From the NCBI GenBank assembly GCA_964456395.1, contig CAYWAU010000001.1:1-62482 (forward strand): a stretch of 62,482 bases of DNA. Reading direction: 5' to 3'. This stretch comes from an uncultured Dehalococcoidaceae bacterium (GTDB lineage Bacteria > Chloroflexota > Dehalococcoidia > Dehalococcoidales > RBG-16-60-22). Both the position numbers and the translations under genes were made by a program. Below the pieces are notes generated by a model. That model saw only the letters and a program-made list of their open reading frames with translations, was not told the DNA's origin and did not search any database. This document shows positions 1 to 62,482 of this stretch, piece by piece. Numbering within the stretch: the first letter of the stretch is position 1; each line of letters opens with the position of its first letter.

Positions 1-131
1 AAAAAGCTATCGCTGATGTCATTGCTGAAGGTAAGCAGGTTACCTACGATATGAAGCCGAGCCGGGACGACCCGGGAGCCGTCGGCACATCGCAGGTAGC
101 CGATGCCGTGATTGAAAAATTAAGGGGGTGA
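1..131 (+). CDS. 3' end of an isocitrate/isopropylmalate dehydrogenase-family gene (5' part outside window)
   Basis: Frame 3 is open from the window edge to TGA at 129-131. It translates to KAIADVIAEGKQVTYDMKPSRDDPGAVGTSQVADAVIEKLRG, which resembles the C-terminal tail of beta-decarboxylating dehydrogenases. Confidence 0.45.
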   Translation, partial: KAIADVIAEGKQVTYDMKPSRDDPGAVGTSQVADAVIEKLRG

Positions 132-142
132 GGTAGACAAAT

Positions 143-487
143 ATGGCTACGGACTGTATTTTCTGCAAGATAGCCTCCGGGGAGATACCCACTGAAATCC
201 TGTATCAGGATGATGAAGTATTCGCCTTCCGAGACATCAAGCCAATAACACCCGTCCACCTGCTGGTCGTCTCCAGGAAGCACATCACGTCCCTGGCTGA
301 CATGACCGATGCCGAAACGCCAATCATCGGGAAAATGACCAGGGTTGCCAACCAACTGGCCAGGGAGCAGGGTATTGCCGAAAGCGGCTACCGGCTGACC
401 ATTAACAGCGGTGCGGACTCAGGACAGCTGGTGCCCCACCTCCATATGCATCTTATGGGGGGGCGGATGCTGAAGTGGGTTCACTAG
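143..487 (+). CDS. hinT: HIT-family (histidine triad) nucleotide-binding protein
   Basis: 114 aa. Has CIFCKI near the N-terminus and the histidine-triad motif HLHMHLMGG near the C-terminus. Confidence 0.9.
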   Translation: MATDCIFCKIASGEIPTEILYQDDEVFAFRDIKPITPVHLLVVSRKHITSLADMTDAETPIIGKMTRVANQLAREQGIAESGYRLTINSGADSGQLVPHLHMHLMGGRMLKWVH

Positions 488-491
488 CCTC

Positions 492-1028
492 TTAATGCGC
501 TTTCCGGTACTCCAGGAAGGACAGCAGCCCGGCGATGCTCTTGGCGTCGCAGATTTTACCCGAGTCAATAAGCTCGGGAATCCGCTTAATCGGCACCCGG
601 ACCACTTTAATACCCTCGGTATCCTCGGCATATAGCTGGCCGGGGGTAAGGTCAGTAGCCAGATAAAGATAGAGATACTCGGTGCAGTAGCCGGGTGTTG
701 AGTAGAAACCACCCAGATGCTCCACTCTCTGCGGCCGGAAGCCGGTCTCCTCCTGCATCTCCCGTATCACCGCTTCCCCGGCGTCCTCACCGTCATCAAT
801 GCCGCCCGCCGGTATCTCCAGCAGTTCCTTCTCCACCGGCTTGCGAAACTGATTGACCAGCAGGACATTATCATCAGCATCAACGGCAATGATAGCCACA
901 CAATCGGCATGCTCCACAATCTCTCGCGTGCTCTGGCGTCCGCTGGTTGTTCGTACGGTATCGACGCGCAGCTTTACGGCTCGCCCTTCGTAGATTATCT
1001 GACTGGAAAGTGTCTTCTCGGCAGCCAA
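492..1028 (-). CDS. NUDIX hydrolase, ADP-ribose pyrophosphatase-like
   Basis: Nudix box GGIDDGEDAGEAVIREMQEETGF. The ORF track extends to 1241, but that stretch overlaps the upstream GNAT gene. A TTG at 1028 is preceded by GAGGAG about 10 nt upstream. ATG at 1070 is the alternative start. Confidence 0.8.
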   Translation of the reverse strand: MAAEKTLSSQIIYEGRAVKLRVDTVRTTSGRQSTREIVEHADCVAIIAVDADDNVLLVNQFRKPVEKELLEIPAGGIDDGEDAGEAVIREMQEETGFRPQRVEHLGGFYSTPGYCTEYLYLYLATDLTPGQLYAEDTEGIKVVRVPIKRIPELIDSGKICDAKSIAGLLSFLEYRKAH

Positions 1029-1029
1029 A

Positions 1030-1497
1030 CTAGACTTTCTCCTCGGCGTGGTAGATAAGGGAGGTCTCATCGCAGTTGGGGAATTTGGGACAGCGAAAGC
1101 AGTCAGTCCAGACCTTGCGCGGCAGTTCCATCTTGTCGATATCAGTAAACTTGTGCCGCTTGAAGAAGTCCGGCTGATAGGTAAAGCAAAAGACGGTTTT
1201 AATGCCAAGTCCCGCTGCTTCCTTGAGGCAGGCATCGACAAGCTGGTCGCCCAGGCCCTTCCCTTTGCTGTCCTCGACTACAGCCATCGACCTTATCTCG
1301 GCGAGGTCTGACCAGCTAACGTGCAGTGCCCCGCAGGCAACCACCCGGTCACTGTCTCTGATGACAAAGAAGTCCCGGATACCCTCATACAGTTCGCTCA
1401 GCGGCCGCGCCAGCATCTCCCCCTTATCGGCGTAGTCATTAATCAGCTTATGTATCTGGGGTATATCCGGGATTCTAGCCTTTTCTACCTGATTCAC
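1030..1497 (-). CDS. GNAT-family N-acetyltransferase (amino-acid N-acetyltransferase-like)
   Basis: 155 aa. Acetyl-CoA-binding-type segment AVVEDSKGKGLGDQLVDACLKEA, with typical GNAT length and layout. Confidence 0.75.
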   Translation of the reverse strand: MNQVEKARIPDIPQIHKLINDYADKGEMLARPLSELYEGIRDFFVIRDSDRVVACGALHVSWSDLAEIRSMAVVEDSKGKGLGDQLVDACLKEAAGLGIKTVFCFTYQPDFFKRHKFTDIDKMELPRKVWTDCFRCPKFPNCDETSLIYHAEEKV

Positions 1498-2326
1498 TCT
1501 GTTTTCCTTTCAACTTTTCTTCCAGGGAACTATAGAAGGAGTTTTCGGGACGAATTCTCCAGAAACGAACCGTATTGGGGCTCTGCTTTACAGTAACCGT
1601 GTCACCATTTGATAAGGGTAGATTTATGTGCCCGTCAACACTGATAGTTGCCGGATGATATGTGTTGAGGCGCAATTCCACTTCGGCAGTTTTCGGTAAT
1701 ACCAGGGCATAAGCCGAACTGAGGTGAGGGGCTATTGGCACCAGCAGGAAATCCCCGGACTGCGGATAGATAACAGGACCACGTGCCGCCAGTGCGTAAC
1801 CGGTGCTGCCGGTGGCTGTCGCCACAATCACACCGTCAGTTTTATATGTGGTCATATACTGGCCGTCAATGCTCACTTCTACCCTAATTACCCGGGCGAT
1901 TTCCCCTCGCGCCACCACAATATCGTTCAGGGCATGAAATATTTGAGGTTCCCGGTCGGAGGTGGCAAGCTCTGCCTGAAGCATAGCCCTTTCGTCTATC
2001 CAGCCTTCGGTATTGAGCAATGCCGGTAACTTCTCCAGAGCCTCGTCAGCATCAATTTCGGTCATGAAGCCAAGCTTGCCCAGATTTATGCCGGTAATAA
2101 GGGTTGTCCCGGGAATTATTACCTGGGCCGCTCGCAGAATGGTACCATCACCGCCCACCGTAAGAAGCAGGTCGGTGCCGCCTAATTGCGCCCTGGCACC
2201 ATCCCTGTCCCAGGCAGAACATATCCAGACCGAAAAACCCCTTGAGCCCAAGAACCCTTCCAGTTCCTTAGCCTTAATCTGGGTCGCTTCAACCTTGGGA
2301 TGATACAGGATGCCGACTTTTTTCAC
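1475..2326 (-). CDS. nadK: NAD+ kinase
   Basis: GGDGTILRAA motif, NDIVV, and TATGSTGYALAA motif. The likely start is GTG at 2326 (VKKVGILYHP) rather than the upstream ATG at 2383. Confidence 0.9.
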   Translation of the reverse strand: MKKVGILYHPKVEATQIKAKELEGFLGSRGFSVWICSAWDRDGARAQLGGTDLLLTVGGDGTILRAAQVIIPGTTLITGINLGKLGFMTEIDADEALEKLPALLNTEGWIDERAMLQAELATSDREPQIFHALNDIVVARGEIARVIRVEVSIDGQYMTTYKTDGVIVATATGSTGYALAARGPVIYPQSGDFLLVPIAPHLSSAYALVLPKTAEVELRLNTYHPATISVDGHINLPLSNGDTVTVKQSPNTVRFWRIRPENSFYSSLEEKLKGKQSESGRKG

Positions 2327-2475
2327 AGTGATTACCTTTACCCGCCTGAGGCAAATCTCCGGTGGACAAAGAAAGTGTAACAATTCTTCCGTTGCAGTGT
2401 CAAGCTAATCAGGATGAGACTATTTATTGACCGTTGTATTATGCTATAATATTTGCTCAGAACGGGGGATAAAGA

Positions 2476-2886
2476 ATGACAGGGACAAGGCGAAAAGCGA
2501 GGACTATTGCCCTACAGACATTATATGAGATTGACTCAATATCGCGCAGCGCTGAGGCGGTGGTGGAGCGCCTTCTGGCTGAAGGGGAATTATCCGAAGA
2601 AAATAATGACTTTGTCCGCGAGCTGGTAAGCGGCGTCATCCAGAATAAGGATGAGATTGATGGTAACATTCAGAGATTTGCCCCGGCCTGGCCGATAGAA
2701 CAGATAGCGATGATTGACCGAAACATTCTCAGACTTGCAATCTTTGAGATTTTATTTGATAATAAAGTACCAGTTAAAGTAGCCGTGAATGAAGCGGTTG
2801 AGCTGGCGAAGAGTTTTGGGAGTGATAATTCATCCAAGTTCGTAAACGGGGTTCTGGGTTCGGTTAGCGCCCTTGCCAGCCGATAG
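2476..2886 (+). CDS. nusB: transcription antitermination factor NusB
   Basis: 136 aa. [17 protein letters not shown] at the N-terminus and [13 protein letters not shown]...KFVNGVLG at the C-terminus are typical of NusB. Confidence 0.9.
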
Positions 2887-2912
2887 AAAGTTCTTGTAAA
2901 GGGGGATACGAA

Positions 2913-3173
2913 GTGGCAACTGTCTTTGAGCGAATAAAAGCGATAGTTGTGGAGCAGCTTGGTGTTGATGAAGGTGACGTGGTGCCCACAGCTAGCTTTG
3001 TTGAGGATTTGGGAGCTGATTCACTGGACCTGGTGGAACTGATAATGTCTTTAGAAGAGGAGTTCAGCAAACCAGACAGTAAAATGGAGATACCGGATGA
3101 GGATGCCGAAAAGATAGTGACCATTCAGGACGCTATTAATTATATAAAAGAGCAGGGTATTAAGGATGCTTAG
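2913..3173 (+). CDS. acpP: acyl carrier protein
   Basis: 86 aa with GTG start. Phosphopantetheine attachment motif [13 protein letters not shown]. Confidence 0.9.
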
Positions 3174-3211
3174 GGCATTCTGGGCACGGCAACCTTAATA
3201 ACCTGAGTCAT

Positions 3212-3982
3212 TTACATACTTTTAACCCAGCTGACGGCATTCAGGAATATCTGCAGTCCGTCTCCGTAATTCCTCTGAGTTTCTCCTGTCCACCTCGGGT
3301 GTTGTGTCCAGCGGATGAAGCGTTCCGGATGCGGCATCATGGCGAAGATGCGCCCCGAAGTATCACAGATGCCGGCTATATTTCGCACCGAGCCGTTCGG
3401 ATTATGCGGGTAGCCCGCCCCGGTGTTGCCAGTCTCGTCCGCGTAATGCAGGACTATATTTAACCTGTCGGCCAAGCCGGGTTCCACAACCACCTTGCCC
3501 TCTCCGTGGGCAACCGGGAGATACAGGCTGTGTATACCCCGGGTGAATATGCAGGGGCTCGCCTCGTTGACCTGCAGATATACCCAGCAGCACTCAAATT
3601 TACCAGAGTCATTGCCGGTCAGGGTCAATGGCTGGGCACCCTCACCTGTCAGCCTGGGCAGAATCCCGGCTTTTACCAGGACCTGAAAGCCGTTGCAGAT
3701 GCCGAGGATGAGCCTGCCATCTTCAACGAACCTCTGGATATCTTCTCCCAGCCTCAGCCTGAGTTCGTTAGCCAGGATTTTACCGGCGGAGATATCGTCA
3801 CCATAGGTAAAACCACCGGGACTGACCATTATCTGGTAATCAGCCAGGCGCTTTTCCCGGCGAAAAAGCTCGCTGACCAGCGCCGAGTCAACCTCGGCCC
3901 CGGCCTGTTCAAAGGCAACCTGCGTCTCAAAATCACAGTTAGTGCCGGGGGCTCGCAGTATCAGTGCTTTTACCTTCGCCAT
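3212..3982 (-). CDS. purQ: phosphoribosylformylglycinamidine synthase, glutaminase subunit PurQ
   Basis: Class I amidotransferase with GICNGFQ (nucleophile Cys) and MPHPER. The likely start is MAKVKALILRAPGTNCD at 3982, with GGAAGG upstream. Confidence 0.9.
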   Translation of the reverse strand: MAKVKALILRAPGTNCDFETQVAFEQAGAEVDSALVSELFRREKRLADYQIMVSPGGFTYGDDISAGKILANELRLRLGEDIQRFVEDGRLILGICNGFQVLVKAGILPRLTGEGAQPLTLTGNDSGKFECCWVYLQVNEASPCIFTRGIHSLYLPVAHGEGKVVVEPGLADRLNIVLHYADETGNTGAGYPHNPNGSVRNIAGICDTSGRIFAMMPHPERFIRWTQHPRWTGETQRNYGDGLQIFLNAVSWVKSM

Positions 3983-4064
3983 TTTATACCTTCCGGCTTG
4001 AACCTCTTTACGTTGACGCAATCAGTCCGGGGCAGGATAATCATACCTCCTGACGTACAAAATA

Positions 4065-6950
4065 CTACCAGCGCAGAGGTTTCTGCCAGGCCTCTTTCAG
4101 TTCGGCAAGGGTAGCGGCAAGAACCCTGCCGTTACGACCGTAAACCTCAAAATTTTCATTATCTTTAACCTGCCCAATTTCAGCGAAGTCAACTCCTGCC
4201 ATCATCTTCTCAAACTGCAGCTTATCCTCAGGGACAACCTCAGCCAGAAAGCGGGAGTTGGACTCGGAGAAGAGCACGAAATCATCACGCCCTATCGGCT
4301 CCGCCAGCGGGACCTCCGCCAGATAGATTTCCATGCCCAGCCCACCGGCAAAAGCCATCTCGGCGGCGGCCACCCCGATACCACCCTCGCTGCAGTCATG
4401 GCAGGATTTAACCAGACCCTCCTCCGCGACCACCGAAAGGGCATTCATGAGCTTCTTCCCTTTCTCCGGGTTTACCCTGGGCACATTGTTGCCCACCTCT
4501 TCGTGAACGGCGTAATAGTGCGAACCGCCCAGTTCATTCCCAGTGGTGCCGATGATGTAAATCAGGTTGCCCGCCTGCTTGCAGTCCATGGAGACAGCCC
4601 GATTGACATTCTTCATCACTGCCATCGCCGAGATGAGAAGCGTCGGCGGAATACAGATGCTTCCCTGCTCCGTCTCGTACTCGTTATAGAGGCTGTCCTT
4701 ACCCGATATAAAGGGTGTCTCATAGACAACGGCTGTGTCATAGCAGGCCTGCGCCGCCCGCACCAGGTCGCCAAGTCGGTCGGGTTTTTCCGGGTTGCCC
4801 CAGCAGAAGTTGTCCAGCAGAGCTACCTCCTCAAGGCTGCCCCCGACGGCGACAACCTGCCTCAAGGCTTCGTCTATGGCCGATGCCGCCATCCAGTAGG
4901 GGTCAATATCACCATATCTGGGGTTGATGCCATTGGCCACGATAATGCCCATGTCCGAATCAGAAAGCGGCTTGATAATGGCGGCGTCGCCGGGGCCGTC
5001 ATTACTGGCTCCGGTTAGAGGCTTGAGGACGCTGGCGCCCTGTACCTCATGGTCGTACTGGCGTATCACCCATTCCTTGGAACAGACGTTCCACGAACCG
5101 AGTATCTTCATCAGGTCTTCTTTAAGGTCAGGCGGCTGGGGAAAGTCCGGCTCGGCGCGCTGCGGCGGCTCCCAGGCAGCCTCTCTCTCCAGTTGCGGCA
5201 ACCCTTTATGCAGGAACTCCATATCAAGGTCGCCGACGAGATTATCATTATAGAAAAGCTGGAGGCGCCGGTTATCGGTGAACTCTCCGATGACGGTGGC
5301 TTCAACATCCTCGCTCTGGAAGAGTGCCAGTAATCGGTCAACTTTGTCAGGCGGGACCGCCAGCACCATCCGCTCCTGCGATTCGGATACCCATATCTCA
5401 GCATAGGACAGCCCGGAATATTTCAGGGGGACTCGCTCCAGATAGACGCGCACCCCGGTCTCTTCGGCCATTTCTCCCACCGCCGAGGAAAGCCCACCCC
5501 CGCCGCAGTCAGTAATACGACAGTACAGTCCCCGGTCGCGTGCCTTCAGGATGGCATCCATCGTCTTTTTCTCCATGATGGGGTTGCCGATCTGGACGGA
5601 GCTGGATGATATGACCTCGGATTCCTTTTTAAGTTCTCCCGAAGCAAAGGTAACGCCGTGGATACCGTCACGCCCGGTTCTCCCACCTACCAGAACGACA
5701 AGGTCTCCCGTCTTTTGCTGTCCACGCTGGCTCATGCTCCCGGGCAACAGCCCCACCGTGCCGCAGAAAACCAGTGGATTGCCCACATAGCGCTCGTCAA
5801 AGATTATGGCGCCGTTGGACGTTGGGATACCCATGCGGTTACCGTAGTCGGCCACGCCGGCGCGGACACCCTTGAATACGCGGCGCGGGTGCAGCACCCC
5901 TCTGGGGAGGTCGGCGTAGGGAAAATCGGGCGGCCCGAAGCAGAAGACATCAGTATTCAGGATTGGTTTGGCTCCCAGCCCCGTACCCAGGGCGTCACGA
6001 ATGACGCCGCCAATCCCGGTGGCCGCCCCACCATAGGGTTCCACGGCGGAGGGGTGATTGTGCGTCTCCACCTTGAAGCAGACGGCATAGCGGCCATCAA
6101 AATCAATGACCCCGGCATTGTCCCGGAAAACGGAAAGACACCAGGGCTTTTGCAGTTCCTCGGTGACCCTCATGATGGTACTTTTCATCAGGTTGTCAAT
6201 TGTCTGCTCGCCCAGCTTGATTTTACTCTTGAAGGTTTTATGTATGCAGTGCTCCGACCAGGTCTGCGCCAGGGTCTCCAGCTCAACATCGGTAGGATTG
6301 CGGCCCAGTTTGTGAAAGTGGTCCTGAATCCGCTTCATCTCCGACAGACTCAGCCACAGCCTGTCCTGACTCAGCGCCATCAGCCCATCATCGTCCATGT
6401 TCAGCAGGTCTATGGTTTCCAGGGCAAATTCGTAGGTCACCGATGGCAGGGCAACGGCTTCCCGCCTGGCGACGATGTGCTGGACAACGCTATTGACCAG
6501 CAGCTTGTCACAGATTGATTGCAGGACCTCCTCCGGGAGTTCACCCCATAGCAGATACTTCCTGGCGGTTCTTACCGCCGCAACGGTGACTATGCCGAGG
6601 TCGCTGATTCCCTTCATAACGCTTTCCTCAACAGGGTCCATCACACCGGGGTTATAGGCGACTTCGATGAGATGAGCGTCATCCGGGGGCGGCATCTCCC
6701 GGTAGGAATACTCTTCAACTACGGGGTCAGTCAGCAGTTCCTGGCAGATTATTTCAAGCTCAGCCTGGTCTGGTTTTCCCTCCAGAAGATAAATATCGCT
6801 GACGCTGACCCGTTCTACCGATGTAATACCGAGGTCATGTATATCCTTTTGCAGTGCCCCTGCCCTGGGGTCGGTAAACCCGTCTCTGACCGAGACCTCT
6901 ATCCTAAACAAGGAATATCCCTTTCTGTTGCTGCTCTCAGGGTGAGGCAT
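4065..6950 (-). CDS. purL: phosphoribosylformylglycinamidine synthase subunit PurL with N-terminal PurS-like extension
   Basis: 961 aa. The core carries FGAM synthase II motifs (ETHNHPSAVEPYGGAATGIGG, DCGGGGLSSA, NFCWGNP). The first ~200 aa resemble two PurS-like repeats. No separate purS ORF was seen. Confidence 0.9.
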   Translation of the reverse strand: MPHPESSNRKGYSLFRIEVSVRDGFTDPRAGALQKDIHDLGITSVERVSVSDIYLLEGKPDQAELEIICQELLTDPVVEEYSYREMPPPDDAHLIEVAYNPGVMDPVEESVMKGISDLGIVTVAAVRTARKYLLWGELPEEVLQSICDKLLVNSVVQHIVARREAVALPSVTYEFALETIDLLNMDDDGLMALSQDRLWLSLSEMKRIQDHFHKLGRNPTDVELETLAQTWSEHCIHKTFKSKIKLGEQTIDNLMKSTIMRVTEELQKPWCLSVFRDNAGVIDFDGRYAVCFKVETHNHPSAVEPYGGAATGIGGVIRDALGTGLGAKPILNTDVFCFGPPDFPYADLPRGVLHPRRVFKGVRAGVADYGNRMGIPTSNGAIIFDERYVGNPLVFCGTVGLLPGSMSQRGQQKTGDLVVLVGGRTGRDGIHGVTFASGELKKESEVISSSSVQIGNPIMEKKTMDAILKARDRGLYCRITDCGGGGLSSAVGEMAEETGVRVYLERVPLKYSGLSYAEIWVSESQERMVLAVPPDKVDRLLALFQSEDVEATVIGEFTDNRRLQLFYNDNLVGDLDMEFLHKGLPQLEREAAWEPPQRAEPDFPQPPDLKEDLMKILGSWNVCSKEWVIRQYDHEVQGASVLKPLTGASNDGPGDAAIIKPLSDSDMGIIVANGINPRYGDIDPYWMAASAIDEALRQVVAVGGSLEEVALLDNFCWGNPEKPDRLGDLVRAAQACYDTAVVYETPFISGKDSLYNEYETEQGSICIPPTLLISAMAVMKNVNRAVSMDCKQAGNLIYIIGTTGNELGGSHYYAVHEEVGNNVPRVNPEKGKKLMNALSVVAEEGLVKSCHDCSEGGIGVAAAEMAFAGGLGMEIYLAEVPLAEPIGRDDFVLFSESNSRFLAEVVPEDKLQFEKMMAGVDFAEIGQVKDNENFEVYGRNGRVLAATLAELKEAWQKPLRW

Positions 6951-6953
6951 TCA

Positions 6954-8297
6954 TTACAATATCGGCAGGTGTCTCTTAAGCTCATATTCGGTAACCTGAG
7001 TCCGGTACTGGTCCCACTCAATCTTTTTGTTCCGAATAAAGGCATTAAAGACATGGTCGCCGAGGGCCTTTCGTACCAGCTGGCTCTGCTCGGTGAGCAG
7101 TATGGCTTCCAGCAGGCTGGCGGGCAGGATGCCGATGCCTCTCCTCACCCTTTCTTCTTCACCCATTTCATAAACATTCTCTTCTATCGGTTCAGGCGCC
7201 TCGTATCCCTCTTCGATACCTTCCAGTCCCGCCGCCAGCATGACACTGAAGGCAAGGTAGGGATTGCAGGCGGGGTCGGGGGAGCGGAATTCTATCCTGG
7301 TGGCTTTTTCCCGGCCCGGCCGGTAATCAGGGACCCGTACCAGGTCGGAGCGGTTACGCCGTGCCCAGGAAAGGTATACCGGTGCTTCGTAGCCGGGCAC
7401 CAGCCGCTTGTAGGAATTGACCCACTGGTTGCAAACAGCGGTCATCTCGGGGGCATACTTCAACAGCCCGGCAATATAGCACCTGGCCTCTTTAGACAGG
7501 TTATACTCGTCTTTGGCATCAAAAAAGGCATTTTTGTCACCCTTGAACAGCGACTGGTGTACGTGCATGCCGCTCCCGTTGATGCCGAAGACCGGCTTGG
7601 GCATGAAGGTAGCATAGACACCGAACTTCAGGGCAACCTCTTTGACCACCAGTCGGTAGGTCATTACGCTATCAGCCATGGTCAGGGCATCGGCATATCT
7701 CATGTCTATTTCATGCTGGCTGGGGGCAACCTCGTGGTGAGAGTATTCCACCCCTATGTTCATCTCCTCAAGAGCAAGGACTGTTTCCTTCCTCATGTCC
7801 GTGGCGGCATCCCGGGGAGTCATGTCGAAGTAGCCTCCCTGGTCCAGGGGCTCGGTGCCAGTGGCGTCCCGGAAATAGAAATATTCAAGCTCCGGCCCCA
7901 CGTTAAAGGTGTAGCCCATATCAGCGGCCTTTTTCAGGTTCCTTTTCAGGATATATCTGGGGTCGCCATCAAAAGGCTCACCGCCGGGTCTTAAGATATC
8001 GCAGAACATGCGGGCGATGGCGCGGTGCTCGCGGGGTCTCCAGGGCAGTATCTGGAAGGTGTCAGGGTCAGGCAGGGCAACCATATCACTCTCATCAATA
8101 CGGGCAAACCCTTCAATTGAGGAGCCGTCAAAGCCCATCCCCTCCTCCAGCGCCCCCTCCAGTTCCTCCACGGTAATGGCGAAACTCTTCAGGAAACCCA
8201 GAATATCGGTAAACCACAACCTGATGAACTTGACATCATGCTCCTTGGCCAGCTTGAGGACACGTTCTTTACCTTCCTCGGTGTTTCTCAGTATCAT
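6954..8297 (-). CDS. glnA: glutamine synthetase type I
   Basis: 447 aa. FDGSSIEGF, GPELEYF, HHEVAPSQHEI, KPVFGINGSGMHVHQSL, NPYLAF. Confidence 0.95.
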   Translation of the reverse strand: MILRNTEEGKERVLKLAKEHDVKFIRLWFTDILGFLKSFAITVEELEGALEEGMGFDGSSIEGFARIDESDMVALPDPDTFQILPWRPREHRAIARMFCDILRPGGEPFDGDPRYILKRNLKKAADMGYTFNVGPELEYFYFRDATGTEPLDQGGYFDMTPRDAATDMRKETVLALEEMNIGVEYSHHEVAPSQHEIDMRYADALTMADSVMTYRLVVKEVALKFGVYATFMPKPVFGINGSGMHVHQSLFKGDKNAFFDAKDEYNLSKEARCYIAGLLKYAPEMTAVCNQWVNSYKRLVPGYEAPVYLSWARRNRSDLVRVPDYRPGREKATRIEFRSPDPACNPYLAFSVMLAAGLEGIEEGYEAPEPIEENVYEMGEEERVRRGIGILPASLLEAILLTEQSQLVRKALGDHVFNAFIRNKKIEWDQYRTQVTEYELKRHLPIL

Positions 8298-8371
8298 TTT
8301 CCCCTCCTGTCAGGATAGTATGACGTTATCTCCATCTTTATTATTCCTTACGGGTACTGACGTTACCAGCA

Positions 8372-9322
8372 TTAGCCAGCCCGTTTTTCTACCCTGTTGA
8401 CCAAGAAAGTAAGCCACCGACTGGGCTCTTCCTGCTGACCGAAGTCAAGCCCCGCATAAGCTCCATCGGTGGACTCGGCAACATATTTCCCGCCCGATGC
8501 CTTCCGATGCACAGAATCCAGCATACTCTGAAAGCTCCTGCTATCTACGGCATAAGGAAACAGGGATAGAACATCCAGAACTCGCAGGATACCGTATTTG
8601 ACGGCGGGATACTGCAGGCTCTTGAACCGCCTGCCGACACCAAATCCGTCCAAATGTGACCCTTCTTCCCAGTGCTCCAGCAACAAGTCAATAGCACTAT
8701 TGAGCATGGAGTCTTCTCTGTATTTATTATACTGACCAAACAGCATCAGTATATTCAGATTATCCATCGGACATGATTCAATGTCCAGCATACCATAATC
8801 GCTGTTATAACAGTGCCATCCGCCACCACGTACCTGGGAGTTCAGGATAACCCGGATGTACTTCTGTATTCGCGGGTCATCTTTATAACCCATCCGTGCC
8901 AGGGAAGAGATAAGTATTGCCGACATGCAGAAGTAGTTGTCTTTGACATTCGGCGGTATGATAAAAGTACCGTCCGGTTGCTGCCGGCGGAATATTTCCT
9001 CCACTTCCCTGTCCAATCCTATATCATTTACAGTAAGCCCGATGTCGGCCAGAAAAAAGAGGTCCCAGTAGGCTTTCCCCGTTTCAGTATAATGTACCTT
9101 CCCGGTTTTTAACGCCGGTATGCCCACCTGAGTATCTTTAAGCCTGTTTACTATCTCTGTAATAGCGCTATCCCTCAGTACCGGCTTGACATCCGGTTTT
9201 GAATCCAGAAGCTGGAGTTCCACTGCATATTTCAGCCATACAGGACCTTCAAGCAACCAGTCAGTAACTTCTCTATTTAAAATATCTCTCCTTAATTTAT
9301 GTAGACTCTTTAAGCAATACAT
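8372..9322 (-). CDS. hypothetical protein, possibly alpha/alpha-toroid (prenyltransferase/terpene-cyclase-like repeat) fold
   Basis: 316-aa ORF with protein-like composition. QQPDGTF and RGGGWHCYN segments resemble prenyltransferase/squalene-oxidase repeats. No catalytic motif recognised. Confidence 0.4.
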   Translation of the reverse strand: MYCLKSLHKLRRDILNREVTDWLLEGPVWLKYAVELQLLDSKPDVKPVLRDSAITEIVNRLKDTQVGIPALKTGKVHYTETGKAYWDLFFLADIGLTVNDIGLDREVEEIFRRQQPDGTFIIPPNVKDNYFCMSAILISSLARMGYKDDPRIQKYIRVILNSQVRGGGWHCYNSDYGMLDIESCPMDNLNILMLFGQYNKYREDSMLNSAIDLLLEHWEEGSHLDGFGVGRRFKSLQYPAVKYGILRVLDVLSLFPYAVDSRSFQSMLDSVHRKASGGKYVAESTDGAYAGLDFGQQEEPSRWLTFLVNRVEKRAG

Positions 9323-9501
9323 CCCTAATATAGTATAAAATCTCTAGTTTGATTTTAGCGTTTTTTACGGCGGCCGTAAAGCCTCTGGCACAGTCAGGAC
9401 AATGGGAAAATGCCGTAAATCCATTATTAAATTGACCAAGGGAATGGTGAAATGTCCGTTGCGGAAATGTACCGAAGAGACTTCGGTACATCAGAAACCA
9501 T

Positions 9502-10785
9502 TTACGCAAACAGCTCCATAATATGCATTGCCTTCTGAGGCATACCGTGCCGAATCAGGCCATCCATCAGTTGTATCTGGCACCCCGGGCAGTCGGTCAC
9601 GACGATATCCGCACCGGTTGATTTTATGTCGGCAATTTTCCTGTCAGCTATTTGCTTGGAAAGGTCGTAGAAATAGATGCTGAAGGTTCCGGCCATACCG
9701 CAGCACCGGTCGGCATTGGGCATTTCTATATACTCTATACCAGCTAATGATTTCAATATCTGCCTTGGCTGTTCTTCGACGCCCAGGTAGCGACCCAGGT
9801 GGCACGGCTCATGCCAGGTAACACGATTGCCCTTAAATTCGCTGGCAACCCGGTAAGCGGAAGGAGGCAGCTGTAGAATGTCCACCAGAAACTCGGTTAT
9901 ATCCTTTATCTTAACGGCAAAATCGGTGTACTCACGCTTTCTTTCATCGGTGTCAGCCAGAAACTTGCTGTAGTCTTTCATCGCCGAGGCGCAGGTAGCA
10001 CAGTCGGTGAAGATATAATCCAGGTCTTTGAATGCCCGAACATTGCTATCAGCCAGCCTGCGGCCGGTATCAAAATCACCGGCGCCGAGAAATACCGGTG
10101 CCCCACAGCATCCCTGTCCTCTCGGCACTACCACCTCTACCCCGTTTCTGGTAAGAAAGCTGATTATCTTTTTACCAAGCTCGGGAAAGACAAAATCGGT
10201 CATGCAGCCGGTGAAGTAGCCAGCAGTATATCTGGTCTTCGTGCCGTGAGGAGGACGATTTACCTCGGGAACCGACTGGCGCAGGAACTTCGGCGCAATT
10301 TGTGGAATATGCCTTCCCTTACCGAGAGCCGAAAGAAAGAAAGAAAGATGGCGGATGGTCCCCTCCGTTCTGGGCATAAAGATTCCCTGAAACCACGAGG
10401 CAAATCGCACCACATAGCCGAATAGTCGGCGTCTCGGCAGCAGCCAGCGGAAAATTAAATTATAGGGGAAGGACAGACCCTTCTGCTTTACCCTATCGGC
10501 CCTGGCGGCGGTAATAACCGAAGGTACGTTAGTATTTGACGGACAATTCTGGGCACAGGTCATGCACAATGTGCACTTGTTAAGCTTACTTGCCAGTTCG
10601 TCAGTAGGAGCCAGCTCACCGGATAATAAGGCCCTGATGAGCATGATTTTGCCGCGCGCTACCGATGACTCAACCCGCTCTTCCTGGTAAACCGGACAGT
10701 AAGACATGCAGAATCCGCATTTGGTACACCTATCCAGGTCACTTTTAAACCTGTTTATCTGTTCAAACCCGTTACTACTCTCCAT
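9502..10785 (-). CDS. Fe-S oxidoreductase, GlcF / heterodisulfide-reductase-D-like (2x 4Fe-4S plus CCG domains)
   Basis: CTKCGFCMSYCP and CTLCMTCAQNCP ferredoxin motifs, plus two Cys-rich CCG-type motifs (CCGAP, CCGMAG). The likely start at 10785 overlaps the upstream gene by 11 nt. Confidence 0.8.
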   Translation of the reverse strand: MESSNGFEQINRFKSDLDRCTKCGFCMSYCPVYQEERVESSVARGKIMLIRALLSGELAPTDELASKLNKCTLCMTCAQNCPSNTNVPSVITAARADRVKQKGLSFPYNLIFRWLLPRRRLFGYVVRFASWFQGIFMPRTEGTIRHLSFFLSALGKGRHIPQIAPKFLRQSVPEVNRPPHGTKTRYTAGYFTGCMTDFVFPELGKKIISFLTRNGVEVVVPRGQGCCGAPVFLGAGDFDTGRRLADSNVRAFKDLDYIFTDCATCASAMKDYSKFLADTDERKREYTDFAVKIKDITEFLVDILQLPPSAYRVASEFKGNRVTWHEPCHLGRYLGVEEQPRQILKSLAGIEYIEMPNADRCCGMAGTFSIYFYDLSKQIADRKIADIKSTGADIVVTDCPGCQIQLMDGLIRHGMPQKAMHIMELFA

Positions 10786-12172
10786 CAGGTGCTTCTTCCC
10801 AGATTTTACCGGGATTGATGATGTGCTTGGGGTCCAGCACACCCTTTATCTTCTTCATAACATTGATGGCCACCGGGTCCATAGCCTTTTTCAAAAAACG
10901 CTGTTTCTCCAGACCGATGCCATGCTCACCCGAAATCACGCCGCCCAGGGACAGAGCCGCCTCAATAATCTCATCCACACATCTCAGGGCACGATTAAAA
11001 TGCTCCTGGTCCCGGATGTCCGTAAGCACCCCGGGGTGGAAATTGCCGTCTCCAGCGTGACCGGCTAAACTGACGGATACATCGCAGCGCCGGGCGCTAT
11101 CCTGACACTTCCTTACGAACTCGGCTATCTTATCACGAGGCACGGTTACATCCTCACTGAGGACGGTATATGCGGCACTGTTAATATCGGAAAAATGGTC
11201 ACTCCTGGCCTGCCAGACCTTCTCAGCCTCCGCCTGGTCCTGAGCCACCCAGACTTCTCCCGCCCCACCTCTCCTGCAGATATCAACAATCTGCTCAGCC
11301 TCCGCCTCTACTGTTTCCGTAAGACCATCAACCTGTATTAGAAGAAGGAACTGGGTATCAGCAGGCAGACTCGAAGACAATATTTCCTCAAACCTTTTTA
11401 TCGTCCAGTTATCAATTAACTCTATCTTGGCTGGCAACACGCCGTGGGCGATGATACTGGATACGGCTTCGCCAGCTACGGCAACATCGTTAAAAACGGC
11501 GACCATGGTTTTGCTGTCCTTGGGCGCCGGCAGCAGCCGCAGTATTGTCCTGGTTATGATACCCAGAGTGCCCTCGGACCCGGTAAACAGCATCATCAGC
11601 TCATAACCCGTTCTGTTTTTGGGGGTAAGGCCGCCCACGTTCATTATGCTACCATCAGCCAGCACCACCTCCAGACCAAGTACATACTGTTTGGTGACTC
11701 CGTATTTCAGGCAGGAGGGACCCCCGGAATTTTCCGCCACCACGCCGCCCATAGTGCAGCCAAAGGAGCTCTGCGGGTCCGGAGGGAAAAACAGACCCTC
11801 TTCCGCAAGGGCAACATTAAAGTCCTGAAGAATAACACCGGGTTCTACAGCGGCATGCAGGTTAGCCCTGTTTATCTCTATAATCCGGCTCATCCTGGTG
11901 GTGCACAGGACGATGCCGCCCTTTATCGGTATGGAACCGCCGCTCACGTTGGTGCCACCGCCTCTGGGAGTGACCGGTATTTCATTATCGTTAGCTAATT
12001 TTAAAATCCCGGATACCTGCCCCGCGCTTGCCGGCAGCACCACTACGTCAGGCATATGCGACCATAGAGTGGTAGCATCATATGAGTAGGCGATTAGCTC
12101 CTCTTTAGAGGTCAGCACGCTGTCTTTACCCACAATCCGGCGCATCTGGTCAATATGCTTTGATTTAATCAT
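10775..12172 (-). CDS. FAD-linked oxidase, GlcD / D-lactate dehydrogenase-like
   Basis: 465 aa. FAD-binding PCMH-type N-terminal region (PRGGGTNVSGGSIP), C-terminal GGVISGEHGIGLEK, and INPGKI tail. Confidence 0.85.
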   Translation of the reverse strand: MIKSKHIDQMRRIVGKDSVLTSKEELIAYSYDATTLWSHMPDVVVLPASAGQVSGILKLANDNEIPVTPRGGGTNVSGGSIPIKGGIVLCTTRMSRIIEINRANLHAAVEPGVILQDFNVALAEEGLFFPPDPQSSFGCTMGGVVAENSGGPSCLKYGVTKQYVLGLEVVLADGSIMNVGGLTPKNRTGYELMMLFTGSEGTLGIITRTILRLLPAPKDSKTMVAVFNDVAVAGEAVSSIIAHGVLPAKIELIDNWTIKRFEEILSSSLPADTQFLLLIQVDGLTETVEAEAEQIVDICRRGGAGEVWVAQDQAEAEKVWQARSDHFSDINSAAYTVLSEDVTVPRDKIAEFVRKCQDSARRCDVSVSLAGHAGDGNFHPGVLTDIRDQEHFNRALRCVDEIIEAALSLGGVISGEHGIGLEKQRFLKKAMDPVAINVMKKIKGVLDPKHIINPGKIWEEAPDGE

Positions 12173-12340
12173 AAAGACTCCTTAAATGTGCACCGTCAGC
12201 ATTTATGGCACACAGTGCTAATGAAACTTACAAATAATTTCGGTTGCTCTCAGTAATACTTTACCGCTTTCAAAGGCTTCCGTTCAAGCTGCTCAGGTAT
12301 CCATAAATTTCTGCCCCAAAAGTGGTGCCGGTGGTCTGAC

Positions 12341-12369
12341 TTGACAACAGGATTGCCAGTTTATAATAA
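12341..12369 (+). promoter_or_regulatory. candidate sigma70-type promoter for the Zn-ADH gene
   Basis: TTGACA at 12341, followed by TATAAT/TAATAA at about 12362-12369. Located ~50 nt upstream of the 12420 start. Confidence 0.35.
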
Positions 12370-12419
12370 TGACACCGTGTCCACCTGTAGCCAAGAATAA
12401 TTAATCACGAAGGTAAAAT

Positions 12420-13451
12420 ATGAAAGCATTGAGATGGTATGGCAGAAAAGACCTCCGCTATGAGGATGTGCCTGAACCTTCACCCGGTTCAGGGCAGTTA
12501 AAAATAAGGGTTAACCTGGCAGGCATCTGCGGTTCAGATTTGAAGGCATACGCCGACAAACTCAGTATGATTACCGCCGACAAAGTGCCGCTGACCATAG
12601 GGCATGAGTTTTCCGGGAGAGTGGCGGTGGTCGGTGAAGGGGTAGCTGACTTTAAAGTCGGAGACCGGGTCAGCGGAGTAGGCTACTGGTTCTGCGGCGA
12701 ATGTTTTTATTGTAAAAGAGGTTTATACAATCTTTGCTTGAAATCGGACTTTATGGGCATCAGCAAGGATGGCTGTATGGCTGAATATCTGATTGCCCCG
12801 AGTTATGCTTGCTACAAGCTCCCCGACTCGGTGTCTGACGAAGCCGGGGCTCTGGTAGAGCCTCTGGCAGTAGCCATTCACGCTCTTCGCCAGGGCAAGG
12901 TAAGCCCCGGGGATACAGTGGCTATTGTGGGCGATGGTGCCATTGGCCTTGGCACTCTGCTGGCAGCCAGGGTGTCCGGGGCATCTGAAATTTTTATGGT
13001 AGCCAAGCATAAGGGGAGAGGAAAAATCGCCTCGGCTATGGGAGCTACCGCGGTTATTTATCTCAGCGACGGAGACCCAGTCCAGCTGCTCCAGAATCTG
13101 ACCGGCGGCTTGGGCGCGGACGTAACTATTGAATGTGTCGGCCAGCCGGATACCCCCCGGTTAGCCGTGGAACTGGCGCGAAGAGGGGGCACCGCCGTAA
13201 TCGTGGGTGTCTTTGAAAAACCAAGCACCTTTGACTTCAGCAGCATGACGTTCAGCGAGAGAACCGCTGTGGGCAGCTCTATTTATGTGGACGAGGGCAG
13301 GACGGCTATCGCTCTTCTAGCTGACGGCAGAATTGACCCCGCCTCTTTAATTACGTCAAAAGTACCGCTTAAAGACGCGGTAAAAATGGGGTTTGAGGAA
13401 CTGATTAACAATAAGGAGAAAAATATTAAAATCCTGCTTCAAATTCCCTGA
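12420..13451 (+). CDS. zinc-dependent alcohol/polyol dehydrogenase (MDR family, butanediol/sorbitol-DH-like)
   Basis: GICGSDL and GHEFSG catalytic Zn ligands. Structural Zn loop CGECFYCKRGLYNLC. Rossmann segment VAIVGDGAIG. Confidence 0.85.
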   Translation: MKALRWYGRKDLRYEDVPEPSPGSGQLKIRVNLAGICGSDLKAYADKLSMITADKVPLTIGHEFSGRVAVVGEGVADFKVGDRVSGVGYWFCGECFYCKRGLYNLCLKSDFMGISKDGCMAEYLIAPSYACYKLPDSVSDEAGALVEPLAVAIHALRQGKVSPGDTVAIVGDGAIGLGTLLAARVSGASEIFMVAKHKGRGKIASAMGATAVIYLSDGDPVQLLQNLTGGLGADVTIECVGQPDTPRLAVELARRGGTAVIVGVFEKPSTFDFSSMTFSERTAVGSSIYVDEGRTAIALLADGRIDPASLITSKVPLKDAVKMGFEELINNKEKNIKILLQIP

Positions 13452-13530
13452 GGATGGTTCCGCTGTAGCATACATTGCGGCAGCCAGAAAATTATGTGAA
13501 CCGCCGACTCTGGAGTTTTCACCGAAAATT

Positions 13531-13554
13531 AATGTATAATGAAATGTATAATGA
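13531..13554 (+). repeat. perfect 12-nt tandem duplication AATGTATAATGA x2 (two TATAAT boxes) upstream of Fe-ADH 1
   Basis: Read directly: aatgtataatga at 13531-13542 and again at 13543-13554. A third TATAAT lies at 13579-13584. Confidence 0.6.
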
Positions 13555-13594
13555 GAAGAGACTGTTTACCTGACAACATATAATTCCGCTTCCC

Positions 13595-13615
13595 GGGCAA
13601 CCGGCAAGGTTGCCC
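13595..13615 (+). promoter_or_regulatory. 8-bp stem hairpin in the 5' leader of Fe-ADH 1
   Basis: GGGCAACC-ggcaa-GGTTGCCC, located 40 nt upstream of the 13656 start. Confidence 0.3.
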
Positions 13616-13655
13616 GTAAAATACAACATTTATCTATCATAGAAGGAGAAAAGCC

Positions 13656-14867
13656 ATGATAAATAAAGAGATGTTTGAGTTTCCCATAACCTATACCAAT
13701 GTTATCCCCAGGATAGCCCTGGGATGGGGAGCCCATGAGACGGTTGCCGATGAATGCAAAGCCGCCAAAATTAAAAAGGCGTTGATTGTGACCTCAGGTT
13801 TGAAAGGAACCGGCATCGTCGACGAAATCAAAGGAATTCTGGAGCACAATGGCGTGCCGACAGAAATCTACGACAAGATCACTTCCAACCCTAAAGACTA
13901 TCAGGTGATGGAAGCTTATAAGGTCTTGAAGGACGGTGAATGCGACGGGGTGGTTTCGGTTGGCGGCGGCAGTTCCCACGATTGCGGCAAAGGCGTTCGT
14001 GTGGTGGCGGCCAACGGCGGAAAGGACATCCTGAACTTCTCCGCGTTTATAGACCCGCCCTGGATGGAAGAGGTTAAAAAATATAATCCGTGTACTATAC
14101 CGCAAATCACGGTTAATACCACATCCGGCACAGGGGCAGAGGTTTCGTCCATGGCAACCATTACGAGTGTGAAGGGCAGGGCAAAGCTATTGATTATTGC
14201 GCCAAATATTGTTGCCGACGTAGCCATTATCGACCCGCTATTAATACGGTTACAGCCTAAAAATATTGCTGCCTGGACAGGCTTCGATGCCATGACACAT
14301 GGATTCGAGGCATTTGTAACCAAGGTACAGGGCCCCTACGCCTATGGAATGCTGCTACGGGCGATTCAGCTCATTACAGAAAATCTCAGAGACTTTACTT
14401 ACAACCGGATGAACAATATCGCCTGTGAAAGAATGTGCTGGGCGGCGACAATGGGTGGCATCGCCATCGGCTTCGGCGCCGGTGCCGGCATTGTTCACGG
14501 ATTAGGACATCAACTCGGGGCATTAACTGACTGCCACCATGGTCTGGCCAATGGTGTTCTCACAATTGCGGGAGAGAGATATAATCAACCTGCCTGTGTT
14601 GAGAAACTCGCCGTCATGACCAAAGCGATGGGAGTTGATACCAGCAATATGACTGAATCGCAGGCCGCCGAAAGGTGGTTTGATGAAATGGAAAACCTGC
14701 TGAAGGACTTGGAAATCACCCCCGGCCAGTTGAACAAGCAGTTCGGGCTTCAGGAAAAGGACTTGGAACATATTGTCAAAATATACTCCAATGACTTCTG
14801 CAGCCAGGGAAATCCGCGAGAATTCAACGCCGAGGAAGCTCTCAACGTACTAAAGAGTATACTCTAA
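13656..14867 (+). CDS. iron-containing (type III) alcohol dehydrogenase, Mno/Mdo (nicotinoprotein methanol dehydrogenase)-like
   Basis: 403 aa. SNPKDYQVMEA, GGGSSHDCGKG, TTSGTGAE, HGLGHQLG, HHGLANG, and a GNPRE tail. The overall pattern resembles actinobacterial NDMA-dependent methanol dehydrogenases. Confidence 0.8.
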   Translation: MINKEMFEFPITYTNVIPRIALGWGAHETVADECKAAKIKKALIVTSGLKGTGIVDEIKGILEHNGVPTEIYDKITSNPKDYQVMEAYKVLKDGECDGVVSVGGGSSHDCGKGVRVVAANGGKDILNFSAFIDPPWMEEVKKYNPCTIPQITVNTTSGTGAEVSSMATITSVKGRAKLLIIAPNIVADVAIIDPLLIRLQPKNIAAWTGFDAMTHGFEAFVTKVQGPYAYGMLLRAIQLITENLRDFTYNRMNNIACERMCWAATMGGIAIGFGAGAGIVHGLGHQLGALTDCHHGLANGVLTIAGERYNQPACVEKLAVMTKAMGVDTSNMTESQAAERWFDEMENLLKDLEITPGQLNKQFGLQEKDLEHIVKIYSNDFCSQGNPREFNAEEALNVLKSIL

Positions 14868-15098
14868 AGGCTTGAGGAAGCTGAAAAGCTAAACAGAGAT
14901 AAGGGCAGACCCACCTGTAATGTGAGTGGCGATAACTTCTGCGTTACACTCCTACGAGGCTTACCTACCCGTGATATGAATCACAGTGCACACAAAGTCG
15001 GCTGTCACGGCAATAGAGACAGAGCTTAACGGAGGCAACGCCGGGGTCTGGCTTCAATTTGCTTTATAATAGCTCCACTGCTAGAATGCACAGGGGGT

Positions 15099-15206
15099 GG
15101 GGAAAGCCGGTTCCCTTCATGAAACGCGATACGGGAAAACCTATGCCAAGAATCATAGCAGAAGGAGGCGTATCCAGATAAATTAAAAGGGGAAAGGCCA
15201 GTTCCC
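15099..15206 (+). repeat. two copies of a GGGGAAAG-N-TTCCC hairpin motif 90 nt apart in the ADH1-ADH2 spacer
   Basis: ggggaaagccggttccc at 15099-15115 and ggggaaaggccagttccc at 15189-15206. Each can fold as a GGGAA/TTCCC stem. Confidence 0.35.
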
Positions 15207-15266
15207 GATTAAGCAGCTATGTGGACAATAAAAATCACAATATGTAGATGAAAAGGAGGAAAGCCA

Positions 15267-16487
15267 TTGATAAACGAAAATATACATCAATTTCCTATCA
15301 TTTACGCAGGTAACTGGGGCCTGGGCAGGATTGCCACCGGATGGGGTGCCCATAAGACCGTCGCCGACGAATGCAAGCAGCTCGGTATGAAGAAGGCGCT
15401 TATTGTGACCACCGGCCTGAAAGGAACCGGTATCGTCGATGAAATCAACCAGATTATATCAACCCAGGGTGTGGCGACAGAAATCTTTAGCGGGGTAACC
15501 TCCAACCCCAAAGACCATGAAGTTATGGCAGGCTATAAGGTCTTCAAGGAAGCTCAGTGCGACGGTGTGGTTTCGGTCGGCGGTGGCAGCTCACACGATT
15601 GCGGTAAAGCAATTCGCGCTGTTGCTTCCAACGACGGAACAGATGTTTCAAACTTCCAGCTGGGGATAGACCTGCCCTGGACGGAACAGATGAAAAAATA
15701 TAAAGCATGTACCATACCGCAGGTTTCGGTAAATACCACGTCCGGTACTGGTGCCGAGAACACGGGTGGTGCCGCTATCAACCAGTCCAATATCAGGGCC
15801 AAGCGAATAGCTATAGTACCGGGGACCGCACCCAGTATAGCAATTAATGACCCCCTGCTAATCCGGTGCCAGCCGGCACACATCGCCGCCCAGACCGGAT
15901 TTGACGGTTTCTGCCATGCCTTCGAGTCATATATAGCTCGCGTGCAACCGAAGCACAGTACCGTCCTAGCCGCCGGCGCCATCAAACTGATAGCCGAAAA
16001 TCTCAGGGAGTTTGCTTTCAACCGGATGAACCATGTAGCCTGTGAAAATGTCATCTGGGCATCGTCAATGTCGGGAGCCATAGGCCTCAGTCTTGGCGGA
16101 GGTGTCGGCGTGATACACGGTTTTGGACATGGACTCTCGGCACTGTATGGCGTTCACCATGGCCTTGCCAGCGCCGTCGTTACCATCCCGGGAGAGAGAT
16201 ATAATCAATCCGAGTGCCCTGATAAATTCGCCGAAATGGCCCAGGCTATGGGTGTTGATACCAGAAATATGACCAAGATGCAGGCCTCCGATGCGTGGTT
16301 CACCGAAGTTGAAAGACTGCTTGACGATTTGAATATCCAGACCGGGAACCTGAAGCGGTTCGGTCTCAAGAAAGAGGATATCCCGCATATTGTCAGGGTA
16401 CAGCATTCGCTCGATTTGACCGTAGTGGGCAACCCCAAGGACTACAATTATGACGAGTTAGTTGCCCTGTTTGAGACTCAGCTCTAA
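15267..16487 (+). CDS. iron-containing (type III) alcohol dehydrogenase, Mno/Mdo-like paralog
   Basis: 406 aa with TTG start after AAAGGAGGAAAGCC, the same RBS context as ADH1. Same motif set: SNPKDHEVMAG, GGGSSHDCGKA, TTSGTGAE, HGFGHGLS, HHGLASA, GNPKD. Confidence 0.8.
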   Translation: MINENIHQFPIIYAGNWGLGRIATGWGAHKTVADECKQLGMKKALIVTTGLKGTGIVDEINQIISTQGVATEIFSGVTSNPKDHEVMAGYKVFKEAQCDGVVSVGGGSSHDCGKAIRAVASNDGTDVSNFQLGIDLPWTEQMKKYKACTIPQVSVNTTSGTGAENTGGAAINQSNIRAKRIAIVPGTAPSIAINDPLLIRCQPAHIAAQTGFDGFCHAFESYIARVQPKHSTVLAAGAIKLIAENLREFAFNRMNHVACENVIWASSMSGAIGLSLGGGVGVIHGFGHGLSALYGVHHGLASAVVTIPGERYNQSECPDKFAEMAQAMGVDTRNMTKMQASDAWFTEVERLLDDLNIQTGNLKRFGLKKEDIPHIVRVQHSLDLTVVGNPKDYNYDELVALFETQL

Positions 16488-16633
16488 AGACCCCAAGAAC
16501 GGCGGTTGGGAAAATGCAGTGAGATAACTGCATTGATAGCCAGCGGGTGGCAGGGAGTCCCCTGGTAATTGTACAATAATAATAGGACTTGGTACCTACA
16601 GGATAAATCATAGCGGACGGAAGGCAGGTTAAG

Positions 16634-16765
16634 ATGGGAAAAGAACAGAAATCAGCGGTAGCAACGGCGAAAAATGAGGTCAAAACCACCCAGGAAGAAC
16701 CCGAGGTTTTAGAGGAAATCGTCGTTGAAGAGCTGAGCATAGACGGCGTTTGCGGGGTATACTAA
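16634..16765 (+). CDS. mftA: mycofactocin-type precursor peptide MftA (43 aa, absent from the ORF track)
   Basis: ATG at 16634, TAA at 16763-16765. Translates to MGKEQKSAVATAKNEVKTTQEEPEVLEEIVVEELSIDGVCGVY. The C-terminal IDGxCGVY signature sits directly upstream of MftB/MftC-like genes. Confidence 0.85.
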   Translation: MGKEQKSAVATAKNEVKTTQEEPEVLEEIVVEELSIDGVCGVY

Positions 16766-16767
16766 AT

Positions 16768-17034
16768 ATGGCGTGCCGCCTGGCAAATAATATTCAGGTA
16801 AGAAAGGAAAGCTGGGGTCTGCTGTTCTATTTGCAGGACCCGCACCGGGTCTGCTTTGTCAGAAGTGGCGACTGGCTTTATCCCCGGTATTTCGACGGAA
16901 CCTGGACATTTGACAGTCTGGCCGGCGACATCGCCCGGCGTACCGGAACCCCCGCTGAGATTATTGAGCGTTCTGTCCAAAAGCTATCCAAGCACTTGAT
17001 GGATAATGGGATAATTATCAATGAACCATGCTGA
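16768..17034 (+). CDS. mftB: PqqD-like peptide chaperone (RRE), MftB
   Basis: 88 aa from ATG 16768; the track start at 16750 is a TTG inside mftA. VRKESWGLLFY...PRYF... is a PqqD/MftB-like pattern. Overlaps mftC by 14 nt. Confidence 0.75.
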   Translation: MACRLANNIQVRKESWGLLFYLQDPHRVCFVRSGDWLYPRYFDGTWTFDSLAGDIARRTGTPAEIIERSVQKLSKHLMDNGIIINEPC

Positions 17035-18046
17035 CTGGCCGTTATCCGCCCCGGTAACTATAACCTGGGAAATTACACACCAATGTAACCTCAGTTGTAT
17101 CCATTGTCTTTCCAGCAGCAATGTAGAAACGCCCGGTGAACTGGACCTGGAAGAGTGCCTGTCAATTGTTGACCAGCTGGCGGCTCTTAAAGTATTTGAA
17201 ATCAACTTTGGCGGGGGGGAGCCATTACTCAAGAGCTATCTCATCCCTCTGTTGCGTTACATTCACCAAAAGGGGATGGTGACCTGCATCAGTACCAATG
17301 GTACCGTGTTCAATGATGAGGCGGTGGCTTACTTTACGGGCAATCCCCTGGTGAATATCCAGGTAAGTCTGGATGGCGCCACCCCCGAGGTCAACGACAG
17401 GATACGCGGTCAAGGAACATTCCCCCGGATTATCAAGGGGATTGAGCTTCTGGCCGGGAGGGATATACCCCTCTCTATCAATACCGTTGTTACCTCCCTT
17501 AACTTTAAGCAGCTGGGACAGCTCAAAGAGATGGCCGGTTCCTTCGGCGCCCGGCTCCGCGTGTCGCGGTTTCGCCCGTCGGGTCGTGCCAGGGATAACT
17601 GGGAACTGTTGAGGCTGGGTCCATCGCAATTGCAGGAATTATCCGACTGGTTGAGCGATGACCAGAGTATTTTGACCGGCGACTCTTTCTTCTCTATATC
17701 AGGTGATGGCAGACGACAGCTCGGCCTGGACATGTGCGGAGCCTGCAAGATGACCTGTTGTATCGACCCCTGTGGCCTGGTTTTCCCCTGCGCCTTCATG
17801 CAGGAAAGGGATTTCTGTGCCGGCAGCTTAAAGGTGTCTTCCTTCCAGGAAATCTGGGATTCATCGGACGTCTGCCAGTATTTCCGGCAACTGGAACCGG
17901 AAGCCTGCCGGAAATGCCCTCGCTTCAATACATGCCGCGGCGGCTGTCCCGCCGTGGCTTACTTCGTCAGTAAAGACCTCAACAGCCCTGACCCTGAATG
18001 CTTGATTAATTGGAGCCGGGATATATCACCTCTATCACCAGCTTAA
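17021..18046 (+). CDS. mftC: radical SAM/SPASM peptide maturase, MftC
   Basis: CNLSCIHC (CxxxCxxC) radical SAM cluster and GGGEPLL. C-terminal SPASM Cys array (CGACKMTCCIDPCGLVFPC...CRKC...CRGGCPA). Confidence 0.85.
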   Translation: MNHADWPLSAPVTITWEITHQCNLSCIHCLSSSNVETPGELDLEECLSIVDQLAALKVFEINFGGGEPLLKSYLIPLLRYIHQKGMVTCISTNGTVFNDEAVAYFTGNPLVNIQVSLDGATPEVNDRIRGQGTFPRIIKGIELLAGRDIPLSINTVVTSLNFKQLGQLKEMAGSFGARLRVSRFRPSGRARDNWELLRLGPSQLQELSDWLSDDQSILTGDSFFSISGDGRRQLGLDMCGACKMTCCIDPCGLVFPCAFMQERDFCAGSLKVSSFQEIWDSSDVCQYFRQLEPEACRKCPRFNTCRGGCPAVAYFVSKDLNSPDPECLINWSRDISPLSPA

Positions 18047-18081
18047 GGTGAGTAATATTATATCTGACAGGGGACAGAGAT

Positions 18082-20037
18082 ATGTACGGGCAATTTAAAT
18101 ATCTATTCTCACCACTACAGATAGGCAAGACAATAGTGCCGAATCGCATTTCTTTTTCCTCTCATCTAACCAACTTCGCCGAGGATAATTTACCAAGCGA
18201 GCGGCATACCTACTACCTGGCCGAGCGTGCCAGGGGTGGCGCCGGTCTGATAATAACCGAGGAACAGTCCGTGCACCCTACCGACCACTCATACGAAAAA
18301 CTCATCGATGCCTTCAAACCGGAGGTTATTCCCGGCTACCGCAGGATATGTAAGGCCGTTCATGAGTACGAAACGAAGATTTTCGCCCAGTTAAACCACA
18401 ATGGCGCTCAGGGTGACGGGACTATTTCCAGATTGCCCCTATGGGCACCTTCCCCGGTACCTGACGTGATGTTCCGGGAAGTGCCCAAGGAGATGGAACT
18501 GGAAGACATCAGGGAAGTTATTGAATCTTTCGGCAAGTCGGCAGCTCACGTCCGGGAAGGAGGCTTTGACGGTATTGAGTTGCAGATTAGCCACAGCTCC
18601 CTGCTGAGGCAGTTCCTGTCCCCTCTATCAAACCTTCGCACCGATGATTACGGCGGCAGCCTGGAGAACCGGATGAGGTTGGCTCTGGAGGTAATCGCAG
18701 CCGTTCGGGCAACGGTTGGGCTTGACTTCACTCTGGGGATGCGCCTTTGTGCCGATGAGATGATTCCCGGCGGCCTGACCCTTGACGATACCAGGGAGAT
18801 GGCACGCCGCTTTGAAGCCACCGGAAAAATTGATTTTATTGACCTGAGTATAGGAACTTTCTATAATCTTTATCTTGTCGGCGGCACGATGCACACTCCC
18901 CTGGGATATACCATTCCGCTGTCCGCCGGCATCAAAGAGGTGGTCAATCTGCCTGTCTTTGCCACCGGCCGGATTAATGACCCCGTAATGGCGGAGAGAA
19001 TCCTGGCTGAAGGTCAGGCTGACATGATTGGTATGGTACGCGCCCAGATTTGCGACCCCGAGATGGCCAATAAAGCCAGGGATGGCAGACTTGAGGAGAT
19101 AAGATACTGTGTTGCCGACAACCAGGGCTGTTACGGACGGATAGCCATGAACAAGGATATCGGCTGTATGCAAAATCCGTCCATCGGACATGAAAAGGAG
19201 ATGGGCATCGGCTCCATTAAACCGGCATCGGTTAAGAAAAGAGTATTGATTGTCGGCGGCGGGCCAGCCGGCCTGCGGGCGGCTGAGGTAGCGGCTAAAC
19301 GCGGGCATAACGTAACACTTTATGAAAAGAATGAGAAGCTGGGAGGTCAGGTTAATATTGCCGCACTTGGAACCGGACGGGAAGAAATCAGTGCTATTAT
19401 TCGTAATGAGGAGAACCAGCTTAAGATACTGCCGGTGGAAATCATCCTTAACAAAGAGGTCTCACCCGAATTCGTCCTGGCACAGAAGCCTGACACGGTT
19501 ATTATTGCCACCGGCTCGGTGCCCAAGGAAAGCCCGGTGCCGGGTGCCGACGGCACCAACATTTTCAACGTCTGGCAGGTACTTTCCGGTGAGGCAGAGC
19601 TGGGGAAACGGGTTCTCTTTATTGATTATGACGGGCATCACCAGGCCACAGCCACAGCCGAATACCTTGCCGATAAGGGTAAAGAAGTCCACATGCTCAC
19701 CTCCTCTTTATTCGTCGGGCAAGACCTGGGGCCGGTGCAGGACCTGTATCTCACCCGGCAGCGCCTCCTGCAAAAGGGCGTTACCTCTACGCCGGACTTC
19801 GCCGTCATGGAGATAAAGGGACTGGAGGTAAACGGCTTCAACGTTTATTCCAACGAGTGGCATACCTTCAGCGGCTATGACTCCATAGTGCTCGCCATGG
19901 GCAACCGTGTGGAAGACGCTCTTTATAAAGCCCTGAAAGGTAGAGTGAAAGAGCTTTACCGGATTGGCGATTGTGTGGCACCTCGCAAGATAGATATGGC
20001 GATACTGGAAGGCGATAAAGTGGGCAGGATGATTTAA
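18082..20037 (+). CDS. OYE-like FMN / Fe-S / FAD-NAD(P) oxidoreductase (2,4-dienoyl-CoA reductase / enoate reductase family)
   Basis: 651 aa. OYE TIM-barrel N-terminal half. Fe-S motif region CVADNQGC-x11-C. Rossmann segment VLIVGGGPAGLRAAEVAAKRGHNVTLYEK. Confidence 0.8.
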   Translation: MYGQFKYLFSPLQIGKTIVPNRISFSSHLTNFAEDNLPSERHTYYLAERARGGAGLIITEEQSVHPTDHSYEKLIDAFKPEVIPGYRRICKAVHEYETKIFAQLNHNGAQGDGTISRLPLWAPSPVPDVMFREVPKEMELEDIREVIESFGKSAAHVREGGFDGIELQISHSSLLRQFLSPLSNLRTDDYGGSLENRMRLALEVIAAVRATVGLDFTLGMRLCADEMIPGGLTLDDTREMARRFEATGKIDFIDLSIGTFYNLYLVGGTMHTPLGYTIPLSAGIKEVVNLPVFATGRINDPVMAERILAEGQADMIGMVRAQICDPEMANKARDGRLEEIRYCVADNQGCYGRIAMNKDIGCMQNPSIGHEKEMGIGSIKPASVKKRVLIVGGGPAGLRAAEVAAKRGHNVTLYEKNEKLGGQVNIAALGTGREEISAIIRNEENQLKILPVEIILNKEVSPEFVLAQKPDTVIIATGSVPKESPVPGADGTNIFNVWQVLSGEAELGKRVLFIDYDGHHQATATAEYLADKGKEVHMLTSSLFVGQDLGPVQDLYLTRQRLLQKGVTSTPDFAVMEIKGLEVNGFNVYSNEWHTFSGYDSIVLAMGNRVEDALYKALKGRVKELYRIGDCVAPRKIDMAILEGDKVGRMI

Positions 20038-20053
20038 CGACCGGGGGAGAAAA

Positions 20054-21070
20054 ATGGCCAAACCAAGAGAAATCTGGGTGCTGCCGGAGATAAACAACAA
20101 CGAAGAGGAAATCGGCAAGCTGAGCCTGGGACTCCTCTCCGAAGCCAGCTATATTGCGGGAAAGGCTGGCGGCACCGTAACCGCCCTGGTGCTTGGCGGC
20201 CAGAGCCAGGACTATTCTGAAGTCCTCGGTCAATATGGAGTCGCCAAGGCGTATATATTTATAGACCCTGTTCTTGAATACTTCTCCGCGGAGGCTTACT
20301 CGGCGGCTCTGCTGCCCAGAATTCAGGAAGATAAACCCTGGCTTCTGCTTATGGGCAACACCACCATCGGCAGGGAGCTGGCTCCCCGGCTGGCGGCGTT
20401 TTTCGAGACAGGCATAATCTCAAACTGCGCTAAAATGGACATATCCCATCCGGAGAGTCCGATATTCTTTCGCCTGATTTACGGAGACCAGCTCTACCAG
20501 GAGGTAATCTTTCAGACCAGCCAGACAATGCTGGTAACCATGGACCCGAGAGTTTTAAACATAAACCCTGTTGCAAAAAGGAGCAAAGCAAAAACTCTGG
20601 TGATTGAGCCAAGACTGTCTCCGGAGGTAATAAGGGCAGAGCATCTGGAATTCCTGCCGGCCGATTTCAAAACCGTGGATGTTGCCGAAGCTGATACTAT
20701 TGTCTCCGCTGGTATGGGAGCCGCCACTGACGAACTGCTGCCTCTGGTTGAGGAACTGGCCGGTCTGATTGAAGGCACTATCGGCACCACCCGGCTGGTT
20801 GTTGACGGCGGGCAAATATCCCGGGAGCGGATGATTGGACAAACCGGTAAGGTGGTCAGCCCGGAGCTCTACCTGGCTCTGGGAATATCGGGGGCGACCC
20901 ACCACGTCGGCGGCATTCAGGACTCGGGAAAAATCATCTCAGTTAACCGCGACCCGCAGGCTCCAATCTTCAGGAATTCCGATGTAGGCATAGCGGCTGA
21001 TATTAAGGACGTATTGCCCAAACTAATCGAAAAAATCAAGCAGGCTAAAAGCAATGGCACAATACTTTGA
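20054..21070 (+). CDS. fixB: electron transfer flavoprotein alpha subunit (FixB/EtfA)
   Basis: 338 aa. C-terminal FAD-binding motif LYLALGISGATHHVGGIQDSGKIISVNRDPQAPIF. Confidence 0.85.
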   Translation: MAKPREIWVLPEINNNEEEIGKLSLGLLSEASYIAGKAGGTVTALVLGGQSQDYSEVLGQYGVAKAYIFIDPVLEYFSAEAYSAALLPRIQEDKPWLLLMGNTTIGRELAPRLAAFFETGIISNCAKMDISHPESPIFFRLIYGDQLYQEVIFQTSQTMLVTMDPRVLNINPVAKRSKAKTLVIEPRLSPEVIRAEHLEFLPADFKTVDVAEADTIVSAGMGAATDELLPLVEELAGLIEGTIGTTRLVVDGGQISRERMIGQTGKVVSPELYLALGISGATHHVGGIQDSGKIISVNRDPQAPIFRNSDVGIAADIKDVLPKLIEKIKQAKSNGTIL

Positions 21071-22352
21071 TGTTATCATAGTCGGAGCCGGACCAGCCGG
21101 CAGCATGGCAGCCCTTAAACTGGCTCGAGCCGGACTGAAGGTTGTTATGCTGGAACGGGGCCAACGCCCCGGCTCCAAGAACATGTTCGGCGGGCTGCTT
21201 CACAATACGCCGGCTCTGAATGAAATGCTGCCTGCTTTCTGGGAAAGGGCACCCCTGGAACGGCACGTGTTTCAAAAAGTTCTTGCCTTCATGACCCCGA
21301 CTTCTTCCGTTTCCATGACCTTTGAAACCGAAAAATTTGAACAGCCTCCCTACAACGGCTACACCGTATTCCGTCCCGTTTTTGACAACTGGCTGGCTGG
21401 CGAAGCCGTCAAAGAAGGGGCTTTATTACTCTGCGATTGTACGGCCGAGGATTTGATTCAAAAAGACAGACAGGTGGTCGGCGTCACCGTTAAAGGCAGG
21501 GACGGCGAACTGAGAAGCAGCATAGTCATCGCGGCTGACGGAGTCCTGTCTTTTATGGCTGAAAAAGCCGGCCTGAGGCAAGATTTCCGCGCCGCCGACA
21601 TGGGCCTGGGCATCAAGCTCCTCCTGGGCCTGCCCGAGGCAACCATAGACGAGCGGTTCCACCTGGCCCGGGATGAAGGGGCTGACATCAGCTTTGTAGG
21701 CACGACAAATGGACTGCGCGGCGGCAGCTTCCTCTATACCAACCGTGAAAGTATCTCCATCGGCATGGTAGTGCATCTCGACTCGCTGAGGGCATCGGGT
21801 AAAGCCCCCTATCAGGTTCTGGATGAATTACTGCTGCACCCCCATGTCAGAAAGCTGCTCAAGGGCGCCGAGCCGCTGGAATACTCGGCACACCTTATCC
21901 CGGAAGGCGGCATCAAGGCAATACCAAAGCTTTATACCGGCGGGATGCTGGTCGTCGGCGACGCCGCCGGTCTGTGTTATACCAACGGCATCAATCTGGA
22001 AGGAATCAACCTGGCCATGACTTCCGGAGCGCTGGCTGCCGAGACGGCTCTGCAGGCAATAGAAGCCGGAGACTACAGTGCCCGGATGCTGTCATTATAT
22101 AAAAAGAAGCTGGACGGCAGCTTCATCATGAAAGATATGAAAACGTTTAAAAACGCCGTCGGCATGATGCATATGGAGCGACTGTTTCAGGCTTATCCGG
22201 AAATTGCCGGCAATATACTGGAAAAGATATACAGAGTTGAAGGCGTCCCCAGGCCAAAACTCCTGCGCCTGGCACGAAAAGAAGCGCTGAAAAAAGTGAA
22301 ACTGACAGACCTGGTTTCAGACGGCATTAAAATAGGCAAGTCATTATTATGA
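21054..22352 (+). CDS. fixC: FAD-dependent ETF:quinone-type oxidoreductase FixC
   Basis: 432 aa. FDVIIVGAGPAGSMAALKLA dinucleotide fold and GDAAG motif. Sits between fixB and fixX. Confidence 0.8.
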   Translation: MAQYFDVIIVGAGPAGSMAALKLARAGLKVVMLERGQRPGSKNMFGGLLHNTPALNEMLPAFWERAPLERHVFQKVLAFMTPTSSVSMTFETEKFEQPPYNGYTVFRPVFDNWLAGEAVKEGALLLCDCTAEDLIQKDRQVVGVTVKGRDGELRSSIVIAADGVLSFMAEKAGLRQDFRAADMGLGIKLLLGLPEATIDERFHLARDEGADISFVGTTNGLRGGSFLYTNRESISIGMVVHLDSLRASGKAPYQVLDELLLHPHVRKLLKGAEPLEYSAHLIPEGGIKAIPKLYTGGMLVVGDAAGLCYTNGINLEGINLAMTSGALAAETALQAIEAGDYSARMLSLYKKKLDGSFIMKDMKTFKNAVGMMHMERLFQAYPEIAGNILEKIYRVEGVPRPKLLRLARKEALKKVKLTDLVSDGIKIGKSLL

Positions 22353-22624
22353 ATGTTGATAATTTACCGCAACTAACACAATTCCAGGTTGACGAACAGC
22401 CCCATATTGTCTTGAATAAGGAAATCTGTCAGTCCTGTGACCACCGTGCCTGTGTCCAGTCGTGTCCGGCTAACTGCTATACCTTCGATGAAGCCACCAG
22501 AATGATGAGCGTCGTCTATGAGACATGTCTGGAGTGCGGCACCTGTTACGTAATTTGTGACCAAGGAGCCATTGATTGGAGCTACCCCAGGGGTGGCTAC
22601 GGAGTATGCTTTCGCCTGACCTAG
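22349..22624 (+). CDS. fixX: ferredoxin-like protein FixX
   Basis: 91 aa. CQSCDHRACVQSCP and CLECGTCYVIC motifs. ATGA overlap with fixC. Confidence 0.8.
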   Translation: MNVDNLPQLTQFQVDEQPHIVLNKEICQSCDHRACVQSCPANCYTFDEATRMMSVVYETCLECGTCYVICDQGAIDWSYPRGGYGVCFRLT

Positions 22625-22655
22625 AACTGAAGCCCGGCATGACGTGGTAATAGCC

Positions 22656-23558
22656 ATGAAGATTATTGTCTGCTTGAAAGAGGTGGTTGATACTAATCTG
22701 AGCCTTGGTTTCGGCTTGAGCAACCGGGTGGTCTTCCAGGAAGGACTGCCGCTCAGGCTGAATCCGGATGACACCGAGGCACTGGCAAAGGCACTCAACC
22801 TCAAACAGTCAGATGATGAAGCCCAGGTTGAAATCACCCTCATCTCTATCGGCCCGGAAAGGGTGGAGGGCTACTTAAGAGACGGACTGGCTCTTGGAGC
22901 CAACAGAGCGGTGCGCATACGGCAGGACAGCCTCATGGAGCTATCTTCTCATCAAAAAGCCAGGCTACTGTCCAGAGCCGTTTCTCTATTTGGTGCCGAC
23001 CTCGTTTTAACCGGAGCCGGGAGTCTGGATACCGGCAATGGTCAGGTAGGCCCGCTGATGGCGGCCTGGCTTGACCTGCCCTGTATCGGCGAAGTGGTCG
23101 GATTTAAGCTAGCCGATGAAAAAAAGAGCATCACGCTAACCAGAGACATCGGCAGAGGCGCCCGGGAAAAGATACGGTGCTCTCTGCCGGCGGTCATAAC
23201 CGTGAAAGGAGAAGGAAAACTACACTATGCTTCTCTGGATAGGCTTGTGGAGAGTAAATATGGTGAGATAATTCGGCTTACTCTGGCTGACCTTGGTACA
23301 TCTGACGTTGAGTTGAAAAATGACCCCACCAGGATTACTGGTCTGGCTTACCCGAGGCCCAGGCCCAGGAAAACACCGGCGCCAGAAAGCTCGTTACCGG
23401 CGTTTTACAGAATCCTGAAGCTACTGGAGGGAGGCATCTCCCGGCGACAGGGGGAAATGCTCCAGGGCAGCAGCCAGGAGCTGGCTGACCAGCTCTTTGA
23501 GCTACTTATAGAAGAGGGCGTGATTGAGTCAGCCACAGAAAAGGGCTCCGGTAAATGA
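22656..23558 (+). CDS. fixA: electron transfer flavoprotein beta subunit (FixA/EtfB) with ~40-aa C-terminal extension
   Basis: MKIIVCLKEVVD is a typical EtfB N-terminus, and the ORF ends in a Pro/Arg-rich linker plus tail. GTG at 22644 is an alternative start. Confidence 0.8.
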   Translation: MKIIVCLKEVVDTNLSLGFGLSNRVVFQEGLPLRLNPDDTEALAKALNLKQSDDEAQVEITLISIGPERVEGYLRDGLALGANRAVRIRQDSLMELSSHQKARLLSRAVSLFGADLVLTGAGSLDTGNGQVGPLMAAWLDLPCIGEVVGFKLADEKKSITLTRDIGRGAREKIRCSLPAVITVKGEGKLHYASLDRLVESKYGEIIRLTLADLGTSDVELKNDPTRITGLAYPRPRPRKTPAPESSLPAFYRILKLLEGGISRRQGEMLQGSSQELADQLFELLIEEGVIESATEKGSGK

Positions 23559-23602
23559 CCCGGAGCCGAGCCAGCAATAAATTATGAGCGGATGACCCTT
23601 CT

Positions 23603-25051
23603 ATGGCAGGATTTGGCTTTTCATTAGCGGACAACACCTATTTAAGAGAAGACCCCGACGGTAATTTTCTGCTCTCCAATCTGCCCCTGAGAATACTCCG
23701 AATAAACAAACCTCTCTTCCGACTCCTCAAGCACCTCCAGGGGGGTGGCGAATTGCCCGAATTTGTCAGTCAGAACCCGGGGCTGGAGGAGGGGCCTTTG
23801 CTGAGGGTCCTGCTGTCTCTGGCATCCAGGGGATACCTGAAATTAGAGAGAATAGCCAAAATAGAAGACTACCCCATCGTCTCCATTGTCATTCCAGTCC
23901 GAGACCAGCCTGAAGATATCATTGAGTGCCTCCAATCGCTGAGAAATCTGGATTATCCGGGAGACCGGTTTGAAGTTATTGTGTTAGATGACGGTTCCCA
24001 GGCTGAAGTCTCTCAGGGTGTTACTACTCCCGATGTTATGGTCATCAGGCAAGACGAGTCACGGGGCGCCTCTGTCTGCCGAAACATCGGGGCTGAAAAG
24101 GCTCGCGGCAAAATCCTGGCCTTTCTGGACGCCGACTGTATTGCCCCTGAGAACTGGCTAAAGGAAACCATTCCCTTTTTCAAAACGGCGACGGTCGGGG
24201 CGGTAGGCGGTTATGTGGACGGCTATTACAAAGACAGCTATCTGGACCGGTACGAAGAGGTCTCTTCATCGCTGAACATGGGGAAGCGGCTCCTCCTGGA
24301 AGGCAATACGGAATCAAACTTTTATGTGCCTACGGCCAATATGCTGATTAACAGGGACGCCTTTATGGCTACCGGTGGTTTCAGGAGCGGTATGCACCTG
24401 GGTGAGGACGTGGATTATTGCTGGCGAATGAGAAACCTCGGCTACACCCTGCTCTACGTTCCTTTTGGCAGGGTTGCCCATAAGCACCGCAACCGCCTCG
24501 GTAAAATGCTGAAAAGACGGAGCGAATACGGGACATCGGAAGCCAGGCTCTACCTCATTCACCGGGATAAAAGGAAGACCTTTCTCATTTCTGTCTGTGC
24601 CGGATTATCTTTCCTGGCCCTGACCCTCTCTGTTTTGCTTTTAAATCCTTATCCCCTCTGCCTTATCCTGTTATTATTCGGGATTGACCTGCTCCGGAAA
24701 TCCGGCACGCTGAGGAAGTTCAAAATGCTGCTTCCTTTCCGACAAATAGCCTGCGCCACCCTGAGAAGCTATTTTTCCTCCTATTATTTCGCTCTGTTTC
24801 ACCTGGTAAGATATTACCTGTTCTTAATATTTGGGCTCGGCTTCTGGCTTCACTCCGTGTGGCTTTTTGGCGGCCTGGCGGTGCTCTTCACATCAATCGT
24901 AGATTATTCCGTAAAAAAGCCGAATCTGCCTTATCCGGCCTTCCTTTTCTTTTATGTCCTGGAACATCTGGCATACCAGATAGGGGTTCTCCGGGGGTGC
25001 CTAAAATTAAAATATTTCAGGTCGTATATCCTTTCCTTCAGGCGTGCCTGA
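23603..25051 (+). CDS. mftF: family 2 glycosyltransferase with membrane-spanning C-terminal region, MftF-like
   Basis: 482 aa. N-terminal PqqD-like segment (LLSNLPLRILRINKPLFRLL). GT-A core (VSIVIPVRDQ, VLDDGS, FLDADC). Hydrophobic C-terminal ~140 aa. Same transcription unit as mftABC. Confidence 0.7.
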   Translation: MAGFGFSLADNTYLREDPDGNFLLSNLPLRILRINKPLFRLLKHLQGGGELPEFVSQNPGLEEGPLLRVLLSLASRGYLKLERIAKIEDYPIVSIVIPVRDQPEDIIECLQSLRNLDYPGDRFEVIVLDDGSQAEVSQGVTTPDVMVIRQDESRGASVCRNIGAEKARGKILAFLDADCIAPENWLKETIPFFKTATVGAVGGYVDGYYKDSYLDRYEEVSSSLNMGKRLLLEGNTESNFYVPTANMLINRDAFMATGGFRSGMHLGEDVDYCWRMRNLGYTLLYVPFGRVAHKHRNRLGKMLKRRSEYGTSEARLYLIHRDKRKTFLISVCAGLSFLALTLSVLLLNPYPLCLILLLFGIDLLRKSGTLRKFKMLLPFRQIACATLRSYFSSYYFALFHLVRYYLFLIFGLGFWLHSVWLFGGLAVLFTSIVDYSVKKPNLPYPAFLFFYVLEHLAYQIGVLRGCLKLKYFRSYILSFRRA

Positions 25052-25089
25052 TTCCCGAAAAAAGACATTTTTTATGGCGATAATAAAGG

Positions 25090-26280
25090 ATGAAGATAAA
25101 TATTAAAGGTGATTATTATCGGGCGGCCGTCAGGTTGCTGGGCAACGCTCTCAGGTTCCGCTATTCAAAATTTACGGGAGCCCCTTTAAAGCCGGCGGTA
25201 GTCAGTCTGGCAGTGACAAATCGCTGTAACTCCCATTGTATCATGTGCAATATCTGGCAGAGAGCCAGGGAGCTACCCGGTATCAAGAGTCTGGAGATGC
25301 CCCAGAAAGAGATTCTGGACTTATTATCACGTCCCCTGTTTTCAGAGCTGGTTGAGCTGGACTTAACCGGCGGCGAGCCTCACCTGAGAGATGACCTGGT
25401 TGACATCGCGCTCAGCATAGCCAGTCTCAAAAAAAGCTCTCTGCCAAGACTGAGGAGCATCATCATTACCTCTAACGGCTTATTACCCCGACAGGTAATC
25501 TCAAACCATCAGAGAATTCTGGAAGGTTTAAAAGGCACAAATATAGACCTGGTCAGTGTTGCCTCAATGGATGGGATTGGGGAAACTCACGACTTTATCA
25601 GGGGAACCAGGGGTGCTTTTGAACTGGCTACCAAAACAATCAGCGGGCTTCTGGAACTCAGGAAGAAATACCCCGATTATTTCATCGGCATAAAAACCAC
25701 AATCCTGCCCCAGAACGTCAATAGTCTTGATGCTATTCTGGATTATGCTCTGGAAAAGAATATTTTTCATATCATTTCACCGGTCTTCTTCACCGAAGCG
25801 AGGTTCAGAAATACGGACAAAATAGATGAATTAACGCTGGGACCTGATGAATATAAAGAGGTCCTGAAATTTTTCAGTCGTGATGAATTAAAGACGAGCT
25901 ACTTCTACCCTTTGGCACGAAGCTTCCTGGCTACCGGGCGAAAGCAATGGGCGTGTACCGCCTTTCACAACTATCTGTTCATCGATTTTGACGGAACGGT
26001 ATATCCCTGCGAACTGATATCCGAGCCAATCGGTAACGTCAGAGAGCAGGACGTGGCGGACATCTGGAACGGTGCCGAGGCTCGTCACTGGCGGAAAAGA
26101 ATCGGGAAACTGGAATGTTGCCGTACCTGCAATGAGCCCGGCGCGATACGGTACAGCGCCTGCACCGAGGGATTCAGCTACCTTAAGTTTTTGGTGAAGC
26201 TCGGCAGGCAAAAATTCCGTAAGACCCTTTACGGAGAGGGTTTTTACAAATATTTTGGTGATTTACAGGCAAAGAAATGA
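25090..26280 (+). CDS. second radical SAM / SPASM-domain protein of unknown substrate
   Basis: 396 aa. CNSHCIMC (CxxxCxxC), LTGGEPHL, and C-terminal Cys-rich region (CTAF...YPCE...CCRTCNEPG...C). Starts 38 nt after mftF. Confidence 0.75.
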   Translation: MKINIKGDYYRAAVRLLGNALRFRYSKFTGAPLKPAVVSLAVTNRCNSHCIMCNIWQRARELPGIKSLEMPQKEILDLLSRPLFSELVELDLTGGEPHLRDDLVDIALSIASLKKSSLPRLRSIIITSNGLLPRQVISNHQRILEGLKGTNIDLVSVASMDGIGETHDFIRGTRGAFELATKTISGLLELRKKYPDYFIGIKTTILPQNVNSLDAILDYALEKNIFHIISPVFFTEARFRNTDKIDELTLGPDEYKEVLKFFSRDELKTSYFYPLARSFLATGRKQWACTAFHNYLFIDFDGTVYPCELISEPIGNVREQDVADIWNGAEARHWRKRIGKLECCRTCNEPGAIRYSACTEGFSYLKFLVKLGRQKFRKTLYGEGFYKYFGDLQAKK

Positions 26281-26294
26281 GGCGGGCGACCGCA

Positions 26295-27962
26295 TCAATC
26301 GCGCAGAACCGCCCCGCGGCTGGCTGAGGTTACCCTGTCCGCATAGCGCTTGAGGTAGCCGGTTTTTACCCTAGGCTCAAAGACGGGTAATTGTGCTAGG
26401 CGATTTTTTATCTCCTCATCGGTCAATTCCACTTCAAGTTTATGGTTGGGAATATCAATGCTTATCATGTCGCCGTCATGTATAATAGCTATCGGCCCGC
26501 CGCTGGCTGCCTCCGGTGATATGTGACCGATAGCCGGCCCGCGCGTCGCCCCGGAGAAACGACCGTCGGTAACAAGGGCGACCTCCCTGTCTTTGCCCAT
26601 GCCGCAGAGCAAGGCAGTTGTCCACAGCATTTCCACCATGCCGGGACTGCCCCTGGGTCCTTCGTAGCGAATCACGAGCACATCGCCACTCTTGAAATTC
26701 TGGTTCATTACTGCCTTGGTCGCTTCCGCTTCCGAATTGAAAACTCGTGCCGGACCCCGGTGGACAAGCATCTCAGGAGCGACGGCACCGCTTTTCACCA
26801 CAGCGCCATCGGGAGCCAGGTTGCCAGATAAAACGGTAATGCCGCCGGTGGCCGCATAGGGGTCAGCTAACGGACGGATTACCTTCCGGTCCATCACCCT
26901 AGCAGCTTCAAGGTTCTCTCCCAGCGACCTGCCGGTAACCGTCTTGACTTCAAGATTCAGCAAAGGCTCAAGCTCCTTCATCACGGCAGGTATGCCGCCG
27001 GCGAGGTCCAGATGCTGTAACCGGTATTCCGATGCCGGGCTGAACTTGGCAAGCAAAGGGGTCTGGCCGCTAATCTCGTTGATAAGCGAAAGAGGAAAAT
27101 CAATGCCGGCCTCGTGGGCTATCGCCGGCAGGTGCAATACCGTGTTGGTGCTGCCGCCCACCGCCATGGCGACCACAAAGGCGTTGTAAACGGATTCCCC
27201 GGTAACAATGTCGCGCGGACAGACATTCTCATTGACCAGCCCCACAATTCTTCTGCCGGCACCCTTAGCCAGATTATTTCTTCGTACATCCACCGCCGGG
27301 ATAGTGCCGTTGCCGGGTAGCGCCATGCCCAGGGCTTCCGTCAGGCAGTTCATGGTATTGGCGGTGAACATACCGGCACAGCTACCGCAGGTCGGACAGG
27401 CAGCGTGAGCCAGGTTTTCCAGGTCTTCTTCACTGATTTCGCCTCTTAATGCCGGCGCCATACTTTCCGCAACGGTAGCCAGGTCAATCAATCTGGACTC
27501 ACCGTTTTCGTAGACCCGCCCCGCCAGCATCGGCCCCCCACTGACAAAGATTGAGGGTATGTTTACCCTGACGGCGCCCATGAGCATACCGGGCACTATT
27601 TTGTCGCAGTTGGGTATAAGAACGAGACCATCCAGGGGATAAGCCCCGGCCAGGATTTCCACGGAATCAGCAATAAACTCCCGACTGGGCAGGTTATACC
27701 TCATGCCCGGGAGTCCCTCATTGATGCACTCTCCCAGCGCTATGGTACCCAGCTCAAACGGGACACCGCCGGCACTGCGGACACCCGCTTTCACCGAGCT
27801 GGCAATACCATCCAGATGGGCATGTCCGGGGAATATCTCGCTCTTACTATTGATAATCCCGATAAACGGCTTCTTTAAATCTTCCTCACTGCAACCCACC
27901 GCATAAAGTGCGGCGCGCTGTGGCGCATGCTCAATCCCCTTTTTGGTAGCGTCACTTCTCAT
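26295..27962 (-). CDS. ilvD: dihydroxy-acid dehydratase (IlvD/Edd family)
   Basis: 555 aa. [41 protein letters not shown]. Confidence 0.85.
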
Positions 27963-27997
27963 GTCGCTTCTCCTTCCCAGGCGTCAACAGTAGACGG

Positions 27998-29245
27998 CTA
28001 ACTGATGCAGTACTGGATGTCAGCGTTCGGGTAGACGGCAACCCGGGCGTCAGACCCGTGATTTTCCCGGAGCACCTGCAGGACGTCACTCCACCGGTGC
28101 ATCATCAGGACCTTATCCGTTTCCTCAAAGTAGCCCATGCTGGCAAGTTCAGGGTATTCGCTGAAGACGATTAAACGATTCACATTCGGCGGCGGCTTCA
28201 TCTGAAGCCTCAACCGCCCGCCGATGGTATTCCCGAAGGTACCCATCAGGTAGTGAGTCATCTGACCTTCCGGTGCATTGGCGATAAGAACGATATCTCC
28301 ACCCCGCTGACTTACTGCCGGGAAGGCGAGTAACAGTCCGCAGATTGCCTCATTAACCTTGGCAAAGGTGTTGGTAATGACGATATCCTTGTCCTCGGCG
28401 GCCGGGGTGAGGTAGTGAGCCCTGGATTCATTAAGGCCGGCGGTATAGGCTGGGCCGGGGTCGCCGGCAAAAATGGCGACTGTCTCACCCCACATATTGA
28501 CAATGGCGTCTATCTTGATATCCATTTTGACCATTGCGGCGGCTTCGTCGGTATCCCGGCGCCTCGGGTTATTCTCCACAACCCCCATACCGGTAACCGT
28601 CCCGCCAAAGCCCTGCTCTTTGCCCGATGACCTGGGGTTATGGAAGGCTTTCATCGTCGCCAGAGCCGCTACTCCCGGCAGCAACATCTTGCCGCCACCG
28701 CCGAACCCGGTCATAATATGCGGTACGATAGAACCGATGCCTATCTTAAGGTCGCATTTCATTACTTCGGCATTGATAAGCACTCTGGTGCCACCGGTGG
28801 TAGTGCCGACGTAAACGCAGTTGGCAAACGGGTCATGATTATAAACCGGAAACCGCGACAGGGTATCCTCCCCCAGTTTCTTCACGAAATCAAGTCGGTT
28901 CATCGCCCCGTGAGAGCCGAGGGCGGCAATGAATCGTATCCGGCTATCGGGGATGCCGGCAGCCGCCAGTTCCTCCAGGACATGAGGCACTATCTCCGCC
29001 ACTCTGGTAACACGCGCCATGTCATCAAAGATGATAACCACCTCTTTCCTGCCCCGGGCATACTCTTTCAACGGCGGCATGCCGATGGGATTAGCTATAG
29101 CTTCCTTTATCTCAGCCGGTTTCAGGTGCGGACGATTATATCCGGCCATATTGCAGACTTCCACCTGCCAGCTATCGGGAACGGAAAGCTCCAGGTCCTT
29201 AACGCCGTGCCATGCCAGTTGCGGCAATTTAATGGTACTCGCCAA
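27998..29245 (-). CDS. LarA-like nickel-pincer-dependent 2-hydroxyacid racemase/epimerase (DUF2088)
   Basis: 415 aa. By eye it aligns to L. plantarum LarA catalytic and cofactor residues: ALGSHG (His108 equivalent), VPHIMTGFGGGGKMLLPG (His174/Lys184 equivalents), AFHN (His200 equivalent). Confidence 0.7.
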   Translation of the reverse strand: MASTIKLPQLAWHGVKDLELSVPDSWQVEVCNMAGYNRPHLKPAEIKEAIANPIGMPPLKEYARGRKEVVIIFDDMARVTRVAEIVPHVLEELAAAGIPDSRIRFIAALGSHGAMNRLDFVKKLGEDTLSRFPVYNHDPFANCVYVGTTTGGTRVLINAEVMKCDLKIGIGSIVPHIMTGFGGGGKMLLPGVAALATMKAFHNPRSSGKEQGFGGTVTGMGVVENNPRRRDTDEAAAMVKMDIKIDAIVNMWGETVAIFAGDPGPAYTAGLNESRAHYLTPAAEDKDIVITNTFAKVNEAICGLLLAFPAVSQRGGDIVLIANAPEGQMTHYLMGTFGNTIGGRLRLQMKPPPNVNRLIVFSEYPELASMGYFEETDKVLMMHRWSDVLQVLRENHGSDARVAVYPNADIQYCIS

Positions 29246-29281
29246 ACCAAACCTCCTGTATCTGATTTCGGGTCGCCATCC

Positions 29282-30439
29282 CTAGACTGTCATACCCAGC
29301 GAATGAATGGAAAATTCGCCATGTCCCAGAATTTCAGCCCTGGATGCCCTGCCGGAAGCAACCTCGATAATCTCCCGAAAAATCTGTTCGCCAACACCTC
29401 GTATTGACTCTTTACCCTCCAGTATGTCACCGGCATTGATATCAATATTTTCCTTCATATGCTCATAAATACGGCTATTGGAAGATACCTTTATCACCGG
29501 AACAATCGGTGCGCCCATCGGGGTCCCCCGGCCGGTGGTAAAAACGATGACCTGAGCACCGGAGGCAATCATGCCGGTGTTGCAGACCGCATCATGGGCC
29601 GGACCGTCCATGATTATCAGCCCCTTTTCCGAAGGCTTCTCCGCGAACTCTACCACCTGGTTAACGGGCGATGTGCCGCCTTTCAGAACGGCACCCAGTG
29701 ACTTCTCCTCCAGGCTGGTTAGTCCCCCCTCTATATTCCCCGGTGACGGCTCAGAGCCGCGAATATCGACTCCCGCCTTTTCCGCCAGGGCTTCGGTGGC
29801 CGCTGTTATCTGCCAGATACGCTTGCCAACGGCTTCACTGGCGGCTCTCCTGGCCAGCACCTGTTCCGCTCCGACCATCTCCGCCGTTTCCGAAATCAAC
29901 ACAGTGCCACCCTCCGCTACCAGCATATCAGAGGCGATACCAAGAGACGGGTTGGCGGTCAGGCCCGACAGGGTATCCGAGCCGCCGCAGTTAGTGCCCA
30001 GTACCAGTTCAGATATATCAACCGGCTCACGCCTGGCTTTGGCTGCCTCTTTCAATAGCTTCTCCGCTAACGCTTTGCCTTTCTCTACAGTGGCGGTGGT
30101 GCCCCCTTCCGCCTGAATACTCACCGTCTCAAACCTCTGACCGACCTTTGCCATCTCTCCGGCAATCAGTTCCGGGGTGATTAACTCACATCCGAGTCCA
30201 ACCAGTAAAACACCGGCTACATTCGGATTTCTGCAGAAACCGGCCATGGCGCGTACCATGTGTCCTTTCTCTTCACCAAGATGACCGCAACCGTGCGAAT
30301 GGGTAACACTGACCGTTCCGGGTACGGCCTGCCTTATCATATCGGCTACTACCGAAGCGCAGATTACCGTGGGAAAGACCAGCACATGATTTCGTGTCCC
30401 GACAGTCCCGTTATTTCTCCGATACCCCATGAAGTTCAT
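29282..30439 (-). CDS. UxaA-family dehydratase, large (C-terminal domain) subunit
   Basis: 385 aa. GYRRNNGTVGTRNHVLVFPTVIC, HSHGCG, and GLGCE are typical of altronate/galactarate-dehydratase-type enzymes. Confidence 0.75.
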   Translation of the reverse strand: MNFMGYRRNNGTVGTRNHVLVFPTVICASVVADMIRQAVPGTVSVTHSHGCGHLGEEKGHMVRAMAGFCRNPNVAGVLLVGLGCELITPELIAGEMAKVGQRFETVSIQAEGGTTATVEKGKALAEKLLKEAAKARREPVDISELVLGTNCGGSDTLSGLTANPSLGIASDMLVAEGGTVLISETAEMVGAEQVLARRAASEAVGKRIWQITAATEALAEKAGVDIRGSEPSPGNIEGGLTSLEEKSLGAVLKGGTSPVNQVVEFAEKPSEKGLIIMDGPAHDAVCNTGMIASGAQVIVFTTGRGTPMGAPIVPVIKVSSNSRIYEHMKENIDINAGDILEGKESIRGVGEQIFREIIEVASGRASRAEILGHGEFSIHSLGMTV

Positions 30440-30723
30440 GGTTTGTCCCCCCTCCCCCTGAGACCCTCAACGTTATGTATATGCACATGCCCCCCTTTGC
30501 TTATCTTCTCCGTGGCTTGCCCAATTACTTCTCCATATTTAATTATCCGCTCACCGCGCTCGATGTCCTTCAGAGCCAGCTTGTGCCCGAAAGGAATGGA
30601 TTGCTTCAGCACGATATCGACCAGGCTGTCCTCCACCTCAATGCCGACAGAATCGCCCTTTTCCAGCGGGCGTAATGCCGTGGCTACATTATCTTCCTTA
30701 TCCACCACAAGCGCACTTACCAT
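30436..30723 (-). CDS. UxaA-family dehydratase small subunit (SAF domain)
   Basis: About 95 aa from ATG 30723. DNVATAL...G......IPFGHKLALKDIERGERIIKYGEVIG is the SAF-domain pattern. 4-nt overlap with the large subunit. Confidence 0.7.
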   Translation of the reverse strand: MVSALVVDKEDNVATALRPLEKGDSVGIEVEDSLVDIVLKQSIPFGHKLALKDIERGERIIKYGEVIGQATEKISKGGHVHIHNVEGLRGRGDKP

Positions 30724-30873
30724 TGGCTGTTTCCCCCTGCTATTATCCGAATTAAAATACTGACCTGCACCCAGTAATTGTACCACTTTTTTACCTACAG
30801 TTTGTAAATCGTCAGCGAGATTCTTTTACATTGCAAGATGGCAAAACTTTAATGCTGATAACCTGTATATAAC

Positions 30874-30903
30874 TTGTACCTGCTCTGCGAATGATGCTAT
30901 ATT
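30874..30903 (+). promoter_or_regulatory. candidate extended -10 promoter for the acyl-CoA ligase gene
   Basis: TTGTAC-18 nt-TATATT with TG one base upstream of the -10 (TGcTATATT). Located ~30 nt before the 30936 start region. Confidence 0.4.
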
Positions 30904-30935
30904 GAGAGCGGCACAAGCCTGAAAGGAGGTCTACC

Positions 30936-32534
30936 ATGCAGAAAGTGCCGACAACTTATAAGATTGATGAGTTGGTAACTCCTGAGGGATACACCGAGTT
31001 GGTCTATGCGAATAGACCCAAAAACCTTACTGAGCTATTGAACAATACCGTAAGCAAATACGGCGACCAGGAAGGGCCCATAGATGAAAACGCCAGACTG
31101 ACTTACCGGCAGTTTGCCTCGCGGGTAAGTAACGCGGCATCCGCCCTCTATCACGACTACGGAATTAGAAAAGGCGATAGAGTAGCTTTAATGCTGAGGA
31201 ACGGACTGGAATTTGCCACCAGTCTTTTTGCCATAGCCAGAATAGGAGCCATAACCGTGCCGATGAACACCGGATTAAGAGGGGAGGAGATGGCTTACCA
31301 GCTTAAGGATTCCGGCGCCATCCTTCTGATAATAGAGCCGGAGTTCCATGAGTTATTAGCTGAAGCCAGCTCGGGAATCGGGGGGGTTAAACATATATTT
31401 CTCACCGGCGGAGAACCACCCGCCGGCACCATCGCCTTCTCAGAACTGCTTAAAGACAGGGGACACGCGCCAGTGGAAGTGGCGGTGAACGAGACGGATA
31501 ATGCGGCCATAATGTATACCTCGGGGACAACTGGCAGACCCAAGGGAGCATTATTACCTCATAAAGGTGTCATTGCCAGCGCCATGAATGTGTCCCAGTT
31601 ATACGACCGGCGCGCCGAGCTGGATAAGATGCTTATCGTGGTGCCTTTATTCCACATAACCGGACTGGCACAATCTCTGGGTTCTTCCATATACAGCGGA
31701 AATCCCGTTGTACTTGCCAGAAGATTCAAAACTGCGGACGCTCTAAAGGTTATTGAAGAAGAAAAGATAACGACAATAATAGCCGTTCCCACCATATTCT
31801 GGCTTATGCTCAATGCGCCTGACTTTGACCAGTGCAACCTGAGCTCCCTTCGCCTCCTTGCTTCCGGCGGCGCACCTGTACCTGATGATTTACCGAAACG
31901 CTGTGCCGAGAAACTACCGGGAGTCCAGTTTGTGCCCGGGTACGGGCTCACCGAATCCAACGGCATGTGTCACACAACGCTCACTACCGACGAAGCCCTG
32001 AGTAAGCCCGGCTCGGTCGGGAGAGCGGTGCCGATAATAGATGCCAAAATCGTTGACAGTTCTGGAAGAGAGTTGCCCCCCGGCGAGACAGGAGAAATTC
32101 TGGTAAAGGGCTGTCAGACACTAAAAGAGTACTGGAACAAGCCAGAGGCGACCAGGGAAACTATCGTTGACGGCTGGGTGCACACAGGCGATGTCGGCAT
32201 GATTGCCGAAGACGGCTACACTTATATTTTCGACCGACTGAAGGATATGATTATCCGCGGTGGTGAGAATATATATAGCATTGAAATAGAAAACGTGTTA
32301 TACCAGAACCCCAAAGTACTGGAAGCGGCTGCTGTTGGCGTTCCTGACGTTGTATTTGGCGAGCAGGTCAAAGCAGCCATCGTGCTCAAGCCGGGGGAGC
32401 AGGCAACAGAAGAGGAAATTCAAGAATTCTGTGGGAAGCATTTAGCTTACTACAAAGTCCCCAAGTACGTCGAGTTCAGGGAATCCCTGCCACGCAATCC
32501 AGCCGGCAAGGTTGTCAAGGGCCAGCTGAAATAA
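30936..32534 (+). CDS. AMP-forming acyl-CoA synthetase/ligase (ANL superfamily)
   Basis: 532 aa. AMP-binding motif MYTSGTTGRPKG, plus YGLTE, GDVG, and the C-terminal PRNPAGKV lysine motif. Confidence 0.9.
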   Translation: MQKVPTTYKIDELVTPEGYTELVYANRPKNLTELLNNTVSKYGDQEGPIDENARLTYRQFASRVSNAASALYHDYGIRKGDRVALMLRNGLEFATSLFAIARIGAITVPMNTGLRGEEMAYQLKDSGAILLIIEPEFHELLAEASSGIGGVKHIFLTGGEPPAGTIAFSELLKDRGHAPVEVAVNETDNAAIMYTSGTTGRPKGALLPHKGVIASAMNVSQLYDRRAELDKMLIVVPLFHITGLAQSLGSSIYSGNPVVLARRFKTADALKVIEEEKITTIIAVPTIFWLMLNAPDFDQCNLSSLRLLASGGAPVPDDLPKRCAEKLPGVQFVPGYGLTESNGMCHTTLTTDEALSKPGSVGRAVPIIDAKIVDSSGRELPPGETGEILVKGCQTLKEYWNKPEATRETIVDGWVHTGDVGMIAEDGYTYIFDRLKDMIIRGGENIYSIEIENVLYQNPKVLEAAAVGVPDVVFGEQVKAAIVLKPGEQATEEEIQEFCGKHLAYYKVPKYVEFRESLPRNPAGKVVKGQLK

Positions 32535-32587
32535 CCTGCCGGCTGGTAAACGATTATCAACGTGGACAGCTATTAGGAGGCTAACCC

Positions 32588-33835
32588 TTGCTGCGCTGTT
32601 ACCGAGTTCTGGATTTGACCAATGAGAGGGGCTATATTTGTGGCCGGGCTTTAGGTGACCTCGGGGCTGATGTTATCAAGATTGAGAAGCCGGGAGGAGA
32701 CCCCGGGCGGAGTGTCGGCCCTTTTTACCATGACATCCCCGACCCGCAGAAAAGCCTGTACTGGTTTGCCTTCAATACCAACAAGAGAGGCATAACGCTT
32801 GACATTGAAACAGCCGACGGGCGGGAGATATTCAAGGAGCTGGTTAAGCATTTTGATGTTGTCGTAGAGTCCTTCGAGCCCGGATATATGGACGGCCTGG
32901 GCCTCGGCTACCCGGTCTTGAGTCAGATAAATCCCCAGCTGGTCATGACATCAATCAGCAATTTCGGGCAGGAAGGACCGTACCGAGACTATAAGGCTTC
33001 CGATATTGTCGTTCTCGCTCTGGCGGGTATCATGTACGTGACCGGCGACCCCGACAGGCCCCCGCTTGTCTCCAGCTACCCGCATGCCTTTCTCTTCGCG
33101 GGGATGGAAGCCGCCGTCGGCACCATGATAGCCCTCTATAACCGACCCATCCTAGGTCACGGTCAGCACGTTGATGTTTCCGCGCAACAGAGCCTCGTTT
33201 ATCTGGCGGGACCGGAAGTGGAAGCCCTCTGGCAAATGGAGGGGAAAATATACGAACGCCGCGGCAGAAGGCGGTGGCGATTAGCCACAAAATCAGGTGA
33301 AATATACGCACCGCTACTGTGGGAGTGCCAGGACGGTGAAGTAGGCTTCATGCCGATGCTGGGTTTCAGCCGCGCCAGGGAGAATAAAGCGCTGGCGGAA
33401 TGGATGGAGAGTGAGGGTATCAACAGTGGTCCCCTGGGAAGAATTGACCTGGAGACGACCGGTTGGGAAGGCCTGACCAGCGAAGATGCTGAGGAAATAT
33501 TTGAGAGTGTCGCCCGGCTCATGCGAAAACATACCAAGAAGGAGATGTACGACGGAGCCAAGGAGAGGGGACTCCAGCTGGTGCCAACGCTAACCATGGC
33601 GGAAAGAATGAAGTTCCCGCACCTCGTTGCCAGAAATTACTGGGTGGACGTAGATTATCCCGAATTAGATACCACCATTACCCATCCCGGCGCTTTCTTA
33701 AAATTCTCGGAGACACCCTGCGTCAAACCGCGCCGCGCCCCTCTTATCGGCGAGCACAATGACGAGGTCTATAACCAGGAACTGAGTCTGTCCCGAGAAG
33801 AAATCGTGGCTTTGAAGCAACGCAGGGTCATCTAA
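32588..33835 (+). CDS. family III CoA-transferase (CaiB/BaiF/Frc), type A of a tandem pair
   Basis: 415 aa with TTG start. VLDLTNERGYICGRALGDLGADVIKIEKPGGDP N-terminal signature. Close paralog of 56462-57700. Confidence 0.85.
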   Translation: MLRCYRVLDLTNERGYICGRALGDLGADVIKIEKPGGDPGRSVGPFYHDIPDPQKSLYWFAFNTNKRGITLDIETADGREIFKELVKHFDVVVESFEPGYMDGLGLGYPVLSQINPQLVMTSISNFGQEGPYRDYKASDIVVLALAGIMYVTGDPDRPPLVSSYPHAFLFAGMEAAVGTMIALYNRPILGHGQHVDVSAQQSLVYLAGPEVEALWQMEGKIYERRGRRRWRLATKSGEIYAPLLWECQDGEVGFMPMLGFSRARENKALAEWMESEGINSGPLGRIDLETTGWEGLTSEDAEEIFESVARLMRKHTKKEMYDGAKERGLQLVPTLTMAERMKFPHLVARNYWVDVDYPELDTTITHPGAFLKFSETPCVKPRRAPLIGEHNDEVYNQELSLSREEIVALKQRRVI

Positions 33836-33859
33836 TCCGGTGAGATAAAGGAACGAGAC

Positions 33860-35077
33860 ATGAAAAATAGACCCTTTGAAGGCGTAAATGTCCTGGAGTT
33901 TTGCTGGGCGGGCGTGGGTCCATTTTCACTCAGCTATCTTGGCTATTACGGAGCCACGGTAATAAAAATAGAAAGCGCCTCGCATCCGGATATGGTCAGA
34001 ACCATGCAGCCTTACAAGGACGGCATACCGGGTATAAATCGCAGTGGCTTTTTTGCTTATACCCATATGGTTAAAAAGCACTGTATCAGCCTGAACCTGA
34101 AACACCCCAGGGCAGAGAAGATTAAGAAGAAGCTGATGTCCTGGGCCGATGTGGTCGTTGATAACTTTGCCGCCGGGACAATGGAGAAATGGGGCTTCGG
34201 TTATGAAGATATTAAAAAGGTAAAGCCCGACATAATTATGTTCCACAGCTGCCTTTACGGTCGAATAGGTCCTCTCGCCGGCCTTTCCGGCACGGGGCTG
34301 GACCTGACCACTCTAAGCGGGTTCAACTCAATCGCTGGCTGGCCTGATAGGCCATCCGTCCCGATATCCAGTTATTACACCGACAATGTTGCCCCTATGT
34401 TTGGAGGGTTGGCAATAGTTGCGGCTCTCGACTACAAGCGGAGAACCGGCAAAGGTCAATATCTTGATATGTCACAGCTTGAATCAGGCTTAAATTTCCT
34501 GGCGCCGGTCGTACTTGACTATGCGGCGAACCAGCGGGAGCTATCCAGAACCGGCAACAGGCTTGCCTATGCCGCTCCGCACGGAGCCTACCGCTGTAAG
34601 GGTAAGGACAGATGGTGTGCCATTGCCGTATTTACCGACGAGGAGTGGCAGAGCTTTTGCCAGGTTATCGGAGAGCCAGACTGGACCAGGGATGCCAGGT
34701 TCGCCACCCTGACCGGAAGAGTTGAGAATAGTGACGAGCTTGACGAGCGCGTCAATGAATGGACGGTCAACTTTACCGCGGAGCAGGTAATGGAAATGAT
34801 GCAGGCGGCGGGCGTCAGCGCCGGGGTGGTCATAAACTCCCAGGACCAGGTCGATAACCCTCAGTTTAAACACTATAACTTTTTCCCCGAGATAGAGCAC
34901 CCTGAGATAGGAAAAGTAACGTTCTTCCACCCTCGCGGTTTCAAGCTGTCCGAGGCTGAGGCTGAGGTAGACCGGTCGCCCCTGCTGGGTGAGGCAACCG
35001 AGTACGTTTGTACCGAAATCCTGGGCATTCCGGATGACGAATTCGCCGAGCTGGTGCAAGAAGGGGTATTTGATTAG
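33860..35077 (+). CDS. family III CoA-transferase, type B of a tandem pair
   Basis: 405 aa. PFEGVNVLEF...GATVIKIES, and the internal APHGAYRCKGKDRWCAIAV motif. Close paralog of 55235-56452. Confidence 0.85.
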   Translation: MKNRPFEGVNVLEFCWAGVGPFSLSYLGYYGATVIKIESASHPDMVRTMQPYKDGIPGINRSGFFAYTHMVKKHCISLNLKHPRAEKIKKKLMSWADVVVDNFAAGTMEKWGFGYEDIKKVKPDIIMFHSCLYGRIGPLAGLSGTGLDLTTLSGFNSIAGWPDRPSVPISSYYTDNVAPMFGGLAIVAALDYKRRTGKGQYLDMSQLESGLNFLAPVVLDYAANQRELSRTGNRLAYAAPHGAYRCKGKDRWCAIAVFTDEEWQSFCQVIGEPDWTRDARFATLTGRVENSDELDERVNEWTVNFTAEQVMEMMQAAGVSAGVVINSQDQVDNPQFKHYNFFPEIEHPEIGKVTFFHPRGFKLSEAEAEVDRSPLLGEATEYVCTEILGIPDDEFAELVQEGVFD

Positions 35078-35110
35078 CCGTTTTTACGTAGGCGGCTCTA
35101 ACACACGGGG

Positions 35111-35854
35111 TCAGTCCTTTTCCAGAAATTGGGCTACCCTCTCCCTGAACTCTGCCGAAGCGGTAACCTCATTACTGCAGATAACTGAGTAGTGCAGGGA
35201 CTCATGCTCGTTCATTTGAAGCCCCACGTCAATTGCCCTTTTGGATATCCTGAGAGCAGTAGGCGGATTCTTGGCGATTCTCCTGCCCAGCTCCAGTGCC
35301 TCGTTTAAGAACTCGTCTTCGGGGTAAACGTGATTCACCAGTCCTATCCGGCAGGCCTCAGCCCCATTGACCAGGTCCCCGGTGAAGATAAGCTCCTTTC
35401 CCATACCTGCCCCGACCAGACGCGGCAACCTGGCTGTCCCGCCGGCAGGACCAAGGAGCCCCATCTTTATGTGGCCATCGCCGATTCTGGCTGTTTCTGA
35501 CGCAATGCGGATATCACAGGCCATAGCCATCTCCAGGCCACCGGCGACACAGGGTCCTCCAATAGCCGCAATCGTTGGCTTTGGTAAATCCCTAATCTTC
35601 TCCATCATGCCCGGCTCCAATGGGGGTTTACCACTCTCTTCCTGAACAGCCGCCAGGTCAGCGCCAGCACAGAAGCATTTCGGACCTCCAGTTAAAATTA
35701 CTGCCCCCACCCCGCCGTCCCGCTCGGCATCATCAGCAGCCTTGATTATCTCACGCGACATCTGCCGGTTGATGGCATTCCTTTTCTCGGGCCGGTTAAG
35801 CGTAATTATAGCTACCCCGTCCTTTTTTTCGTAAATTAACGTTGTGTAGTCCAC
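35111..35854 (-). CDS. enoyl-CoA hydratase/isomerase (crotonase family)
   Basis: 247 aa. ITLNRPEKRNAI, FCAGADL, IAAIGGPCVAGGLEMAMACD. Confidence 0.9.
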   Translation of the reverse strand: MDYTTLIYEKKDGVAIITLNRPEKRNAINRQMSREIIKAADDAERDGGVGAVILTGGPKCFCAGADLAAVQEESGKPPLEPGMMEKIRDLPKPTIAAIGGPCVAGGLEMAMACDIRIASETARIGDGHIKMGLLGPAGGTARLPRLVGAGMGKELIFTGDLVNGAEACRIGLVNHVYPEDEFLNEALELGRRIAKNPPTALRISKRAIDVGLQMNEHESLHYSVICSNEVTASAEFRERVAQFLEKD

Positions 35855-35940
35855 TTGCCTCCTTTCCCCACAGATATTAATTAATATTTTTCCCGCTGAA
35901 ATAGCGGGCGGTACCGGCGAGCTATCGGCACTCCGGAAAC

Positions 35941-35969
35941 TTTACCATAATTTACCATAATAATTATGG
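35941..35969. promoter_or_regulatory. tandem TTTACCATAA x2 overlapping a CCATAAT-a-ATTATGG palindrome (candidate operator) in a divergent intergenic region
   Basis: Read directly: tttaccataa at 35941-50 and 35951-60; palindrome at 35955-35969. Lies between the divergent crotonase and ACAD genes. Confidence 0.35.
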
Positions 35970-36194
35970 CAGAAATGCTGCGCACTGGCAACGCCAAAGA
36001 TAAGATATTTGCCATCCGGAACTGGGCATAGCGGATTTGACAGCACAGAACACCCCGCCTACCGCAGCTCCCTGAAATCAGGTACGCATTACCTCTAATA
36101 AATACGATTATGCTAAAATACAGCTATTAGCAGAGTACGACTATTTAGCAAATGCTGACCGACTGACAAAATATATTTGAAGGGAATAACTACT

Positions 36195-37343
36195 ATGCTG
36201 GATTTTTCTTTTACCGAAGAACAAAACATGATTCGGAGCATGGTGCGGGATTTTGCCCAGAAAGAGCTTGCTCCCGGCTACAAGGACCGGGTCAGAGCAA
36301 AGTCAGTTCCTCGTGAACTGATTAAGAAAACAGCTGATATCGGGCTTATGGGACTGAACATACCGGAGGAATATGGAGGTCAGCCCAGAGATGCCGTTAC
36401 CGTGGGCATCATCCTGGGGGAATTAGCCAGACATGCGGACGATGTGACCTTTTTGGTATTTAACAATTACAGTCAAGCCAACTTCATTATGCTTGGTCAG
36501 GATGAAATCAAAGAAGAGTGGCTGCCCGCCATGGCACGGGGTGAGAAGATTATACTGATGTCAGCCACCGAGGCCGAAGCTGGTTCCGACCTTGGCAACT
36601 TGAAAACTACCGCCAGAAAGGACGGAGACGGCTATATACTGAACGGTGAGAAAAATCGGACAACCTTTGCCCAGCACGGAGATGCCGCCATGGTATTAGC
36701 CAAGACCGACCCCGCTTCCCGACGAATAACCCCTTTCCTGGTACCTCTGGACCTCCCCGGCGTAACCATATCCGGCATTGATGATATGGGCGCCGAGGCC
36801 ACGTCAGGTGGTATCGTATCACTGGAGAATGTGCGGATTCCAAAGAAATATCTCCTGGGTGACGAGGAAGGCAGAGGTTTTATTGAAACGATGCGCACAT
36901 TTGATTGTCTTCGTGCCTTCGGCGCAATTATGGCCATGGCTAAGGCTGAAGTCTCACTGGAGGAGACCTGCGAGTACGCCAAGCAGCGGGTTCAATTTGG
37001 TAAACCCCTGGCCAAGTTCGAAGGTATCTCCTTTAAGCTCGCTGAAGCCGCTACTTACATCGAACTGGGCAGGTGGCTGTGCTATCGGACTCTGTGGATG
37101 AAAGATAACGGCATAAGGCACAGCAAGGAATCAGCCATGGTCAAATGGTGGTGCTCAAAAATGGCTTTCAACATTATTCACCAGTGTTTGCTCACCCACG
37201 GGCACTATGGCTTTAGCAAAGACCTGCCCTTTGAGCAGCGACTGAGAGATGTTGTCGTCGTGCAGATAGGCGACGGCACCTGGGAGGTCATGAAGCTAAT
37301 CATCGCTCGCGAGATGCTCGGTAGGGAATTCCTGCCCTACTGA
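36195..37343 (+). CDS. acyl-CoA dehydrogenase (paralog 1)
   Basis: 382 aa from ATG 36195 (MLDFSFTEEQ). TEAEAGSD, and C-terminal QIGDGTWEVMKLIIAREML. Confidence 0.9.
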   Translation: MLDFSFTEEQNMIRSMVRDFAQKELAPGYKDRVRAKSVPRELIKKTADIGLMGLNIPEEYGGQPRDAVTVGIILGELARHADDVTFLVFNNYSQANFIMLGQDEIKEEWLPAMARGEKIILMSATEAEAGSDLGNLKTTARKDGDGYILNGEKNRTTFAQHGDAAMVLAKTDPASRRITPFLVPLDLPGVTISGIDDMGAEATSGGIVSLENVRIPKKYLLGDEEGRGFIETMRTFDCLRAFGAIMAMAKAEVSLEETCEYAKQRVQFGKPLAKFEGISFKLAEAATYIELGRWLCYRTLWMKDNGIRHSKESAMVKWWCSKMAFNIIHQCLLTHGHYGFSKDLPFEQRLRDVVVVQIGDGTWEVMKLIIAREMLGREFLPY

Positions 37344-37367
37344 TTACTACTTCAGGAGAATATTACT

Positions 37368-38516
37368 ATGCTGGACTTCACTTTTACCGAAGAACAAAAC
37401 ATGATTCGGAGCATGGTGCGGGATTTTGCCCAGAAAGAGATTGGCCCCGGCTACAAAGACCGCATCAAGGCACAGACAATTCCGCTTGAATTAAGAAAGA
37501 AAATGGCGGACATTGGACTTCTGGGACTGAACATACCGGAGGAATACGGGGGACAGCCCAGAGATGCCATCAGCACCGGTATCATCATGGAGGAGCTAGC
37601 CAGACAGGCGGAGGATGCCGCCCTTTTAGTATTTTACTACTGTGGTCAACCCGACTTTATTAAGCTGGCCCCTGATGAAGTCAAAGAAGAGTGGCTGACC
37701 GCCATGGCACGGGGTGAGAAAATGGTGGTCATGTCCTTCACTGAGGCTGAAGCTGGCTCCGACCTTGGCAACCTGAAAACCACGGTCAGAAAGGACGGAG
37801 ACGGCTATATACTGAACGGTGAGAAGAACCGAACGTCCTTCCTCTTTCAGGGAGATGCCGCCATCGTACCGGCCAAGACCGACCGCACGTCCCGGCGAAT
37901 AACCCCTTTCCTGGTACCTCTGGACCTCCCCGGCATAACTACCGCCAGCATTGAAGATATGGGTGTTGAGTCCACCAAAGGCGGGATTTTATCACTGGAG
38001 GACGTGCGGATTCCAAAGAAATATCTCCTGGGTGATGAGGAAGGCAGAGGCTTTGTGGAAATTATGCGCGCCTTTGACATCAATCGCGTCTACCTGGCTA
38101 TGATGGCAATTGCCAAGGCCGAAGTCTCACTGGAGGAAACCTGCGACTATGCCAAGCAGCGGGTTCAATTCGGCAAACCCTTAGCCAAGTTTGAAGGTAT
38201 CTCCTTCAAGCTCGCTGAGGCCGCTACTTACATCGAACTGGGCAGGTGGCTGTGCTATCGGACTCTATGGATGAAAGACAACGGCATAAGGCACAGCAAA
38301 GAATCAGCCATGGTCAAATGGTGGTGTTACCAGACGGCTTTTGATATTATTCATGAGTGTTTGCTCACCCACGGACACTATGGCTTCAGCAAAGACCTGC
38401 CCTTTGAACAGCGACTGAAAGATGTTGTCGGCGGGCAGATAGGCGACGGCACAGCGGAGGTCATGAAGTTAATCATCGCCCGCGAGATGCTCGGTAGAGA
38501 ATTCCTCCCCTATTGA
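37368..38516 (+). CDS. acyl-CoA dehydrogenase (paralog 2)
   Basis: 382 aa, MLDFTFTEEQ. Same length as paralog 1, with near-identical terminal blocks. Confidence 0.9.
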   Translation: MLDFTFTEEQNMIRSMVRDFAQKEIGPGYKDRIKAQTIPLELRKKMADIGLLGLNIPEEYGGQPRDAISTGIIMEELARQAEDAALLVFYYCGQPDFIKLAPDEVKEEWLTAMARGEKMVVMSFTEAEAGSDLGNLKTTVRKDGDGYILNGEKNRTSFLFQGDAAIVPAKTDRTSRRITPFLVPLDLPGITTASIEDMGVESTKGGILSLEDVRIPKKYLLGDEEGRGFVEIMRAFDINRVYLAMMAIAKAEVSLEETCDYAKQRVQFGKPLAKFEGISFKLAEAATYIELGRWLCYRTLWMKDNGIRHSKESAMVKWWCYQTAFDIIHECLLTHGHYGFSKDLPFEQRLKDVVGGQIGDGTAEVMKLIIAREMLGREFLPY

Positions 38517-38556
38517 GTACTGCGAGAGATGTGGAAGCTGTAAATAACCAGCGCTG

Positions 38557-38970
38557 TCAGGCTGCCGCCACTGGCTTGAATTTGGGCAGGGTAACCTCCT
38601 CATTCACATCGTCAAACACCACTTCCACCGGCATTTCTACATATATATCCTCATTCCGGCAGCCCACGATATTGCTCATCAGAAGCGGCCCCTCGTCCAG
38701 CTCAATCCAGGCCACATTGTAGGGAATATGCTCTTCCCATGACGGGTGATAAGCCATATGGTACACGATGAAGGTATATACCCTACCCCTGCCACTGACC
38801 TTGACCCAGTCCATCTTCGGGTTATTGCAGGAAATACAATGAGTGGGAGGATTATAGTAAGCCCCGCAGTTCAAGCACCTATATAGCATCAACTCATGCC
38901 GCCTGGCTGCCTCCCAGAAAGGCTTTTCAGTTGCCGTGATGATGGGTAACGGCCTTTCATATTCAGTCAT
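38557..38970 (-). CDS. DUF35 OB-fold / rubredoxin-like zinc-ribbon protein (thiolase partner, BbsA-like)
   Basis: 137 aa. CLNCGAYYNPPTHCISC zinc ribbon followed by an OB-fold segment. Starts 1 nt after the thiolase stop. Confidence 0.8.
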   Translation of the reverse strand: MTEYERPLPIITATEKPFWEAARRHELMLYRCLNCGAYYNPPTHCISCNNPKMDWVKVSGRGRVYTFIVYHMAYHPSWEEHIPYNVAWIELDEGPLLMSNIVGCRNEDIYVEMPVEVVFDDVNEEVTLPKFKPVAAA

Positions 38971-38971
38971 C

Positions 38972-40132
38972 TCACCTCCTCAAAAGGCAGCAGACAGCGG
39001 CACTGCCAACTGCTGGCTCAGTAGTGCCACCCAGTCCGGTAACCATGCAAATCTCGGCGCCCTTCACCTGGCACTCCCCGGCTTCGCCCCTTATCTGCCT
39101 TATCCCCTCAGTCAGATGGGTGAATCCCTGCAAATAGCTCCATGAGAGCCCGGTACCTGAGGTATTGCTGGGCCAGGCTCCATCGAGCCTCAGATTCCCT
39201 TCTTCAACAAAAGCACCAGCCTCCCCCCTCCCGCATATTCCGTAGGATTCCAGCCCGGAGAGCACGAAAAAGGTGAAGGCGTCGTACATCATAGCCACAT
39301 CTACGTCCTTGAGGGTAAGACCAGCCGTTTCAAAGGCAATCTCCCCGGCTTTCTGGACGATAAAGCCATCCCAGTGCCAGAAGGCGCGGGGCGACTTCCA
39401 GACCTCACCCACCGAGTGGTCCGCTCCATACCCCATAACATATACCGGGCGCTTCTTAGAGTTTCTGGCCCTCTCCGCCGAGGTTATTATCAGGGCGACA
39501 GCACCATCATTAACCAGACAGCAATCACGGGCACGCATCGGCTCGACAATAAACCTGGAATTCAGATAATCCTCCATGGTCAGTTTCCGGTCATGCATCA
39601 CGGCCTCCGGGCGCTTGTTGGCATAATCACGAAAAGTGACGGCTACCGCCCCCAGTTGCTCGTCAGTAAGTCCATACAGGTACTTGTACCTCCTGGTCAT
39701 AGCGGCAGCCACTGATACCGGCGCATATAACCCATAGGCACCCCAGGTACTCCTGGAATCAGGGGCTCCTCCGACCAGAACGCCTGCGCTTGAGGCACTG
39801 GTAGCATAAACCAGAACGCAGGCCTGGCATAATCCGGCCTCTAGGGCGCCGATGGCAACAGCCACCGAGGAGATACCGGTGGCGCTGCCGGTCTGCAATT
39901 CCCAGCTGAATTTAGCCGGAATGCCGGCAGCTATAAGAGGCGCGGTACTAACCGGTCCGCCGCCAAAGCCCGGCTGGTAGATATACCCGTCTAACTCGTC
40001 TTTCCCCATCCCGGCGTCTTCAAGCGCCAGCAGAATTGCCTGAGCGGCAAGCTCGTTAACGCCAAGCTCGGGCACTCTGCCCTGCCTGGTCAACCCGACA
40101 CCTACAAACGCATACTTATCTTTGATACTCAC
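38972..40132 (-). CDS. thiolase-like protein (SCP-x / BbsB-type)
   Basis: 386 aa with thiolase fold features: N-terminal FVGVG, an active-site-like Cys region, and a C-terminal GLGG segment. Paired with DUF35. Confidence 0.8.
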   Translation of the reverse strand: MSIKDKYAFVGVGLTRQGRVPELGVNELAAQAILLALEDAGMGKDELDGYIYQPGFGGGPVSTAPLIAAGIPAKFSWELQTGSATGISSVAVAIGALEAGLCQACVLVYATSASSAGVLVGGAPDSRSTWGAYGLYAPVSVAAAMTRRYKYLYGLTDEQLGAVAVTFRDYANKRPEAVMHDRKLTMEDYLNSRFIVEPMRARDCCLVNDGAVALIITSAERARNSKKRPVYVMGYGADHSVGEVWKSPRAFWHWDGFIVQKAGEIAFETAGLTLKDVDVAMMYDAFTFFVLSGLESYGICGRGEAGAFVEEGNLRLDGAWPSNTSGTGLSWSYLQGFTHLTEGIRQIRGEAGECQVKGAEICMVTGLGGTTEPAVGSAAVCCLLRR

Positions 40133-40155
40133 GATAGTATTGTCATCAACGGATT

Positions 40156-41529
40156 CTAGGTGAGCAGCCTGATTATTTTGGTGATATCGTCAACTTCCTC
40201 CAGTTTCTCAAGCATGCTCAGGGCTTTCTCGCCATTTCCCATTGATACTTTGCCGGAGAAGCCCAGGTTGCCCCGGAACTTCTCCCTCTTCTCTTCTCTG
40301 GTCATCGGGGCATAAATTTCGTTACCCCTGGGCATATCAACATGCGCGGAGAACTCCCTACCGTCCTTCAACCTGACGCTAACCGTGGTAGCGAAAAACG
40401 ACTCATCCGGGAAATCCTGAGTGGCTGTTTTTATTCTCTTGACCATTTCAGTAATCCGGGGTTCTCTGATAGCCTCTTCAGTGAAATGCTCCAGACTTAT
40501 CCCCTTCCTCAACAGGATACTGGCCACAATGTACTGAAGGCTGAAGATGGCGCTGACATGGGGGACAACGCCAAACGTAAAAGGCTCGCGAAGAACAGGC
40601 GGAAACGAGCGTGTAGAAACGGTAACCGCCGCCTCATCAATATCGCCGGCTTCTACTTCATACTTGCCAACGATTTCCAGGGCACATTCAACAGCGGCAT
40701 GGGTGCCGCGGCAACAGGGATACGGCTTAAACGTTACCTCGGTATAATATTTCTCACCCAGATACCCGGTGAGAACCTCGGGGTGAGAGCCCTGACAGTA
40801 GAGAGCAAAATATCCCCCCTCCCCCATCAGGAAGTCATCAACCGAGGTAAAGCCCTTACTGGCTAATCTCACACTGAAAATGCCGCGTTGCGCGGCTAAC
40901 CCCTGACCCAGCTTGAAACAGTGGTTCCTTTCAACCAGGCCCCGGTCGGTGCCCGCCATTTGATTCAGGGCAATCCCGAAAGCATTAAACCACTGACGGT
41001 TGTCCAGTCCCCACAGCCTCCCGGCGACGGCGGTTGCGCCCAGCGCGTTTAAGGTGCCGATGCTATCCCAGCCAGGACTCATATCCGAGGCAAACAATAT
41101 TCGCGAGACAAGGTCCTCACCCAGTATCAGGGCAGTCAGCAGCTCCCTGCCGCCCAGTCCCTTCTGCTCGGCTACGGCGAGAGCCGTCGGCACCAGCGTT
41201 TCTCCGATATGGGCGGGTCTTACTTCCCCTTCGACAAACGCATCAACTATGCCGTAGTCAAAGGACCTGGCCATCACCGCATTGGCTAACGCCGCGTTAT
41301 GTGATGGCGCCCTGATTCCATAAGCCAGGACAGTGCTCTCCTCACTCCCCGACCACTCTCTAATCAAATCTATTATCTCAGGGCAACCGGTGTCATTTGC
41401 CCCGCCAACGGCGCAACCGATGACATCAATAACCTCGTCCCTGGCTCGCTCCACAATATCTCCGGTAAAGTCCTGGAAGCGAGTCTCCAACAGGTTCTTA
41501 ACCAGTTCTTCGGTGACACTCACGTTCAT
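40156..41529 (-). CDS. MmgE/PrpD-family protein (2-methylcitrate dehydratase superfamily)
   Basis: About 457 aa with the PrpD N- and C-terminal domain pattern (DVIGCAVGG...; PYPCCRGTH). Start is ambiguous: 41529, 41538 or 41568. Confidence 0.8.
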   Translation of the reverse strand: MNVSVTEELVKNLLETRFQDFTGDIVERARDEVIDVIGCAVGGANDTGCPEIIDLIREWSGSEESTVLAYGIRAPSHNAALANAVMARSFDYGIVDAFVEGEVRPAHIGETLVPTALAVAEQKGLGGRELLTALILGEDLVSRILFASDMSPGWDSIGTLNALGATAVAGRLWGLDNRQWFNAFGIALNQMAGTDRGLVERNHCFKLGQGLAAQRGIFSVRLASKGFTSVDDFLMGEGGYFALYCQGSHPEVLTGYLGEKYYTEVTFKPYPCCRGTHAAVECALEIVGKYEVEAGDIDEAAVTVSTRSFPPVLREPFTFGVVPHVSAIFSLQYIVASILLRKGISLEHFTEEAIREPRITEMVKRIKTATQDFPDESFFATTVSVRLKDGREFSAHVDMPRGNEIYAPMTREEKREKFRGNLGFSGKVSMGNGEKALSMLEKLEEVDDITKIIRLLT

Positions 41530-41723
41530 AACCACCATATTCAGGCTGGAGGTGCAGTACTCAGACAATCTGCGCTGATAACGGGGCTGGTTCGCCTTTA
41601 ATAATTTAATGTTTTAGAATACAGTTTGTCAACAGACTCTACTCATTTCGTAACTTAGCGACAAAGGTGGTAGAATGACTGGGGGCAGGCATAGCCCGCC
41701 ACCACTGAAGGAGGCAAGTTATC

Positions 41724-43187
41724 GTGCATTCCGGCCAGATTTCTAAAGCCGAAAATCTTGTGGCGGATGTTGTCGTCGTTGGAGGGGGCGGGTGTGGCCT
41801 GGCCGCCGCCACGGCGGCAGCCGAAAAGGGGGCGAAGGTAATACTACTGGAAAAGCAAGGCGCCCCCGCTGGGAACTCAATTTTTGCGGTGGGTATTTTT
41901 GCCGCCGAAAGTCCGACTCAAAGGCGGTTGAGCATCAATACCCCAAAGGATGAGTTGTTTAAGATAGCTATGAACTATGCCCACTGGGACGTTAACCCCC
42001 GTATCTTTCGCGCCTTTTTAGATAAATCGGCAGATACCGTTCAATGGCTGGAAGAAAAGGGTATCGTATTCAATAATATTCCCCCTTTATTTCCCAGTCA
42101 CAATATCCGAACCTGGCACTGTTTACTGGACAGGAACGTCGGCCCTGTCCTTCTCAAAGTACTGCGTAAAGAATGCGAAGACATGGGTGTACAACTGCTC
42201 TTTCACTGTACGGCGAAAAAAATATTTACCGGCGAGCAGGGTGAGGTCACCGGGGTCCTGGCAACCATGAAAGGTAAGGAACTGAAAATCAACGCCAGGA
42301 CCGTCATCATTGCCACCGGCGGGTATGGAGGCAACCAGGAATTACTGAAGAAATATAGCCCCTCCTATAGTGAAAACATTCGCTATATTGGTTTCCCGCA
42401 CGTTACGGGAGACGGTTTGCTCATGGCTACCGAGATAGGGGCCGCTACCGAAGGCCTGGGAACACTTATATTACACACTCATTTCTTTGAGGGCTCCAAG
42501 CATATTAATGGCTTTGCTCAGGAACCTTCATCGCTCTGGGTAAACAAAAATGGTGAACGATTCGTCGACGAAGCCCTTACCTTTCACCCCACTGAGTGCG
42601 GTAACATTATATACAGGCAACCGGACAAGTGTGTCTACGCCCTCTTTGATGACAAGCTCAAAAACAAGATTGTGGAAGAGGGTCTCCACAAAGGCGACCG
42701 GAGGGAAAAACCGGGGTTGGCGGGGGTCAAGCCGACCAACCTGGATGAGGAGCTCCGTTTACAAGCTGACAAGGGAAAAGTCAGGATAGCCGATTCCTGG
42801 GACGATATTGCCGGGTGGATGGGAGTGCCCCCCGAAGTCCTGCAAGCCACCATAGATGAATACAACTCCTTCTGTGACCGGGGACATGACGAGATTTTTG
42901 CCAAGGACCGAAGATACCTCCAGGCCCTGCGTACTCCCCCTTACTACGCCGTCAGGTGTTACCTGTGCTTCCTGACCACAGTAGGCGGCATCAAGATTAA
43001 CCACCATATGGAGGTTCTTGATGAACAGGATAAACCCATTCCCGGGCTTTATGCCGGCGGTGATACCACCGGGGGCTGGGAATCGGATACCTATTGTATT
43101 CATCTTTCCGGGAGTGCCTTCGGCTTCGCGGTTAACTCCGGGCGTATTTCCGGAGAAAATGCGACAAAATATGTACTGGGAAAATGA
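41724..43187 (+). CDS. FAD-binding flavoprotein dehydrogenase/reductase (fumarate reductase / TcuA / KstD-like)
   Basis: 487 aa with GTG start. DVVVVGGGGCGLAAATAAAEKGAKVILLEK, ATGGYGGN, and GLYAGGDTTGG. Confidence 0.8.
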   Translation: MHSGQISKAENLVADVVVVGGGGCGLAAATAAAEKGAKVILLEKQGAPAGNSIFAVGIFAAESPTQRRLSINTPKDELFKIAMNYAHWDVNPRIFRAFLDKSADTVQWLEEKGIVFNNIPPLFPSHNIRTWHCLLDRNVGPVLLKVLRKECEDMGVQLLFHCTAKKIFTGEQGEVTGVLATMKGKELKINARTVIIATGGYGGNQELLKKYSPSYSENIRYIGFPHVTGDGLLMATEIGAATEGLGTLILHTHFFEGSKHINGFAQEPSSLWVNKNGERFVDEALTFHPTECGNIIYRQPDKCVYALFDDKLKNKIVEEGLHKGDRREKPGLAGVKPTNLDEELRLQADKGKVRIADSWDDIAGWMGVPPEVLQATIDEYNSFCDRGHDEIFAKDRRYLQALRTPPYYAVRCYLCFLTTVGGIKINHHMEVLDEQDKPIPGLYAGGDTTGGWESDTYCIHLSGSAFGFAVNSGRISGENATKYVLGK

Positions 43188-43311
43188 CTGTGCCGTTCTG
43201 GCAACAAACTCTGTCCTGACCAGCAAGACGGCAACCCTCCGTTTCCCATCATCCGTAATGCCTTAAGGTGTCATCCTTTCATGACTGGAGGGGTGCGATG
43301 AAATGATGCCC

Positions 43312-43326
43312 AACAGGATTGACAAC
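43312..43326 (+). promoter_or_regulatory. conserved AACAGGATTGACAAC promoter/operator motif, copy 1 (upstream of TRAP SBP 1)
   Basis: An identical 15-mer recurs at 44591-44605. In both copies it is flanked upstream by GTGCGAT. It contains a TTGACA -35-like hexamer. Confidence 0.4.
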
Positions 43327-43440
43327 ACGAGTAATATAATAGTAAGATAGTTCAAATCTAATACAATAATATAGCTCAACCAAGGTTATTAAGGACAGCC
43401 AGCATTTCAGACATATAACTTAGAAAAGGAGGATGGAACA

Positions 43441-44490
43441 ATGAAAAGGTCATCCCTTTTACTCGCTATCTCAGTTATTACCCTCTTACTGGCCAGCCTG
43501 GTCAGTGCCTGCGCCGCTCCGGAACCGGCACCAGCCCCGGCACCAGCTCCAGCCCCGGCACCGGAAAAATCGATTCTAAGGCTGGTTATACCTATGCCCC
43601 CCGGTGACCAGGTTACCGTAGCCCACGAAGCAATGGGCCAGAGAATTTTGGACCGCACTGGCGGTCAATATGAAATTAAAGTTTTCCCCGGCGATCAACT
43701 GGCCAAAATACCGGAGTACCTCGATGCCGTAAGAACGGGAGCAATCGAGATGGCCAGCGTAGGATGGGGAATATTCTCTGGTATGGACCCCAAACTTGCT
43801 GAAATACCCATGATGTACAATAATGCCCGGGCAAATGCGGCTGCCGAAAAGCCGTTAACGGAGCTCTACAACAACGAGGTATTTTTAACAAAACTCAACC
43901 AGTATGGAATCGCCTGTTACACCACCGGAGCACTGGAAGTTCATTCCCAGGTGCCTGTAAAGACCTTGGATGACTGGAAGGGCCTGCTTGTTGGAGCCAT
44001 AAACCCGGAATGCGCCGCCCTGACCCAAAGCCTGGGTGGCTCTCCCGTGGTCGTCATGTGGACCGATACCTACGCGGCACTGGAGAAGGGAACGATAGAT
44101 GCCTGCTTCAACGCAACCCAGTGGATGATAGTAGCGGGACTATCTGATGTTTCCTCCTACGTGACGCGTTTCTACGCTGTACCTACCTTCCTTGGTATCA
44201 ATATCAACCTGGATGTCTGGAATAAAATTCCGAAGGATGCCCAGAATATCATAATTGAGGAAGCGTGGAAGACATGTGAAGATATCAATGAAATCCATTT
44301 CCAGGCGGAAATACAGGACAAGGAGATACTAACCGGTCTGGGGATGGAGGTCACAGACCTGCCCAAGGCAGAACGGGATAAATGGAAAGAGGCGGTGCGC
44401 CCGTATGTTGATAAGAAACTGGCTGACATGGGCGAGGTTGGCAATACGATAAGGCAAATTGCCGATAAGGCAAATAGCGAGAACCCTTAG
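43441..44490 (+). CDS. TRAP transporter substrate-binding lipoprotein (DctP family)
   Basis: 349 aa. Signal peptide with lipobox LVSAC, a (PA)n linker, and DctP-like body. Confidence 0.85.
   Translation: MKRSSLLLAISVITLLLASLVSACAAPEPAPAPAPAPAPAPEKSILRLVIPMPPGDQVTVAHEAMGQRILDRTGGQYEIKVFPGDQLAKIPEYLDAVRTGAIEMASVGWGIFSGMDPKLAEIPMMYNNARANAAAEKPLTELYNNEVFLTKLNQYGIACYTTGALEVHSQVPVKTLDDWKGLLVGAINPECAALTQSLGGSPVVVMWTDTYAALEKGTIDACFNATQWMIVAGLSDVSSYVTRFYAVPTFLGININLDVWNKIPKDAQNIIIEEAWKTCEDINEIHFQAEIQDKEILTGLGMEVTDLPKAERDKWKEAVRPYVDKKLADMGEVGNTIRQIADKANSENP
43519..43566 (+). repeat. in-frame Pro-Ala dipeptide repeat (PEPAPAPAPAPAPAPE) coding tract
   Basis: CCN-GCN repeats read directly, immediately after the lipobox Cys of the SBP. 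Confidence 0.8.
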
Positions 44491-44590
44491 CCTTGTTAAC
44501 CGGTGCGCTTTAATTCAGGGTGGAGTCGCTTCGCTGAAAGGCAGCATAAAGAAGCTGAGAGAGGACCTCAGTGCGATTTGATGTGTCATG

Positions 44591-44605
44591 AACAGGATTG
44601 ACAAC
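44591..44605 (+). promoter_or_regulatory. conserved AACAGGATTGACAAC promoter/operator motif, copy 2 (upstream of TRAP SBP 2)
   Basis: Identical to 43312-43326, and followed by TATATAATAAT. Confidence 0.4.
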
Positions 44606-44798
44606 GTGAGCCCCATTATATAATAATATGGTGCTACAAAAATACAAAGGCTGACCGGCAATCGGTATTACCAGATGAATGGAGGTGAACGGAACAAATG
44701 TAAAAACGGGTGAAGCATCGCGCCTGACAAACAAGGGGAATTTATAAGGCCAGAAGTTAGTATCTCATTCATTGAACTTAATAAAGGAGGTAAGAATA

Positions 44799-45824
44799 AT
44801 GAAAAAGTTATCCGTAATATTTTCTGTCTTGATGGCTACACTGCTGCTTCTCAGCATGGTTGTCTCCTGTGCTCAGAAAGCCGAGGAACCGGTGATTTTA
44901 AGGATGAATCTGGCACCACCTCCCGGGGACCCCATGACAGTAGAATGCGAAGCCATGGCCGCGCGATTCAATGAGCGTGCCGGCCCCCAGTACACAATCC
45001 AGGTTTACCCTGGTGCGACACTGGCGGCACCACCGGAAATGCTTGATGCCGTGATGGCGGGGAACATCGAAATTGGCCTCCTGCCACTCGGTGCCTACGG
45101 CGGCGCCGATAACAGGCTTAACGCCATTGAATTCCCCTTTTTGTATAATAATATCCAGGCACTGGAGGCTGCCCAGGGACCTGATATTGTGAAGCTGTTA
45201 AATGAAGAGATATTCGAGGAGAAATTCAACCAGAAGATGCTGGGCCCCTTCCATACCATGTTTCTGGAACTCGTCTCCACCAAAAAACCGATTAAGACAA
45301 TGGAGGACTTTGACGGTCTGTTGGTTGGGAGCTTATCTCCCACTATCTCGGCCATAACCGAACTTCTGGGCGGTTCATCAGCAATCGTACCGTGGATGGA
45401 AATAGCCGGCGCCATGGAGAAGGGAGTGGTAGACGCATCATTTCAAGGACCCGTCTGGATTGTGGTAGGGGGACTGACCGACGTTTGTAACTATGTTACA
45501 TTTACTGCCATTGTCCCTACTTCATACGGAATGAATATCAACCTTGACGTTTATAATGCCATGCCAAAGGACGTCCAGGAAATACTGCTTGAGGAAGCAG
45601 AGCGGGCGTGCTTTGACATGAACAAAGTATTCACTGGCGAGTATTTAAAGAGTGCAGATGTATTTGCTTCCAAAGGGCTGGAGGTCTATACCCTTACCAA
45701 GGAAGAACGGGAAAGATGGCATCAAGCGCTCATCCCATATATTGAGGAGAATTTTGCCAGCTGGGGTGAGTTTGGTAAGAAGTTCAAAGCCATTGCCGAC
45801 AAAGCAAATGCGGCGAACCCTTAA
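44799..45824 (+). CDS. TRAP transporter substrate-binding lipoprotein (DctP family), tandem paralog
   Basis: 341 aa from ATG 44799, after AAGGAGG. Lipobox VVSC. Collinear with SBP 1, including the ...IADKANxxNP C-terminus. Confidence 0.85.
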   Translation: MKKLSVIFSVLMATLLLLSMVVSCAQKAEEPVILRMNLAPPPGDPMTVECEAMAARFNERAGPQYTIQVYPGATLAAPPEMLDAVMAGNIEIGLLPLGAYGGADNRLNAIEFPFLYNNIQALEAAQGPDIVKLLNEEIFEEKFNQKMLGPFHTMFLELVSTKKPIKTMEDFDGLLVGSLSPTISAITELLGGSSAIVPWMEIAGAMEKGVVDASFQGPVWIVVGGLTDVCNYVTFTAIVPTSYGMNINLDVYNAMPKDVQEILLEEAERACFDMNKVFTGEYLKSADVFASKGLEVYTLTKEERERWHQALIPYIEENFASWGEFGKKFKAIADKANAANP

Positions 45825-45925
45825 CCTTACTAGCCAGTACGCTTAAATTTTACGATAGCGTTGCTTCGTTTGAAGGCAACCCGGAAATATCAAGCAGGCA
45901 CAGTTGCTATCAGGAGGCTGCGTAA

Positions 45926-46453
45926 TTGGCCGGCAGTATCAAACAGAAAGTAGACCGCGTAATTGAACTGGCGAGTCACCTCTTTCTGGTGCTCAGCGGG
46001 GTTCTGATAGTGATAATGATGTTTGCCGCAACCTACGGCGTGTTAAGGCGGTACGCGTTCAATAGCCCGGAGCCCTACTCATATGAAATCAGCACCATGT
46101 TTCTATTGTTCTCCTTTGTATTCGCCATATCGGCGGTAGAAAGGCTGGGCCGGCATATCAGGGTTGATTTCGTCAGTGGTCGCCTGCCTGAACGCGTACA
46201 GCATATCATCGTTAATGTTATCGCCCCGATTATGGGACTTTTCTTTGCCTTCATCCTCACCTGGAAGGGCCTTGACGTATCGCTATTCTCGTTAAAAATC
46301 GGCGAAGTTAGTTCGTCATCGTGGCGAGAGCCCCTGTTCCCGATAAAGCTCATGGTGCCCATAGGCTATACCCTGCTTATCCTCGTCCTCTTAACCAGAA
46401 TTTATAAGGGCTTTGCTTTACTGAAAGGCAACACAAAGACGCTGGCAGATTAG
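45926..46453 (+). CDS. dctQ: TRAP transporter small permease (DctQ)
   Basis: 175 aa with TTG start 8 nt after AGGAGG. Four hydrophobic segments. Positioned between the SBP and DctM genes. Confidence 0.75.
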   Translation: MAGSIKQKVDRVIELASHLFLVLSGVLIVIMMFAATYGVLRRYAFNSPEPYSYEISTMFLLFSFVFAISAVERLGRHIRVDFVSGRLPERVQHIIVNVIAPIMGLFFAFILTWKGLDVSLFSLKIGEVSSSSWREPLFPIKLMVPIGYTLLILVLLTRIYKGFALLKGNTKTLAD

Positions 46454-46508
46454 CTCTCACCACGGCTTGTTGCTTTATAAGCTTACTACCTGGCAAATTA
46501 GGAGGGTC

Positions 46509-47810
46509 ATGGATTATACTACGGCGGCTGTAGTATGTGTGGCCGGTATGCTCTTCTTCCTGATGCTGGGAGTGCCTATTGCTTACGCTCTCGGATTTGT
46601 TTCGGTAATTGTCGGACTCATCACTTTCGGAAGTGTTTGTCTCCAAAAAGTCGGCTGGATGACGTTTCACCTGCTGTTCAATTTGAACTGGACCCCGCTG
46701 CCACTGTTTACGTTAATGGCCTGCATCATCGCCGAAACCAGAATAGGCGAAGACCTCTACCGGGCTGCCAGAAACTGGCTGTCCCGCGTCCCCGGAGGGC
46801 TGGTTGTGGCCAGCATTATGGGTGAAGCGGGGATGGCCGCCGCATTGGGTGCCAGCGGCCCCACCATAATCGCCGTGGGCAAAGTGGCGGTACCGGAACT
46901 TGAAAGATACGGCTACAACAGGGCGCTCGGCCTGGGTGCGCTGACCTGCGGGGGCGTCCTGGGCCCATTGATTCCCCCCAGCGCCACCATGATTATCTTC
47001 GCTATTTTGGCGAATGTGCCTCTAGGCCGACTTTTCATAGCGGGAGTTGTACCCGGTATCATCCTGGCCTTAATGCTGTCAATAGTACCTATAGTCCTCT
47101 GCTCACGAAATCCCTCACTCGGAGGTGCCGCCGGCGGCGTCAGCTGGTCAGCGAGGTTCTCTTCGCTCAAAAATGTCTGGCCCATAGTTCTGGTGATGTT
47201 TTGTGTCCTCGGCTCGATTTATCTCGGGGTGGCTACGCCGACTGAAGCCGGAGGAGTCGGCTGCTTTGTCGTACTGGTGGTGGCGGTCTCAACCTTTGGC
47301 CTCAGGCTTAAAGGTCTGTACCGGGCAATGCTGGAAGCGGCGCTGATAAATTCAATGATTCTGATTATCCTGGTCGGGGCTTCGTTCTTTTCTTACGTGG
47401 TGGGAAGTTCCGCCCTGGCGGAGCGTTTATCCATCCTCGTCACATCTTTGGGGGTATCCCCGATTTTTGTGGTCATCAGCATCATGGTAGCTCTCCTGAT
47501 TCTGGGCTGCTTTATAGAGGGGATTACCATCATGATGCTGACCATACCTATCTTTGTCCCTATGGTCCTCGCCCTGGGTTATGACCCGCTGTGGTTCGGG
47601 ATATTGTACGTAACTAATATGGAGATAGCCCTGATAACACCGCCGATGGGCATAAACCTGTTTTTGGTGAGAAACACCTTTAATATCGGAAGCGGTGAGC
47701 TTCTCAGAGGGATACTACCTTTCCTATTTGTCCTAATCCTCTTCCTGGCAGTCATGGTAGCTTTTCCCCAGCTGAGTCTCTGGCTGCCCGGTATGATGAT
47801 AGGACGATAA
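46509..47810 (+). CDS. dctM: TRAP transporter large permease (DctM)
   Basis: About 433 aa from ATG 46509, after AGGAGGG. Polytopic membrane protein with DctM-like repeats. Confidence 0.85.
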   Translation: MDYTTAAVVCVAGMLFFLMLGVPIAYALGFVSVIVGLITFGSVCLQKVGWMTFHLLFNLNWTPLPLFTLMACIIAETRIGEDLYRAARNWLSRVPGGLVVASIMGEAGMAAALGASGPTIIAVGKVAVPELERYGYNRALGLGALTCGGVLGPLIPPSATMIIFAILANVPLGRLFIAGVVPGIILALMLSIVPIVLCSRNPSLGGAAGGVSWSARFSSLKNVWPIVLVMFCVLGSIYLGVATPTEAGGVGCFVVLVVAVSTFGLRLKGLYRAMLEAALINSMILIILVGASFFSYVVGSSALAERLSILVTSLGVSPIFVVISIMVALLILGCFIEGITIMMLTIPIFVPMVLALGYDPLWFGILYVTNMEIALITPPMGINLFLVRNTFNIGSGELLRGILPFLFVLILFLAVMVAFPQLSLWLPGMMIGR

Positions 47811-47860
47811 ATCATCGGCTACCTGAAGACAATTGGCGGCTGCCGCAAAATGGGAGCACG

Positions 47861-49033
47861 TTATCTTAGTCGCTTATCCAGTGGTGAGGTCTTTTTCTCT
47901 CTTGACGGCAGAGCCACTGTGGCGTGACCGGGCATAACATCCTCTCGCCTCTGGTTGATAGCGTGCAGGTCAATGTCAACGCAGTACTCGCCATCTTCAT
48001 TAACGTATTTCCTGGTGACGTTGCCCTTGAGCCAGACCACATCCGAGTGATAGACGAACCGGTGATATTCAACGCGACTCCTCTTCAACCAGCCATCATC
48101 GCCCATCCAGTTGGTCAGCAGGTGAATTCCCCAGCAGTGTCTTTGTATGCCGACATCGTAAGGCTGGGGAAGCCCCATGGCGTTAGCTGCCTGGATATTG
48201 TAATGGACAGCAAATATTGGCTCCAGAGCGTGTGTATTCGGGTCTCGGAACGACCACGCCGGGTGCCGGCGGTACTGTCGTAATGCCAGGCCATGAGCCC
48301 TTAAACGGGGGATGGGTGCTCCCCCGCCAATTAAGAACGCCACTTCATCTGTCATCCCTATCGGCCCCTTTACCACTGGTTTAAGCTCCTCTCCAACCGC
48401 AACATCTTCCCAGTAGCGAGGTTGGGCACCCCTTATCTCCTCGGCAAGCACTTCTTCTTCAATATTTTTGAGTTCTTCTTCTATCCAGGGGTGGGGGAGT
48501 TCAATCTTGCTGTATTTACCCTTTTCCCTGGCTTTAGCTCTGGAAAAATGCATTACTGACCAGCGGTACTTGGCTACAAGTTCGCCCCGCTGGTTCCAAT
48601 ATTTGTTATCGAAATGGTCAATTACGGTCTCCTCGGCAAACCGGCTTGCTTTTGGCCCTTCGAAGCTGGTAAAAACGCAGTCCGGCGTTATTTTGTCACC
48701 CAGATATATAGGTCTGAGGAACTCTAAATCACAGCCGGAATGGAAACCTCCCAACCCCCTCCAGCCGAACTGCACTTGAGCGAAGCAAGCCCAGATGAAT
48801 GAAGGGGGCGCTATAATGCTGCCATAACGTGTCTTTTTGGCGTATTCCGCATCCGTCCAGAGTGGATTGGGATCGCCTATTCCCTCGGTAAACTTTAGTA
48901 TTGTCATTCTGGTAGCATCTTCGTTGTGTATTGAGTCATCGGTGCGGAGCTTAAGTCCCAGCTTGGCGCGCATGCTGTCCAGCATTTCCTGAGTGATACT
49001 GGCTTTTGGCATCTCGGCTTTCTTTTTAGCCAC
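47861..49033 (-). CDS. double hot-dog MaoC/FAS1-like (R)-specific acyl-CoA hydratase/dehydratase
   Basis: 390 aa. N-terminal MaoC-N-like segment (ILKFTEGIGDPNPLWTD) and a second hot-dog half. The size is that of fused hydratases such as mesaconyl-CoA hydratase. Confidence 0.6.
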   Translation of the reverse strand: MAKKKAEMPKASITQEMLDSMRAKLGLKLRTDDSIHNEDATRMTILKFTEGIGDPNPLWTDAEYAKKTRYGSIIAPPSFIWACFAQVQFGWRGLGGFHSGCDLEFLRPIYLGDKITPDCVFTSFEGPKASRFAEETVIDHFDNKYWNQRGELVAKYRWSVMHFSRAKAREKGKYSKIELPHPWIEEELKNIEEEVLAEEIRGAQPRYWEDVAVGEELKPVVKGPIGMTDEVAFLIGGGAPIPRLRAHGLALRQYRRHPAWSFRDPNTHALEPIFAVHYNIQAANAMGLPQPYDVGIQRHCWGIHLLTNWMGDDGWLKRSRVEYHRFVYHSDVVWLKGNVTRKYVNEDGEYCVDIDLHAINQRREDVMPGHATVALPSREKKTSPLDKRLR

Positions 49034-49065
49034 GATTTGTCTCCTGCATTTGATTTATGTTTTAT

Positions 49066-50427
49066 CTAGCCGGTCTGTCCTATATCACCGCCGTACATTT
49101 TTCCTAGCTCGCTGCGGTAATCGGGGTCAAACCAGCCGGCCCCCTGCTCCTCTATCAGGTCGGCACGGCTGGCTCTGCCTGATGGGAAGGTAGGGCTTCG
49201 CCCCAGCACGTCCGCTTGTTCCAGTGCTTCCATCTCTTCCGCTGACATACCCAGTAAAGAGCCAAACACGTATTCATTGTCTTGAGCAAAACGAGGTGCC
49301 CTTTTTTGAACAAAACTTTCCATGCCGCTGAACTTGGCCGACATCTGGCTGGCAATTGGTCTCTTACCAATCCCTTCGCCGTGGTCGATTAACTGAAAGA
49401 AACCGCGTTCAATGAGGTGAGGGTTAAGATTTACTTCTTTCATATTGAGTACGGCTCCCGATGGAACCCCGGCCTCCTGTAGAACTTGCATCACTTCAAT
49501 GTGGTCACGCTGGCAGGTCCACTCCTCAACCAGTCTGTCAAGGTCTGGCTGGTTCTGTCGCCGACTCCGGGCATCGGCAAATCTTTCGTCTCTGGCCCAC
49601 GCCGGGCCGCCAATGGCCTGGCAGAACCGCTGCCATTGCCCGTCATTCTCCACGGCGATGTTCACCCAGCTATCATCACCCTTACAGCGATAGCACCCGT
49701 GTGGTGCTGATGAAACGTGTCGGTTGCCGTCTCGCAGCTTGTCTCGCTTATTCAGAGTATACTCCATGATGATTTCCCCGACATGGCAGGCAACGGCTTC
49801 CCGGCCCGAGACATCCACGTACTGTCCCTTACCGGTCATCATGCGATAGTACAGTGCTATCATCAGGGCCGCGGCGGCATTGGCGCCGGTTACCCAATCC
49901 CCGTAGGCATAGCCTGAGAGCAGAGGCTCCCCGTCGGGGTAGCCGGTGCTATATGTCAGCCCGCTCATTCCTTCCATACCCGGTACGTACATGTAGAAAT
50001 CCCTTAACGGCCCGTAGTGCCCCAGACCACTCATGGATACCATGATTATATCCGGCCTGACCTTTTTCAGCTCTTCGTAACCCAATCCCCAGTTGCCCAT
50101 GACCCTGGGTGAGAAATTCTCGATAACAACATCACTTATCCTGACCAACTGCTTGAATAGCTCTCTGCCCTTCTCAATGCCTAGGTTGAGAGATATACCC
50201 CGTTTCCCGGCGTTCAGGGTGTGGAAAAAGCAACCGCGATTCCATGGCTCTTCTCCGGGAGTATTCTCTGGATAGACATTGGCCCGGGTATAGACGTCGG
50301 CACGCTGGACAGACTCTATCTTGATGACCTCAGCCCCCATATCAGCCAGTATCTTGGTGCTTACCGGCCCGGCGAAGACCATGGTCAGGTCAAGAACTCT
50401 TATTCCGTCTAATAATTTGTATGTCAT
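49066..50427 (-). CDS. family III CoA-transferase (longer, 453-aa form)
   Basis: IRVLDLTMVFAGPVSTKILADMGAEVIKIES, and the APHGCYRCKGDDSWVNIAV internal motif. Confidence 0.85.
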   Translation of the reverse strand: MTYKLLDGIRVLDLTMVFAGPVSTKILADMGAEVIKIESVQRADVYTRANVYPENTPGEEPWNRGCFFHTLNAGKRGISLNLGIEKGRELFKQLVRISDVVIENFSPRVMGNWGLGYEELKKVRPDIIMVSMSGLGHYGPLRDFYMYVPGMEGMSGLTYSTGYPDGEPLLSGYAYGDWVTGANAAAALMIALYYRMMTGKGQYVDVSGREAVACHVGEIIMEYTLNKRDKLRDGNRHVSSAPHGCYRCKGDDSWVNIAVENDGQWQRFCQAIGGPAWARDERFADARSRRQNQPDLDRLVEEWTCQRDHIEVMQVLQEAGVPSGAVLNMKEVNLNPHLIERGFFQLIDHGEGIGKRPIASQMSAKFSGMESFVQKRAPRFAQDNEYVFGSLLGMSAEEMEALEQADVLGRSPTFPSGRASRADLIEEQGAGWFDPDYRSELGKMYGGDIGQTG

Positions 50428-50442
50428 TCCAATTCCTCAAGA

Positions 50443-51648
50443 TTAAACAATTCCTTCTGCCTGCAACTGGGTAAGAGCCTCCCGGCTATAGCCAAGCCGA
50501 CCATATATTTCCTCGTTGTGTTCACCCAGCAGGGGGGCGCGGCACGCCTGCCATGGAGACTCATTTAGCTTGGCTGGTGCCCCGGGATAGGTGACTTCGC
50601 CCATAACCGGATGCTCGGCCCGGGCAAAGAACTCCCTCGCCTGAATCTGTTCGTCCTCCAGCAACTCTCCCGGGCTGAGGACTGGTGTGAAGGCCAGCCG
50701 GACCTGCTGGGCTTTTTTGGTTATCTCCCATTTATCATGCTCCTTGAGCCAGGGAATGATGAGGTCATCGAACTTATCCGGCGCCGCCATACGGGCACGC
50801 GGTTCGGTGAAGAGGGGGTCATCCATCAACTCCGGTTTCTCAATGAGCAAGGGGATATTGGGCGCTCCGCCTATTCCCGGCGTCAGGCTTATCCACCCAT
50901 CTTTACAGGGAACGCTGTAACCAATAGGGTAGCCATGAATGGCAAACGGATTGGTTCTTCTACTCAGCCCGATGTACGGGTATTCGGCAGCGTGCCCCAT
51001 CACCGTACTGGCAACACATCCCATCGCTGCTATATCAATGAGCGTACCACGGTTGGTGCTCTCCCGCTTGATGAGTGCCGCTACGGTAGCTATGAAGCTG
51101 AGCACACCGGTGGCGTACTCAGCCTGAAAACCGGCCTCAGCCACTGGCCGCTCGGTCGGCTTGGTGGCTGGTCGCATGGTGGACATCGCTCCACCCAGAC
51201 CGTATACCGTGAAGCCTGTGGCAGCATAGTCCCGGTAGGGTCCCGTTTGCCCGAAATATGATATTGAGGTCATTATCAGGTCAGGATTAATCTCCCTTAA
51301 AACTTCACAGGATAAACCGAGTTCGGACATTGTGCCCGGTTTGCAGTTTTCCGCCAGGACATCAGCTTCTTTAACCAGCTCTTTAAATATCCTGATTCCT
51401 TTTTCACTCTCAATGTCCAGGGTAACGCTTTTCTTGCTGGTATTGAGGTAAAAAAAGGTCCCGCTTTTTTCGTTGTCGGGTTCGTCGCCGGCGAAGGGCT
51501 CCATGCCTCTCGTGGCGTCTCCCTCTCGCGGCCGCTCAACCTTGATTACCTCGGCACCAAAATCAGCCAGCAGCTTGGTACAATAGGGCCCGGCAATCCC
51601 AGAGGTGCAGTCGACAACTCTTAAGCCGGTAAAAGCTTGTTCTGGCAT
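50443..51648 (-). CDS. family III CoA-transferase
   Basis: 401 aa. LRVVDCTSGIAGPYCTKLLADFGAEVIKVERP. Confidence 0.85.
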   Translation of the reverse strand: MPEQAFTGLRVVDCTSGIAGPYCTKLLADFGAEVIKVERPREGDATRGMEPFAGDEPDNEKSGTFFYLNTSKKSVTLDIESEKGIRIFKELVKEADVLAENCKPGTMSELGLSCEVLREINPDLIMTSISYFGQTGPYRDYAATGFTVYGLGGAMSTMRPATKPTERPVAEAGFQAEYATGVLSFIATVAALIKRESTNRGTLIDIAAMGCVASTVMGHAAEYPYIGLSRRTNPFAIHGYPIGYSVPCKDGWISLTPGIGGAPNIPLLIEKPELMDDPLFTEPRARMAAPDKFDDLIIPWLKEHDKWEITKKAQQVRLAFTPVLSPGELLEDEQIQAREFFARAEHPVMGEVTYPGAPAKLNESPWQACRAPLLGEHNEEIYGRLGYSREALTQLQAEGIV

Positions 51649-51855
51649 GTCGTCACCTTTCCTTTTTATCGCTCGCTGTGGAGCCGGTGCCGGTCAACGG
51701 CTGGAGGCTGGTGAATAGAGTGGTGCGCTGAACTATCCTCTCCGAGATACATACCTGCCTGTCCTGTGCCATTCTATCATAAAATCTCTGGCTTGATAAG
51801 GTCTCGGCCGGCTGTACGCGGCCGGGATACGCAATTATGGCAGGGCGAAAAAATA

Positions 51856-51864
51856 TGATATAAT
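51856..51864 (+). promoter_or_regulatory. candidate extended -10 element (TGATATAAT) for the SDR gene
   Basis: Read directly, ~90 nt upstream of the 51955 start. Confidence 0.3.
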
Positions 51865-51954
51865 ATCGGCGAGTTGAGACGGGGAACGAGGGGTCTAACC
51901 ACCCTGCCGTGATTCCAGGCATATTATTTCTAAAGAAAGGGAGGATAACTAACA

Positions 51955-52716
51955 ATGAGACTGGCTAACAAGGTAGCTATAATTACGGGGGCAGGTTCCG
52001 GAATAGGGAGAGCTTCGGCAACACTGTTCGCCAAGGAGGGTGCCAAGGTAGTGGTTGCTGACATAAATGACGCCGCCGGAGAGGAGACGGTAAAAGCTAT
52101 CAAGTCAGGCGGCGGCGAGGCTATTTTTGTCCATACTGATGTCTCCAAAGCTTCCGATGACGAAAACCTCGTCAAGGTAACCAGGGACAAATTCGGCAAA
52201 ATCGACATACTCTTTAACAATGCCGGTGTACCGCAGAGAAGCATGTCGATTGCGAATCTGGACGAATCGTTGTGGGACCGCATTTATGCGGTTAATGTTA
52301 AGAGTATCTTTCTGACCGCGAAATATGCCGCGCCCGTAATGAAAGAGGCGCGGGGTGGCGTTATCATCAATCTCGCCTCCATCATCGGAGTTAGACCCCG
52401 GCCGGGTAACCTCGCTTACGCCAGTTCTAAAGCTGCGGCTATTCACCTGACCAAGATATTAGCCCTGGAATTCGCCCCGGATAATATCCGGGTTAATTGC
52501 ATTAACCCGGTAGCGGCGGATACACCCATGCTGGAACAATTCTTCCCCGAGGGTGCCGACCCGGATGAACTTAAGAGGTTGACGATAGGCACGATTCCTC
52601 TGGGACGCCTGGGTAAGCCGGAGGACATCGCTTATGCGGCTTTATACCTGGCTTCTGATGAATCCACATTTGTCACCGGCTCATCCATAGATGTTGACGG
52701 AGGACGGGGAATCTAG
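51955..52716 (+). CDS. short-chain dehydrogenase/reductase (classical SDR, FabG-like)
   Basis: 253 aa. TGAGSGIG, NNAG, and the YASSKAA catalytic YxxxK motif. Confidence 0.9.
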   Translation: MRLANKVAIITGAGSGIGRASATLFAKEGAKVVVADINDAAGEETVKAIKSGGGEAIFVHTDVSKASDDENLVKVTRDKFGKIDILFNNAGVPQRSMSIANLDESLWDRIYAVNVKSIFLTAKYAAPVMKEARGGVIINLASIIGVRPRPGNLAYASSKAAAIHLTKILALEFAPDNIRVNCINPVAADTPMLEQFFPEGADPDELKRLTIGTIPLGRLGKPEDIAYAALYLASDESTFVTGSSIDVDGGRGI

Positions 52717-52804
52717 GGGATGCGACCTGCGGAATTTCTAGCTTGAGGAACTGCTCCGGGACAGATTTCAGGTGCCAGAATGTACGTGAGGAGTTAAACC
52801 GAAT

Positions 52805-54190
52805 ATGAAAGACCCCAAAAGCCCTACCCACGTAATAGCCGATTTTGTCGTCAATACCGCCTATGAGGACCTGCCTGATGCTGCCGTTCAATATGCCAAG
52901 ATGAGCATCGTTGATGGCATAGGGACATGCATAGCCGGCTCGGAAAGTCCCGCCGGCAGGATAATCACCGATTACGCCAGAGAAGGAGATAGCCGGCCTG
53001 AAGCCACGGTTATCTCCAAAGGTTTTAAAACAGGCGCTCCAGAAGCAGCCCTGGCCAACGGCACCATGATGCACGCTCTGGACTATGATGATTGTGCTGA
53101 AAACTTCCTGGGTCACCCGACCACGGTCATTCTGCCGGCTGTTTTGGCGTTGGGAGAGAGTACCGGGATATCGGGTAAAGAGGCTTTATTATCATATATC
53201 CTGGGCTACGAGGTCGGCAGCAAAATTGGTTCCGGGATGGGCTCGGCTCATTATGACGCGGGCTGGCACCCCACGTCTACTATCGGTGCCCTGGCGGCAG
53301 TGATAGCGGCGACCAGGATATTGAGGCTTGATGTTCCACAAACCAGGACGGCAATTGGTATTGCTGCCTCTTTAGCCAGCGGATTACGACAAAATTTTGG
53401 AACGATGACCAAACCTCTACACGCCGGGAACGCGGCTCGTAACGGTGTGTTCGCGGCATTGCTGGCCCAAAAGGGATTCACCTCTGACCAGGGAATATTA
53501 GAAAACCCTCTGGGTTTTGCCAGGGTATTTAGCGGGACCGTAGAAGCCGATTTAAAGAAGATGATTAGCAATTTGGGGGCTCCATTTGAGATAGTCTCCG
53601 ATGCGCCTATAATAAAACTGTACCCTTCCTGCCGCGCCACAGCCGGGTGTATTGATGCTATTCTTCATCTCGTCAGACGGCATAATATTGGTGCTGACGA
53701 CGTAGGTGAAGTGGAATGTAGAACAAGCCCGCACACTCCAACGGTATTAATTCACTCACGCCCACAAACCGCATTGGAAGGCAAATTTAGCCTTCAATAC
53801 TGCATGGCGATAGCTATTGTTGATAGAGAAGTGGGATTGGGACAATTCACGGACGACAAGGTGCAAAACGCCCAAATTCAGAAGTTAATCACCAAAGTGA
53901 GGTACACTCATCCGCCAGAGATTGGCTCGGCTTCGGCCGACTCAATGCGAGGGAGAGTTGAAGTGGCGGTAAGGCTCAAGAACGGCACCGAGTTCTCCAA
54001 ACCGGTTGAAGCGGCCAAGGGCGACCCCAGGAATCCGCTATCACAGGAGGAGATGGAATCCAAGTTCCTGGACTGTGCCAGGCTTGTGTTCTCACCACAG
54101 GATGCCAGGCGGTGCCTGGATAATATTTTGCAGCTGGAACATATCAGAGATATCTCCGAATTAATGAAACTGCTCTACAATCCGGCATGA
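52805..54190 (+). CDS. MmgE/PrpD-family protein (second copy)
   Basis: 461 aa. DGIGTCIAGSE, HALDYDD, LYPSCRAT. Confidence 0.8.
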   Translation: MKDPKSPTHVIADFVVNTAYEDLPDAAVQYAKMSIVDGIGTCIAGSESPAGRIITDYAREGDSRPEATVISKGFKTGAPEAALANGTMMHALDYDDCAENFLGHPTTVILPAVLALGESTGISGKEALLSYILGYEVGSKIGSGMGSAHYDAGWHPTSTIGALAAVIAATRILRLDVPQTRTAIGIAASLASGLRQNFGTMTKPLHAGNAARNGVFAALLAQKGFTSDQGILENPLGFARVFSGTVEADLKKMISNLGAPFEIVSDAPIIKLYPSCRATAGCIDAILHLVRRHNIGADDVGEVECRTSPHTPTVLIHSRPQTALEGKFSLQYCMAIAIVDREVGLGQFTDDKVQNAQIQKLITKVRYTHPPEIGSASADSMRGRVEVAVRLKNGTEFSKPVEAAKGDPRNPLSQEEMESKFLDCARLVFSPQDARRCLDNILQLEHIRDISELMKLLYNPA

Positions 54191-54224
54191 TGTGACCGGG
54201 TACAGGGTTAGCATTTCCTCATTT

Positions 54225-55151
54225 TTACCCTGCTTCCTCCTCAATCTCAGACTCGGGAATGCGAACCTCAATACCTCCGGCACGCTCCTCCTGGAGCAAC
54301 ATGGCAATACGGGAGTCCTTATCACCCCAGCCACGGTTCATGGCTGCCATCAGCTCCTGCAGGGTCAGGTTGGCCACAGCCATGGGAACATCATACTCAC
54401 GCCCCAGCGAGGTTGCCAGTGCCACGTCTTTTAACGCCAGATGCAACGCAAATTGGGGAGGCTCGAAATTTCCCCGGAAAACGATTTCGGGCAATATCCT
54501 GTGGAACATAAGACCCTGCCCCATACCGCCATCCCTCAGGATGCGCCATAACGCTTTGGGCTCCACACCTGCCTTAACTCCCAGCGTCAGGCACTCGGCG
54601 ACGATGGTCTGCAAGCCATAATTTATGCAATTGTGCATGAGCTTACAAATGCTGCCATTGCCGACTTTCCCGGTATATGTCATCTTATCGCCAATGGCTT
54701 TCAGTACAGGCTGGCATCGCTGAAAGACATCCTCATCTCCACCCACCATCAGCGTCAGTTTGCCCGTCCGTGCCCCCGTTGGCCTGCCGCTCACCGGCAC
54801 GTCCATTACATCGGCACCCCTTTCCTTAAATTTGTCATAAATACGGCGCGCCAGTGTCGGCGAACTGCTGGATAAGTCAATGTACACCCCGCCGGGACGT
54901 ATGCCTTCAATAATGCCGCCTTCACCCAGGGCAACTGCCTCCACTTCCTGAGGACCGGGTAAGGAGGTGAATATTATATCGCTAGCCTCAGCAACCGCTT
55001 TCGGCGAGTCAGCCCAGCAGGCGCCGGCGTCGACCAGGGTCTTGGCTGCCTCCCGCCTCAGGTCGTAAACAGTAAGCGTATAGCCGGCCTTGAGGATGTT
55101 GCTTGCCACCCCGCTTCCCATGCTACCGAGCCCGATGAAACCGATATCCAC
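54225..55151 (-). CDS. beta-hydroxyacid dehydrogenase (3-hydroxyisobutyrate / tartronate-semialdehyde reductase family)
   Basis: 308 aa. IGFIGLGSMGSGVA NAD fold, DVPVSG, and the GNGSICKLMHN catalytic Lys motif. Confidence 0.85.
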   Translation of the reverse strand: MDIGFIGLGSMGSGVASNILKAGYTLTVYDLRREAAKTLVDAGACWADSPKAVAEASDIIFTSLPGPQEVEAVALGEGGIIEGIRPGGVYIDLSSSSPTLARRIYDKFKERGADVMDVPVSGRPTGARTGKLTLMVGGDEDVFQRCQPVLKAIGDKMTYTGKVGNGSICKLMHNCINYGLQTIVAECLTLGVKAGVEPKALWRILRDGGMGQGLMFHRILPEIVFRGNFEPPQFALHLALKDVALATSLGREYDVPMAVANLTLQELMAAMNRGWGDKDSRIAMLLQEERAGGIEVRIPESEIEEEAG

Positions 55152-55234
55152 AATGCACCTCCCTTTCCAAATTTGTTTATTTTTAACTCAACTGCCCCCA
55201 ACGACTAAAATAAGTAACCGGAAAACCGCTGCTT

Positions 55235-56452
55235 TTACAGACCAAAGGCGCCGGAAATGAGCAGCTGGTCAAATTCGGTGTCGGAAATGCCCAGCAGTTC
55301 CTTGCAAACGTACTCCGTATGCTCACCCAGACAGGGAGATGGCATTCGCGGCTGGGCGGGGGTCTTTGATAACCTGGAGGGTTGACCCATGTGCGGAAAA
55401 TCGCCTATCTCTTTATGTTTTAGCACCCAGAAAAGATTTGCTTCCCGAAGTTGAGGGTCCTGATAGATATCCTCCCCCTTCTTTACCATACCAGCCGCCA
55501 CACCGGCTGCCTGCATTAGCTCCATTGTCTCCTGAGCGGAATGATTAATCGTCCATTCACCAATTAATATGTCTAATTCCTCTTCGTTTTTCTTGCGGTT
55601 AAAAAAAGTGGCGAACCTGGTATCTTCAGTCCAGGACGGGTTACCTATGACGTTACAGAAATTCTCCCAGTCCTCATCAGAGAACACCGCAATAGCGCAC
55701 CAGGAATCGTTACCCCGGCATGGGTAGGCATTATGAGGCACCGCATACGGATGCTGATTGCCGTTCCTCGTTGATTCCTCTCCGTTAGCTTCACACTCCA
55801 GAAGATATGGTCCCAGGAACTGTAAGGAGACTTCGCTCTGCGACAGGTCTATCATTTGCCCTTTACCGGTTTGGCGGCGGTATTCCAGTGCGGCAACCAG
55901 AGTGGCGATAGCAAAATGAGGGACAAAATAATCCGGATAGGCAAACATAAAAGAAAGGGGGTCCCGGTCAGCCCATCCCGTGAAATTTACAAAACCAGCC
56001 AGGGCATTTAATTGCAGGCCCAGCCCACCAAGACGGCTGAAAGGTCCTGTCTGACCTTGATTTGAAGTCCGGAGCATAATGGCATCCGGCCTGATTTTCT
56101 TCAGGTCTTCATACCCCAGACCCCAGTTCTCCATAACGCCCGGATTGAAATTCTCGGCTGTAATGTCCGCCCATGAGACCAGTTTCTTAGCTATTTCTCT
56201 CCCCTGCGGGTGTCCCAGGTCAAGACTCATGGAGTACTTGTTGGCATTCCAGTATGTGTAGAAACCCGAGCGGTTCACCCCGGGCTTATTATCCCTGTAA
56301 GGCATGGTAATCCTGAGACCTCCGGGCCTTTGTGCTGATTCGATACGAACCACGGTCGCCCCATAATCGGCCAGCGTCTTGGTAGTTAAAGGCCCGGCTA
56401 TCCACCAGGTGAAATCGGCAACCTTTATTCCTTCAAAGGGCGCTGTTGTCAT
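55235..56452 (-). CDS. family III CoA-transferase, type B (paralog of 33860-35077)
   Basis: 405 aa. PFEGIKVADF...GATVVRIES, and VPHNAYPCRGNDSWCAIAV. Confidence 0.85.
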   Translation of the reverse strand: MTTAPFEGIKVADFTWWIAGPLTTKTLADYGATVVRIESAQRPGGLRITMPYRDNKPGVNRSGFYTYWNANKYSMSLDLGHPQGREIAKKLVSWADITAENFNPGVMENWGLGYEDLKKIRPDAIMLRTSNQGQTGPFSRLGGLGLQLNALAGFVNFTGWADRDPLSFMFAYPDYFVPHFAIATLVAALEYRRQTGKGQMIDLSQSEVSLQFLGPYLLECEANGEESTRNGNQHPYAVPHNAYPCRGNDSWCAIAVFSDEDWENFCNVIGNPSWTEDTRFATFFNRKKNEEELDILIGEWTINHSAQETMELMQAAGVAAGMVKKGEDIYQDPQLREANLFWVLKHKEIGDFPHMGQPSRLSKTPAQPRMPSPCLGEHTEYVCKELLGISDTEFDQLLISGAFGL

Positions 56453-56461
56453 TCGCTCCTT

Positions 56462-57700
56462 TCAGACAACCCCGGCTTGCCTGAGCCGCATCATTTCCTC
56501 GTCAGAAATGCCCAGTTGCCGGTAAATCTCCTGATTGTGCTCACCAATAAGCGGTGGTTTACACGGCGTCCTGGAAGCCTGCTCCGACATTCTGAAGAAG
56601 GTTCCCGGGTAGGTCAGCGTCTCATTCAATTCGGGATGTGCCACCTGTATCCAGAAATCCCTTGATTGGAGCTGGGGGTCTTTCATTATATCTTTCGGAG
56701 AATATACCGGGAATATCTTGATGTCCCTTTTGAGTCCCTCCTGGTAAAGCTGAAGCTTGGTATACCTTAAAAAGAGCTGCTCGGCATATGATTCCAGCCG
56801 ATTCTGCATCTCCTGCGTGGCTACGGCTAAATCATAGCTCTCCCAATCAAATTCTTTAAGGAAGTCGTCGGCTATTCCTTCTTCGCCAATCCATCTCGCC
56901 AGCTGGCAGTTGCCCATGCTCACGCCGAGTCTGCCCCCGAAAATGACATAGGCAACAAAGCCATCCCGGCAACGCCAGATAATGCGCTGATTGTTTTTAC
57001 CGAAGCGACTGCTCAGCACGGAGCCCTGTCGTGATAGGTTAATCCTGTCCAGTTCCCAGTGAGGGATGGTATTGGTTATCGCCCAGGTGATACTTGCCTG
57101 GATAGAGACATCAACATGCTGCCCCTCTCCCGTGTTTTGGCGGTGATGATAGGCTATCATGGTAGCTGACGCAGCACTGGAGCCCCCGAGTAACCAGGAC
57201 TGAGGAAAGCTGATACGCAGCGGGGGGCGGTCTTTATAGCCCGTTATATACAACAGCCCCCCCATCGCTAACAGGGTGATATCAGAGGCTTTATAGTCCT
57301 TGTAAGGACCCCGCTGCCCGAAAGGTGTGATAGAGGTCAGGATAATAGAGGGGTTAACCGAATTGAGTGTCGAGTAACCTAACCCCAACCCCTCCATATA
57401 GCCTACCGGGAACGACTCAATTACGAAATCAGCCCCCTTAACCAACCTTTTAAAGATTTCCTTACCGTCCGCTGTCTCAATATCCAGGGTGATACCCTTC
57501 TTATTGAGATTATGAGCAAACCAGTAGAGACTTCTTTCCGGATGGGGAATGCTGTGATAAAAGGGCGGGATATTGCGGGAATGGTCACCCCCGGGCTTTT
57601 CCACCTTGATGACCTCGGCACCAAGGTCAGCCAGGATTCTACCGCACAAAAAACCTTCTTCACCCGTTAAGTCCAGGACCCGGCCGGAGAGAAGCGTCAC
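56462..57700 (-). CDS. family III CoA-transferase, type A (paralog of 32588-33835)
   Basis: 412 aa with GTG start after GGAGG. VLDLTGEEGFLCGRILADLGAEVIKVEKPGGD. Confidence 0.85.
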   Translation of the reverse strand: MTLLSGRVLDLTGEEGFLCGRILADLGAEVIKVEKPGGDHSRNIPPFYHSIPHPERSLYWFAHNLNKKGITLDIETADGKEIFKRLVKGADFVIESFPVGYMEGLGLGYSTLNSVNPSIILTSITPFGQRGPYKDYKASDITLLAMGGLLYITGYKDRPPLRISFPQSWLLGGSSAASATMIAYHHRQNTGEGQHVDVSIQASITWAITNTIPHWELDRINLSRQGSVLSSRFGKNNQRIIWRCRDGFVAYVIFGGRLGVSMGNCQLARWIGEEGIADDFLKEFDWESYDLAVATQEMQNRLESYAEQLFLRYTKLQLYQEGLKRDIKIFPVYSPKDIMKDPQLQSRDFWIQVAHPELNETLTYPGTFFRMSEQASRTPCKPPLIGEHNQEIYRQLGISDEEMMRLRQAGVV

Positions 57701-57776
57701 CTCAGGCTACCTCCAATTTTTTGGCATGTTCATTCCTCAATCTTATGTCGAAAGCGAGATACGGCATGGTGTTGGG

Positions 57777-59171
57777 TCATACCTCTTTCAAATAGCTTTT
57801 CATCAGAGCTAAGGCGGCTTTTGGCTCCGTCTGAGCCAGCAAACCGGCGGCATAGAGGATGTACTCCTCATCTACATAGAACCGGGGGTTCCTGGGCCTG
57901 AGAATATGGCGACTGGTCTCCTGAAATAACACCCTTTCCAGAATACCCCTGGGGTCCCGGGAGAAGGCTATGGGCCCACCCGTTCCGACCACGTGCCGTA
58001 CCTCGGTCAGGTCTTTTCCGCGCTGGACAGCCATCTCCCCCATAGGACCATAGACAATCTCCACCCTGCCCGCGTGCCGCTCCACGGCTACTTCCACCGC
58101 CACCGAAGCCAGCATCATGTCACCGGTGAATTGCTGTTCCGTTTGAGGAATCTGCCCGACCGCCGAAATTTCCTGGATAACACCTTCGTAACTTTCATCC
58201 GGCAGGAGTCCCCTTAGCTGAAGTTGCTCCAGCAGCGTGCCTATGTTGAGTCTTACCCCCAGGTCTCCCTCCACGGTCCTTTTTACGTAGGGCTCAGGCA
58301 GACCCCTCACCATCACATCTCCAGAAGCTGGATTGCCCCTGGCGATTGAGTGTACGTCGGTAGTGGCGCCACCGATATCCACCACGATGACATCGCCCAG
58401 CCCTTTTTGCTCCTGATAGCCTTCGGCAAGAAGCCTGGCTGCCGCCAGTACGGCCGACGGGGTGGGCATGATGATATCTTTTACTATTGCCCTGGCTTTG
58501 GCTACGCCCTTGGCTTCTATAATGTTCTTGATGAAAATGTCTCTTATTTCCCGGTTACAATGTTCTGTCTCAAGCCTGCCTATTTCCGGCATTACATTTT
58601 TGGTGAACCGGACATTGGCACTATGTGTATTGAAGATTGCCTCAATTTCATCACGCGCCGTCTTATTTCCCGCCACCAGCAGGTGAGCCCGCTCAAGGTC
58701 CAACTTGGAAAGCATACGCGCGTTGTGAATGATAACCCTTTTATCACCGCCGTCAGTTCCCCCAGCCAGCAGGATAATATCGGGGGAGATTTCCCCTATC
58801 TCACTGATTTCCTGTTCGGTAAGCTCGTACGAATAGCAACCTACAATCTTGGCGCCGGCTCCTAATGCCGCCCGGGTAGCGGCTTCGACGGTAAGCTCGG
58901 GTACAAAACCGATGGAGACTACTCGCAGACCGCCAGCCGCACTACTGCAGGCTAATGCCTCCCACTCGTCCTCATGACTTGTGTTTACCCCGGCATCAAG
59001 CTCCTCAAGGGCTTCTTTGAGACCGATAGTAATATCTTCTTCAACTGTAGATGGAGCCTGGGACCTTGAAATTATCCTTCCTCTATCTAAATCTACGGCG
59101 ACAACCTTGGTAAACGTACTTCCAAAATCGATTAGAAATCTGATGCTGCCCATTAACACAACCTTTAACAA
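57777..59171 (-). CDS. glmL: GlmL/MutL-like protein (glutamate mutase accessory/reactivase-type, ASKHA-like)
   Basis: 464 aa. FLIDFGSTFTKV N-terminus and VVDIGGATTDVHS. Lies adjacent to the glmS/glmE-like genes. Start is TTG 59171 or ATG 59153. Confidence 0.7.
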   Translation of the reverse strand: MLKVVLMGSIRFLIDFGSTFTKVVAVDLDRGRIISRSQAPSTVEEDITIGLKEALEELDAGVNTSHEDEWEALACSSAAGGLRVVSIGFVPELTVEAATRAALGAGAKIVGCYSYELTEQEISEIGEISPDIILLAGGTDGGDKRVIIHNARMLSKLDLERAHLLVAGNKTARDEIEAIFNTHSANVRFTKNVMPEIGRLETEHCNREIRDIFIKNIIEAKGVAKARAIVKDIIMPTPSAVLAAARLLAEGYQEQKGLGDVIVVDIGGATTDVHSIARGNPASGDVMVRGLPEPYVKRTVEGDLGVRLNIGTLLEQLQLRGLLPDESYEGVIQEISAVGQIPQTEQQFTGDMMLASVAVEVAVERHAGRVEIVYGPMGEMAVQRGKDLTEVRHVVGTGGPIAFSRDPRGILERVLFQETSRHILRPRNPRFYVDEEYILYAAGLLAQTEPKAALALMKSYLKEV

Positions 59172-59219
59172 TGAATCGACTATTGCTTATTCAGATATCA
59201 TGACGGTTTGTAGCGCCGG

Positions 59220-59645
59220 CTAAACCTTACCCTTTGCCTTCAAATCATCTTCCAGGTCAGCTATAACTGCTGCCATATCTACTTCGGGGGGGTAAACTCT
59301 ATCGAACCCCATAGCCTCAAATTTCTGTTTGTCATCCTCAAAGTTATGCCGGCCCACCGCCAGATTACCGCCGAGGTAAAGGAGCACATCCCCGAGGCCA
59401 GATTCTGTGCATTTATCTTTGAATCCTGCTAAATCGAACTCCGCCATGCCGTAGAGCGAACTTACAAAAATGGCATCAGCCGCTGTTTCTTGAGCTACTT
59501 TGATGAATTCCTCTGCCGGCGTCAGTCCTCCGAGTTCGACAACCTTGTATCCCTGTTCCATCAAAAAACGAGATAGAAGCTTGATGCCGATAACATGGGA
59601 ATCCTGCCCTATCGTTCCTGTAACTATAGTTGCTTCTTTTGCCAT
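59220..59645 (-). CDS. glmS: B12-binding small subunit of a glutamate-mutase-type enzyme (GlmS/MutS-like)
   Basis: 141 aa. DSHVIG (DxHxxG base-off/His-on motif), SSLYG, and LYLGGN. Collinear with clostridial GlmS. Confidence 0.85.
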   Translation of the reverse strand: MAKEATIVTGTIGQDSHVIGIKLLSRFLMEQGYKVVELGGLTPAEEFIKVAQETAADAIFVSSLYGMAEFDLAGFKDKCTESGLGDVLLYLGGNLAVGRHNFEDDKQKFEAMGFDRVYPPEVDMAAVIADLEDDLKAKGKV

Positions 59646-59690
59646 CTTAATAACCCCTCTTTATTGAAAACTATCCTGGAAGGCGTATTT

Positions 59691-61160
59691 TCAGGAGGTC
59701 GATTCCCCTTTTATTTTACCCTTACTGAATGCCCAGAAATCCTGAATGACCACGCTAAGGTCCATCTTCCGCCCCTCCGCCTTTTCCCGTTCCGCCACCT
59801 TTTCACGGTGAAATTCTTTTACCTCTTCCGGAATAGGCAGGTTGCCGAAATCAAGGTAGCGGCAGGCTCCTTTATTATCCCTGATGCCGAGTACCTTTGA
59901 TTTAAGATTCACATTGCTGGCGATTGGGGAATCAATTGCTCCGGTCTGCACTCCCTTCTCATAGCCAACAGCCACATCGCCGTCCCCAAGCTCCAGAATC
60001 CTGTCCATTATTGCCCTGACTTCGAGCTCGGTGATTCTTTCCTCAATTCTTGCCTCTTCCTGGTCAATGGTAAAATTCTGAGCCCGGACGACATCAAAAA
60101 TAAATTTAGCTGCGCGGTAACTTACCGCGTGGGCTTCCTTTGCCGGGATGCCGGCCGCTTCGTCAATTGTCCTGACATACACGCCTTCTCCTTCGGCCAA
60201 CGCCCCGACCATCGCACTATAACCGAGAAAACCGAAAGACATACCCATATCCTGCGGATGAGGGAATAACGGCACCTGGTCCAGAAAGAGACCGGGAACG
60301 ATAACATCTTTGTAGCCGAATTTGTCGAGATACTCCCTGGTCAGTTTTCGTAATGTCCGTGCCCAGGCAATGTCCTGCAACATATGACCGTACATCGAAA
60401 TACGGGGTATGACGCTTTTCACACCCTGCTCGGCGGCCAGCATAGCAACGACGATAACGCCGGCTATGTCGACACTCATGGGAAACTGGAGGTTGGAATT
60501 TATCCCGTCAATATCGGTGGCTATGGTGACTCCCCTGTCAGCATAATAGCCTATTAATCGCTGTATATATTGATATTCTTCAATACACTCGGCTGCGGTG
60601 GGCTTCTTTTCATACCAGCCGAAGGTTATTATAGGGTCAACGAGAGCCGCCGTTACACCTGATGCGAAAGCAATTTCGGCCATCAGCTTGATACCGCCAA
60701 TATTGGTCAGCCTCTGGTTTAATGCCGCCTCGGTATTCTCAACGACCTTTCGTGTATTCTTCACGCCATGGATAACGGTGGGATACCCGTTTAACTTCGG
60801 CTGACCAGTTTTATTGCTCTCCTCCAACCCTCGCTGTGCCTTATCATATTGTCCCAGACGACAGTAGCTGTCCGGCGTTAACGGGATAACGGGCAAACCC
60901 GCTTCCACCAGCGCCTTGTTAAGTTCAATCTCCTGCTCCAGGATTGGAGTTCCCGCCCTTGGGAAAACAACGGTCTTGCCTTCCTGATGCAGTTTCTGTA
61001 TCACTTTGGTGAAGTTCTTGTGTTCAGGCAGACTCTTTTGATATTCCACCGCCTCCTCAAAGTCGACCTCTTTGCCGGTTGCCCATCTGGAAAGTACCTC
61101 TTTTCTTTCCCTGAGAAACCTTTCCTCGTCCCATTTCTTGTTTCTAACTGTTATCTCCAT
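59691..61160 (-). CDS. large (epsilon) subunit of a glutamate-mutase-family B12 mutase (GlmE-like, divergent active site)
   Basis: 489 aa, collinear with clostridial GlmE (NKKW..E.F...R.EVL..W.TGKEVD..EAV.Y; PRAG; LNG.P...GVK; AAEQGVK; RYL.FGN.P). The Glu171 region reads AALVDP instead of SNEGGG. Confidence 0.75.
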   Translation of the reverse strand: MEITVRNKKWDEERFLRERKEVLSRWATGKEVDFEEAVEYQKSLPEHKNFTKVIQKLHQEGKTVVFPRAGTPILEQEIELNKALVEAGLPVIPLTPDSYCRLGQYDKAQRGLEESNKTGQPKLNGYPTVIHGVKNTRKVVENTEAALNQRLTNIGGIKLMAEIAFASGVTAALVDPIITFGWYEKKPTAAECIEEYQYIQRLIGYYADRGVTIATDIDGINSNLQFPMSVDIAGVIVVAMLAAEQGVKSVIPRISMYGHMLQDIAWARTLRKLTREYLDKFGYKDVIVPGLFLDQVPLFPHPQDMGMSFGFLGYSAMVGALAEGEGVYVRTIDEAAGIPAKEAHAVSYRAAKFIFDVVRAQNFTIDQEEARIEERITELEVRAIMDRILELGDGDVAVGYEKGVQTGAIDSPIASNVNLKSKVLGIRDNKGACRYLDFGNLPIPEEVKEFHREKVAEREKAEGRKMDLSVVIQDFWAFSKGKIKGESTS

Positions 61161-61221
61161 TTCACCCCTTTGATAATGTTAGAGAATATGGCCTTCCGCC
61201 GATAGGTATCGTCCCCTTAAG

Positions 61222-61294
61222 TGGAGCCGGGGGGATTCGAACCCCCTACCTCCTGCGTGCAAAGCAGGCGTTCTCCCAACTGAACTACGGCCCC
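61222..61294 (-). tRNA. tRNA-Ala (anticodon UGC)
   Basis: The reverse complement folds as a cloverleaf. Acceptor stem GGGGCCG/CGGCUCC has a G3:U70 pair. Anticodon loop is UUUGCAC and the T-loop is GGGGGUUCGAAUCCCCC. Discriminator is A and CCA is not encoded. Confidence 0.95.
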
Positions 61295-61423
61295 AGATTG
61301 CTTTAAAAATTATAGCATATTTGAAATTACTTTTTATATTCACCATCACCTGACTCTGTTCGCAATAGAGGCGTCTGGCCTACTAAAGCTAGAAAACCGC
61401 AACTTTTGGGTAAATTTGAAAAG

Positions 61424-61474
61424 AATCAGGGTGTCAAGACACTAGGTCAACCGACACCCTGATTTTATTATTTT
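61424..61474. terminator. 12-bp perfect inverted repeat hairpin with T-rich flanks on both strands (bidirectional intrinsic terminator candidate)
   Basis: AATCAGGGTGTC-17 nt-GACACCCTGATT, followed by TTATTATTTT on the + strand and CTTTTCAAATTT on the - strand. Lies downstream of the 61577-62257 gene. Confidence 0.55.
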
Positions 61475-61576
61475 AAGGTAAAATATCAACAATGTGACAA
61501 AATGCAATTTCGCCACATTTAAGCGATCATGAATTTAATTAAGCAAATTGGGCGTTTGTTAACTAAGCTACTTATT

Positions 61577-62257
61577 TTAGCTTACACATGGTGAGGCAAG
61601 ATATTCAGCCAGCTGCTCAAATTTCCCCCCATCTCCCCCCGAGACAAGCTCCCCAAAGTAAGCATTAACCTTTTCTCGGTCCTTGACCTGTTTCACTATG
61701 ATGTCTTTGGAAAGATAGGGAAATATGTTATGATAGCTCCCCATAAAGAGAACCCCGGTTTCTCCTTCCTTTAGAGTTTCATCGATTGTTTTGGCTACGA
61801 ATTTATCCCTTTCCTCTGTCAACTGGTTCTTACGAAGTCTATATTTGGTAGAGGTGATGTTTTTCTCTGCAACCGATCTAGAGCGAGTAATTCCAGAGAT
61901 ATATTCATACTCCTCTTTAAGGAGAGAGGGATTCTCGGTTTTTCTTATCTCGGCGCCCCTGACCATCAGGCTCAGGACAATTTGGTGATTCTTGCTCCCG
62001 CGTTTTGCAGCCTCCTCAACAATTTTCCTGCCCAGTGCACCATCCGCCGGGAGTCCATCCTGATAAACTTTCATGGTGGAAGCGTCAACGGTAGCAAAAT
62101 AATCAGCTATACTTTCCCAAAACTTAACCACACTATCTTTATGTTTAGCCCACCTCTCCTCCCCAAACAGAGAAGCACTTTTGCTGTCGATGGCAGCTGC
62201 CTCACTCCCCAGGTCAGGTTCCATATGGATGACGGGTACAAAAAGGAGTTTCCTCAT
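61577..62257 (-). CDS. hypothetical protein
   Basis: 226-aa ORF with protein-like composition. Its ATG overlaps the stop of the upstream AAA ATPase gene (ATGA). No family recognised. Confidence 0.5.
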
Positions 62258-62482
62258 GGCTGTTCATTAGCCCTCCCTGTCGTTTCAAGGGCTCCACTGA
62301 AATGCCGGACATTAATCTTGAATTTGGTCAAGTCCTTCTTCTCTTGGTTTATGAATTCCCTTATCGCCAGCATAGAAGCCCTCTTTGAAACGGCCTCTAT
62401 ATCAGCACCAACCATACCTTCGGTTCCCTTAGCTAGGGACTCAAGGTCGACATCATCAGCCAAAGGCTTACCTTCGGTATGA
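62254..62482 (-). CDS. 3' end of a CDC48/VCP-like AAA+ ATPase gene (5' part outside window)
   Basis: The frame is open to the window edge. ...[37 protein letters not shown]... is the AAA lid-domain pattern. The listed start at 62463 is an internal TTG. Confidence 0.7.

Follow-up and report, generated by a model that had tools for sequence, protein, structure and literature searches.

An OYE-type flavoprotein, ETF, and FixCX module as a candidate for finishing and re-oxidising mycofactocin in clusters without MftD and MftG

The window analysed here, a 62,482-nt stretch of DNA from an uncultured Dehalococcoidaceae bacterium, contains a mycofactocin operon with a five-gene module, namely an OYE-type flavoprotein (OYE2), the ETF large subunit (EtfL), FixC, FixX, and the ETF small subunit (EtfS). 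Clusters bearing this module represent a second mycofactocin cluster architecture, which lacks both MftD and MftG in the clusters examined. A functional tie between the ETF/FixCX genes and mycofactocin is strongly supported, because it is difficult to account in any other way for a synteny that persists, with rearrangements, in Chloroflexota, Firmicutes, Actinomycetota, and Halobacteria. We propose, with a probability of roughly one half, that the module is a linear, non-bifurcating chain from a dehydrogenase via ETF to an ETF:quinone oxidoreductase, which would replace MftG and probably MftD.

The mycofactocin core is complete, comprising mftA (with the C-terminal core ending in GVY), mftB, mftC, and mftF, and three nicotinoprotein-type alcohol dehydrogenase genes lie upstream of mftA (Table 1). 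By tblastn, mftA is conserved in related loci, and homologues of mftB in two of them (L035 and L036) contain the MftB_chaperone domain (PF26520). In most related loci, the Zn-dependent alcohol dehydrogenase gene likewise precedes mftA, and the first Fe-type gene is also kept. The motif of the second Fe-type enzyme matches the TSNPKDYE plume that was tied to mycofactocin by Haft 2011 (PMC3023750). Many Dehalococcoidia loci, as well as L113/L114, retain the second radical SAM (rSAM)/SPASM gene after mftF. Intergenic spacing from mftA to the last operon gene ranges from -17 to +44 nt, which is compatible with one transcript. A promoter-like site was detected at 12341-12370, near the Zn-dependent alcohol dehydrogenase gene, and promoter and terminator sites in the window were no more frequent than in shuffled sequence.

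Table 1. Genes of the mycofactocin operon in the window, with the matches that identify them
Feature	Position	Strand	Evidence
Zn-dependent alcohol dehydrogenase, first operon gene	12420..13451	+	PF08240 + PF00107
Fe-type alcohol dehydrogenase close to NDMA-dependent methanol dehydrogenase, nicotinoprotein type	13656..14867	+	PF00465; TIGR04266 265 bits, below cutoff
Second Fe-type alcohol dehydrogenase	15267..16487	+	TSNPKDHEV motif
mftA precursor peptide	16634..16765	+	translation ends ...SIDGVCGVY
mftB chaperone	16768..17034	+	TIGR03967 22.9 bits, below cutoff 33; conserved position between mftA and mftC
mftC radical SAM/SPASM maturase	17021..18046	+	TIGR03962 347.8 bits, cutoff 265
OYE2, FadH/OYE-type FMN + Fe-S + FAD flavoprotein, 651 aa	18082..20037	+	TIGR03997 962 bits, cutoff 793
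ETF large (alpha, FixB-type) subunit	20054..21070	+	PF01012 + PF00766; NF038209 mft_etfA 157.4 bits, below cutoff 240
FixC/EtfC-type FAD quinone reductase subunit	21054..22352	+	PRK10015 350 bits; PF21162 ETFQO_UQ-bd
FixX/EtfX ferredoxin-like, two [4Fe-4S] motifs	22349..22624	+	PRK15449 55.8 bits, below cutoff; 7KOE_D 79 bits
ETF small (beta, FixA-type) subunit, long form	22656..23558	+	PF01012; TIGR04503 mft_etfB 80.7 bits, below cutoff 200
mftF glycosyltransferase	23603..25051	+	TIGR03965 335 bits, cutoff 280
Second radical SAM/SPASM protein, last operon gene	25090..26280	+	generic rSAM/SPASM matches only

A preliminary description of this DNA had reported a Fix/ETF set in the order B-C-X-A (large subunit, FixC, FixX, small subunit) sandwiched between mftC and mftF. 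The coordinates and order of the four genes hold, with E-values far beyond chance, and the set does lie inside the mft operon, but the OYE2 gene separates mftC from the ETF. Both ETF subunits carry the domains of an ETF heterodimer, and the leading matches in the PDB and fold searches are all ETF subunits, the best solved relatives of the large subunit being 5OL2_A (182 bits) and 6FAH_A. FixC matches Thermotoga maritima EtfC (7KOE_C) with 277 bits across residues 4-405, with 2GMH as the second-best match, and has an N-terminal FAD GxGxxG motif (DVIIVGAGPAG) in addition to its quinone-binding domain. The ~90-aa FixX has eight Cys in two cluster motifs (C27/30/35/39 and C60/63/66/70) aligned to EtfX (7KOE_D) and a ninth Cys, C43; together, these features identify the pair as a split ETF:quinone oxidoreductase of the FixCX/EtfCX type. 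The small subunit starts at ATG 22656 in the database (300 aa, P0001), with an alternative GTG start at 22644, and its AlphaFold model has a pLDDT of 81. What had been described as a ~40-aa Pro/Arg-rich C-terminal extension atypical of EtfB is instead a ~28-aa internal insertion (PRPRPxxxxxxxSSLPAFxRIxxLLxGG) that interrupts the C-terminal arm ahead of its normal last helix (ELADQLFELLIEEGVI). It corresponds to the consensus of small subunits of 285-305 aa, which form a large family.

OYE2 belongs to TIGR03997 (mycofactocin system FadH/OYE oxidoreductase 2) and contains the FMN domain, the Fe-S motif, in which the second Cys is replaced by Asp, and the FAD domain. Its best solved relatives are 2-naphthoyl-CoA reductase (6QKG) and FadH (1PS9), followed by trimethylamine dehydrogenase (TMADH) and histamine dehydrogenase. 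The NAD(P)H-type GxGxxG is absent from its second Rossmann fold; FadH has this glycine motif, whereas TMADH and histamine dehydrogenase do not. TMADH passes electrons to an ETF, as seen in the complex 1O94. Read by eye, OYE2 presumably has no counterpart of the Cys to which FMN is covalently attached in TMADH. The OYE2 gene adjoins the ETF genes in all loci examined; this adjacency suggests that OYE2 would transfer electrons to the ETF, and it is most likely the direct ETF partner that the preliminary description overlooked. Members of the OYE family are able to convert alpha-dicarbonyl into alpha-hydroxy-carbonyl groups and back, a reaction of the kind that the mycofactocin couple undergoes (PMC11494505).

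The linkage to mft genes recurs well outside the window: the whole module was found in 37 of 96 distinct MftC loci, another 24 are truncated contigs consistent with it, and two (L111 and L014) are exceptions. Its position varies among lineages, lying between mftA and mftB in Firmicutes (Formimonas, Dehalobacterium, and relatives), between mftC and mftF/mftE on Streptomyces plasmids, and next to the mft cluster in Haloterrigena and Halolamina. The electron route had been suggested for an anaerobe, but the presence of the module in Streptomyces and aerobic haloarchaea indicates that it is not anaerobe-specific. Aldehyde:ferredoxin oxidoreductase genes occur near several mft clusters.

The survey for MftD and MftG covered whole plasmids as well as sequence up to 10-14 kb away from the clusters. 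No MftD, MftE, or MftG homologue was detected in the window or in any Dehalococcoidia or Firmicutes locus; within the 62-kb window, tblastn with Streptomyces, Tsukamurella, Thermomicrobium, and Haloterrigena queries gave no match at E <= 1e-3, and no FMN_dh, creatininase, or GMC domain was present in the ~45 larger ORFs scanned. Among 12 plasmid mft clusters, the eight with OYE2 beside mftC have no close MftD on the replicon (four of these were inspected, and all contain the whole module and lack both MftD and MftG), whereas all four without OYE2 in this position have MftD. MftG is absent from 25% of mftC genomes, where its substitute is unknown (PMC11778925). Because every module-bearing cluster examined lacks MftD as well as MftG, a role in biosynthesis, i.e., the last oxidation making premycofactocin, appears just as likely as one in recycling.

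The association between ETF and mycofactocin is not new in itself, since NCBIfam and RefSeq hold mycofactocin-associated ETF alpha and beta families (NF038209 and TIGR04503), and RefSeq already applies this name to Streptomyces ETFs. These ETF and OYE families are known by name only, and none of the papers returned by literature searches mentions "mycofactocin" together with "etf" or "electron transfer flavoprotein". The window ETF scores below the cutoffs of both families (Table 1), but its context is that of the Streptomyces plasmid clusters (L118 and L125), i.e., in an mft cluster, after an OYE gene, and flanking FixC-like and 4Fe-4S genes. They share the order mftA-B-C, OYE, EtfL, FixC-like, 4Fe-4S, EtfS, mftF, a small subunit of the long, insertion-bearing type, and the absence of MftD and MftG. 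However, the ETF subunits are only 25-30% identical, the plasmids encode two OYEs (TIGR03996 and TIGR03997) whereas the window has one, MftE is missing from the window, which contains an additional rSAM gene, and one Cys ligand of the window OYE2 is replaced by Asp.

More distant systems share parts of the module. The T. maritima complex (7KOE) and diazotroph FixABCX have the same four subunit types, but the window genes are ordered B-C-X-A behind an OYE gene, no nif genes were found in the window ORF survey, the ETF subunits (80 and 135 bits) are far more diverged than FixCX (see above), the bifurcation signatures of the small subunit, T97 included, are missing, and the donor is probably a dehydrogenase rather than NADH. 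In the TMADH-ETF system, a FadH/TMADH-fold FMN/[4Fe-4S] flavoprotein lacking a functional NAD(P)H site likewise stands beside an ETF, although OYE2 is nearer FadH and naphthoyl-CoA reductase. FixC plus FixX corresponds, in split form, to the ETF-QO (2GMH) of the mitochondrial dehydrogenase-ETF-ETF-QO chain. MftG (a GMC flavoprotein) and MftD (of the FMN alpha-hydroxy-acid-oxidase family) are unrelated in sequence to the module and complementary to it in distribution, and the jobs proposed for it are theirs, namely mycofactocinol re-oxidation towards the respiratory chain and keto-amide formation; unlike them, the module is multi-subunit and Fe-S-containing, should need no O2, and is found in strict anaerobes. 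In caffeyl-CoA reductase-Etf (CarCDE) type complexes and in locus L037, a reductase gene also lies directly upstream of ETF genes, and the L037 small subunit shares the arm insertion, but L037 keeps all bifurcation motifs, has a ferredoxin-domain large subunit, and lacks FixCX and mft genes.

The preliminary description likened the set to bifurcating FixABCX complexes, a reading that the motifs do not bear out. In the small subunits of 216 bifurcating ETFs, the T of the DGDTAQ zipper is invariant (100%) and the G reaches 95%, and T94 and T97 (ADT94xAT97) form hydrogen bonds with the second FAD (PMC8958531); further motifs of this group (group 2) are RxGV and GxxSPTxV for the small and RPxFGG for the large subunit (PMC10734219). 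The window small subunit has D-T-G-N-G-Q at the zipper (DNASGQ or DVASGQ in relatives, and more degenerate in Firmicute, Streptomyces, and haloarchaeal versions), QEGL for RxGV, a partial match (DPTRI) for SPTxV, and, in the alignment to 5OL2_B with inferred correspondence to the R. palustris numbering, S102/K105 of the 304-aa ORF for T94/T97. True flavin-based bifurcation, in which NADH or mycofactocinol would be oxidised and the electrons split between quinone and ferredoxin, might still be suggested by the similarity of FixCX to the bifurcating T. maritima complex, by the aldehyde:ferredoxin oxidoreductase genes close to several clusters, and by the large subunit, which scores better against bifurcating (182-135 bits) than canonical ETFs (120-84 bits) and retains the Arg adjoining the bifurcating flavin (FRLIYGD for RPxFGG, the remainder diverged). 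Yet 447 of 449 non-bifurcating ETFs have this Arg as well, and the small subunit is equidistant from both classes in sequence and fold searches. The potentials of mycofactocin and menaquinone are ~-255 and -74 mV, respectively, and that of ferredoxin is -450 mV; splitting mycofactocinol electrons between ferredoxin and menaquinone would have no driving force because the mean of these acceptors is -262 mV. We thus consider bifurcation very unlikely, whereas the suggested electron outlet from mycofactocin is thermodynamically easy when menaquinone is the acceptor, and is favoured by synteny. It is highly improbable that the ETF itself accepts the mycofactocinol hydride at a remodelled second nucleotide site in place of NADH, leaving OYE2 another role: this FAD/NADH site is indeed where mycofactocin-linked small subunits differ from both known classes, but the changes vary by phylum without a shared new pattern, looking more like decay, and the strictly co-conserved OYE2 is a simpler entry point. 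Hardly any credence can be given to a Fix-like complex making low-potential reductant to activate MftC and the second rSAM protein. FixABCX does supply nitrogenase with reduced ferredoxin or flavodoxin in diazotrophs, and two rSAM genes are in the operon, but MftC of classical clusters does without a module of this kind, the bifurcation motifs are absent, and the module co-varies with MftD loss and not with rSAM content.

Two other readings concern OYE2. It could be an O2-independent MftD substitute (AHDP to premycofactocin) whose two electrons are dumped through ETF-FixCX, with recycling taking place elsewhere. The mutual exclusion with MftD in the 12 plasmid clusters and the absence of MftD from every module-bearing locus agree with such a purely biosynthetic role, as do the C-N bond oxidations performed by TMADH, an ETF donor, and histamine dehydrogenase; nevertheless, we regard it as unlikely, since a four-protein quinone-linked chain would be lavish for a low-flux step, something must recycle the cofactor in clusters also lacking MftG, and OYE2 has neither the TMADH flavinylation Cys (by eye) nor the closest similarity to that enzyme. 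Quite unlikely is a catabolic OYE2, i.e., an enoate/aryl-CoA-type reductase fed by ETF-FixCX with electrons drawn in reverse from quinol or ferredoxin, or an ETF serving acyl-CoA dehydrogenases, tied to mycofactocin through a shared pathway only. Its nearest solved relatives (2-naphthoyl-CoA and 2,4-dienoyl-CoA reductases), the OYE/FadH-like gene and ETF pair of L037, and a window rich in CoA-transferases, acyl-CoA dehydrogenases, and hydratases fit this reading, but the module accompanies mftABCF in two domains of life whatever the catabolic neighbours, sits inside the biosynthetic genes in Firmicutes, and replaces MftD/MftG instead of being added to them.

The linear chain is favoured by the lack of an NAD(P)H glycine motif in OYE2, as in the ETF donor TMADH, and by the closeness of FixCX to menaquinone-reducing T. 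maritima EtfCX. Several points weigh against it: OYE2 is overall nearer enoate/aryl-CoA reductases than amine dehydrogenases and, read by eye, has no TMADH-like flavinylation Cys, two acyl-CoA dehydrogenases of the window, ~13 kb from the module, could be ordinary ETF clients, and the two exceptional mft loci lack the module. We infer the substrate, direction, carrier order, and quinone acceptor as follows. The mycofactocin ring would be held at the OYE2 FMN and its C3 centre oxidised there; electrons would then pass through the Fe-S cluster and FAD of OYE2 to the ETF flavin, and on via the clusters of FixX and the FAD of FixC to menaquinone. Mycofactocinol produced by the upstream nicotinoprotein alcohol dehydrogenases would in this way be re-oxidised, which is the job of MftG, and the module would probably also perform, independently of O2, the oxidative deamination that forms the keto-amide redox centre, which is the job of MftD. 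Judging from its genes and their distribution, the module is a strong candidate for both finishing and re-oxidising mycofactocin in such organisms.

The plus strand of the window between positions 12420 and 26280 carries 13 closely spaced genes (see table), with intergenic distances of -17 to +44 nt from mftA to the operon end. A promoter and terminator scan of 12000-27000 gave the same counts as shuffled sequence and was uninformative on transcription units. Gene calls and family matches confirmed that the four ETF/Fix genes are real and have the position and order given in the preliminary description, which placed them between mftC and mftF; they do lie inside the operon but do not adjoin mftC, as the gene for OYE2, a FadH/OYE-type Fe-S flavoprotein, intervenes. 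FixC and FixX match EtfC (277 bits) and EtfX (79 bits) of Thermotoga maritima, which are menaquinone-reducing. The ETF subunits are much more diverged from solved relatives than FixC and FixX: the large subunit aligns at 182 bits with Clostridioides difficile EtfA and at 135 bits with its T. maritima counterpart, and the best solved relative of the small subunit scores just 80 bits. No near-identical DNA was found when the plasmid collection was searched with the window. The second radical SAM/SPASM gene, directly 3' of mftF, is kept in many Dehalococcoidia loci as well as in L113 and L114 (L-numbers denote loci from other genomes or metagenomes), and may represent an extra maturation step in clusters lacking MftD and MftE.

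Features of the mycofactocin operon and its surroundings in the window
Feature	Position	Strand	Remarks
GlcD-like FAD dehydrogenase and CCG/4Fe-4S protein	9502-12172	-	glycolate/lactate-oxidase type; divergent from operon start
One Zn-type and two Fe-type alcohol dehydrogenases	operon 5' part	+	
mftA		+	peptide C-terminus ...IDGVCGVY
mftB		+	between mftA and mftC
mftC		+	TIGR03962, 348 bits (cutoff 265)
OYE2, 'mycofactocin system FadH/OYE family oxidoreductase 2'	18082-20037	+	651 aa; TIGR03997, 962 bits (cutoff 793)
OYE2 [4Fe-4S] motif	19108-19170	+	residues 343-363, C-V-A-D-N-Q-G-C...C
ETF large subunit (EtfL)	20054-21070	+	
FixC	21054-22352	+	
FixX	22349-22624	+	
ETF small subunit (EtfS)	22656-23558	+	
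mftF		+	TIGR03965, 335 bits (cutoff 280)
Second radical SAM/SPASM protein	25090-26280	+	no specific family match
LarA-like nickel-pincer racemase homologue	27998-29245	-	just downstream of operon
Region rich in acyl-CoA metabolism genes	32588-57700		
Two acyl-CoA dehydrogenases	36177-38516		alternative ETF clients

In MftC-based scans the window falls among uncultured Dehalococcoidales/Dehalococcoidia, with 67-83% MftC identity among these relatives. Pooling MftC loci from genomes and metagenomes and removing duplicates left 96 distinct loci. The complete OYE2-EtfL-FixC-FixX-EtfS module was present in 37 of the 96; in 24 the contig ended within the module with the expected order so far, 33 were too short for judgement, and only two (L111 and L014) were without it. 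The gene order in L111 is mycofactocin-coupled SDR, mftB, mftC, mftF, LarE and LarB, while the L014 cluster breaks off after mftC and has lost mftF too, which points to either a rearrangement or scaffold chimerism. The module is retained in the more distant L101, L113, L114 and L117, whose small subunits are 33-43% identical. Candidatus Formimonas warabiya has the order Zn-ADH, OYE, OYE2, EtfL, FixC, FixX, EtfS, mftB, mftC and mftF, and a Dehalobacterium MAG (L036) and a metagenomic contig (L035) share this arrangement plus a small ORF at the mftA position before the first OYE gene (a weak match to PF23709 MftA in L035, no family match in L036); in all three the module lies inside the biosynthetic genes. 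Taken together, comparative genomics strongly supports the proposed link of the ETF/Fix genes to mycofactocin. On a single further contig (L034, 1-10885) we observed OYE, OYE, a GH15 glycosidase, EtfL, Zn-ADH, FixC, FixX and EtfS, with mftB, mftC and mftF not found in the 10 kb downstream, the only side covered.

The mycofactocin-ETF association is not new, as it exists in database family names: NCBIfam already has 'mycofactocin-associated ETF alpha/beta' models, below whose cutoffs the window proteins score (157 vs 240 and 81 vs 200). RefSeq Streptomyces plasmids carry mftA-B-C, OYE_1, OYE_2, 'mycofactocin-associated ETF alpha', a FixC-like FAD oxidoreductase, a 4Fe-4S protein and 'mycofactocin-associated ETF beta', followed by mftF and/or mftE, and in Haloterrigena turkmenica and Halolamina the same five genes adjoin mftA-B2-C-F. 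The relevant Haloterrigena ETF pair is at 87-91 kb; a second plasmid pair (51.5 kb) was discarded, having no mft genes within 15 kb. The module is not confined to anaerobes. Across these groups, OYE2, FixC, FixX and MftC are 33-51% identical to the window proteins, and the ETF subunits 25-31% or lower.

Twelve plasmids in PLSDB carry mftC. OYE2 adjoins mftC in eight of them, and the four of these inspected by region all contain the full module without MftD or MftG. The remaining four (Thermomicrobium, Mycolicibacterium, Tsukamurella and Streptomyces NBC_00080) lack the module, and each encodes MftD; two of them also encode MftG. When the whole plasmid collection was searched with MftD, close homologues (at least 60% identity) fell on exactly these four replicons, and tblastn with MftD, MftE and MftG had no hits either in the window or in any of the Dehalococcoidia and Firmicute loci. 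Module and MftD never occur together in the clusters examined. MftD and MftE are known not to be universal (PMC3023750, which leaves the OYE/ETF genes unmentioned), and MftG is missing from about 25% of mftC genomes, its substitute being an open question (PMC11778925). Our literature search found no paper in which 'mycofactocin' stands alongside 'etf' or 'electron transfer flavoprotein'. How widespread the module is, how strictly it and MftD/MftG complement each other in the clusters examined, and that it occurs in Dehalococcoidia and Firmicutes all seem to be unreported.

In all clusters that carry the module, OYE2 adjoins the ETF genes and is their likely partner; the preliminary description had rightly placed an ETF module in the operon but overlooked this key component. 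Among solved structures, OYE2 is closest to 2-naphthoyl-CoA reductase, FadH, trimethylamine dehydrogenase (TMADH) and histamine dehydrogenase. In the second Rossmann fold, FadH has GCGGIG where OYE2 has FIDYDGHHQA. In this respect OYE2 is like histamine dehydrogenase and TMADH, neither of which has a working NAD(P)H site there. TMADH passes its electrons to an ETF (1O94 complex). OYE-family enzymes can convert alpha-dicarbonyls to alpha-hydroxy carbonyls (PMC11494505), the same conversion as in the premycofactocin/premycofactocinol couple. Compared with the CxxCNQxC(x11)C motif of FadH, TMADH and NCR, the second Cys ligand of OYE2 is replaced by Asp in about 55 Dehalococcoidia-type loci and in L110, L113 and L117, whereas Cys is retained in L101 and L103, Firmicutes, Streptomyces and haloarchaea; the sequence suggests an Asp-ligated or 3Fe cluster. 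At the non-mft locus L037, an OYE/FadH-like gene is followed by a long-form ETF small subunit and a ferredoxin-domain large subunit, so the OYE-ETF pairing exists independently of mft.

A Pro/Arg-rich C-terminal extension had been ascribed to the small subunit. Alignments revise this to an insertion of about 28 aa in the C-terminal arm (PRPRPxxxxxxxSSLPAFxRIxxLLxGG) followed by a normal terminal helix, and the AlphaFold model (pLDDT 81) renders it as an extended linker and a short helix (residues 249-257). No PDB entry significantly matched the C-terminal 71 aa. Searching 1.8 billion representative proteins returned well over 100 50%-identity clusters of end-to-end alignable small subunits of 285-305 aa with the consensus PRPRPK...ER...SGG, a large family that matches neither the canonical nor the bifurcating signature and for which the literature searched held no description. 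Long forms with this arm insertion also occur outside mft clusters: the small subunit of locus L037 (region 2555-6622) keeps all bifurcation motifs, and that of L126 (region 1229-3302) lies beside a CCG Fe-S protein. We considered the insertion as an OYE-partner-specific docking element on the basis of L037, an idea weakened by the neighbor in L126, itself a short contig.

The most likely mechanism, which we rate at about an even chance (roughly 0.5), is that OYE2, ETF and FixCX form an electron chain that re-oxidizes mycofactocin, a function predicted from gene content and sequence. Nicotinoprotein dehydrogenases would oxidize alcohols and mycofactocin would take up the electrons; mycofactocinol would then be oxidized at the OYE2 FMN. 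The Fe-S cluster and FAD of OYE2 would relay the electrons to the ETF flavin, from which the clusters of FixX and the FAD of FixC would deliver them to menaquinone. As MftD is absent too, the oxidative deamination giving the keto-amide is probably another task of OYE2. More tentatively, the module might be a single O2-independent, quinone-linked replacement for MftD and MftG that both makes the keto-amide center and re-oxidizes the cofactor, marking a second, ancient mycofactocin type across Chloroflexota, Firmicutes, Actinomycetota and Halobacteria, with its ETF forming a new long-form class that does not bifurcate and in which the second-nucleotide site has degenerated.

The bifurcating Fix complex of the preliminary description now looks improbable. 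Motifs were judged against published group 2 (bifurcating) signatures (PMC10734219 and PMC8958531). By sequence and fold comparison, the small subunit is equally distant from the bifurcating and canonical classes. Its zipper reads DTGNGQ, and is still more degenerate in the Firmicute, Streptomyces and haloarchaeal proteins, against DGDTAQ in bifurcating ETFs (T in 100% of 216) and DDDxNQ in canonical ones (PMC8958531). RxGV reads QEGL and GxxSPTxV reads DPTRI, a partial match (motifs from PMC10734219), and S/K stand at the positions aligned with T94/T97, which bind the second FAD in bifurcating ETFs. The Arg of RPxFGG is retained in the large subunit, as it is in 447 of 449 canonical ETFs (PMC8958531). 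A fold search with the AlphaFold model left the classes unseparated, 4KPU_B, 6FAH_B, 1O94 and 1EFV_B scoring alike. FixCX alone is no sign of bifurcation; the pair amounts to a split ETF-QO, and 2GMH ranks second among the matches of FixC. Thermodynamics agrees: with ferredoxin at -450 mV and menaquinone at -74 mV (mean -262 mV), mycofactocinol at -255 mV would be unable to power bifurcation, whereas a direct handover of its electrons to menaquinone gains about 180 mV.

A purely biosynthetic role, which would suit the absence of MftD, is unlikely: a quinone-linked chain of four proteins would be extravagant for a low-flux step, and MftG is missing from the same clusters. That OYE2 has an unrelated enoate or aryl-CoA reductase function recalls its likeness to 2-naphthoyl-CoA reductase and FadH, and we rate this lower still, as the module accompanies mftABCF in two domains of life irrespective of catabolic neighbors. 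That the ETF itself accepts hydride from mycofactocinol, at a remodelled second-nucleotide site, seems very unlikely: the motif changes vary from phylum to phylum, and the co-conserved OYE2 would be a simpler point of entry. That the module supplies reductant for the radical SAM enzymes, two of which the operon encodes, is hardly credible: classical mft clusters have MftC but no such module, and the bifurcation motifs are missing.

Besides the LarA-like gene of the window, LarE and LarB directly follow mftF in L111 (12417-14242), and nickel-pincer cofactor genes with mft may be a recurrent neighborhood. Aldehyde:ferredoxin oxidoreductase genes adjoin several mft clusters (L035 138-1991, L113 10143-11855, L014 8994-10919), which fits an alcohol-aldehyde-acid route using two different electron carriers. 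The unusually rich acyl-CoA region of the window contains six family-III CoA-transferases, two MmgE/PrpD proteins, an enoyl-CoA hydratase and a thiolase-like protein, as well as a TRAP transporter with two binding proteins.

Re-oxidation of mycofactocin beyond the mycobacterial lineage was explicitly left as an open question in 2025 (PMC11778925). The window and its relatives provide a concrete, widespread candidate for the MftG substitute, directly testable because the cluster occurs in culturable Streptomyces strains and in Haloterrigena and Halolamina. They also give a physiological context to the uncharacterized 'mycofactocin OYE' and 'mycofactocin-associated ETF' families, and the exclusion between module and MftD in the clusters examined bears on how anaerobes form the redox center without an MftD-type FMN oxidase. 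If the module does replace MftD and MftG, it would define a second type of mycofactocin system.

Follow-up and report, generated by a model that had tools for sequence, protein, structure and literature searches.

The glutamate-mutase-like genes of an uncultured Dehalococcoidales bacterium from a salt marsh probably belong to a conserved catabolic module, in which a B12 mutase of the GlmE/GlmS/GlmL type, other than glutamate mutase, would act on a C5-dicarboxylate devoid of an amino group and the product would be activated with CoA. The window, that is, the whole stretch of DNA analysed (62,482 nucleotides), is the entire contig C1 of an assembly that is 77.9% complete. No published description of such a module was found in the literature. 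The features of the locus are the following.

61462-61489, minus strand: highest-scoring sigma-70-like promoter match in the region, TTGATA-16-TAAAAT (10/12, consensus scan), upstream of the tRNA
61221-61294, minus strand: tRNA-Ala(TGC), 60 nt upstream of glmE (ARAGORN; Rfam tRNA 70.3 bits)
59691-61160, minus strand: GlmE-like protein, 489 aa (PF06368 421.7 bits; TIGR01503 391.7 bits)
59220-59645, minus strand: GlmS-like B12-binding subunit, 141 aa (NF002612 185 bits, cut-off 110)
57777-59171, minus strand: GlmL/MutL-type accessory protein, 464 aa (NF040745 573.6 bits, cut-off 475; PF13941 546.7 bits)
56462-57700, minus strand: CoAT_A, family III CoA-transferase, 412 aa (PF02515 262.7 bits)
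55235-56452, minus strand: CoAT_B, family III CoA-transferase, 405 aa (PF02515 346.2 bits)
54225-55151, minus strand: HIBADH-family (beta-hydroxyacid) dehydrogenase, 308 aa (PF03446 and PF14833)
52805-54190, plus strand: PrpD1, PrpD/MmgE-family protein, 461 aa (PF03972 and PF19305)
51955-52716, plus strand: SDR oxidoreductase, 253 aa, 88 nt upstream of PrpD1 (PF13561, PF00106)
49066-51648, minus strand: two more family III CoA-transferases, 401 and 453 aa (PF02515 291.9 and 347.2 bits)
47861-49033, minus strand: MaoC2, hot-dog hydratase, 390 aa (PF13452 and PF01575)
43441-47810, plus strand: TRAP transporter with two DctP, one DctQ and one DctM (PF03480 twice, PF04290, PF06808), a possible organic-acid uptake system

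The seven genes of a preliminary description, from the tRNA to the HIBADH gene, are all on the minus strand, and their content, order, coordinates and gaps of 9-83 nt were borne out (60, 45, 48, 76, 9 and 83 nt from the tRNA onward). The HIBADH gene lies 34 nt from the convergent PrpD1 gene. No minus-strand terminator-like sites were found from the tRNA to the end of the HIBADH gene. The promoter call upstream of the tRNA is weak, since shuffled sequences gave 8.8 ± 3.0 promoter-like sites and the region itself has 13. Every gene junction over 53.4-61.2 kb is spanned by short Logan contigs, which come from four salt-marsh runs; the CoAT_B/HIBADH junction is spanned by a contig of run X2. Metagenome depth rises to ~46-284 in bin 60842-61258. 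As the Logan contigs end within the tRNA, the join to 61295-62482 is without independent support.

The GlmS-like subunit matched PDB 1i9c_A with 132 bits, and its motif GQDSHVIG aligns to GSDCHAVG of the solved S subunit. The GlmL/MutL-type protein is presumed to be a mutase chaperone or reactivase. The GlmE-like subunit barely passed TIGR01503, by a margin of 1.6 bits (cut-off 390.1), and it matched PDB 6h9e_B with 351 bits. Public annotation labels these proteins methylaspartate mutase.

According to PMC10947579, R66, R149 and E171 of glutamate mutase bind the glycyl part of glutamate, and R100 and Y177 bind its acrylate part. The window GlmE shares with that enzyme the three-arginine claw (Arg68, Arg101 and Arg150, corresponding to R66, R100 and R149) and E330 (Glu334), but it differs at the two remaining positions, where E171 is replaced by Leu173 and Y177 by Thr179 in a stretch aligned without gaps. 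The altered active site noted in the preliminary description was thus confirmed. Asp175, two residues past the E171 position, could in principle reach the amino group of a substrate.

In the GlmE tree, the window sequence falls within a clade of 48 rows (SH-like support 100, branch 0.57), which is distinct from the canonical clade of 9 rows. E leads in all the rows where the order could be determined, and S or L comes first in 0/48. The non-clostridial E-S-L order is, therefore, a property of this E-first clade. Its members retain the claw and the adenosyl-binding Glu, with Glu171 and Tyr177 replaced in general; the claw reads RRR in 47 of the 48 rows and is broken in other paralogue clades. 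Seventy-four columns common to at least 8 of the 9 canonical sequences are changed in 90% or more of the E-first clade, and these cluster at 151-155, 173-182, 215-228, 253-256, 290-300 and 325-328. The loss of Glu171 is not universal for the module, because one sub-clade with shared synteny (L046, L047, L048 and L050) retains Glu in that column (TTxEGG). From these residues and the tree, we judge the window GlmE to be an adenosylcobalamin mutase subunit, and not that of a glutamate mutase.

Canonical loci carry S-L-E or S-E followed by methylaspartase in six of nine cases, in agreement with the clostridial order given earlier, whereas methylaspartase adjoins the mutase in 0/48 loci of the E-first clade. 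The preliminary description had found no methylaspartase in the window; this was confirmed, and searches of the 78% of the genome that is assembled found none either. The PF07476 profile gave a single sub-threshold partial match in the whole assembly (23 bits, contig C158, 432-aa frame), a search that likewise matches 11 of 14 control genomes, and BLASTP with a verified methylaspartase from L105 (MAAL_C 351.7 bits) gave no match in any contig. In five relatives that carry the cluster and are 92-96% complete, methylaspartase was not found; the search gave nothing beyond partial matches of 18-27 bits, in frames of 400-445 aa.

The adjacent transferases, described earlier as a type A/type B pair, are indeed such a pair and correspond one-to-one to the two subunits of benzylsuccinate CoA-transferase (PDB 9FN0). 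CoAT_A matched 9fn0_A best (217.6 bits vs 94.6 for 9fn0_B), and CoAT_B matched 9fn0_B best (279.7 bits vs 92.4 for 9fn0_A). The Asp of an S-D-I motif is present in CoAT_A, and CoAT_B has Gly at that position, an asymmetry that holds in 8/8 A-type and 8/8 B-type aligned sequences. Neither protein reached an NCBIfam equivalog. Of the analogy drawn earlier to the methylaspartate cycle, the enzyme families stand, but the mesaconate CoA-transferase equivalog scored 172-193 bits, far below its cut-off of 700. By these comparisons, the pair is predicted to be a BbsEF-type heteromeric family III CoA-transferase. With ~11 A-type and ~13 B-type paralogues in this genome, adjacency in this genome alone means little. 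In the B-subunit tree, the B subunits linked to a mutase fall into two clades, each with support of 100: one joins the window to L137 and L138, and the other holds the remaining 14 linked sequences. The GlmE tree shows the same main division, and the unlinked paralogues of the genome lie outside both B-subunit clades. Another Dehalococcoidia genome, L053, has a pair homologous to the transferases at 49066-51648, which there adjoins a GlmE paralogue and a homologue of MaoC2. In relatives the mutase is flanked by up to three CoA-transferase systems (family I, 49066-type and A/B).

The conserved core consists of E-S-(L) and the A/B pair, and was observed in Chloroflexota (Dehalococcoidales), Desulfobacteraceae and Thermodesulfobacteriota. 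GlmL is present in most E-first loci and missing from C43, L044 and L064. Contig C43 belongs to the same genome as the window and carries a second E-S-A-B module, with a TRAP transporter directly after the A/B pair. Of the 32 clade loci with at least 5 kb downstream, 16 have the A/B pair after the mutase, which makes CoA activation instead of deamination, as proposed earlier, a reasonable inference. The other half lack the pair (nine of these have a glycyl radical enzyme or activase), so that CoA activation is not constant in the clade.

Two partners that the preliminary description had left out recur beside the core, namely an IDS-epimerase/IRG1-like protein of the PrpD family and a hydratase of the MaoC or crotonase type. 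A PrpD-family gene is nearby in 11 of the 22 clade rows with both flanks. PrpD1 matched IDS-epimerase (229.5 bits) and IRG1, the cis-aconitate decarboxylase (205.8 bits), best in the PDB, and its orthologue (52% identity) is directly upstream of glmE in L137, L138 and L146; it is a conserved partner of the window-type GlmE. The MaoC2 orthologue (69% identity) lies within the L137 and L138 operons between glmL and the A/B pair, and MaoC2 gave no informative PDB or NCBIfam match. In these closest metagenome relatives the genes form one tight operon, with the PrpD1-like gene upstream of glmE and MaoC2 and A/B (75-78% identity) downstream. In L043, L060, L062 and L064, too, an SDR gene immediately precedes a PrpD-like gene. 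For three partners of the mutase, the nearest solved relatives (benzylsuccinate CoA-transferase 9FN0, IDS-epimerase and IRG1) are enzymes that act on or make 2-substituted succinates (benzylsuccinate, iminodisuccinate and itaconate, respectively).

Conservation did not extend to the whole seven-gene arrangement described earlier. The HIBADH gene is beside the mutase in 1/48 clade loci, namely the window, and the tRNA-Ala is upstream of glmE in 0/23 related loci; both are best read as lineage additions outside the conserved module. HIBADH reached no NCBIfam equivalog. Its best PDB match was tartronate semialdehyde reductase 1vpd (192.6 bits), ahead of 2-(hydroxymethyl)glutarate dehydrogenase 3CKY (173.7 bits), and the nicotinate analogy, which rested mainly on this non-conserved gene, was not supported.

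We propose that the mutase would bind a free C5-dicarboxylate, having no alpha-amino group, by the three-arginine claw and would interconvert a 2-substituted glutarate and the matching 3-methyl-substituted succinate. The benzylsuccinate-CoA-transferase-type heteromer would make the CoA thioester of one of the acids, the donor probably being succinyl-CoA, and the thioester would then be processed by the MaoC or crotonase hydratase. The PrpD-family protein may take the place that methylaspartase occupies in the clostridial operon and would epimerise, dehydrate or isomerise the substituted succinate. The candidate pairs, in descending order of preference for this Leu173/Thr179 pocket, are 2-methyleneglutarate/3-methylitaconate, 2-hydroxyglutarate/3-methylmalate and glutarate/methylsuccinate. 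We infer that the substrate is a free acid, and likewise in which order the steps run, which compound donates CoA and what PrpD1 does. As the core has no lyase, acyl-CoA dehydrogenase or thiolase, the pathway is open-ended.

A nicotinate-type route is a specific sub-case of this scheme: a non-orthologous 2-methyleneglutarate mutase would work with HIBADH as 2-(hydroxymethyl)glutarate dehydrogenase, the PrpD-family protein would dehydrate 2-(hydroxymethyl)glutarate, and 3-methylitaconate would be CoA-activated and hydrated. A hydrophobic Leu at the amino-binding Glu position would suit a methylene group, 3CKY is the second-best solved relative of HIBADH, and the solved relatives of PrpD1 include IRG1, which makes a methylene-succinate; radical chemistry is also favourable for a migrating vinyl group. 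However, we regard this route as unlikely, given the single HIBADH-bearing locus with its better match to tartronate semialdehyde reductase, the variable loop of the clade, and the lack, in the Pfam annotation of the window's ORFs, of any enamidase, nicotinate dehydrogenase, serine-dehydratase-type Hmd, Mii isomerase, dimethylmalate dehydratase or lyase. That the enzyme is an ordinary glutamate mutase, with methylaspartase encoded in the unassembled 22% or replaced by a non-orthologous route (transamination or CoA activation of methylaspartate), is quite unlikely. In its favour, TIGR01503 is passed barely and the GlmS and GlmL equivalogs clearly, which also speaks against our preferred reading; the claw, E330 and B12 His motif are intact, Asp175 is close to the E171 position, a sister sub-clade has Glu there, and the assembly is incomplete. 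Against a glutamate mutase are the replacement of both E171 and Y177 with remodelling of six active-site loops, the separation from the canonical clade with support of 100, the failure to find methylaspartase beside any of the 48 mutases or in the five more complete relatives, and the two paralogous modules of a small genome, which are hard to fit to a single glutamate route.

CoA transfer might instead come first, with the mutase rearranging an acyl-CoA in the manner of methylmalonyl-CoA-type mutases. The reaction order is not readable from gene order, and the several CoA-transferase systems around the mutase in relatives would fit this sequence of events. We consider it very unlikely, as a thioester at either end should free one arginine, yet nearly all members of the E-first clade keep all three carboxylate-binding arginines, and it is in other paralogue clades that the claw is broken; to our knowledge, the known acyl-CoA mutases are all in the methylmalonyl-CoA mutase family. 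Finally, the neighbourhood could be fortuitous or an assembly artefact amid paralogues of CoA-transferases, PrpD proteins and dehydrogenases: ~24 BbsEF-like, 16 AOR-like and 10 PrpD-family genes are present in 2.1 Mb, neighbours vary even among GlmE relatives 85-89% identical (PrpD-E-S-L-CoA-transferase-MaoC-A-B, or hydantoinase-E-S-OYE-SDR-SDR), and the Logan contigs break at the tRNA. Yet three phyla share the E-S-(L)-A-B arrangement, the B subunits linked to a mutase make up two monophyletic groups that parallel the GlmE tree, and contigs of independent salt-marsh runs span every junction within 53.4-61.2 kb. A chance or chimeric origin, the latter a concern raised in the preliminary description, is thus highly improbable and is largely refuted for the core.

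The combination of a GlmE without the amino-holding residues and a benzylsuccinate-type CoA-transferase, with no methylaspartase, suggests that a dicarboxylic acid different from glutamate is probably rearranged by the conserved module. The loop of the E-first clade differs between its sub-clades, which argues for several substrates.

The mutase operon lies on the minus strand, and its features are as follows.

61221-61294, minus strand: tRNA-Ala(TGC)
59691-61160, minus strand: GlmE-like gene (glutamate-mutase-like E protein)
59220-59645, minus strand: GlmS (S protein)
57777-59171, minus strand: GlmL (accessory protein)
56462-57700, minus strand: family III CoA-transferase A (CoAT_A)
55235-56452, minus strand: family III CoA-transferase B (CoAT_B)
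54225-55151, minus strand: HIBADH-family (beta-hydroxyacid) dehydrogenase

From the tRNA onward, the intergenic gaps are 60, 45, 48, 76, 9 and 83 nt. The gene calls and the computed gaps agree with those of the preliminary description, and therefore its coordinates, gene families and gaps are correct; overall, what it had observed was confirmed, and its interpretation was only partly supported. No terminator-like site was found on the minus strand within the operon stretch, and the best promoter-like site, from a consensus scan only, is located upstream of the tRNA (61462-61489). A riboswitch or another known RNA upstream of glmE was rejected as Rfam shows the tRNA alone.

The window is contig C1 in its entirety (62,482 bp), from an assembly of 2.12 Mb in 283 contigs (77.9% complete, 3.3% contamination). 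For the mutase gene, Chloroflexota and Dehalococcoidales MAGs provide the closest relatives that are named. DNA of the window is present in salt-marsh metagenome runs, one of which, X1, may be the sample from which the window was assembled. We placed Logan contigs of four such runs (X1-X4) on positions 50000-62482, and observed that every gene junction from PrpD1, a PrpD-family gene convergent with the operon, to GlmE was spanned:

PrpD1/HIBADH junction: X1 record 3 and X4 record 27
HIBADH/B junction: X2 record 11
B/A junction: X1 record 5 and X4 record 28
A/GlmL junction: X2 record 14
GlmL/GlmS/GlmE junctions: X1 record 7 and X3 record 22

Among the contigs listed, those coming from the glmE side stop at 61218-61232, within the tRNA, and thus the join to 61295-62482 is without independent support. 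The depth over tRNA-Ala goes up from ∼4 to ∼46-284, with many loose ends toward other contexts. At 61415-61474, ∼120 nt upstream of tRNA-Ala, a second stretch is flanked by loose contig ends on either side and overlaps the promoter-like site. This second stretch could represent a tRNA leader or promoter that is conserved, or else a repeat that is shared.

The mutase has the fold family and the subunit set of the clostridial glutamate mutases (C. cochlearium and C. tetanomorphum; 1CCW, 1I9C, 6H9E). GlmE scored 351 bits against the solved C. cochlearium chain 6h9e_B, with an ungapped alignment from Glu160 to Tyr181, and 421.7 bits against PF06368; its TIGR01503 score exceeds the cut-off by a margin of 1.6 bits only (391.7 versus 390.1). 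GlmS scored 132 bits against 1i9c_A and is above the cut-off of NF002612, and GlmL is above that of the equivalog NF040745. The B12 motif of GlmS is intact (GQDSHVIG aligned with GSDCHAVG), which is the Asp-x-His-x-x-Gly motif of the base-off/His-on type. In glutamate mutase, Glu171 is hydrogen-bonded to the substrate amino group. According to an account of that enzyme (PMC10947579), R66, R149 and E171 hold the glycyl moiety of the substrate, and R100 and Y177 hold the acrylate part. The window's GlmE keeps the arginine claw formed by R66, R100 and R149 (as Arg68, Arg101 and Arg150), and also Glu334, corresponding to E330. However, the ungapped alignment places Leu173 at E171 and Thr179 at Y177, in agreement with the altered active site of the preliminary description; Glu and Tyr are present at these columns in all nine canonical sequences.

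We constructed a FastTree phylogeny of GlmE-like proteins (n = 93) encoded in the retrieved loci, leaving out rows shorter than 420 aa and merging identical proteins; the rows are not independent samples. The canonical enzymes, which include the solved and the methylaspartase-linked ones, form a clade of nine rows with the loop G[WF]T[SA]xEG-G[GA]ISYN[IL]PY and with S or L ahead of E. The window's GlmE belongs to a separate clade of 48 rows (SH-like support 100, branch 0.57), in which E is placed ahead of S or L wherever the order was determinable, and which we refer to as the E-first clade. The E-S-L order, which the preliminary description had set against the clostridial S-L-E order, is therefore a property of the clade. 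The claw is RRR in 47 of these 48 rows, and the E171-Y177 loop varies among the sub-clades. Seventy-four columns common to at least eight of the nine canonical sequences differ in at least 90% of the E-first clade; they are concentrated in six stretches, and six pocket loops are remodelled relative to the clostridial enzyme. One sub-clade having the same synteny (TTxEGG) retains Glu at the E171 column.

The window's GlmE was searched against 1.84 billion proteins; counted as cluster representatives, 842 matched at E ≤ 1e-3, of which 182 also passed E ≤ 1e-30. Among the best 150 representatives, 109 were full length (the 41 shorter than 420 aa were dropped): 24 of them have the claw together with E171 and Y177, 25 have the claw only and ∼60 have a broken claw, proportions that are only indicative since the ranking is by similarity to the window's GlmE. 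A broken claw, QRN, is also found in the GlmE-like protein of two cultured Gordonibacter sp. isolates (L110 and L111), which falls in a divergent paralogue clade; the gene order there is GlmL, PrpD-like protein, FAD_binding_2 flavoprotein, GlmE-like protein, GlmS and lactate-permease-family protein. Gordonibacter is a cultured carrier of this paralogue clade that would be usable for experiments.

Methylaspartase, the partner of the clostridial mutase, was not found with this operon. A BLASTP search with the verified methylaspartase of locus L105 (351.7 bits) found nothing in any contig of the 77.9%-complete assembly. The Pfam model MAAL_C gave a single sub-threshold partial match (23 bits, in a 432-aa frame), and it gave matches in 11 of 14 control genomes as well. 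Methylaspartase was also not found in five cluster-carrying family-level relatives that are 92-96% complete, where only partial matches of 18-27 bits in frames of 400-445 aa were obtained. It is located beside the mutase in none of the 48 E-first rows versus six of the nine canonical rows. The downstream side of the operon is wholly within the contig, and therefore a methylaspartase of the same operon does not lie just outside the window; the gene might still be encoded in the missing 22% of the genome. Judged by these sequence features, the window's mutase is not a canonical glutamate mutase: the enzyme is predicted to work like one, yet it fails on E171/Y177, on its clade and on methylaspartase.

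We surveyed the gene neighbourhoods in related genome regions, 80 named genome loci and 16 metagenome contigs; from the 80 named loci, the maps and the tree took L056-L116 plus two actinomycete loci as the outgroup. Loci were annotated by our own ORF calling and BLASTP against window-derived and Pfam-checked references (E ≤ 1e-8), so that unlabelled ORFs in the maps may conceal relevant families. GlmE matches at E ≤ 1e-30 are present in 14 of the 36 other genera of the family that were sampled and in five of the 201 genomes sampled from the class, the window's genome included, with up to seven paralogues in some. The A/B pair of CoA-transferases is located downstream of the mutase in 16 of the 32 E-first rows having at least 5 kb of downstream sequence; these 16 are from Dehalococcoidales, from Desulfobacteraceae (L059) and from Thermodesulfobacteriota (L076). 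Where the pair is missing, the mutase is accompanied by a glycyl radical enzyme or its activase (nine rows, from Firmicutes, Actinomycetota and Synergistaceae), by hydantoinase/OYE/SDR genes (four) or by none of these (three). A PrpD-family gene is near the mutase in 11 of the 22 rows with both flanks available, and aldehyde:ferredoxin oxidoreductase (AOR) genes are recurrent in the Dehalococcoidales loci. The HIBADH gene, however, is beside the mutase in one of the 48 rows, the window itself, and tRNA-Ala in none of the 23 related loci. Thus, the concern that the seven-gene arrangement might be confined to this contig splits: the core is conserved, and only this population has the full set with HIBADH and the tRNA.

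Among the metagenome contigs, GlmE of the L137-L144 set is 83-89% identical to the window's. L137 and L138 carry PrpD1 (52%), E, S, L, an acetyl-CoA-hydrolase-type transferase, the hot-dog hydratase MaoC2 (69%; 47861-49033 in the window), A (75%) and B (77-78%), and L144 has the order E-S-L-A-B. In L139-L143, a hydantoinase gene, E and S are followed by an OYE-type reductase and/or two SDRs. A hydantoinase/oxoprolinase A gene is directly upstream of GlmE in L136 and L139-L143 (GlmE 87-89% identical to the window's), two hydantoinase/oxoprolinase B genes are further upstream in L140 and L141, and L141 has an SMP-30-type lactonase. L139 and L141 also have a second GlmE (60% identical) on the opposite strand.

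The two transferases of the operon match one-to-one the subunits of BbsEF, the succinyl-CoA:(R)-benzylsuccinate CoA-transferase (9FN0). CoAT_A scored 217.6 bits against chain A and 94.6 against chain B, and CoAT_B scored 279.7 bits against chain B and 92.4 against chain A; the proposed type A/type B pair is thereby borne out. As in BbsEF, a heteromer of two family III paralogues, the pair is asymmetric: all eight A-type proteins aligned have the Asp of an S-D-[IM] motif, by analogy with formyl-CoA transferase the putative catalytic nucleophile, all eight B-type proteins have Gly at this position, and the chains of 9FN0 differ alike. Unlike BbsEF, the identity to which is only moderate, the pair is in an operon without bbsG, bbsCD, bbsAB or benzylsuccinate synthase, and no acyl-CoA dehydrogenase, BbsCD or BbsAB homologue was found in that operon. 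By analogy with BbsEF, a 2-substituted succinate is a plausible substrate of the pair.

The genome has ∼11 A-type and 13 B-type genes in about a dozen such pairs (BLASTP labels), so adjacency within this one genome counts for little. Among 25 B subunits placed in a tree, the mutase-linked ones form two clades with support of 100, one of the window, L137 and L138, and the other of 14 further sequences, in parallel with the main division of the GlmE tree. The unlinked paralogues, all from the window's genome, are outside both clades; the B subunits of L137 and L138 were read as mutase-linked with glmE six genes away. Two extra family III transferases (49066-51648) have no Asp at the A-type Asp column in a MAFFT alignment that is uncertain there. 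The window encodes another BbsEF-like pair (A/B, 415 and 405 aa) at 32588-40132, along with two acyl-CoA dehydrogenases, a crotonase, an AMP-ligase and an SCP-x-type thiolase; the thiolase scored 85.6 bits against the BbsB model, far from the cut-off of 750. Together, these genes resemble a bbs-like system that would degrade a substituted succinate by beta-oxidation.

Among the other partners, PrpD1 (52805-54190) has its closest solved relatives in IDS-epimerase (2HP0/2HP3; 229.5 bits) and the Bacillus IRG1/cis-aconitate decarboxylase (205.8 bits) of the MmgE/PrpD family, and 2-methylcitrate dehydratase is absent among its 10 solved matches at E ≤ 1e-10. Unlike these two enzymes, for which we know of no described linkage to a B12 mutase, PrpD1 is linked to one and reaches no equivalog; indeed, none of the accessory proteins reached an NCBIfam equivalog. 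The solved relatives of MaoC2 were uninformative (best 27.7 bits). A lyase in the cluster was rejected, as HpcH-family genes occur only on two other contigs of the genome, C5 and C70, the latter one adjoining a PrpD-like gene. The assembly (2.1 Mb) has many paralogues of such families (16 AOR-like, 10 PrpD-family and nine OYE-like genes by BLASTP labels). On a further contig, C117 (949-5236), a family III CoA-transferase and an HIBADH paralogue (41% to the window's) are found with a convergent small B12-binding-domain protein (26% to GlmS) that adjoins an unknown protein of 542 aa; here too, HIBADH and CoA-transferase genes accompany one for a B12-domain protein.

The preliminary description had drawn analogies with the haloarchaeal methylaspartate cycle and with nicotinate fermentation, and both stand at the level of enzyme families and not beyond it. 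The methylaspartate cycle consists of glutamate mutase, methylaspartase, succinyl-CoA:mesaconate CoA-transferase and mesaconyl-CoA hydratase. The window has a similar succession of families, namely a Glm-type mutase, a family III CoA-transferase and a hot-dog hydratase, but no methylaspartase, the hydratase is without an equivalog and the transferase is a BbsEF-type heteromer. The mesaconate CoA-transferase equivalog of the Haloarcula cycle, NF041294, was not reached (scores of 172.1 and 192.6 bits; cut-off 700). The nicotinate fermentation of Eubacterium barkeri employs 2-(hydroxymethyl)glutarate dehydrogenase and a B12-dependent 2-methyleneglutarate mutase. The window resembles it in having a B12 mutase, a putative non-amino C5-dicarboxylate substrate and an adjoining HIBADH-family dehydrogenase. 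However, the best solved relative of the HIBADH protein is tartronate semialdehyde reductase (192.6 bits) and 2-(hydroxymethyl)glutarate dehydrogenase (3CKY) comes second (173.7 bits); the gene is confined to the window's lineage, and none of the other genes of the nicotinate pathway was seen among the Pfam-annotated ORFs of the window. It is chiefly on this non-conserved gene that the nicotinate analogy is built. The E-first clade includes fused E+S forms of ∼640 aa, which in architecture are like the 2-methyleneglutarate mutase MgmA of E. barkeri.

The same genome has a second mutase module on contig C43 (134-12117, minus strand), the GlmE of which is 61% identical to the window's. The order there is family I CoA-transferase (582 aa), family III transferase, E, S, A, B and TRAP DctPQM; the module is without GlmL, and its GlmE has the loop TAAGKSP with a Lys adjoining the E171 column. 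The solved relatives of the TRAP binding protein were weak (best 71 bits) and gave no substrate hint. A 290-aa protein encoded at 134-1006 of C43 has a Cys-rich C-terminus (CHECPNPMC) and is 70% identical to that at 10134-11006 of L137; it has no Pfam or PDB match and is present in only these two of the compared loci.

A sister group within the same GlmE clade (L065, L069, L077, L085, L081, L082, L075 and L079), from Actinomycetota, Gracilibacteraceae, Syntrophomonas, Synergistaceae, Oscillospiraceae and Peptococcaceae, has a glycyl radical enzyme of 836-883 aa and its activase in place of the CoA-transferases. The fuller loci also carry GlmL, a PrpD-like gene and a transporter of the MFS or TRAP type, and some additionally have genes for Fe-ADH, AOR and an OYE-type reductase. 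It is unusual for one operon to combine a glycyl radical enzyme with a B12 radical enzyme. The glycyl radical enzyme was considered as an X-succinate synthase, and this was rejected: it scored 232-271 bits to TutD/MasD versus ∼370 to hydroxyproline/glycerol dehydratases, with no NCBIfam equivalog.

What the mutase acts on can be approached from these observations. The conserved claw argues for a free dicarboxylate substrate with the geometry of glutamate, and the loss of both E171 and Y177 argues for a C2 without an amino group in case of the window's enzyme. The Glu retained in the TTxEGG sub-clade goes against extending a simple 'no amino group' rule to the whole clade. The reaction is presumably of the same kind as that of glutamate mutase, a 1,2 carbon-skeleton shift on a C5-dicarboxylate. 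We propose that a 2-substituted glutarate would be converted to a 2-substituted 3-methylsuccinate, which the A/B transferase would activate; PrpD1 might catalyse an epimerisation, dehydration or isomerisation, and the CoA ester would be hydrated by MaoC2 or a crotonase. For three of the partners, the solved relatives use or form 2-substituted succinates, namely benzylsuccinate, iminodisuccinate and itaconate; this fits activation of the branched acid by A/B, a PrpD1 step and hydration. The equilibria of such rearrangements favour the linear acids, so the route may equally well run from the branched to the linear acid and on into a breakdown of the glutaryl-CoA type.

The candidate pairs would be 2-methyleneglutarate/3-methylitaconate, 2-hydroxyglutarate/3-methylmalate and glutarate/methylsuccinate. 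Of these, 2-hydroxyglutarate is reportedly a slow substrate of glutamate mutase, and benzylsuccinate CoA-transferase is said to accept methylsuccinate. We consider it more likely than not that the operon encodes a Glm-type B12 mutase with a putative non-amino C5-dicarboxylate substrate coupled to CoA activation; any one of the substrate pairs, taken singly, is much less probable than this general statement.

A broader reading, which we put forward tentatively and as a whole rate somewhat below an even chance, combines the mutase with its partners across the clade. The E-first clade would comprise undescribed adenosylcobalamin mutases for non-amino dicarboxylic acids, with loop variants for each substrate. 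The mutase, the BbsEF-type transferase, the IDS-epimerase/IRG1-like PrpD protein and the hydratase would constitute an unrecognised anaerobic route, widespread in subsurface Chloroflexota and Desulfobacterota, that interconverts branched and linear C5-dicarboxylates (methylitaconate, methylmalate and methylsuccinate with methyleneglutarate, hydroxyglutarate and glutarate) and leads them into CoA-dependent breakdown. Firmicutes, Actinomycetota and Synergistota would couple the mutase and PrpD to an uncharacterised glycyl radical enzyme, that is, two radical enzymes in one pathway. No paper describing a mutase and CoA-transferase module was found in the open-access literature searched.

Public databases name these proteins 'methylaspartate mutase'. 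Metabolic reconstructions of Dehalococcoidia, Desulfobacterota, Syntrophorhabdus and Bathyarchaeia that rely on this name would therefore deduce glutamate fermentation, though methylaspartase was not found in any genome checked. To our knowledge, glutamate and 2-methyleneglutarate are the only known substrates of mutases of this chemistry acting on free dicarboxylates. Should the substrate be identified, B12 chemistry would gain a new reaction and pathway engineering a new carbon-skeleton rearrangement, and the many BbsEF-like and PrpD-like paralogues of sediment bacteria would be given a role.

Follow-up and report, generated by a model that had tools for sequence, protein, structure and literature searches.

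Which substrate does a glutamate mutase-like enzyme use when the residue that binds the amino group of glutamate appears to be missing? The question is raised by an open reading frame (ORF) in a 62,482-nucleotide stretch of DNA from an uncultured Dehalococcoidaceae bacterium (contig CAYWAU010000001.1), called the window below. A preliminary description had recognized the product as a relative of GlmE and concluded that it was probably not a glutamate mutase. As the known enzyme we used GlmES/MutES (EC 5.4.99.1) of Clostridium cochlearium and C. tetanomorphum (PDB 1CCW, 1CB7, 1I9C, and 6H9E). To our knowledge, the characterized B12 carbon-skeleton mutases of free acids number only two, glutamate mutase and 2-methyleneglutarate mutase, and radical enzymology uses each of them as a textbook model.

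A complete GlmE-like subunit and its partners

The ORF and the two genes that follow it are arranged in the order E-S-L:

59691..61160, minus strand: GlmE-like catalytic (epsilon) subunit of a predicted AdoCbl-dependent mutase, 489 aa (Pfam, TIGR01503, PDB homology, AF2)
59220..59645, minus strand: GlmS-like sigma subunit, which binds B12, 141 aa (NF002612: 185 bits, cut-off 110)
57777..59171, minus strand: GlmL/MutL accessory protein, a reactivating chaperone (NF040745: 573.6 bits, cut-off 475)

The first ORF is intact, with an ATG start and AAAGGGG upstream as the ribosome-binding site. It had been described as collinear with clostridial GlmE, and this held: the Pfam family Met_asp_mut_E (PF06368) covers its full length (421.7 bits), the product is 39% identical to C. 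cochlearium GlmE (1CB7_B/6H9E_B) and matches 6H9E_B in phmmer with an E value of 9e-104, and its AF2 model (pLDDT 91.2) gives a TM-score of 0.93-0.94 to GlmE. The GlmE TIM-barrel fold and the sequence homology thus extend over the whole protein. The score against TIGR01503, the NCBI equivalog model of methylaspartate mutase, was borderline, 391.7 bits versus a cut-off of 390.1, a margin of only 1.6 bits. Both partners of a glutamate mutase are present, and the window GlmS carries the DxHxxG base-off/His-on motif as DSHVIG (residues 15-20). Since GlmS and GlmL score far above their cut-offs and are closer to the clostridial proteins (52-58% identity for GlmS in the loci of the clade described below and 47% for GlmL), while GlmE is borderline, the substrate-binding subunit is the diverged one.

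Residues of the active site

In GlmE, Glu171 binds the substrate amino group, Arg100 holds the acrylate-side carboxylate, Tyr177 forms a hydrogen bond with acrylate, and Tyr181 contacts the methylene radical carbon (PMC10947579). The register of the window protein was set against the C. cochlearium GlmE chains 1CB7/1CCW/1I9C_B and 6H9E_B (HMMER, E about 1e-103). No gap interrupts the HMMER alignment from the anchor AEI..A.G to the anchor Y.K, which fixes the register at position 171; MAFFT alignments gave the identical one. The motifs quoted in the preliminary description, FPRAG (Arg68), SYCR (Arg101), NQRL (Arg150), and AEIAFASGVTAALVDPIITFGWYEK (residues 161-185), were all found, and the residues of interest are the following:

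60957..60959, minus strand: Arg68, equivalent to GlmE Arg66, upper arginine claw (alignment; invariant in the clade)
60858..60860, minus strand: Arg101, equivalent to GlmE Arg100, lower claw (alignment)
60711..60713, minus strand: Arg150, equivalent to GlmE Arg149, upper claw (alignment)
60642..60644, minus strand: Leu173, at the position of GlmE Glu171 (alignment; in strand 171-174 of the model)
60636..60638, minus strand: Asp175, in place of GlmE Gly173, an acid specific to the clade and just past the strand (alignment)
60624..60626, minus strand: Thr179, at the position of GlmE Tyr177 (alignment; T, D, N, S, E, or L among subgroups)
60612..60614, minus strand: Tyr183, equivalent to GlmE Tyr181, conserved (alignment)
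60507..60515, minus strand: Asp216-Ile217-Asp218, at GlmE Glu214-x-Phe216, end of the next barrel strand, clade-specific (alignment, model)
60129..60173, minus strand: Arg330 (GlmE Lys326), Glu334 (GlmE Glu330, conserved), and His344 (GlmE Asn340) (alignment)

The three arginines of the claw thus occupy their expected positions in the ungapped HMMER alignment. Glu171 is replaced by Leu173, and of the two tyrosines, Tyr177 is lost to Thr179 and Tyr181 is retained as Tyr183, as had been proposed from an alignment by eye. A glutamate at position 171 after gap adjustment would have overturned that proposal; segment 168-183 has no Glu at all. A gap-shifted alignment placing an acid at position 171 was also considered and ruled out, because the flanking anchors are equally spaced and three methods agree.

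The neighborhood of the lost glutamate has changed as well. Two aspartates, Asp175 and Asp218, have been gained at adjacent strand ends, Glu214 is shortened to Asp216 throughout the clade, and Glu184, Arg330, and His344 are invariant in it. With Asp175, Asp216, Asp218, Glu184, Arg330, and His344 the pocket is acidic and polar, and therefore a hydroxyl, a shifted amine, or another cationic group is possible. Judging from Asp175, Asp218, the acid at 216, and Glu184, the pocket would accommodate ammonium or hydroxyl more readily than methylene or hydrogen. The orientation of Asp175 and Asp218 toward the substrate was deduced from strand register alone, the alternative being that they pair with Arg330 and His344.

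This arrangement bears on whether the enzyme could still be an L-glutamate mutase, in which binding and deprotonation of the amine would have moved from Glu171 to Asp175, Asp218, or Glu184 and 3-methylaspartate would be processed by nonorthologous enzymes. Asp175 follows Leu173 by two residues, where that barrel strand ends, and is therefore expected on the same side; nothing has changed in the claw, Tyr181, or Glu330, the two partner proteins are typical, and the TIGR01503 cut-off is passed. We nevertheless consider retention of L-glutamate as the substrate very unlikely, for reasons that emerge from the relatives of the protein and from its gene neighborhood.

A clade with a rebuilt pocket

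A single-protein search of genome contigs yielded three loci, all in Chloroflexota metagenome-assembled genomes, and an alignment-based metagenome search yielded far more. Leucine occupies position 171 in 113 of 120 homologues (58-94% identity), and aspartate occupies position 173 in 113/120, versus Glu171 in all 24 canonical representatives. On the evidence of these alignments, the exchange of Glu171 for Leu is a clade-wide fixed change and not a chance substitution. Further changes fixed in the clade lie near neighboring strand ends (G173D, E214D, F216D, K326R, and N340H). Together with Glu171->Leu, Tyr177->Thr, His150->Leu, and Gly151->Thr, they make up nine positions that are invariant in canonical GlmES and altered jointly here, fixed or nearly so. 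This joint alteration, including loss of the acrylate ligand Tyr177, speaks against an L-glutamate mutase. So do subgroups D and E, which carry Gly, Ala, or Pro at 171 and Ser at 173, so that even the substitute acid is missing.

A phylogeny had been suggested as a check on the substitutions, and the GlmE homologues that share them do form a separate clade: in neighbor-joining trees it was monophyletic and apart from the canonical Glu171 group in 30/30 resamplings. Clustering at 50% identity collapsed it to one representative, the next ones being at most 41% identical, with the exception of one sister. Its members come from anaerobic Chloroflexota, Desulfobacterota, and Bathyarchaeia. NCBI names some of them methylaspartate mutase and others hypothetical protein. 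Positions 150, 151, 171-173, 177, and 216 of the pocket vary between subgroups while the claw is constant, which is the pattern expected of a radiation in specificity.

Loss of a key catalytic residue could also mark a dead or regulatory relic of a glutamate mutase, but this is extremely improbable. Hundreds of sequences at 56-94% identity, drawn from several phyla, all keep the cofactor-side and carboxylate-binding residues. The reading frame is intact, as are the S and L genes with which it is co-linear, the synteny with catabolic genes is conserved, and a native-like fold is confidently predicted.

Neighboring genes in the window and in related loci

The genes beyond glmL in the window are the following:

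56462..57700, minus strand: family III CoA-transferase subunit (9FN0_A, benzylsuccinate CoA-transferase chain A, E = 2e-63; next match 1e-38)
55235..56452, minus strand: family III CoA-transferase subunit (9FN0_B, benzylsuccinate CoA-transferase chain B, E = 4e-82; next match 1e-51)
54225..55151, minus strand: beta-hydroxyacid dehydrogenase of the HIBADH family, end of the same-strand run (Pfam)
52805..54190, plus strand: MmgE/PrpD-family protein PrpD1, of a kind that repeatedly accompanies the mutase in related loci (Pfam, both domains)
51955..52716, plus strand: short-chain dehydrogenase/reductase
49066..51648, minus strand: second adjacent family III CoA-transferase pair
47861..49033, minus strand: MaoC-type double hot-dog (R)-hydratase, a family that recurs across the related loci
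43441..47810, plus strand: TRAP transporter (two DctP, DctQ, DctM)
41724..43187, plus strand: soluble fumarate-reductase/TcuA-like flavoprotein
40156..41568, minus strand: second MmgE/PrpD protein

The best PDB match of PrpD1 was iminodisuccinate epimerase (2HP0, E = 7e-67), and no NCBIfam equivalog was reached (39 bits versus 950). The HIBADH-family protein matched tartronate semialdehyde reductase (1VPD) best and 2-(hydroxymethyl)glutarate dehydrogenase of Eubacterium barkeri (3CKY) second. A clue to the substrate was sought from the MaoC, TRAP-binding, PrpD, HIBADH, and ICL-like proteins in NCBIfam and PDB; all matches were sub-equivalog or nondiscriminating.

We then compared the window with 88 related loci. 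No methylaspartate ammonia-lyase (MAL), mesaconase, or citramalate lyase was detected by tblastn (E <= 1e-3) in the window and these loci (792 kb), while in two canonical control loci all three enzymes were present, in the order S-L-E-MAL-mesaconase-citramalate lyase. The clade mutases instead neighbor heteromeric CoA-transferases resembling BbsEF, MmgE/PrpD proteins, MaoC hydratases, and TRAP transporters. The 112 genes that lie no more than three positions from the mutase in nonredundant loci include 34 for family III CoA-transferases, 8 for AMP-ligases, 7 for family I CoA-transferases, and 8 for MmgE/PrpD proteins. A molybdenum hydroxylase and a dimethylmalate-lyase-like gene of the ICL family occur in loci L001, L025, and L043 only. 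The products of hydantoinase/oxoprolinase, A and B genes of which lie beside some subgroup-A loci, can be amino acids.

Neither an aminotransferase nor another recurrent nitrogen-removing enzyme was seen in the window or the 88 loci. This, and the lack of the MAL gene that adjoins both canonical mutases, counts further against L-glutamate as the substrate. Taken with the monophyly of the clade and the borderline TIGR01503 score, the absence of the glutamate-pathway genes from the 88 loci and their presence in the controls bear out the initial view that the protein is probably not a glutamate mutase.

The same data bear on a mutase for another amino- or cation-bearing dicarboxylate, such as D-glutamate, an N-substituted or beta-amino glutarate, or a ring-opened lactam product, with the amine held by the cluster of Asp175, Asp216, and Asp218. 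The net gain of acids at strand ends beside position 171 would agree with it, as would the similarity of the PrpD partner to iminodisuccinate epimerase, an enzyme of amino-polycarboxylate metabolism, the hydantoinase/oxoprolinase A and B genes (5/112 neighbors), and a gene of the adenylosuccinate-lyase/aspartase superfamily in several subgroup-B loci. We still regard such a substrate as unlikely: the window locus and most subgroup-A loci have no such lyase, aminotransferase, or amino acid dehydrogenase, the most constant partners are benzylsuccinate-type CoA-transferases, whose known substrates are non-amino succinates, and the leucine at 171 is hydrophobic. Of the preliminary interpretation, the residue assignments and the loss of Glu171, now seen clade-wide, stand, but the claim that the substrate has no 2-amino group was drawn from one residue, and the pocket is still acidic and polar.

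Comparison with known systems

The window enzyme resembles GlmES in its fold, a separate B12-binding sigma subunit with DxHxxG, a GlmL chaperone, the arginine claw, Tyr181, and Glu330. From the shared fold, partners, and claw, the same radical 1,2-shift on a dicarboxylate is expected. It differs from GlmES, besides the nine substitutions, in gene order (E-S-L versus the canonical S-L-E) and in that CoA-transferases, PrpD, and MaoC replace methylaspartase, mesaconase, and citramalate lyase.

The sole other AdoCbl mutase on a free C5 dicarboxylate that we know of is 2-methyleneglutarate mutase (EC 5.4.99.4; Mgm of E. barkeri, nicotinate fermentation). It was likened to the window enzyme by substrate and gene context: its substrate corresponds to glutamate in which =CH2 replaces the amino group, a difference that a leucine at 171 would suit, some clade loci contain a Mo-hydroxylase and an ICL-family lyase, and the second-best match of the window HIBADH protein is 3CKY. 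Unlike in the Mgm pathway, the downstream steps here would be CoA dependent. The window has no enamidase, PrpF-type methylitaconate isomerase, or aconitase-type dimethylmaleate hydratase, no enamidase or PrpF-type isomerase was seen in the related loci either, and an NCBIfam search of the window gave no match to a model named 2-methyleneglutarate mutase.

The haloarchaeal methylaspartate cycle comprises glutamate mutase, methylaspartase, succinyl-CoA:mesaconate CoA-transferase, and mesaconyl-CoA hydratase (PMC5592240). In both settings the genes of a GlmES-type mutase, a family III CoA-transferase, and a double hot-dog hydratase of the MaoC type lie together; unlike there, methylaspartase is missing here, the recurrent partner is MmgE/PrpD, the genes encode a heteromeric BbsEF-type transferase, and the mutase lacks Glu171. 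Action on free methylsuccinate has been demonstrated for an MmgE/PrpD enzyme that works in concert with a MaoC hydratase and a family III CoA-transferase, and all known substrates of the MmgE/PrpD family have a succinate backbone (PMC12290011). That cluster shares with ours the trio of enzyme families; there, the trio acts on branched C5 succinates, and the PrpD protein takes the free acid ahead of a stereoselective CoA-transferase. It differs in that it has no B12 mutase, in that PrpD1 here is sub-equivalog and nearest to iminodisuccinate epimerase, and in that no citramalyl-CoA lyase was found in the window or the related loci.

The closest likeness of the transferases is to benzylsuccinate CoA-transferase BbsEF (PDB 9FN0). 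The adjacent pair gave reciprocal best, one-to-one matches to the two different BbsEF chains, each far above other solved transferases, which implies a heteromeric transferase, predicted from sequence to be a succinyl-CoA:2-substituted-succinate transferase. Unlike in the BbsEF context, the window has no benzylsuccinate synthase.

Proposed reaction and candidate substrates

On balance, we think it rather probable that the ORF encodes the catalytic subunit of a three-gene AdoCbl carbon-skeleton mutase that has the fold and radical machinery of glutamate mutase, a rebuilt pocket for the migrating group, and a substrate other than L-glutamate. A different dicarboxylic acid is probable because the residue for the amino group is lost and the neighbors are CoA-transferases, not glutamate-fermentation genes. 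The 5'-deoxyadenosyl radical would abstract hydrogen, and the carboxylate-bearing C2 fragment would shift between C3 and C4 as in glutamate mutase, HOOC-C(X)-CH2-CH2-COOH <-> HOOC-C(X)-CH(CH3)-COOH, with X other than the L-amino group. The methyl-branched succinate would then pass as the free acid to the MmgE/PrpD protein, a putative epimerase, isomerase, or dehydratase of substrates with a succinate backbone, be activated by the BbsEF-like heteromeric succinyl-CoA:substituted-succinate CoA-transferase, and be hydrated by MaoC. Since no conserved C-C lyase for the hydrated CoA ester was found in the loci, the pathway is incomplete as drawn.

Four kinds of substrate were ranked. The first, with X = =CH2 (2-methyleneglutarate <-> 3-methylitaconate), is a tentative choice; the second, with X = OH (2-hydroxyglutarate <-> 3-methylmalate), is conceivable with somewhat less confidence. 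The third, with X = H or alkyl (glutarate or 2-methylglutarate <-> methylsuccinate or dimethylsuccinate), is doubtful, and the fourth, with X = =O or a tertiary center (e.g., homocitrate <-> 2-methylcitrate), is quite unlikely. Conversion of glutarate to methylsuccinate had been considered as the lead, given the precedent of a PrpD methylsuccinate isomerase. It was down-ranked but not dropped, because the compact loci (PrpD, E, S, L, CoA-transferases, and MaoC) contain no acyl-CoA dehydrogenase and the migrating group is a poor one; an unsubstituted carboxymethyl radical generally migrates poorly.

More broadly, the window protein may belong to an unrecognized radiation of AdoCbl mutases of the GlmES type, comprising at least five variants of the pocket, in which the claw was kept and the amine site exchanged. 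These enzymes would convert non-amino C5/C6 di- or tricarboxylates (2-methyleneglutarate, 2-hydroxyglutarate, glutarate, and homocitrate being the candidates) to methyl-branched succinates and, with PrpD and BbsEF-like transferases, form a new anaerobic dicarboxylate route; we hold the case for this wider proposal to be evenly balanced. In the literature we found no characterized GlmE-type enzyme with another specificity, and the clade was not found in proteogenomic studies.

Implications for annotation and metabolism

The label "methylaspartate mutase" is attached to these proteins and also to many other GlmE-like subfamilies that lack Glu171 or even the arginine claw. Metabolic reconstructions that deduce a methylaspartate cycle or glutamate fermentation from this label are likely wrong for these organisms. 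Large, cleanly delimited, and phylogenetically broad, the clade offers a directly testable candidate for a third free-acid mutase activity, and likewise for a new pathway by which abundant uncultured lineages of sediments would use dicarboxylates anaerobically. If the proposal is true, no carbon-skeleton mutase activity on free acids had, as far as is generally known, been added to those of glutamate mutase and 2-methyleneglutarate mutase before this one, and Chloroflexota, Desulfobacterota, and Bathyarchaeia of sediments would share a widespread new route for breaking down dicarboxylates.

The mutase gene and the loss of Glu171

The catalytic subunit is encoded together with its partners, and the intergenic gaps downstream of the mutase ORF are 45 and 48 bp.

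59691-61160, minus strand: GlmE-like mutase, intact ORF of 489 amino acids (aa) with an ATG start and a good ribosome-binding site
Directly downstream: GlmS-type B12-binding subunit with a DSHVIG (DxHxxG) motif
Next downstream: GlmL/MutL chaperone

The Pfam family Met_asp_mut_E spans the whole ORF product (421.7 bits), and the sole matches in a phmmer search of all PDB sequences were to the epsilon chain of Clostridium cochlearium glutamate mutase (1CB7/1CCW/1I9C and 6H9E; E about 1e-103). Over residues 150 to 300 the phmmer alignment to this chain is free of gaps, and AEIAFASGVTAALVDPIITFGWYEK of the ORF product aligns exactly with the 25-residue C. cochlearium segment carrying Glu171, Tyr177, and Tyr181. 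Glu171 of GlmE corresponds to Leu173, Tyr177 to Thr179, and Tyr181 to Tyr183, while the equivalents of Arg66, Arg100, and Arg149 (the arginine claw) sit in FPRAG, SYCR, and NQRL, respectively. MAFFT alignments of 120 and of 127 sequences gave the identical register. The AlphaFold2 model of the ORF product (pLDDT, 91.2; TM-score against GlmE, 0.93 to 0.94; rmsd, about 2 Å) placed Leu173 within barrel strand 171-174 and Asp175 immediately beyond it. Since the phmmer register, the MAFFT register, and the model superposition agree, the alignment made by eye in the preliminary description was right; a Glu that might appear at the position 171 equivalent after gap adjustment was looked for, and there is none.

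The GlmS-type and GlmL/MutL proteins far exceed their NCBI equivalog cut-offs, and the catalytic subunit scores 391.7 bits against a cut-off of 390.1, a margin of 1.6 bits. Identity to the C. cochlearium proteins is 52 to 58% for GlmS and 47% for GlmL (related loci) versus 39% for GlmE; the diverged subunit is the substrate-binding one.

At least 1270 relatives of the window protein were present in a large protein collection, and the best 120 (58 to 94% identical) were analysed. Nearly all of these 120 are metagenomic, the named hosts among the relatives being Chloroflexota, Desulfobacterales/Thermodesulfobacteriota, Syntrophorhabdus, Syntrophales, and Bathyarchaeia. Position 171 (GlmE numbering) is Leu in 113/120 and position 173 is Asp in 113/120, and the three claw arginines are invariant. 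In an exhaustive search of 50%-identity representatives, the whole clade of these relatives was one representative, its nearest outside neighbour being a sister at 49% identity (a fused E-S protein from Oscillospiraceae), with all others at 41% or below. The separate clade with common substitutions that the preliminary description had proposed to look for was recovered when 127 full-length members of the family were placed in a neighbour-joining tree: it was monophyletic in 30/30 resamplings, and the canonical Glu171 enzymes formed a distinct cluster. The loss of Glu171 is thus a property of the clade, not of a single odd sequence. Natural E-S fusions (640 to 644 aa) are found within the clade as well as in the sister, P0121 (proteins P0038, P0047, P0055, and P0069; locus L039, 3487-5415).

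Kept and changed residues of the pocket

Arg66, Arg100, Arg149, Tyr181, Glu330, and many structural glycines and prolines are fixed both in the clade and in 24 canonical representatives. Nine positions invariant in the canonical enzymes are fixed differently in the clade (V69T, Q75E, P145A, E171L, G173D, E214D, F216D, K326R, and N340H), and Glu184 of the window protein, beside Tyr183, varies among canonical enzymes but never within the clade. Positions 171/173 and 214/216 form, in the predicted model, the C-terminal ends of two neighbouring barrel strands, where TIM-barrel active sites lie.

In glutamate mutase, Arg66, Arg149, and Glu171 hold the migrating glycyl fragment, Glu171 contacting the amine; the acrylate fragment is bound by Arg100 and Tyr177, and the methylene radical carbon is contacted by Tyr181 (PMC10947579). 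The window protein retains every residue that serves the radical centre or either carboxylate but has neither the amine ligand nor one of the acrylate ligands, a pattern that would be expected if the same 1,2-shift took place on a dicarboxylate with another substituent on the migrating carbon.

A substrate without the 2-amino group, as suggested in the preliminary description, is plausible from these residues, but the clade does more than lose an acid: Asp175 and Asp218 (window numbering) are placed a layer higher than Leu173 and Asp216, and Glu184 is also present. Asp175 and Asp218 may face the substrate, in which case a hydroxyl, a differently oriented amine (e.g., that of D-glutamate), or another cationic group would be possible. 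Pairing with Arg330 and His344, which are also new in the clade, is the other option.

Gene neighbourhoods

We gathered 88 loci with clade members, mainly by an alignment-based metagenome scan, and annotated their ORFs by labelled neighbours and Pfam. The two canonical controls (a C. cochlearium genome and a Tissierellaceae contig) showed the textbook order glmS-glmL-glmE-methylaspartase-mesaconase-citramalate lyase, i.e., S-L-E, in contrast to E-S-L in the clade loci. When the control-locus proteins were used as tblastn queries against the window and all clade loci (792 kb), 68 loci had GlmS and 37 had GlmL, while methylaspartase and the citramalate-lyase beta subunit had no match. CitF (citramalate-lyase alpha) gave a single marginal fragment (L088; E=5e-4), and mesaconase was found only in L009, a locus without a full-length clade gene.

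Of 112 genes lying no more than three positions from the mutase (non-redundant loci), 34 encode family III CoA-transferases, 8 AMP-forming ligases, 7 family I CoA-transferases, 8 MmgE/PrpD proteins, 8 old-yellow-enzyme (OYE)-type reductases, and 5 hydantoinase A subunits. Hydantoinase/oxoprolinase genes, whose enzymes can yield amino acids, adjoin some loci of the window's own subgroup (A, below); enzymes that remove nitrogen are not recurrent neighbours (112-gene scan and 792-kb tblastn), which counts against an amino substrate. That the window mutase is not a glutamate mutase, as the preliminary description judged probable, is well supported. No published characterisation of such an enzyme was found in the searchable literature, itself incomplete.

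On single contigs (L013/L015 and L065), a subgroup A mutase and a subgroup C GlmE are convergent, with hydantoinase A/B, an OYE-type reductase, two SDRs, and an SMP-30/gluconolactonase-like protein between them; this set hints at lactam/lactone ring-opening upstream of the mutase.

In the window, a same-strand run comprises E, S, L, two CoA-transferases, and a HIBADH-type dehydrogenase, adjoined by two divergently transcribed genes, one for an MmgE/PrpD protein (PrpD1; 52805-54190, plus strand) and one for an SDR. Farther off are genes for another pair of transferases, a double hot-dog hydratase of the MaoC type, a TRAP transporter that has two binding proteins, a second PrpD, and a soluble flavoprotein resembling fumarate reductase/TcuA. 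The window also holds the following.

9502-12172: GlcD-like FAD-linked oxidase overlapping a CCG/4Fe-4S (GlcF-like) protein, a D-2-hydroxyacid dehydrogenase architecture
17021-26280: OYE/2,4-dienoyl-CoA-reductase-like flavoprotein with a FixC/ETF-QO-like protein and both ETF subunits (alpha and beta) alongside; two radical SAM/SPASM genes and a GT2 glycosyltransferase flank the set
26295-30439, minus strand: IlvD/EDD-type dehydratase, LarA-like (nickel-pincer hydroxyacid racemase family) protein, and UxaA/GarD-type dehydratase, possibly another hydroxy-acid module
30936-40132: module like benzylsuccinate beta-oxidation, with an AMP-ligase, a third adjacent family III CoA-transferase pair, an enoyl-CoA hydratase, two acyl-CoA dehydrogenases, and an SCP-x-type thiolase that matches BbsB weakly
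61577-62257, minus strand: ORF of 226 aa immediately upstream of the mutase, without a Pfam/NCBIfam match

A putative branched-succinate route

For each of the two adjacent transferases, the best solved relative by far is one chain of BbsEF, the benzylsuccinate CoA-transferase (9FN0_A, 2e-63, next 1e-38; 9FN0_B, 4e-82, next 1e-51), which indicates a putative heteromeric succinyl-CoA:2-substituted-succinate transferase. The nearest relatives of PrpD1 are iminodisuccinate epimerase and the IRG1/CAD group rather than 2-methylcitrate dehydratase. An MmgE/PrpD protein has been shown to be an (S)-(R)-methylsuccinate isomerase that uses the free acid; a stereoselective family III CoA-transferase and a MaoC hydratase act after it. 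The known MmgE/PrpD substrates all share a succinate backbone, as noted in the same study (PMC12290011). The product type of a GlmES-type rearrangement, a 2-substituted 3-methylsuccinate, is exactly such a compound. A route consistent with these partners would have the mutase make or consume a branched succinate, which as the free acid would be epimerised, isomerised, or dehydrated, and would then be CoA-activated and hydrated.

Several substrates can be considered. Interconversion of 2-methyleneglutarate and 3-methylitaconate has chemical precedent and would fit the hydrophobic Leu; it also suits the redox-neutral make-up of the compact loci (PrpD, E, S, L, transferases, and MaoC) and matches the Mo hydroxylase and petal-death-protein/dimethylmalate-lyase-like gene of some subgroup B loci. 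The second-best solved relative of the window HIBADH gene is Eubacterium barkeri 2-(hydroxymethyl)glutarate dehydrogenase. The pair 2-hydroxyglutarate and 3-methylmalate fits the compact loci equally well and would give the new Asp residues a binding partner; its route would resemble the methylaspartate pathway with a PrpD-type dehydratase replacing methylaspartase, or would end in ICL-type cleavage to glyoxylate and propionate. Glutarate and methylsuccinate fit the PrpD precedent best, but this pair is disfavoured, since the required acyl-CoA dehydrogenase is absent from the compact loci and the migrating radical would be poor. Most speculative is a tertiary substrate, e.g., homocitrate interconverted with 2-methylcitrate, which would account for the PrpD and PrpB-like pairing and the tricarboxylate transporter of some subgroup B loci.

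Diversity of the clade and the family

At least five pocket signatures, read from positions 150, 151, 171-173, 177, and 216, occur in the clade, with the claw, Asp214, Tyr181, Glu330, and His340 constant across subgroups.

Pocket signatures and neighbouring genes of the clade subgroups
A (with the window protein): LT-LVD-T; PrpD, BbsEF-like transferases, MaoC, AMP-ligases, TRAP transporter, hydantoinases
B: MT-LQD-D/N/S; ICL-like lyase, AMP-ligases, PrpD, adenylosuccinate-lyase-like gene
C: FA-LAD-T, with Lys326; SDRs, PrpD2, HIBADH
D: G-GKS-E-H216; CoA-transferases on both flanks
E: L/T-S-A/P-x-S-L/S-H216; CoA-transferases on both flanks

Subgroups D and E carry Ser173 and His216 in place of the clade Asp pair; since the two are swapped in together, positions 173 and 216 co-vary. 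From these signatures, the clade looks like a radiation of specificities around a single mechanism.

In L001/L002/L043 (the same 99- to 124-kb contigs), two GlmE paralogs of the clade, with the signatures MT-LQD-S and MT-LQD-D, have a single GlmS and a single GlmL between them and adjoin a xanthine-dehydrogenase-type Mo hydroxylase and a petal-death-protein/PrpB-like lyase. Subgroup B loci also have, after GlmL, a conserved protein of about 300 to 314 aa with no Pfam match (L039, 6856-7755; L040, 11190-12116; L052, 8800-9744; L056, 3250-4194), which could be a missing pathway enzyme.

The family-wide view drew on the best 150 matches, of which 106 were other full-length representatives at 50% identity; this sample is biased towards relatives of the query. 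Glu171 is kept in 26/106 and all three arginines in 48/106, so that in this query-biased sample the single characterised activity is a minority of the family diversity. The claw without Glu171 was seen in 24/106, mostly with Val, Leu, Ile, or Ala at position 171. Named family members are always called methylaspartate mutase by their sources, yet most GlmE-like 50%-identity representatives (P0121-P0269) lack Glu171 and over half lack a complete claw, which suggests systematic over-annotation.
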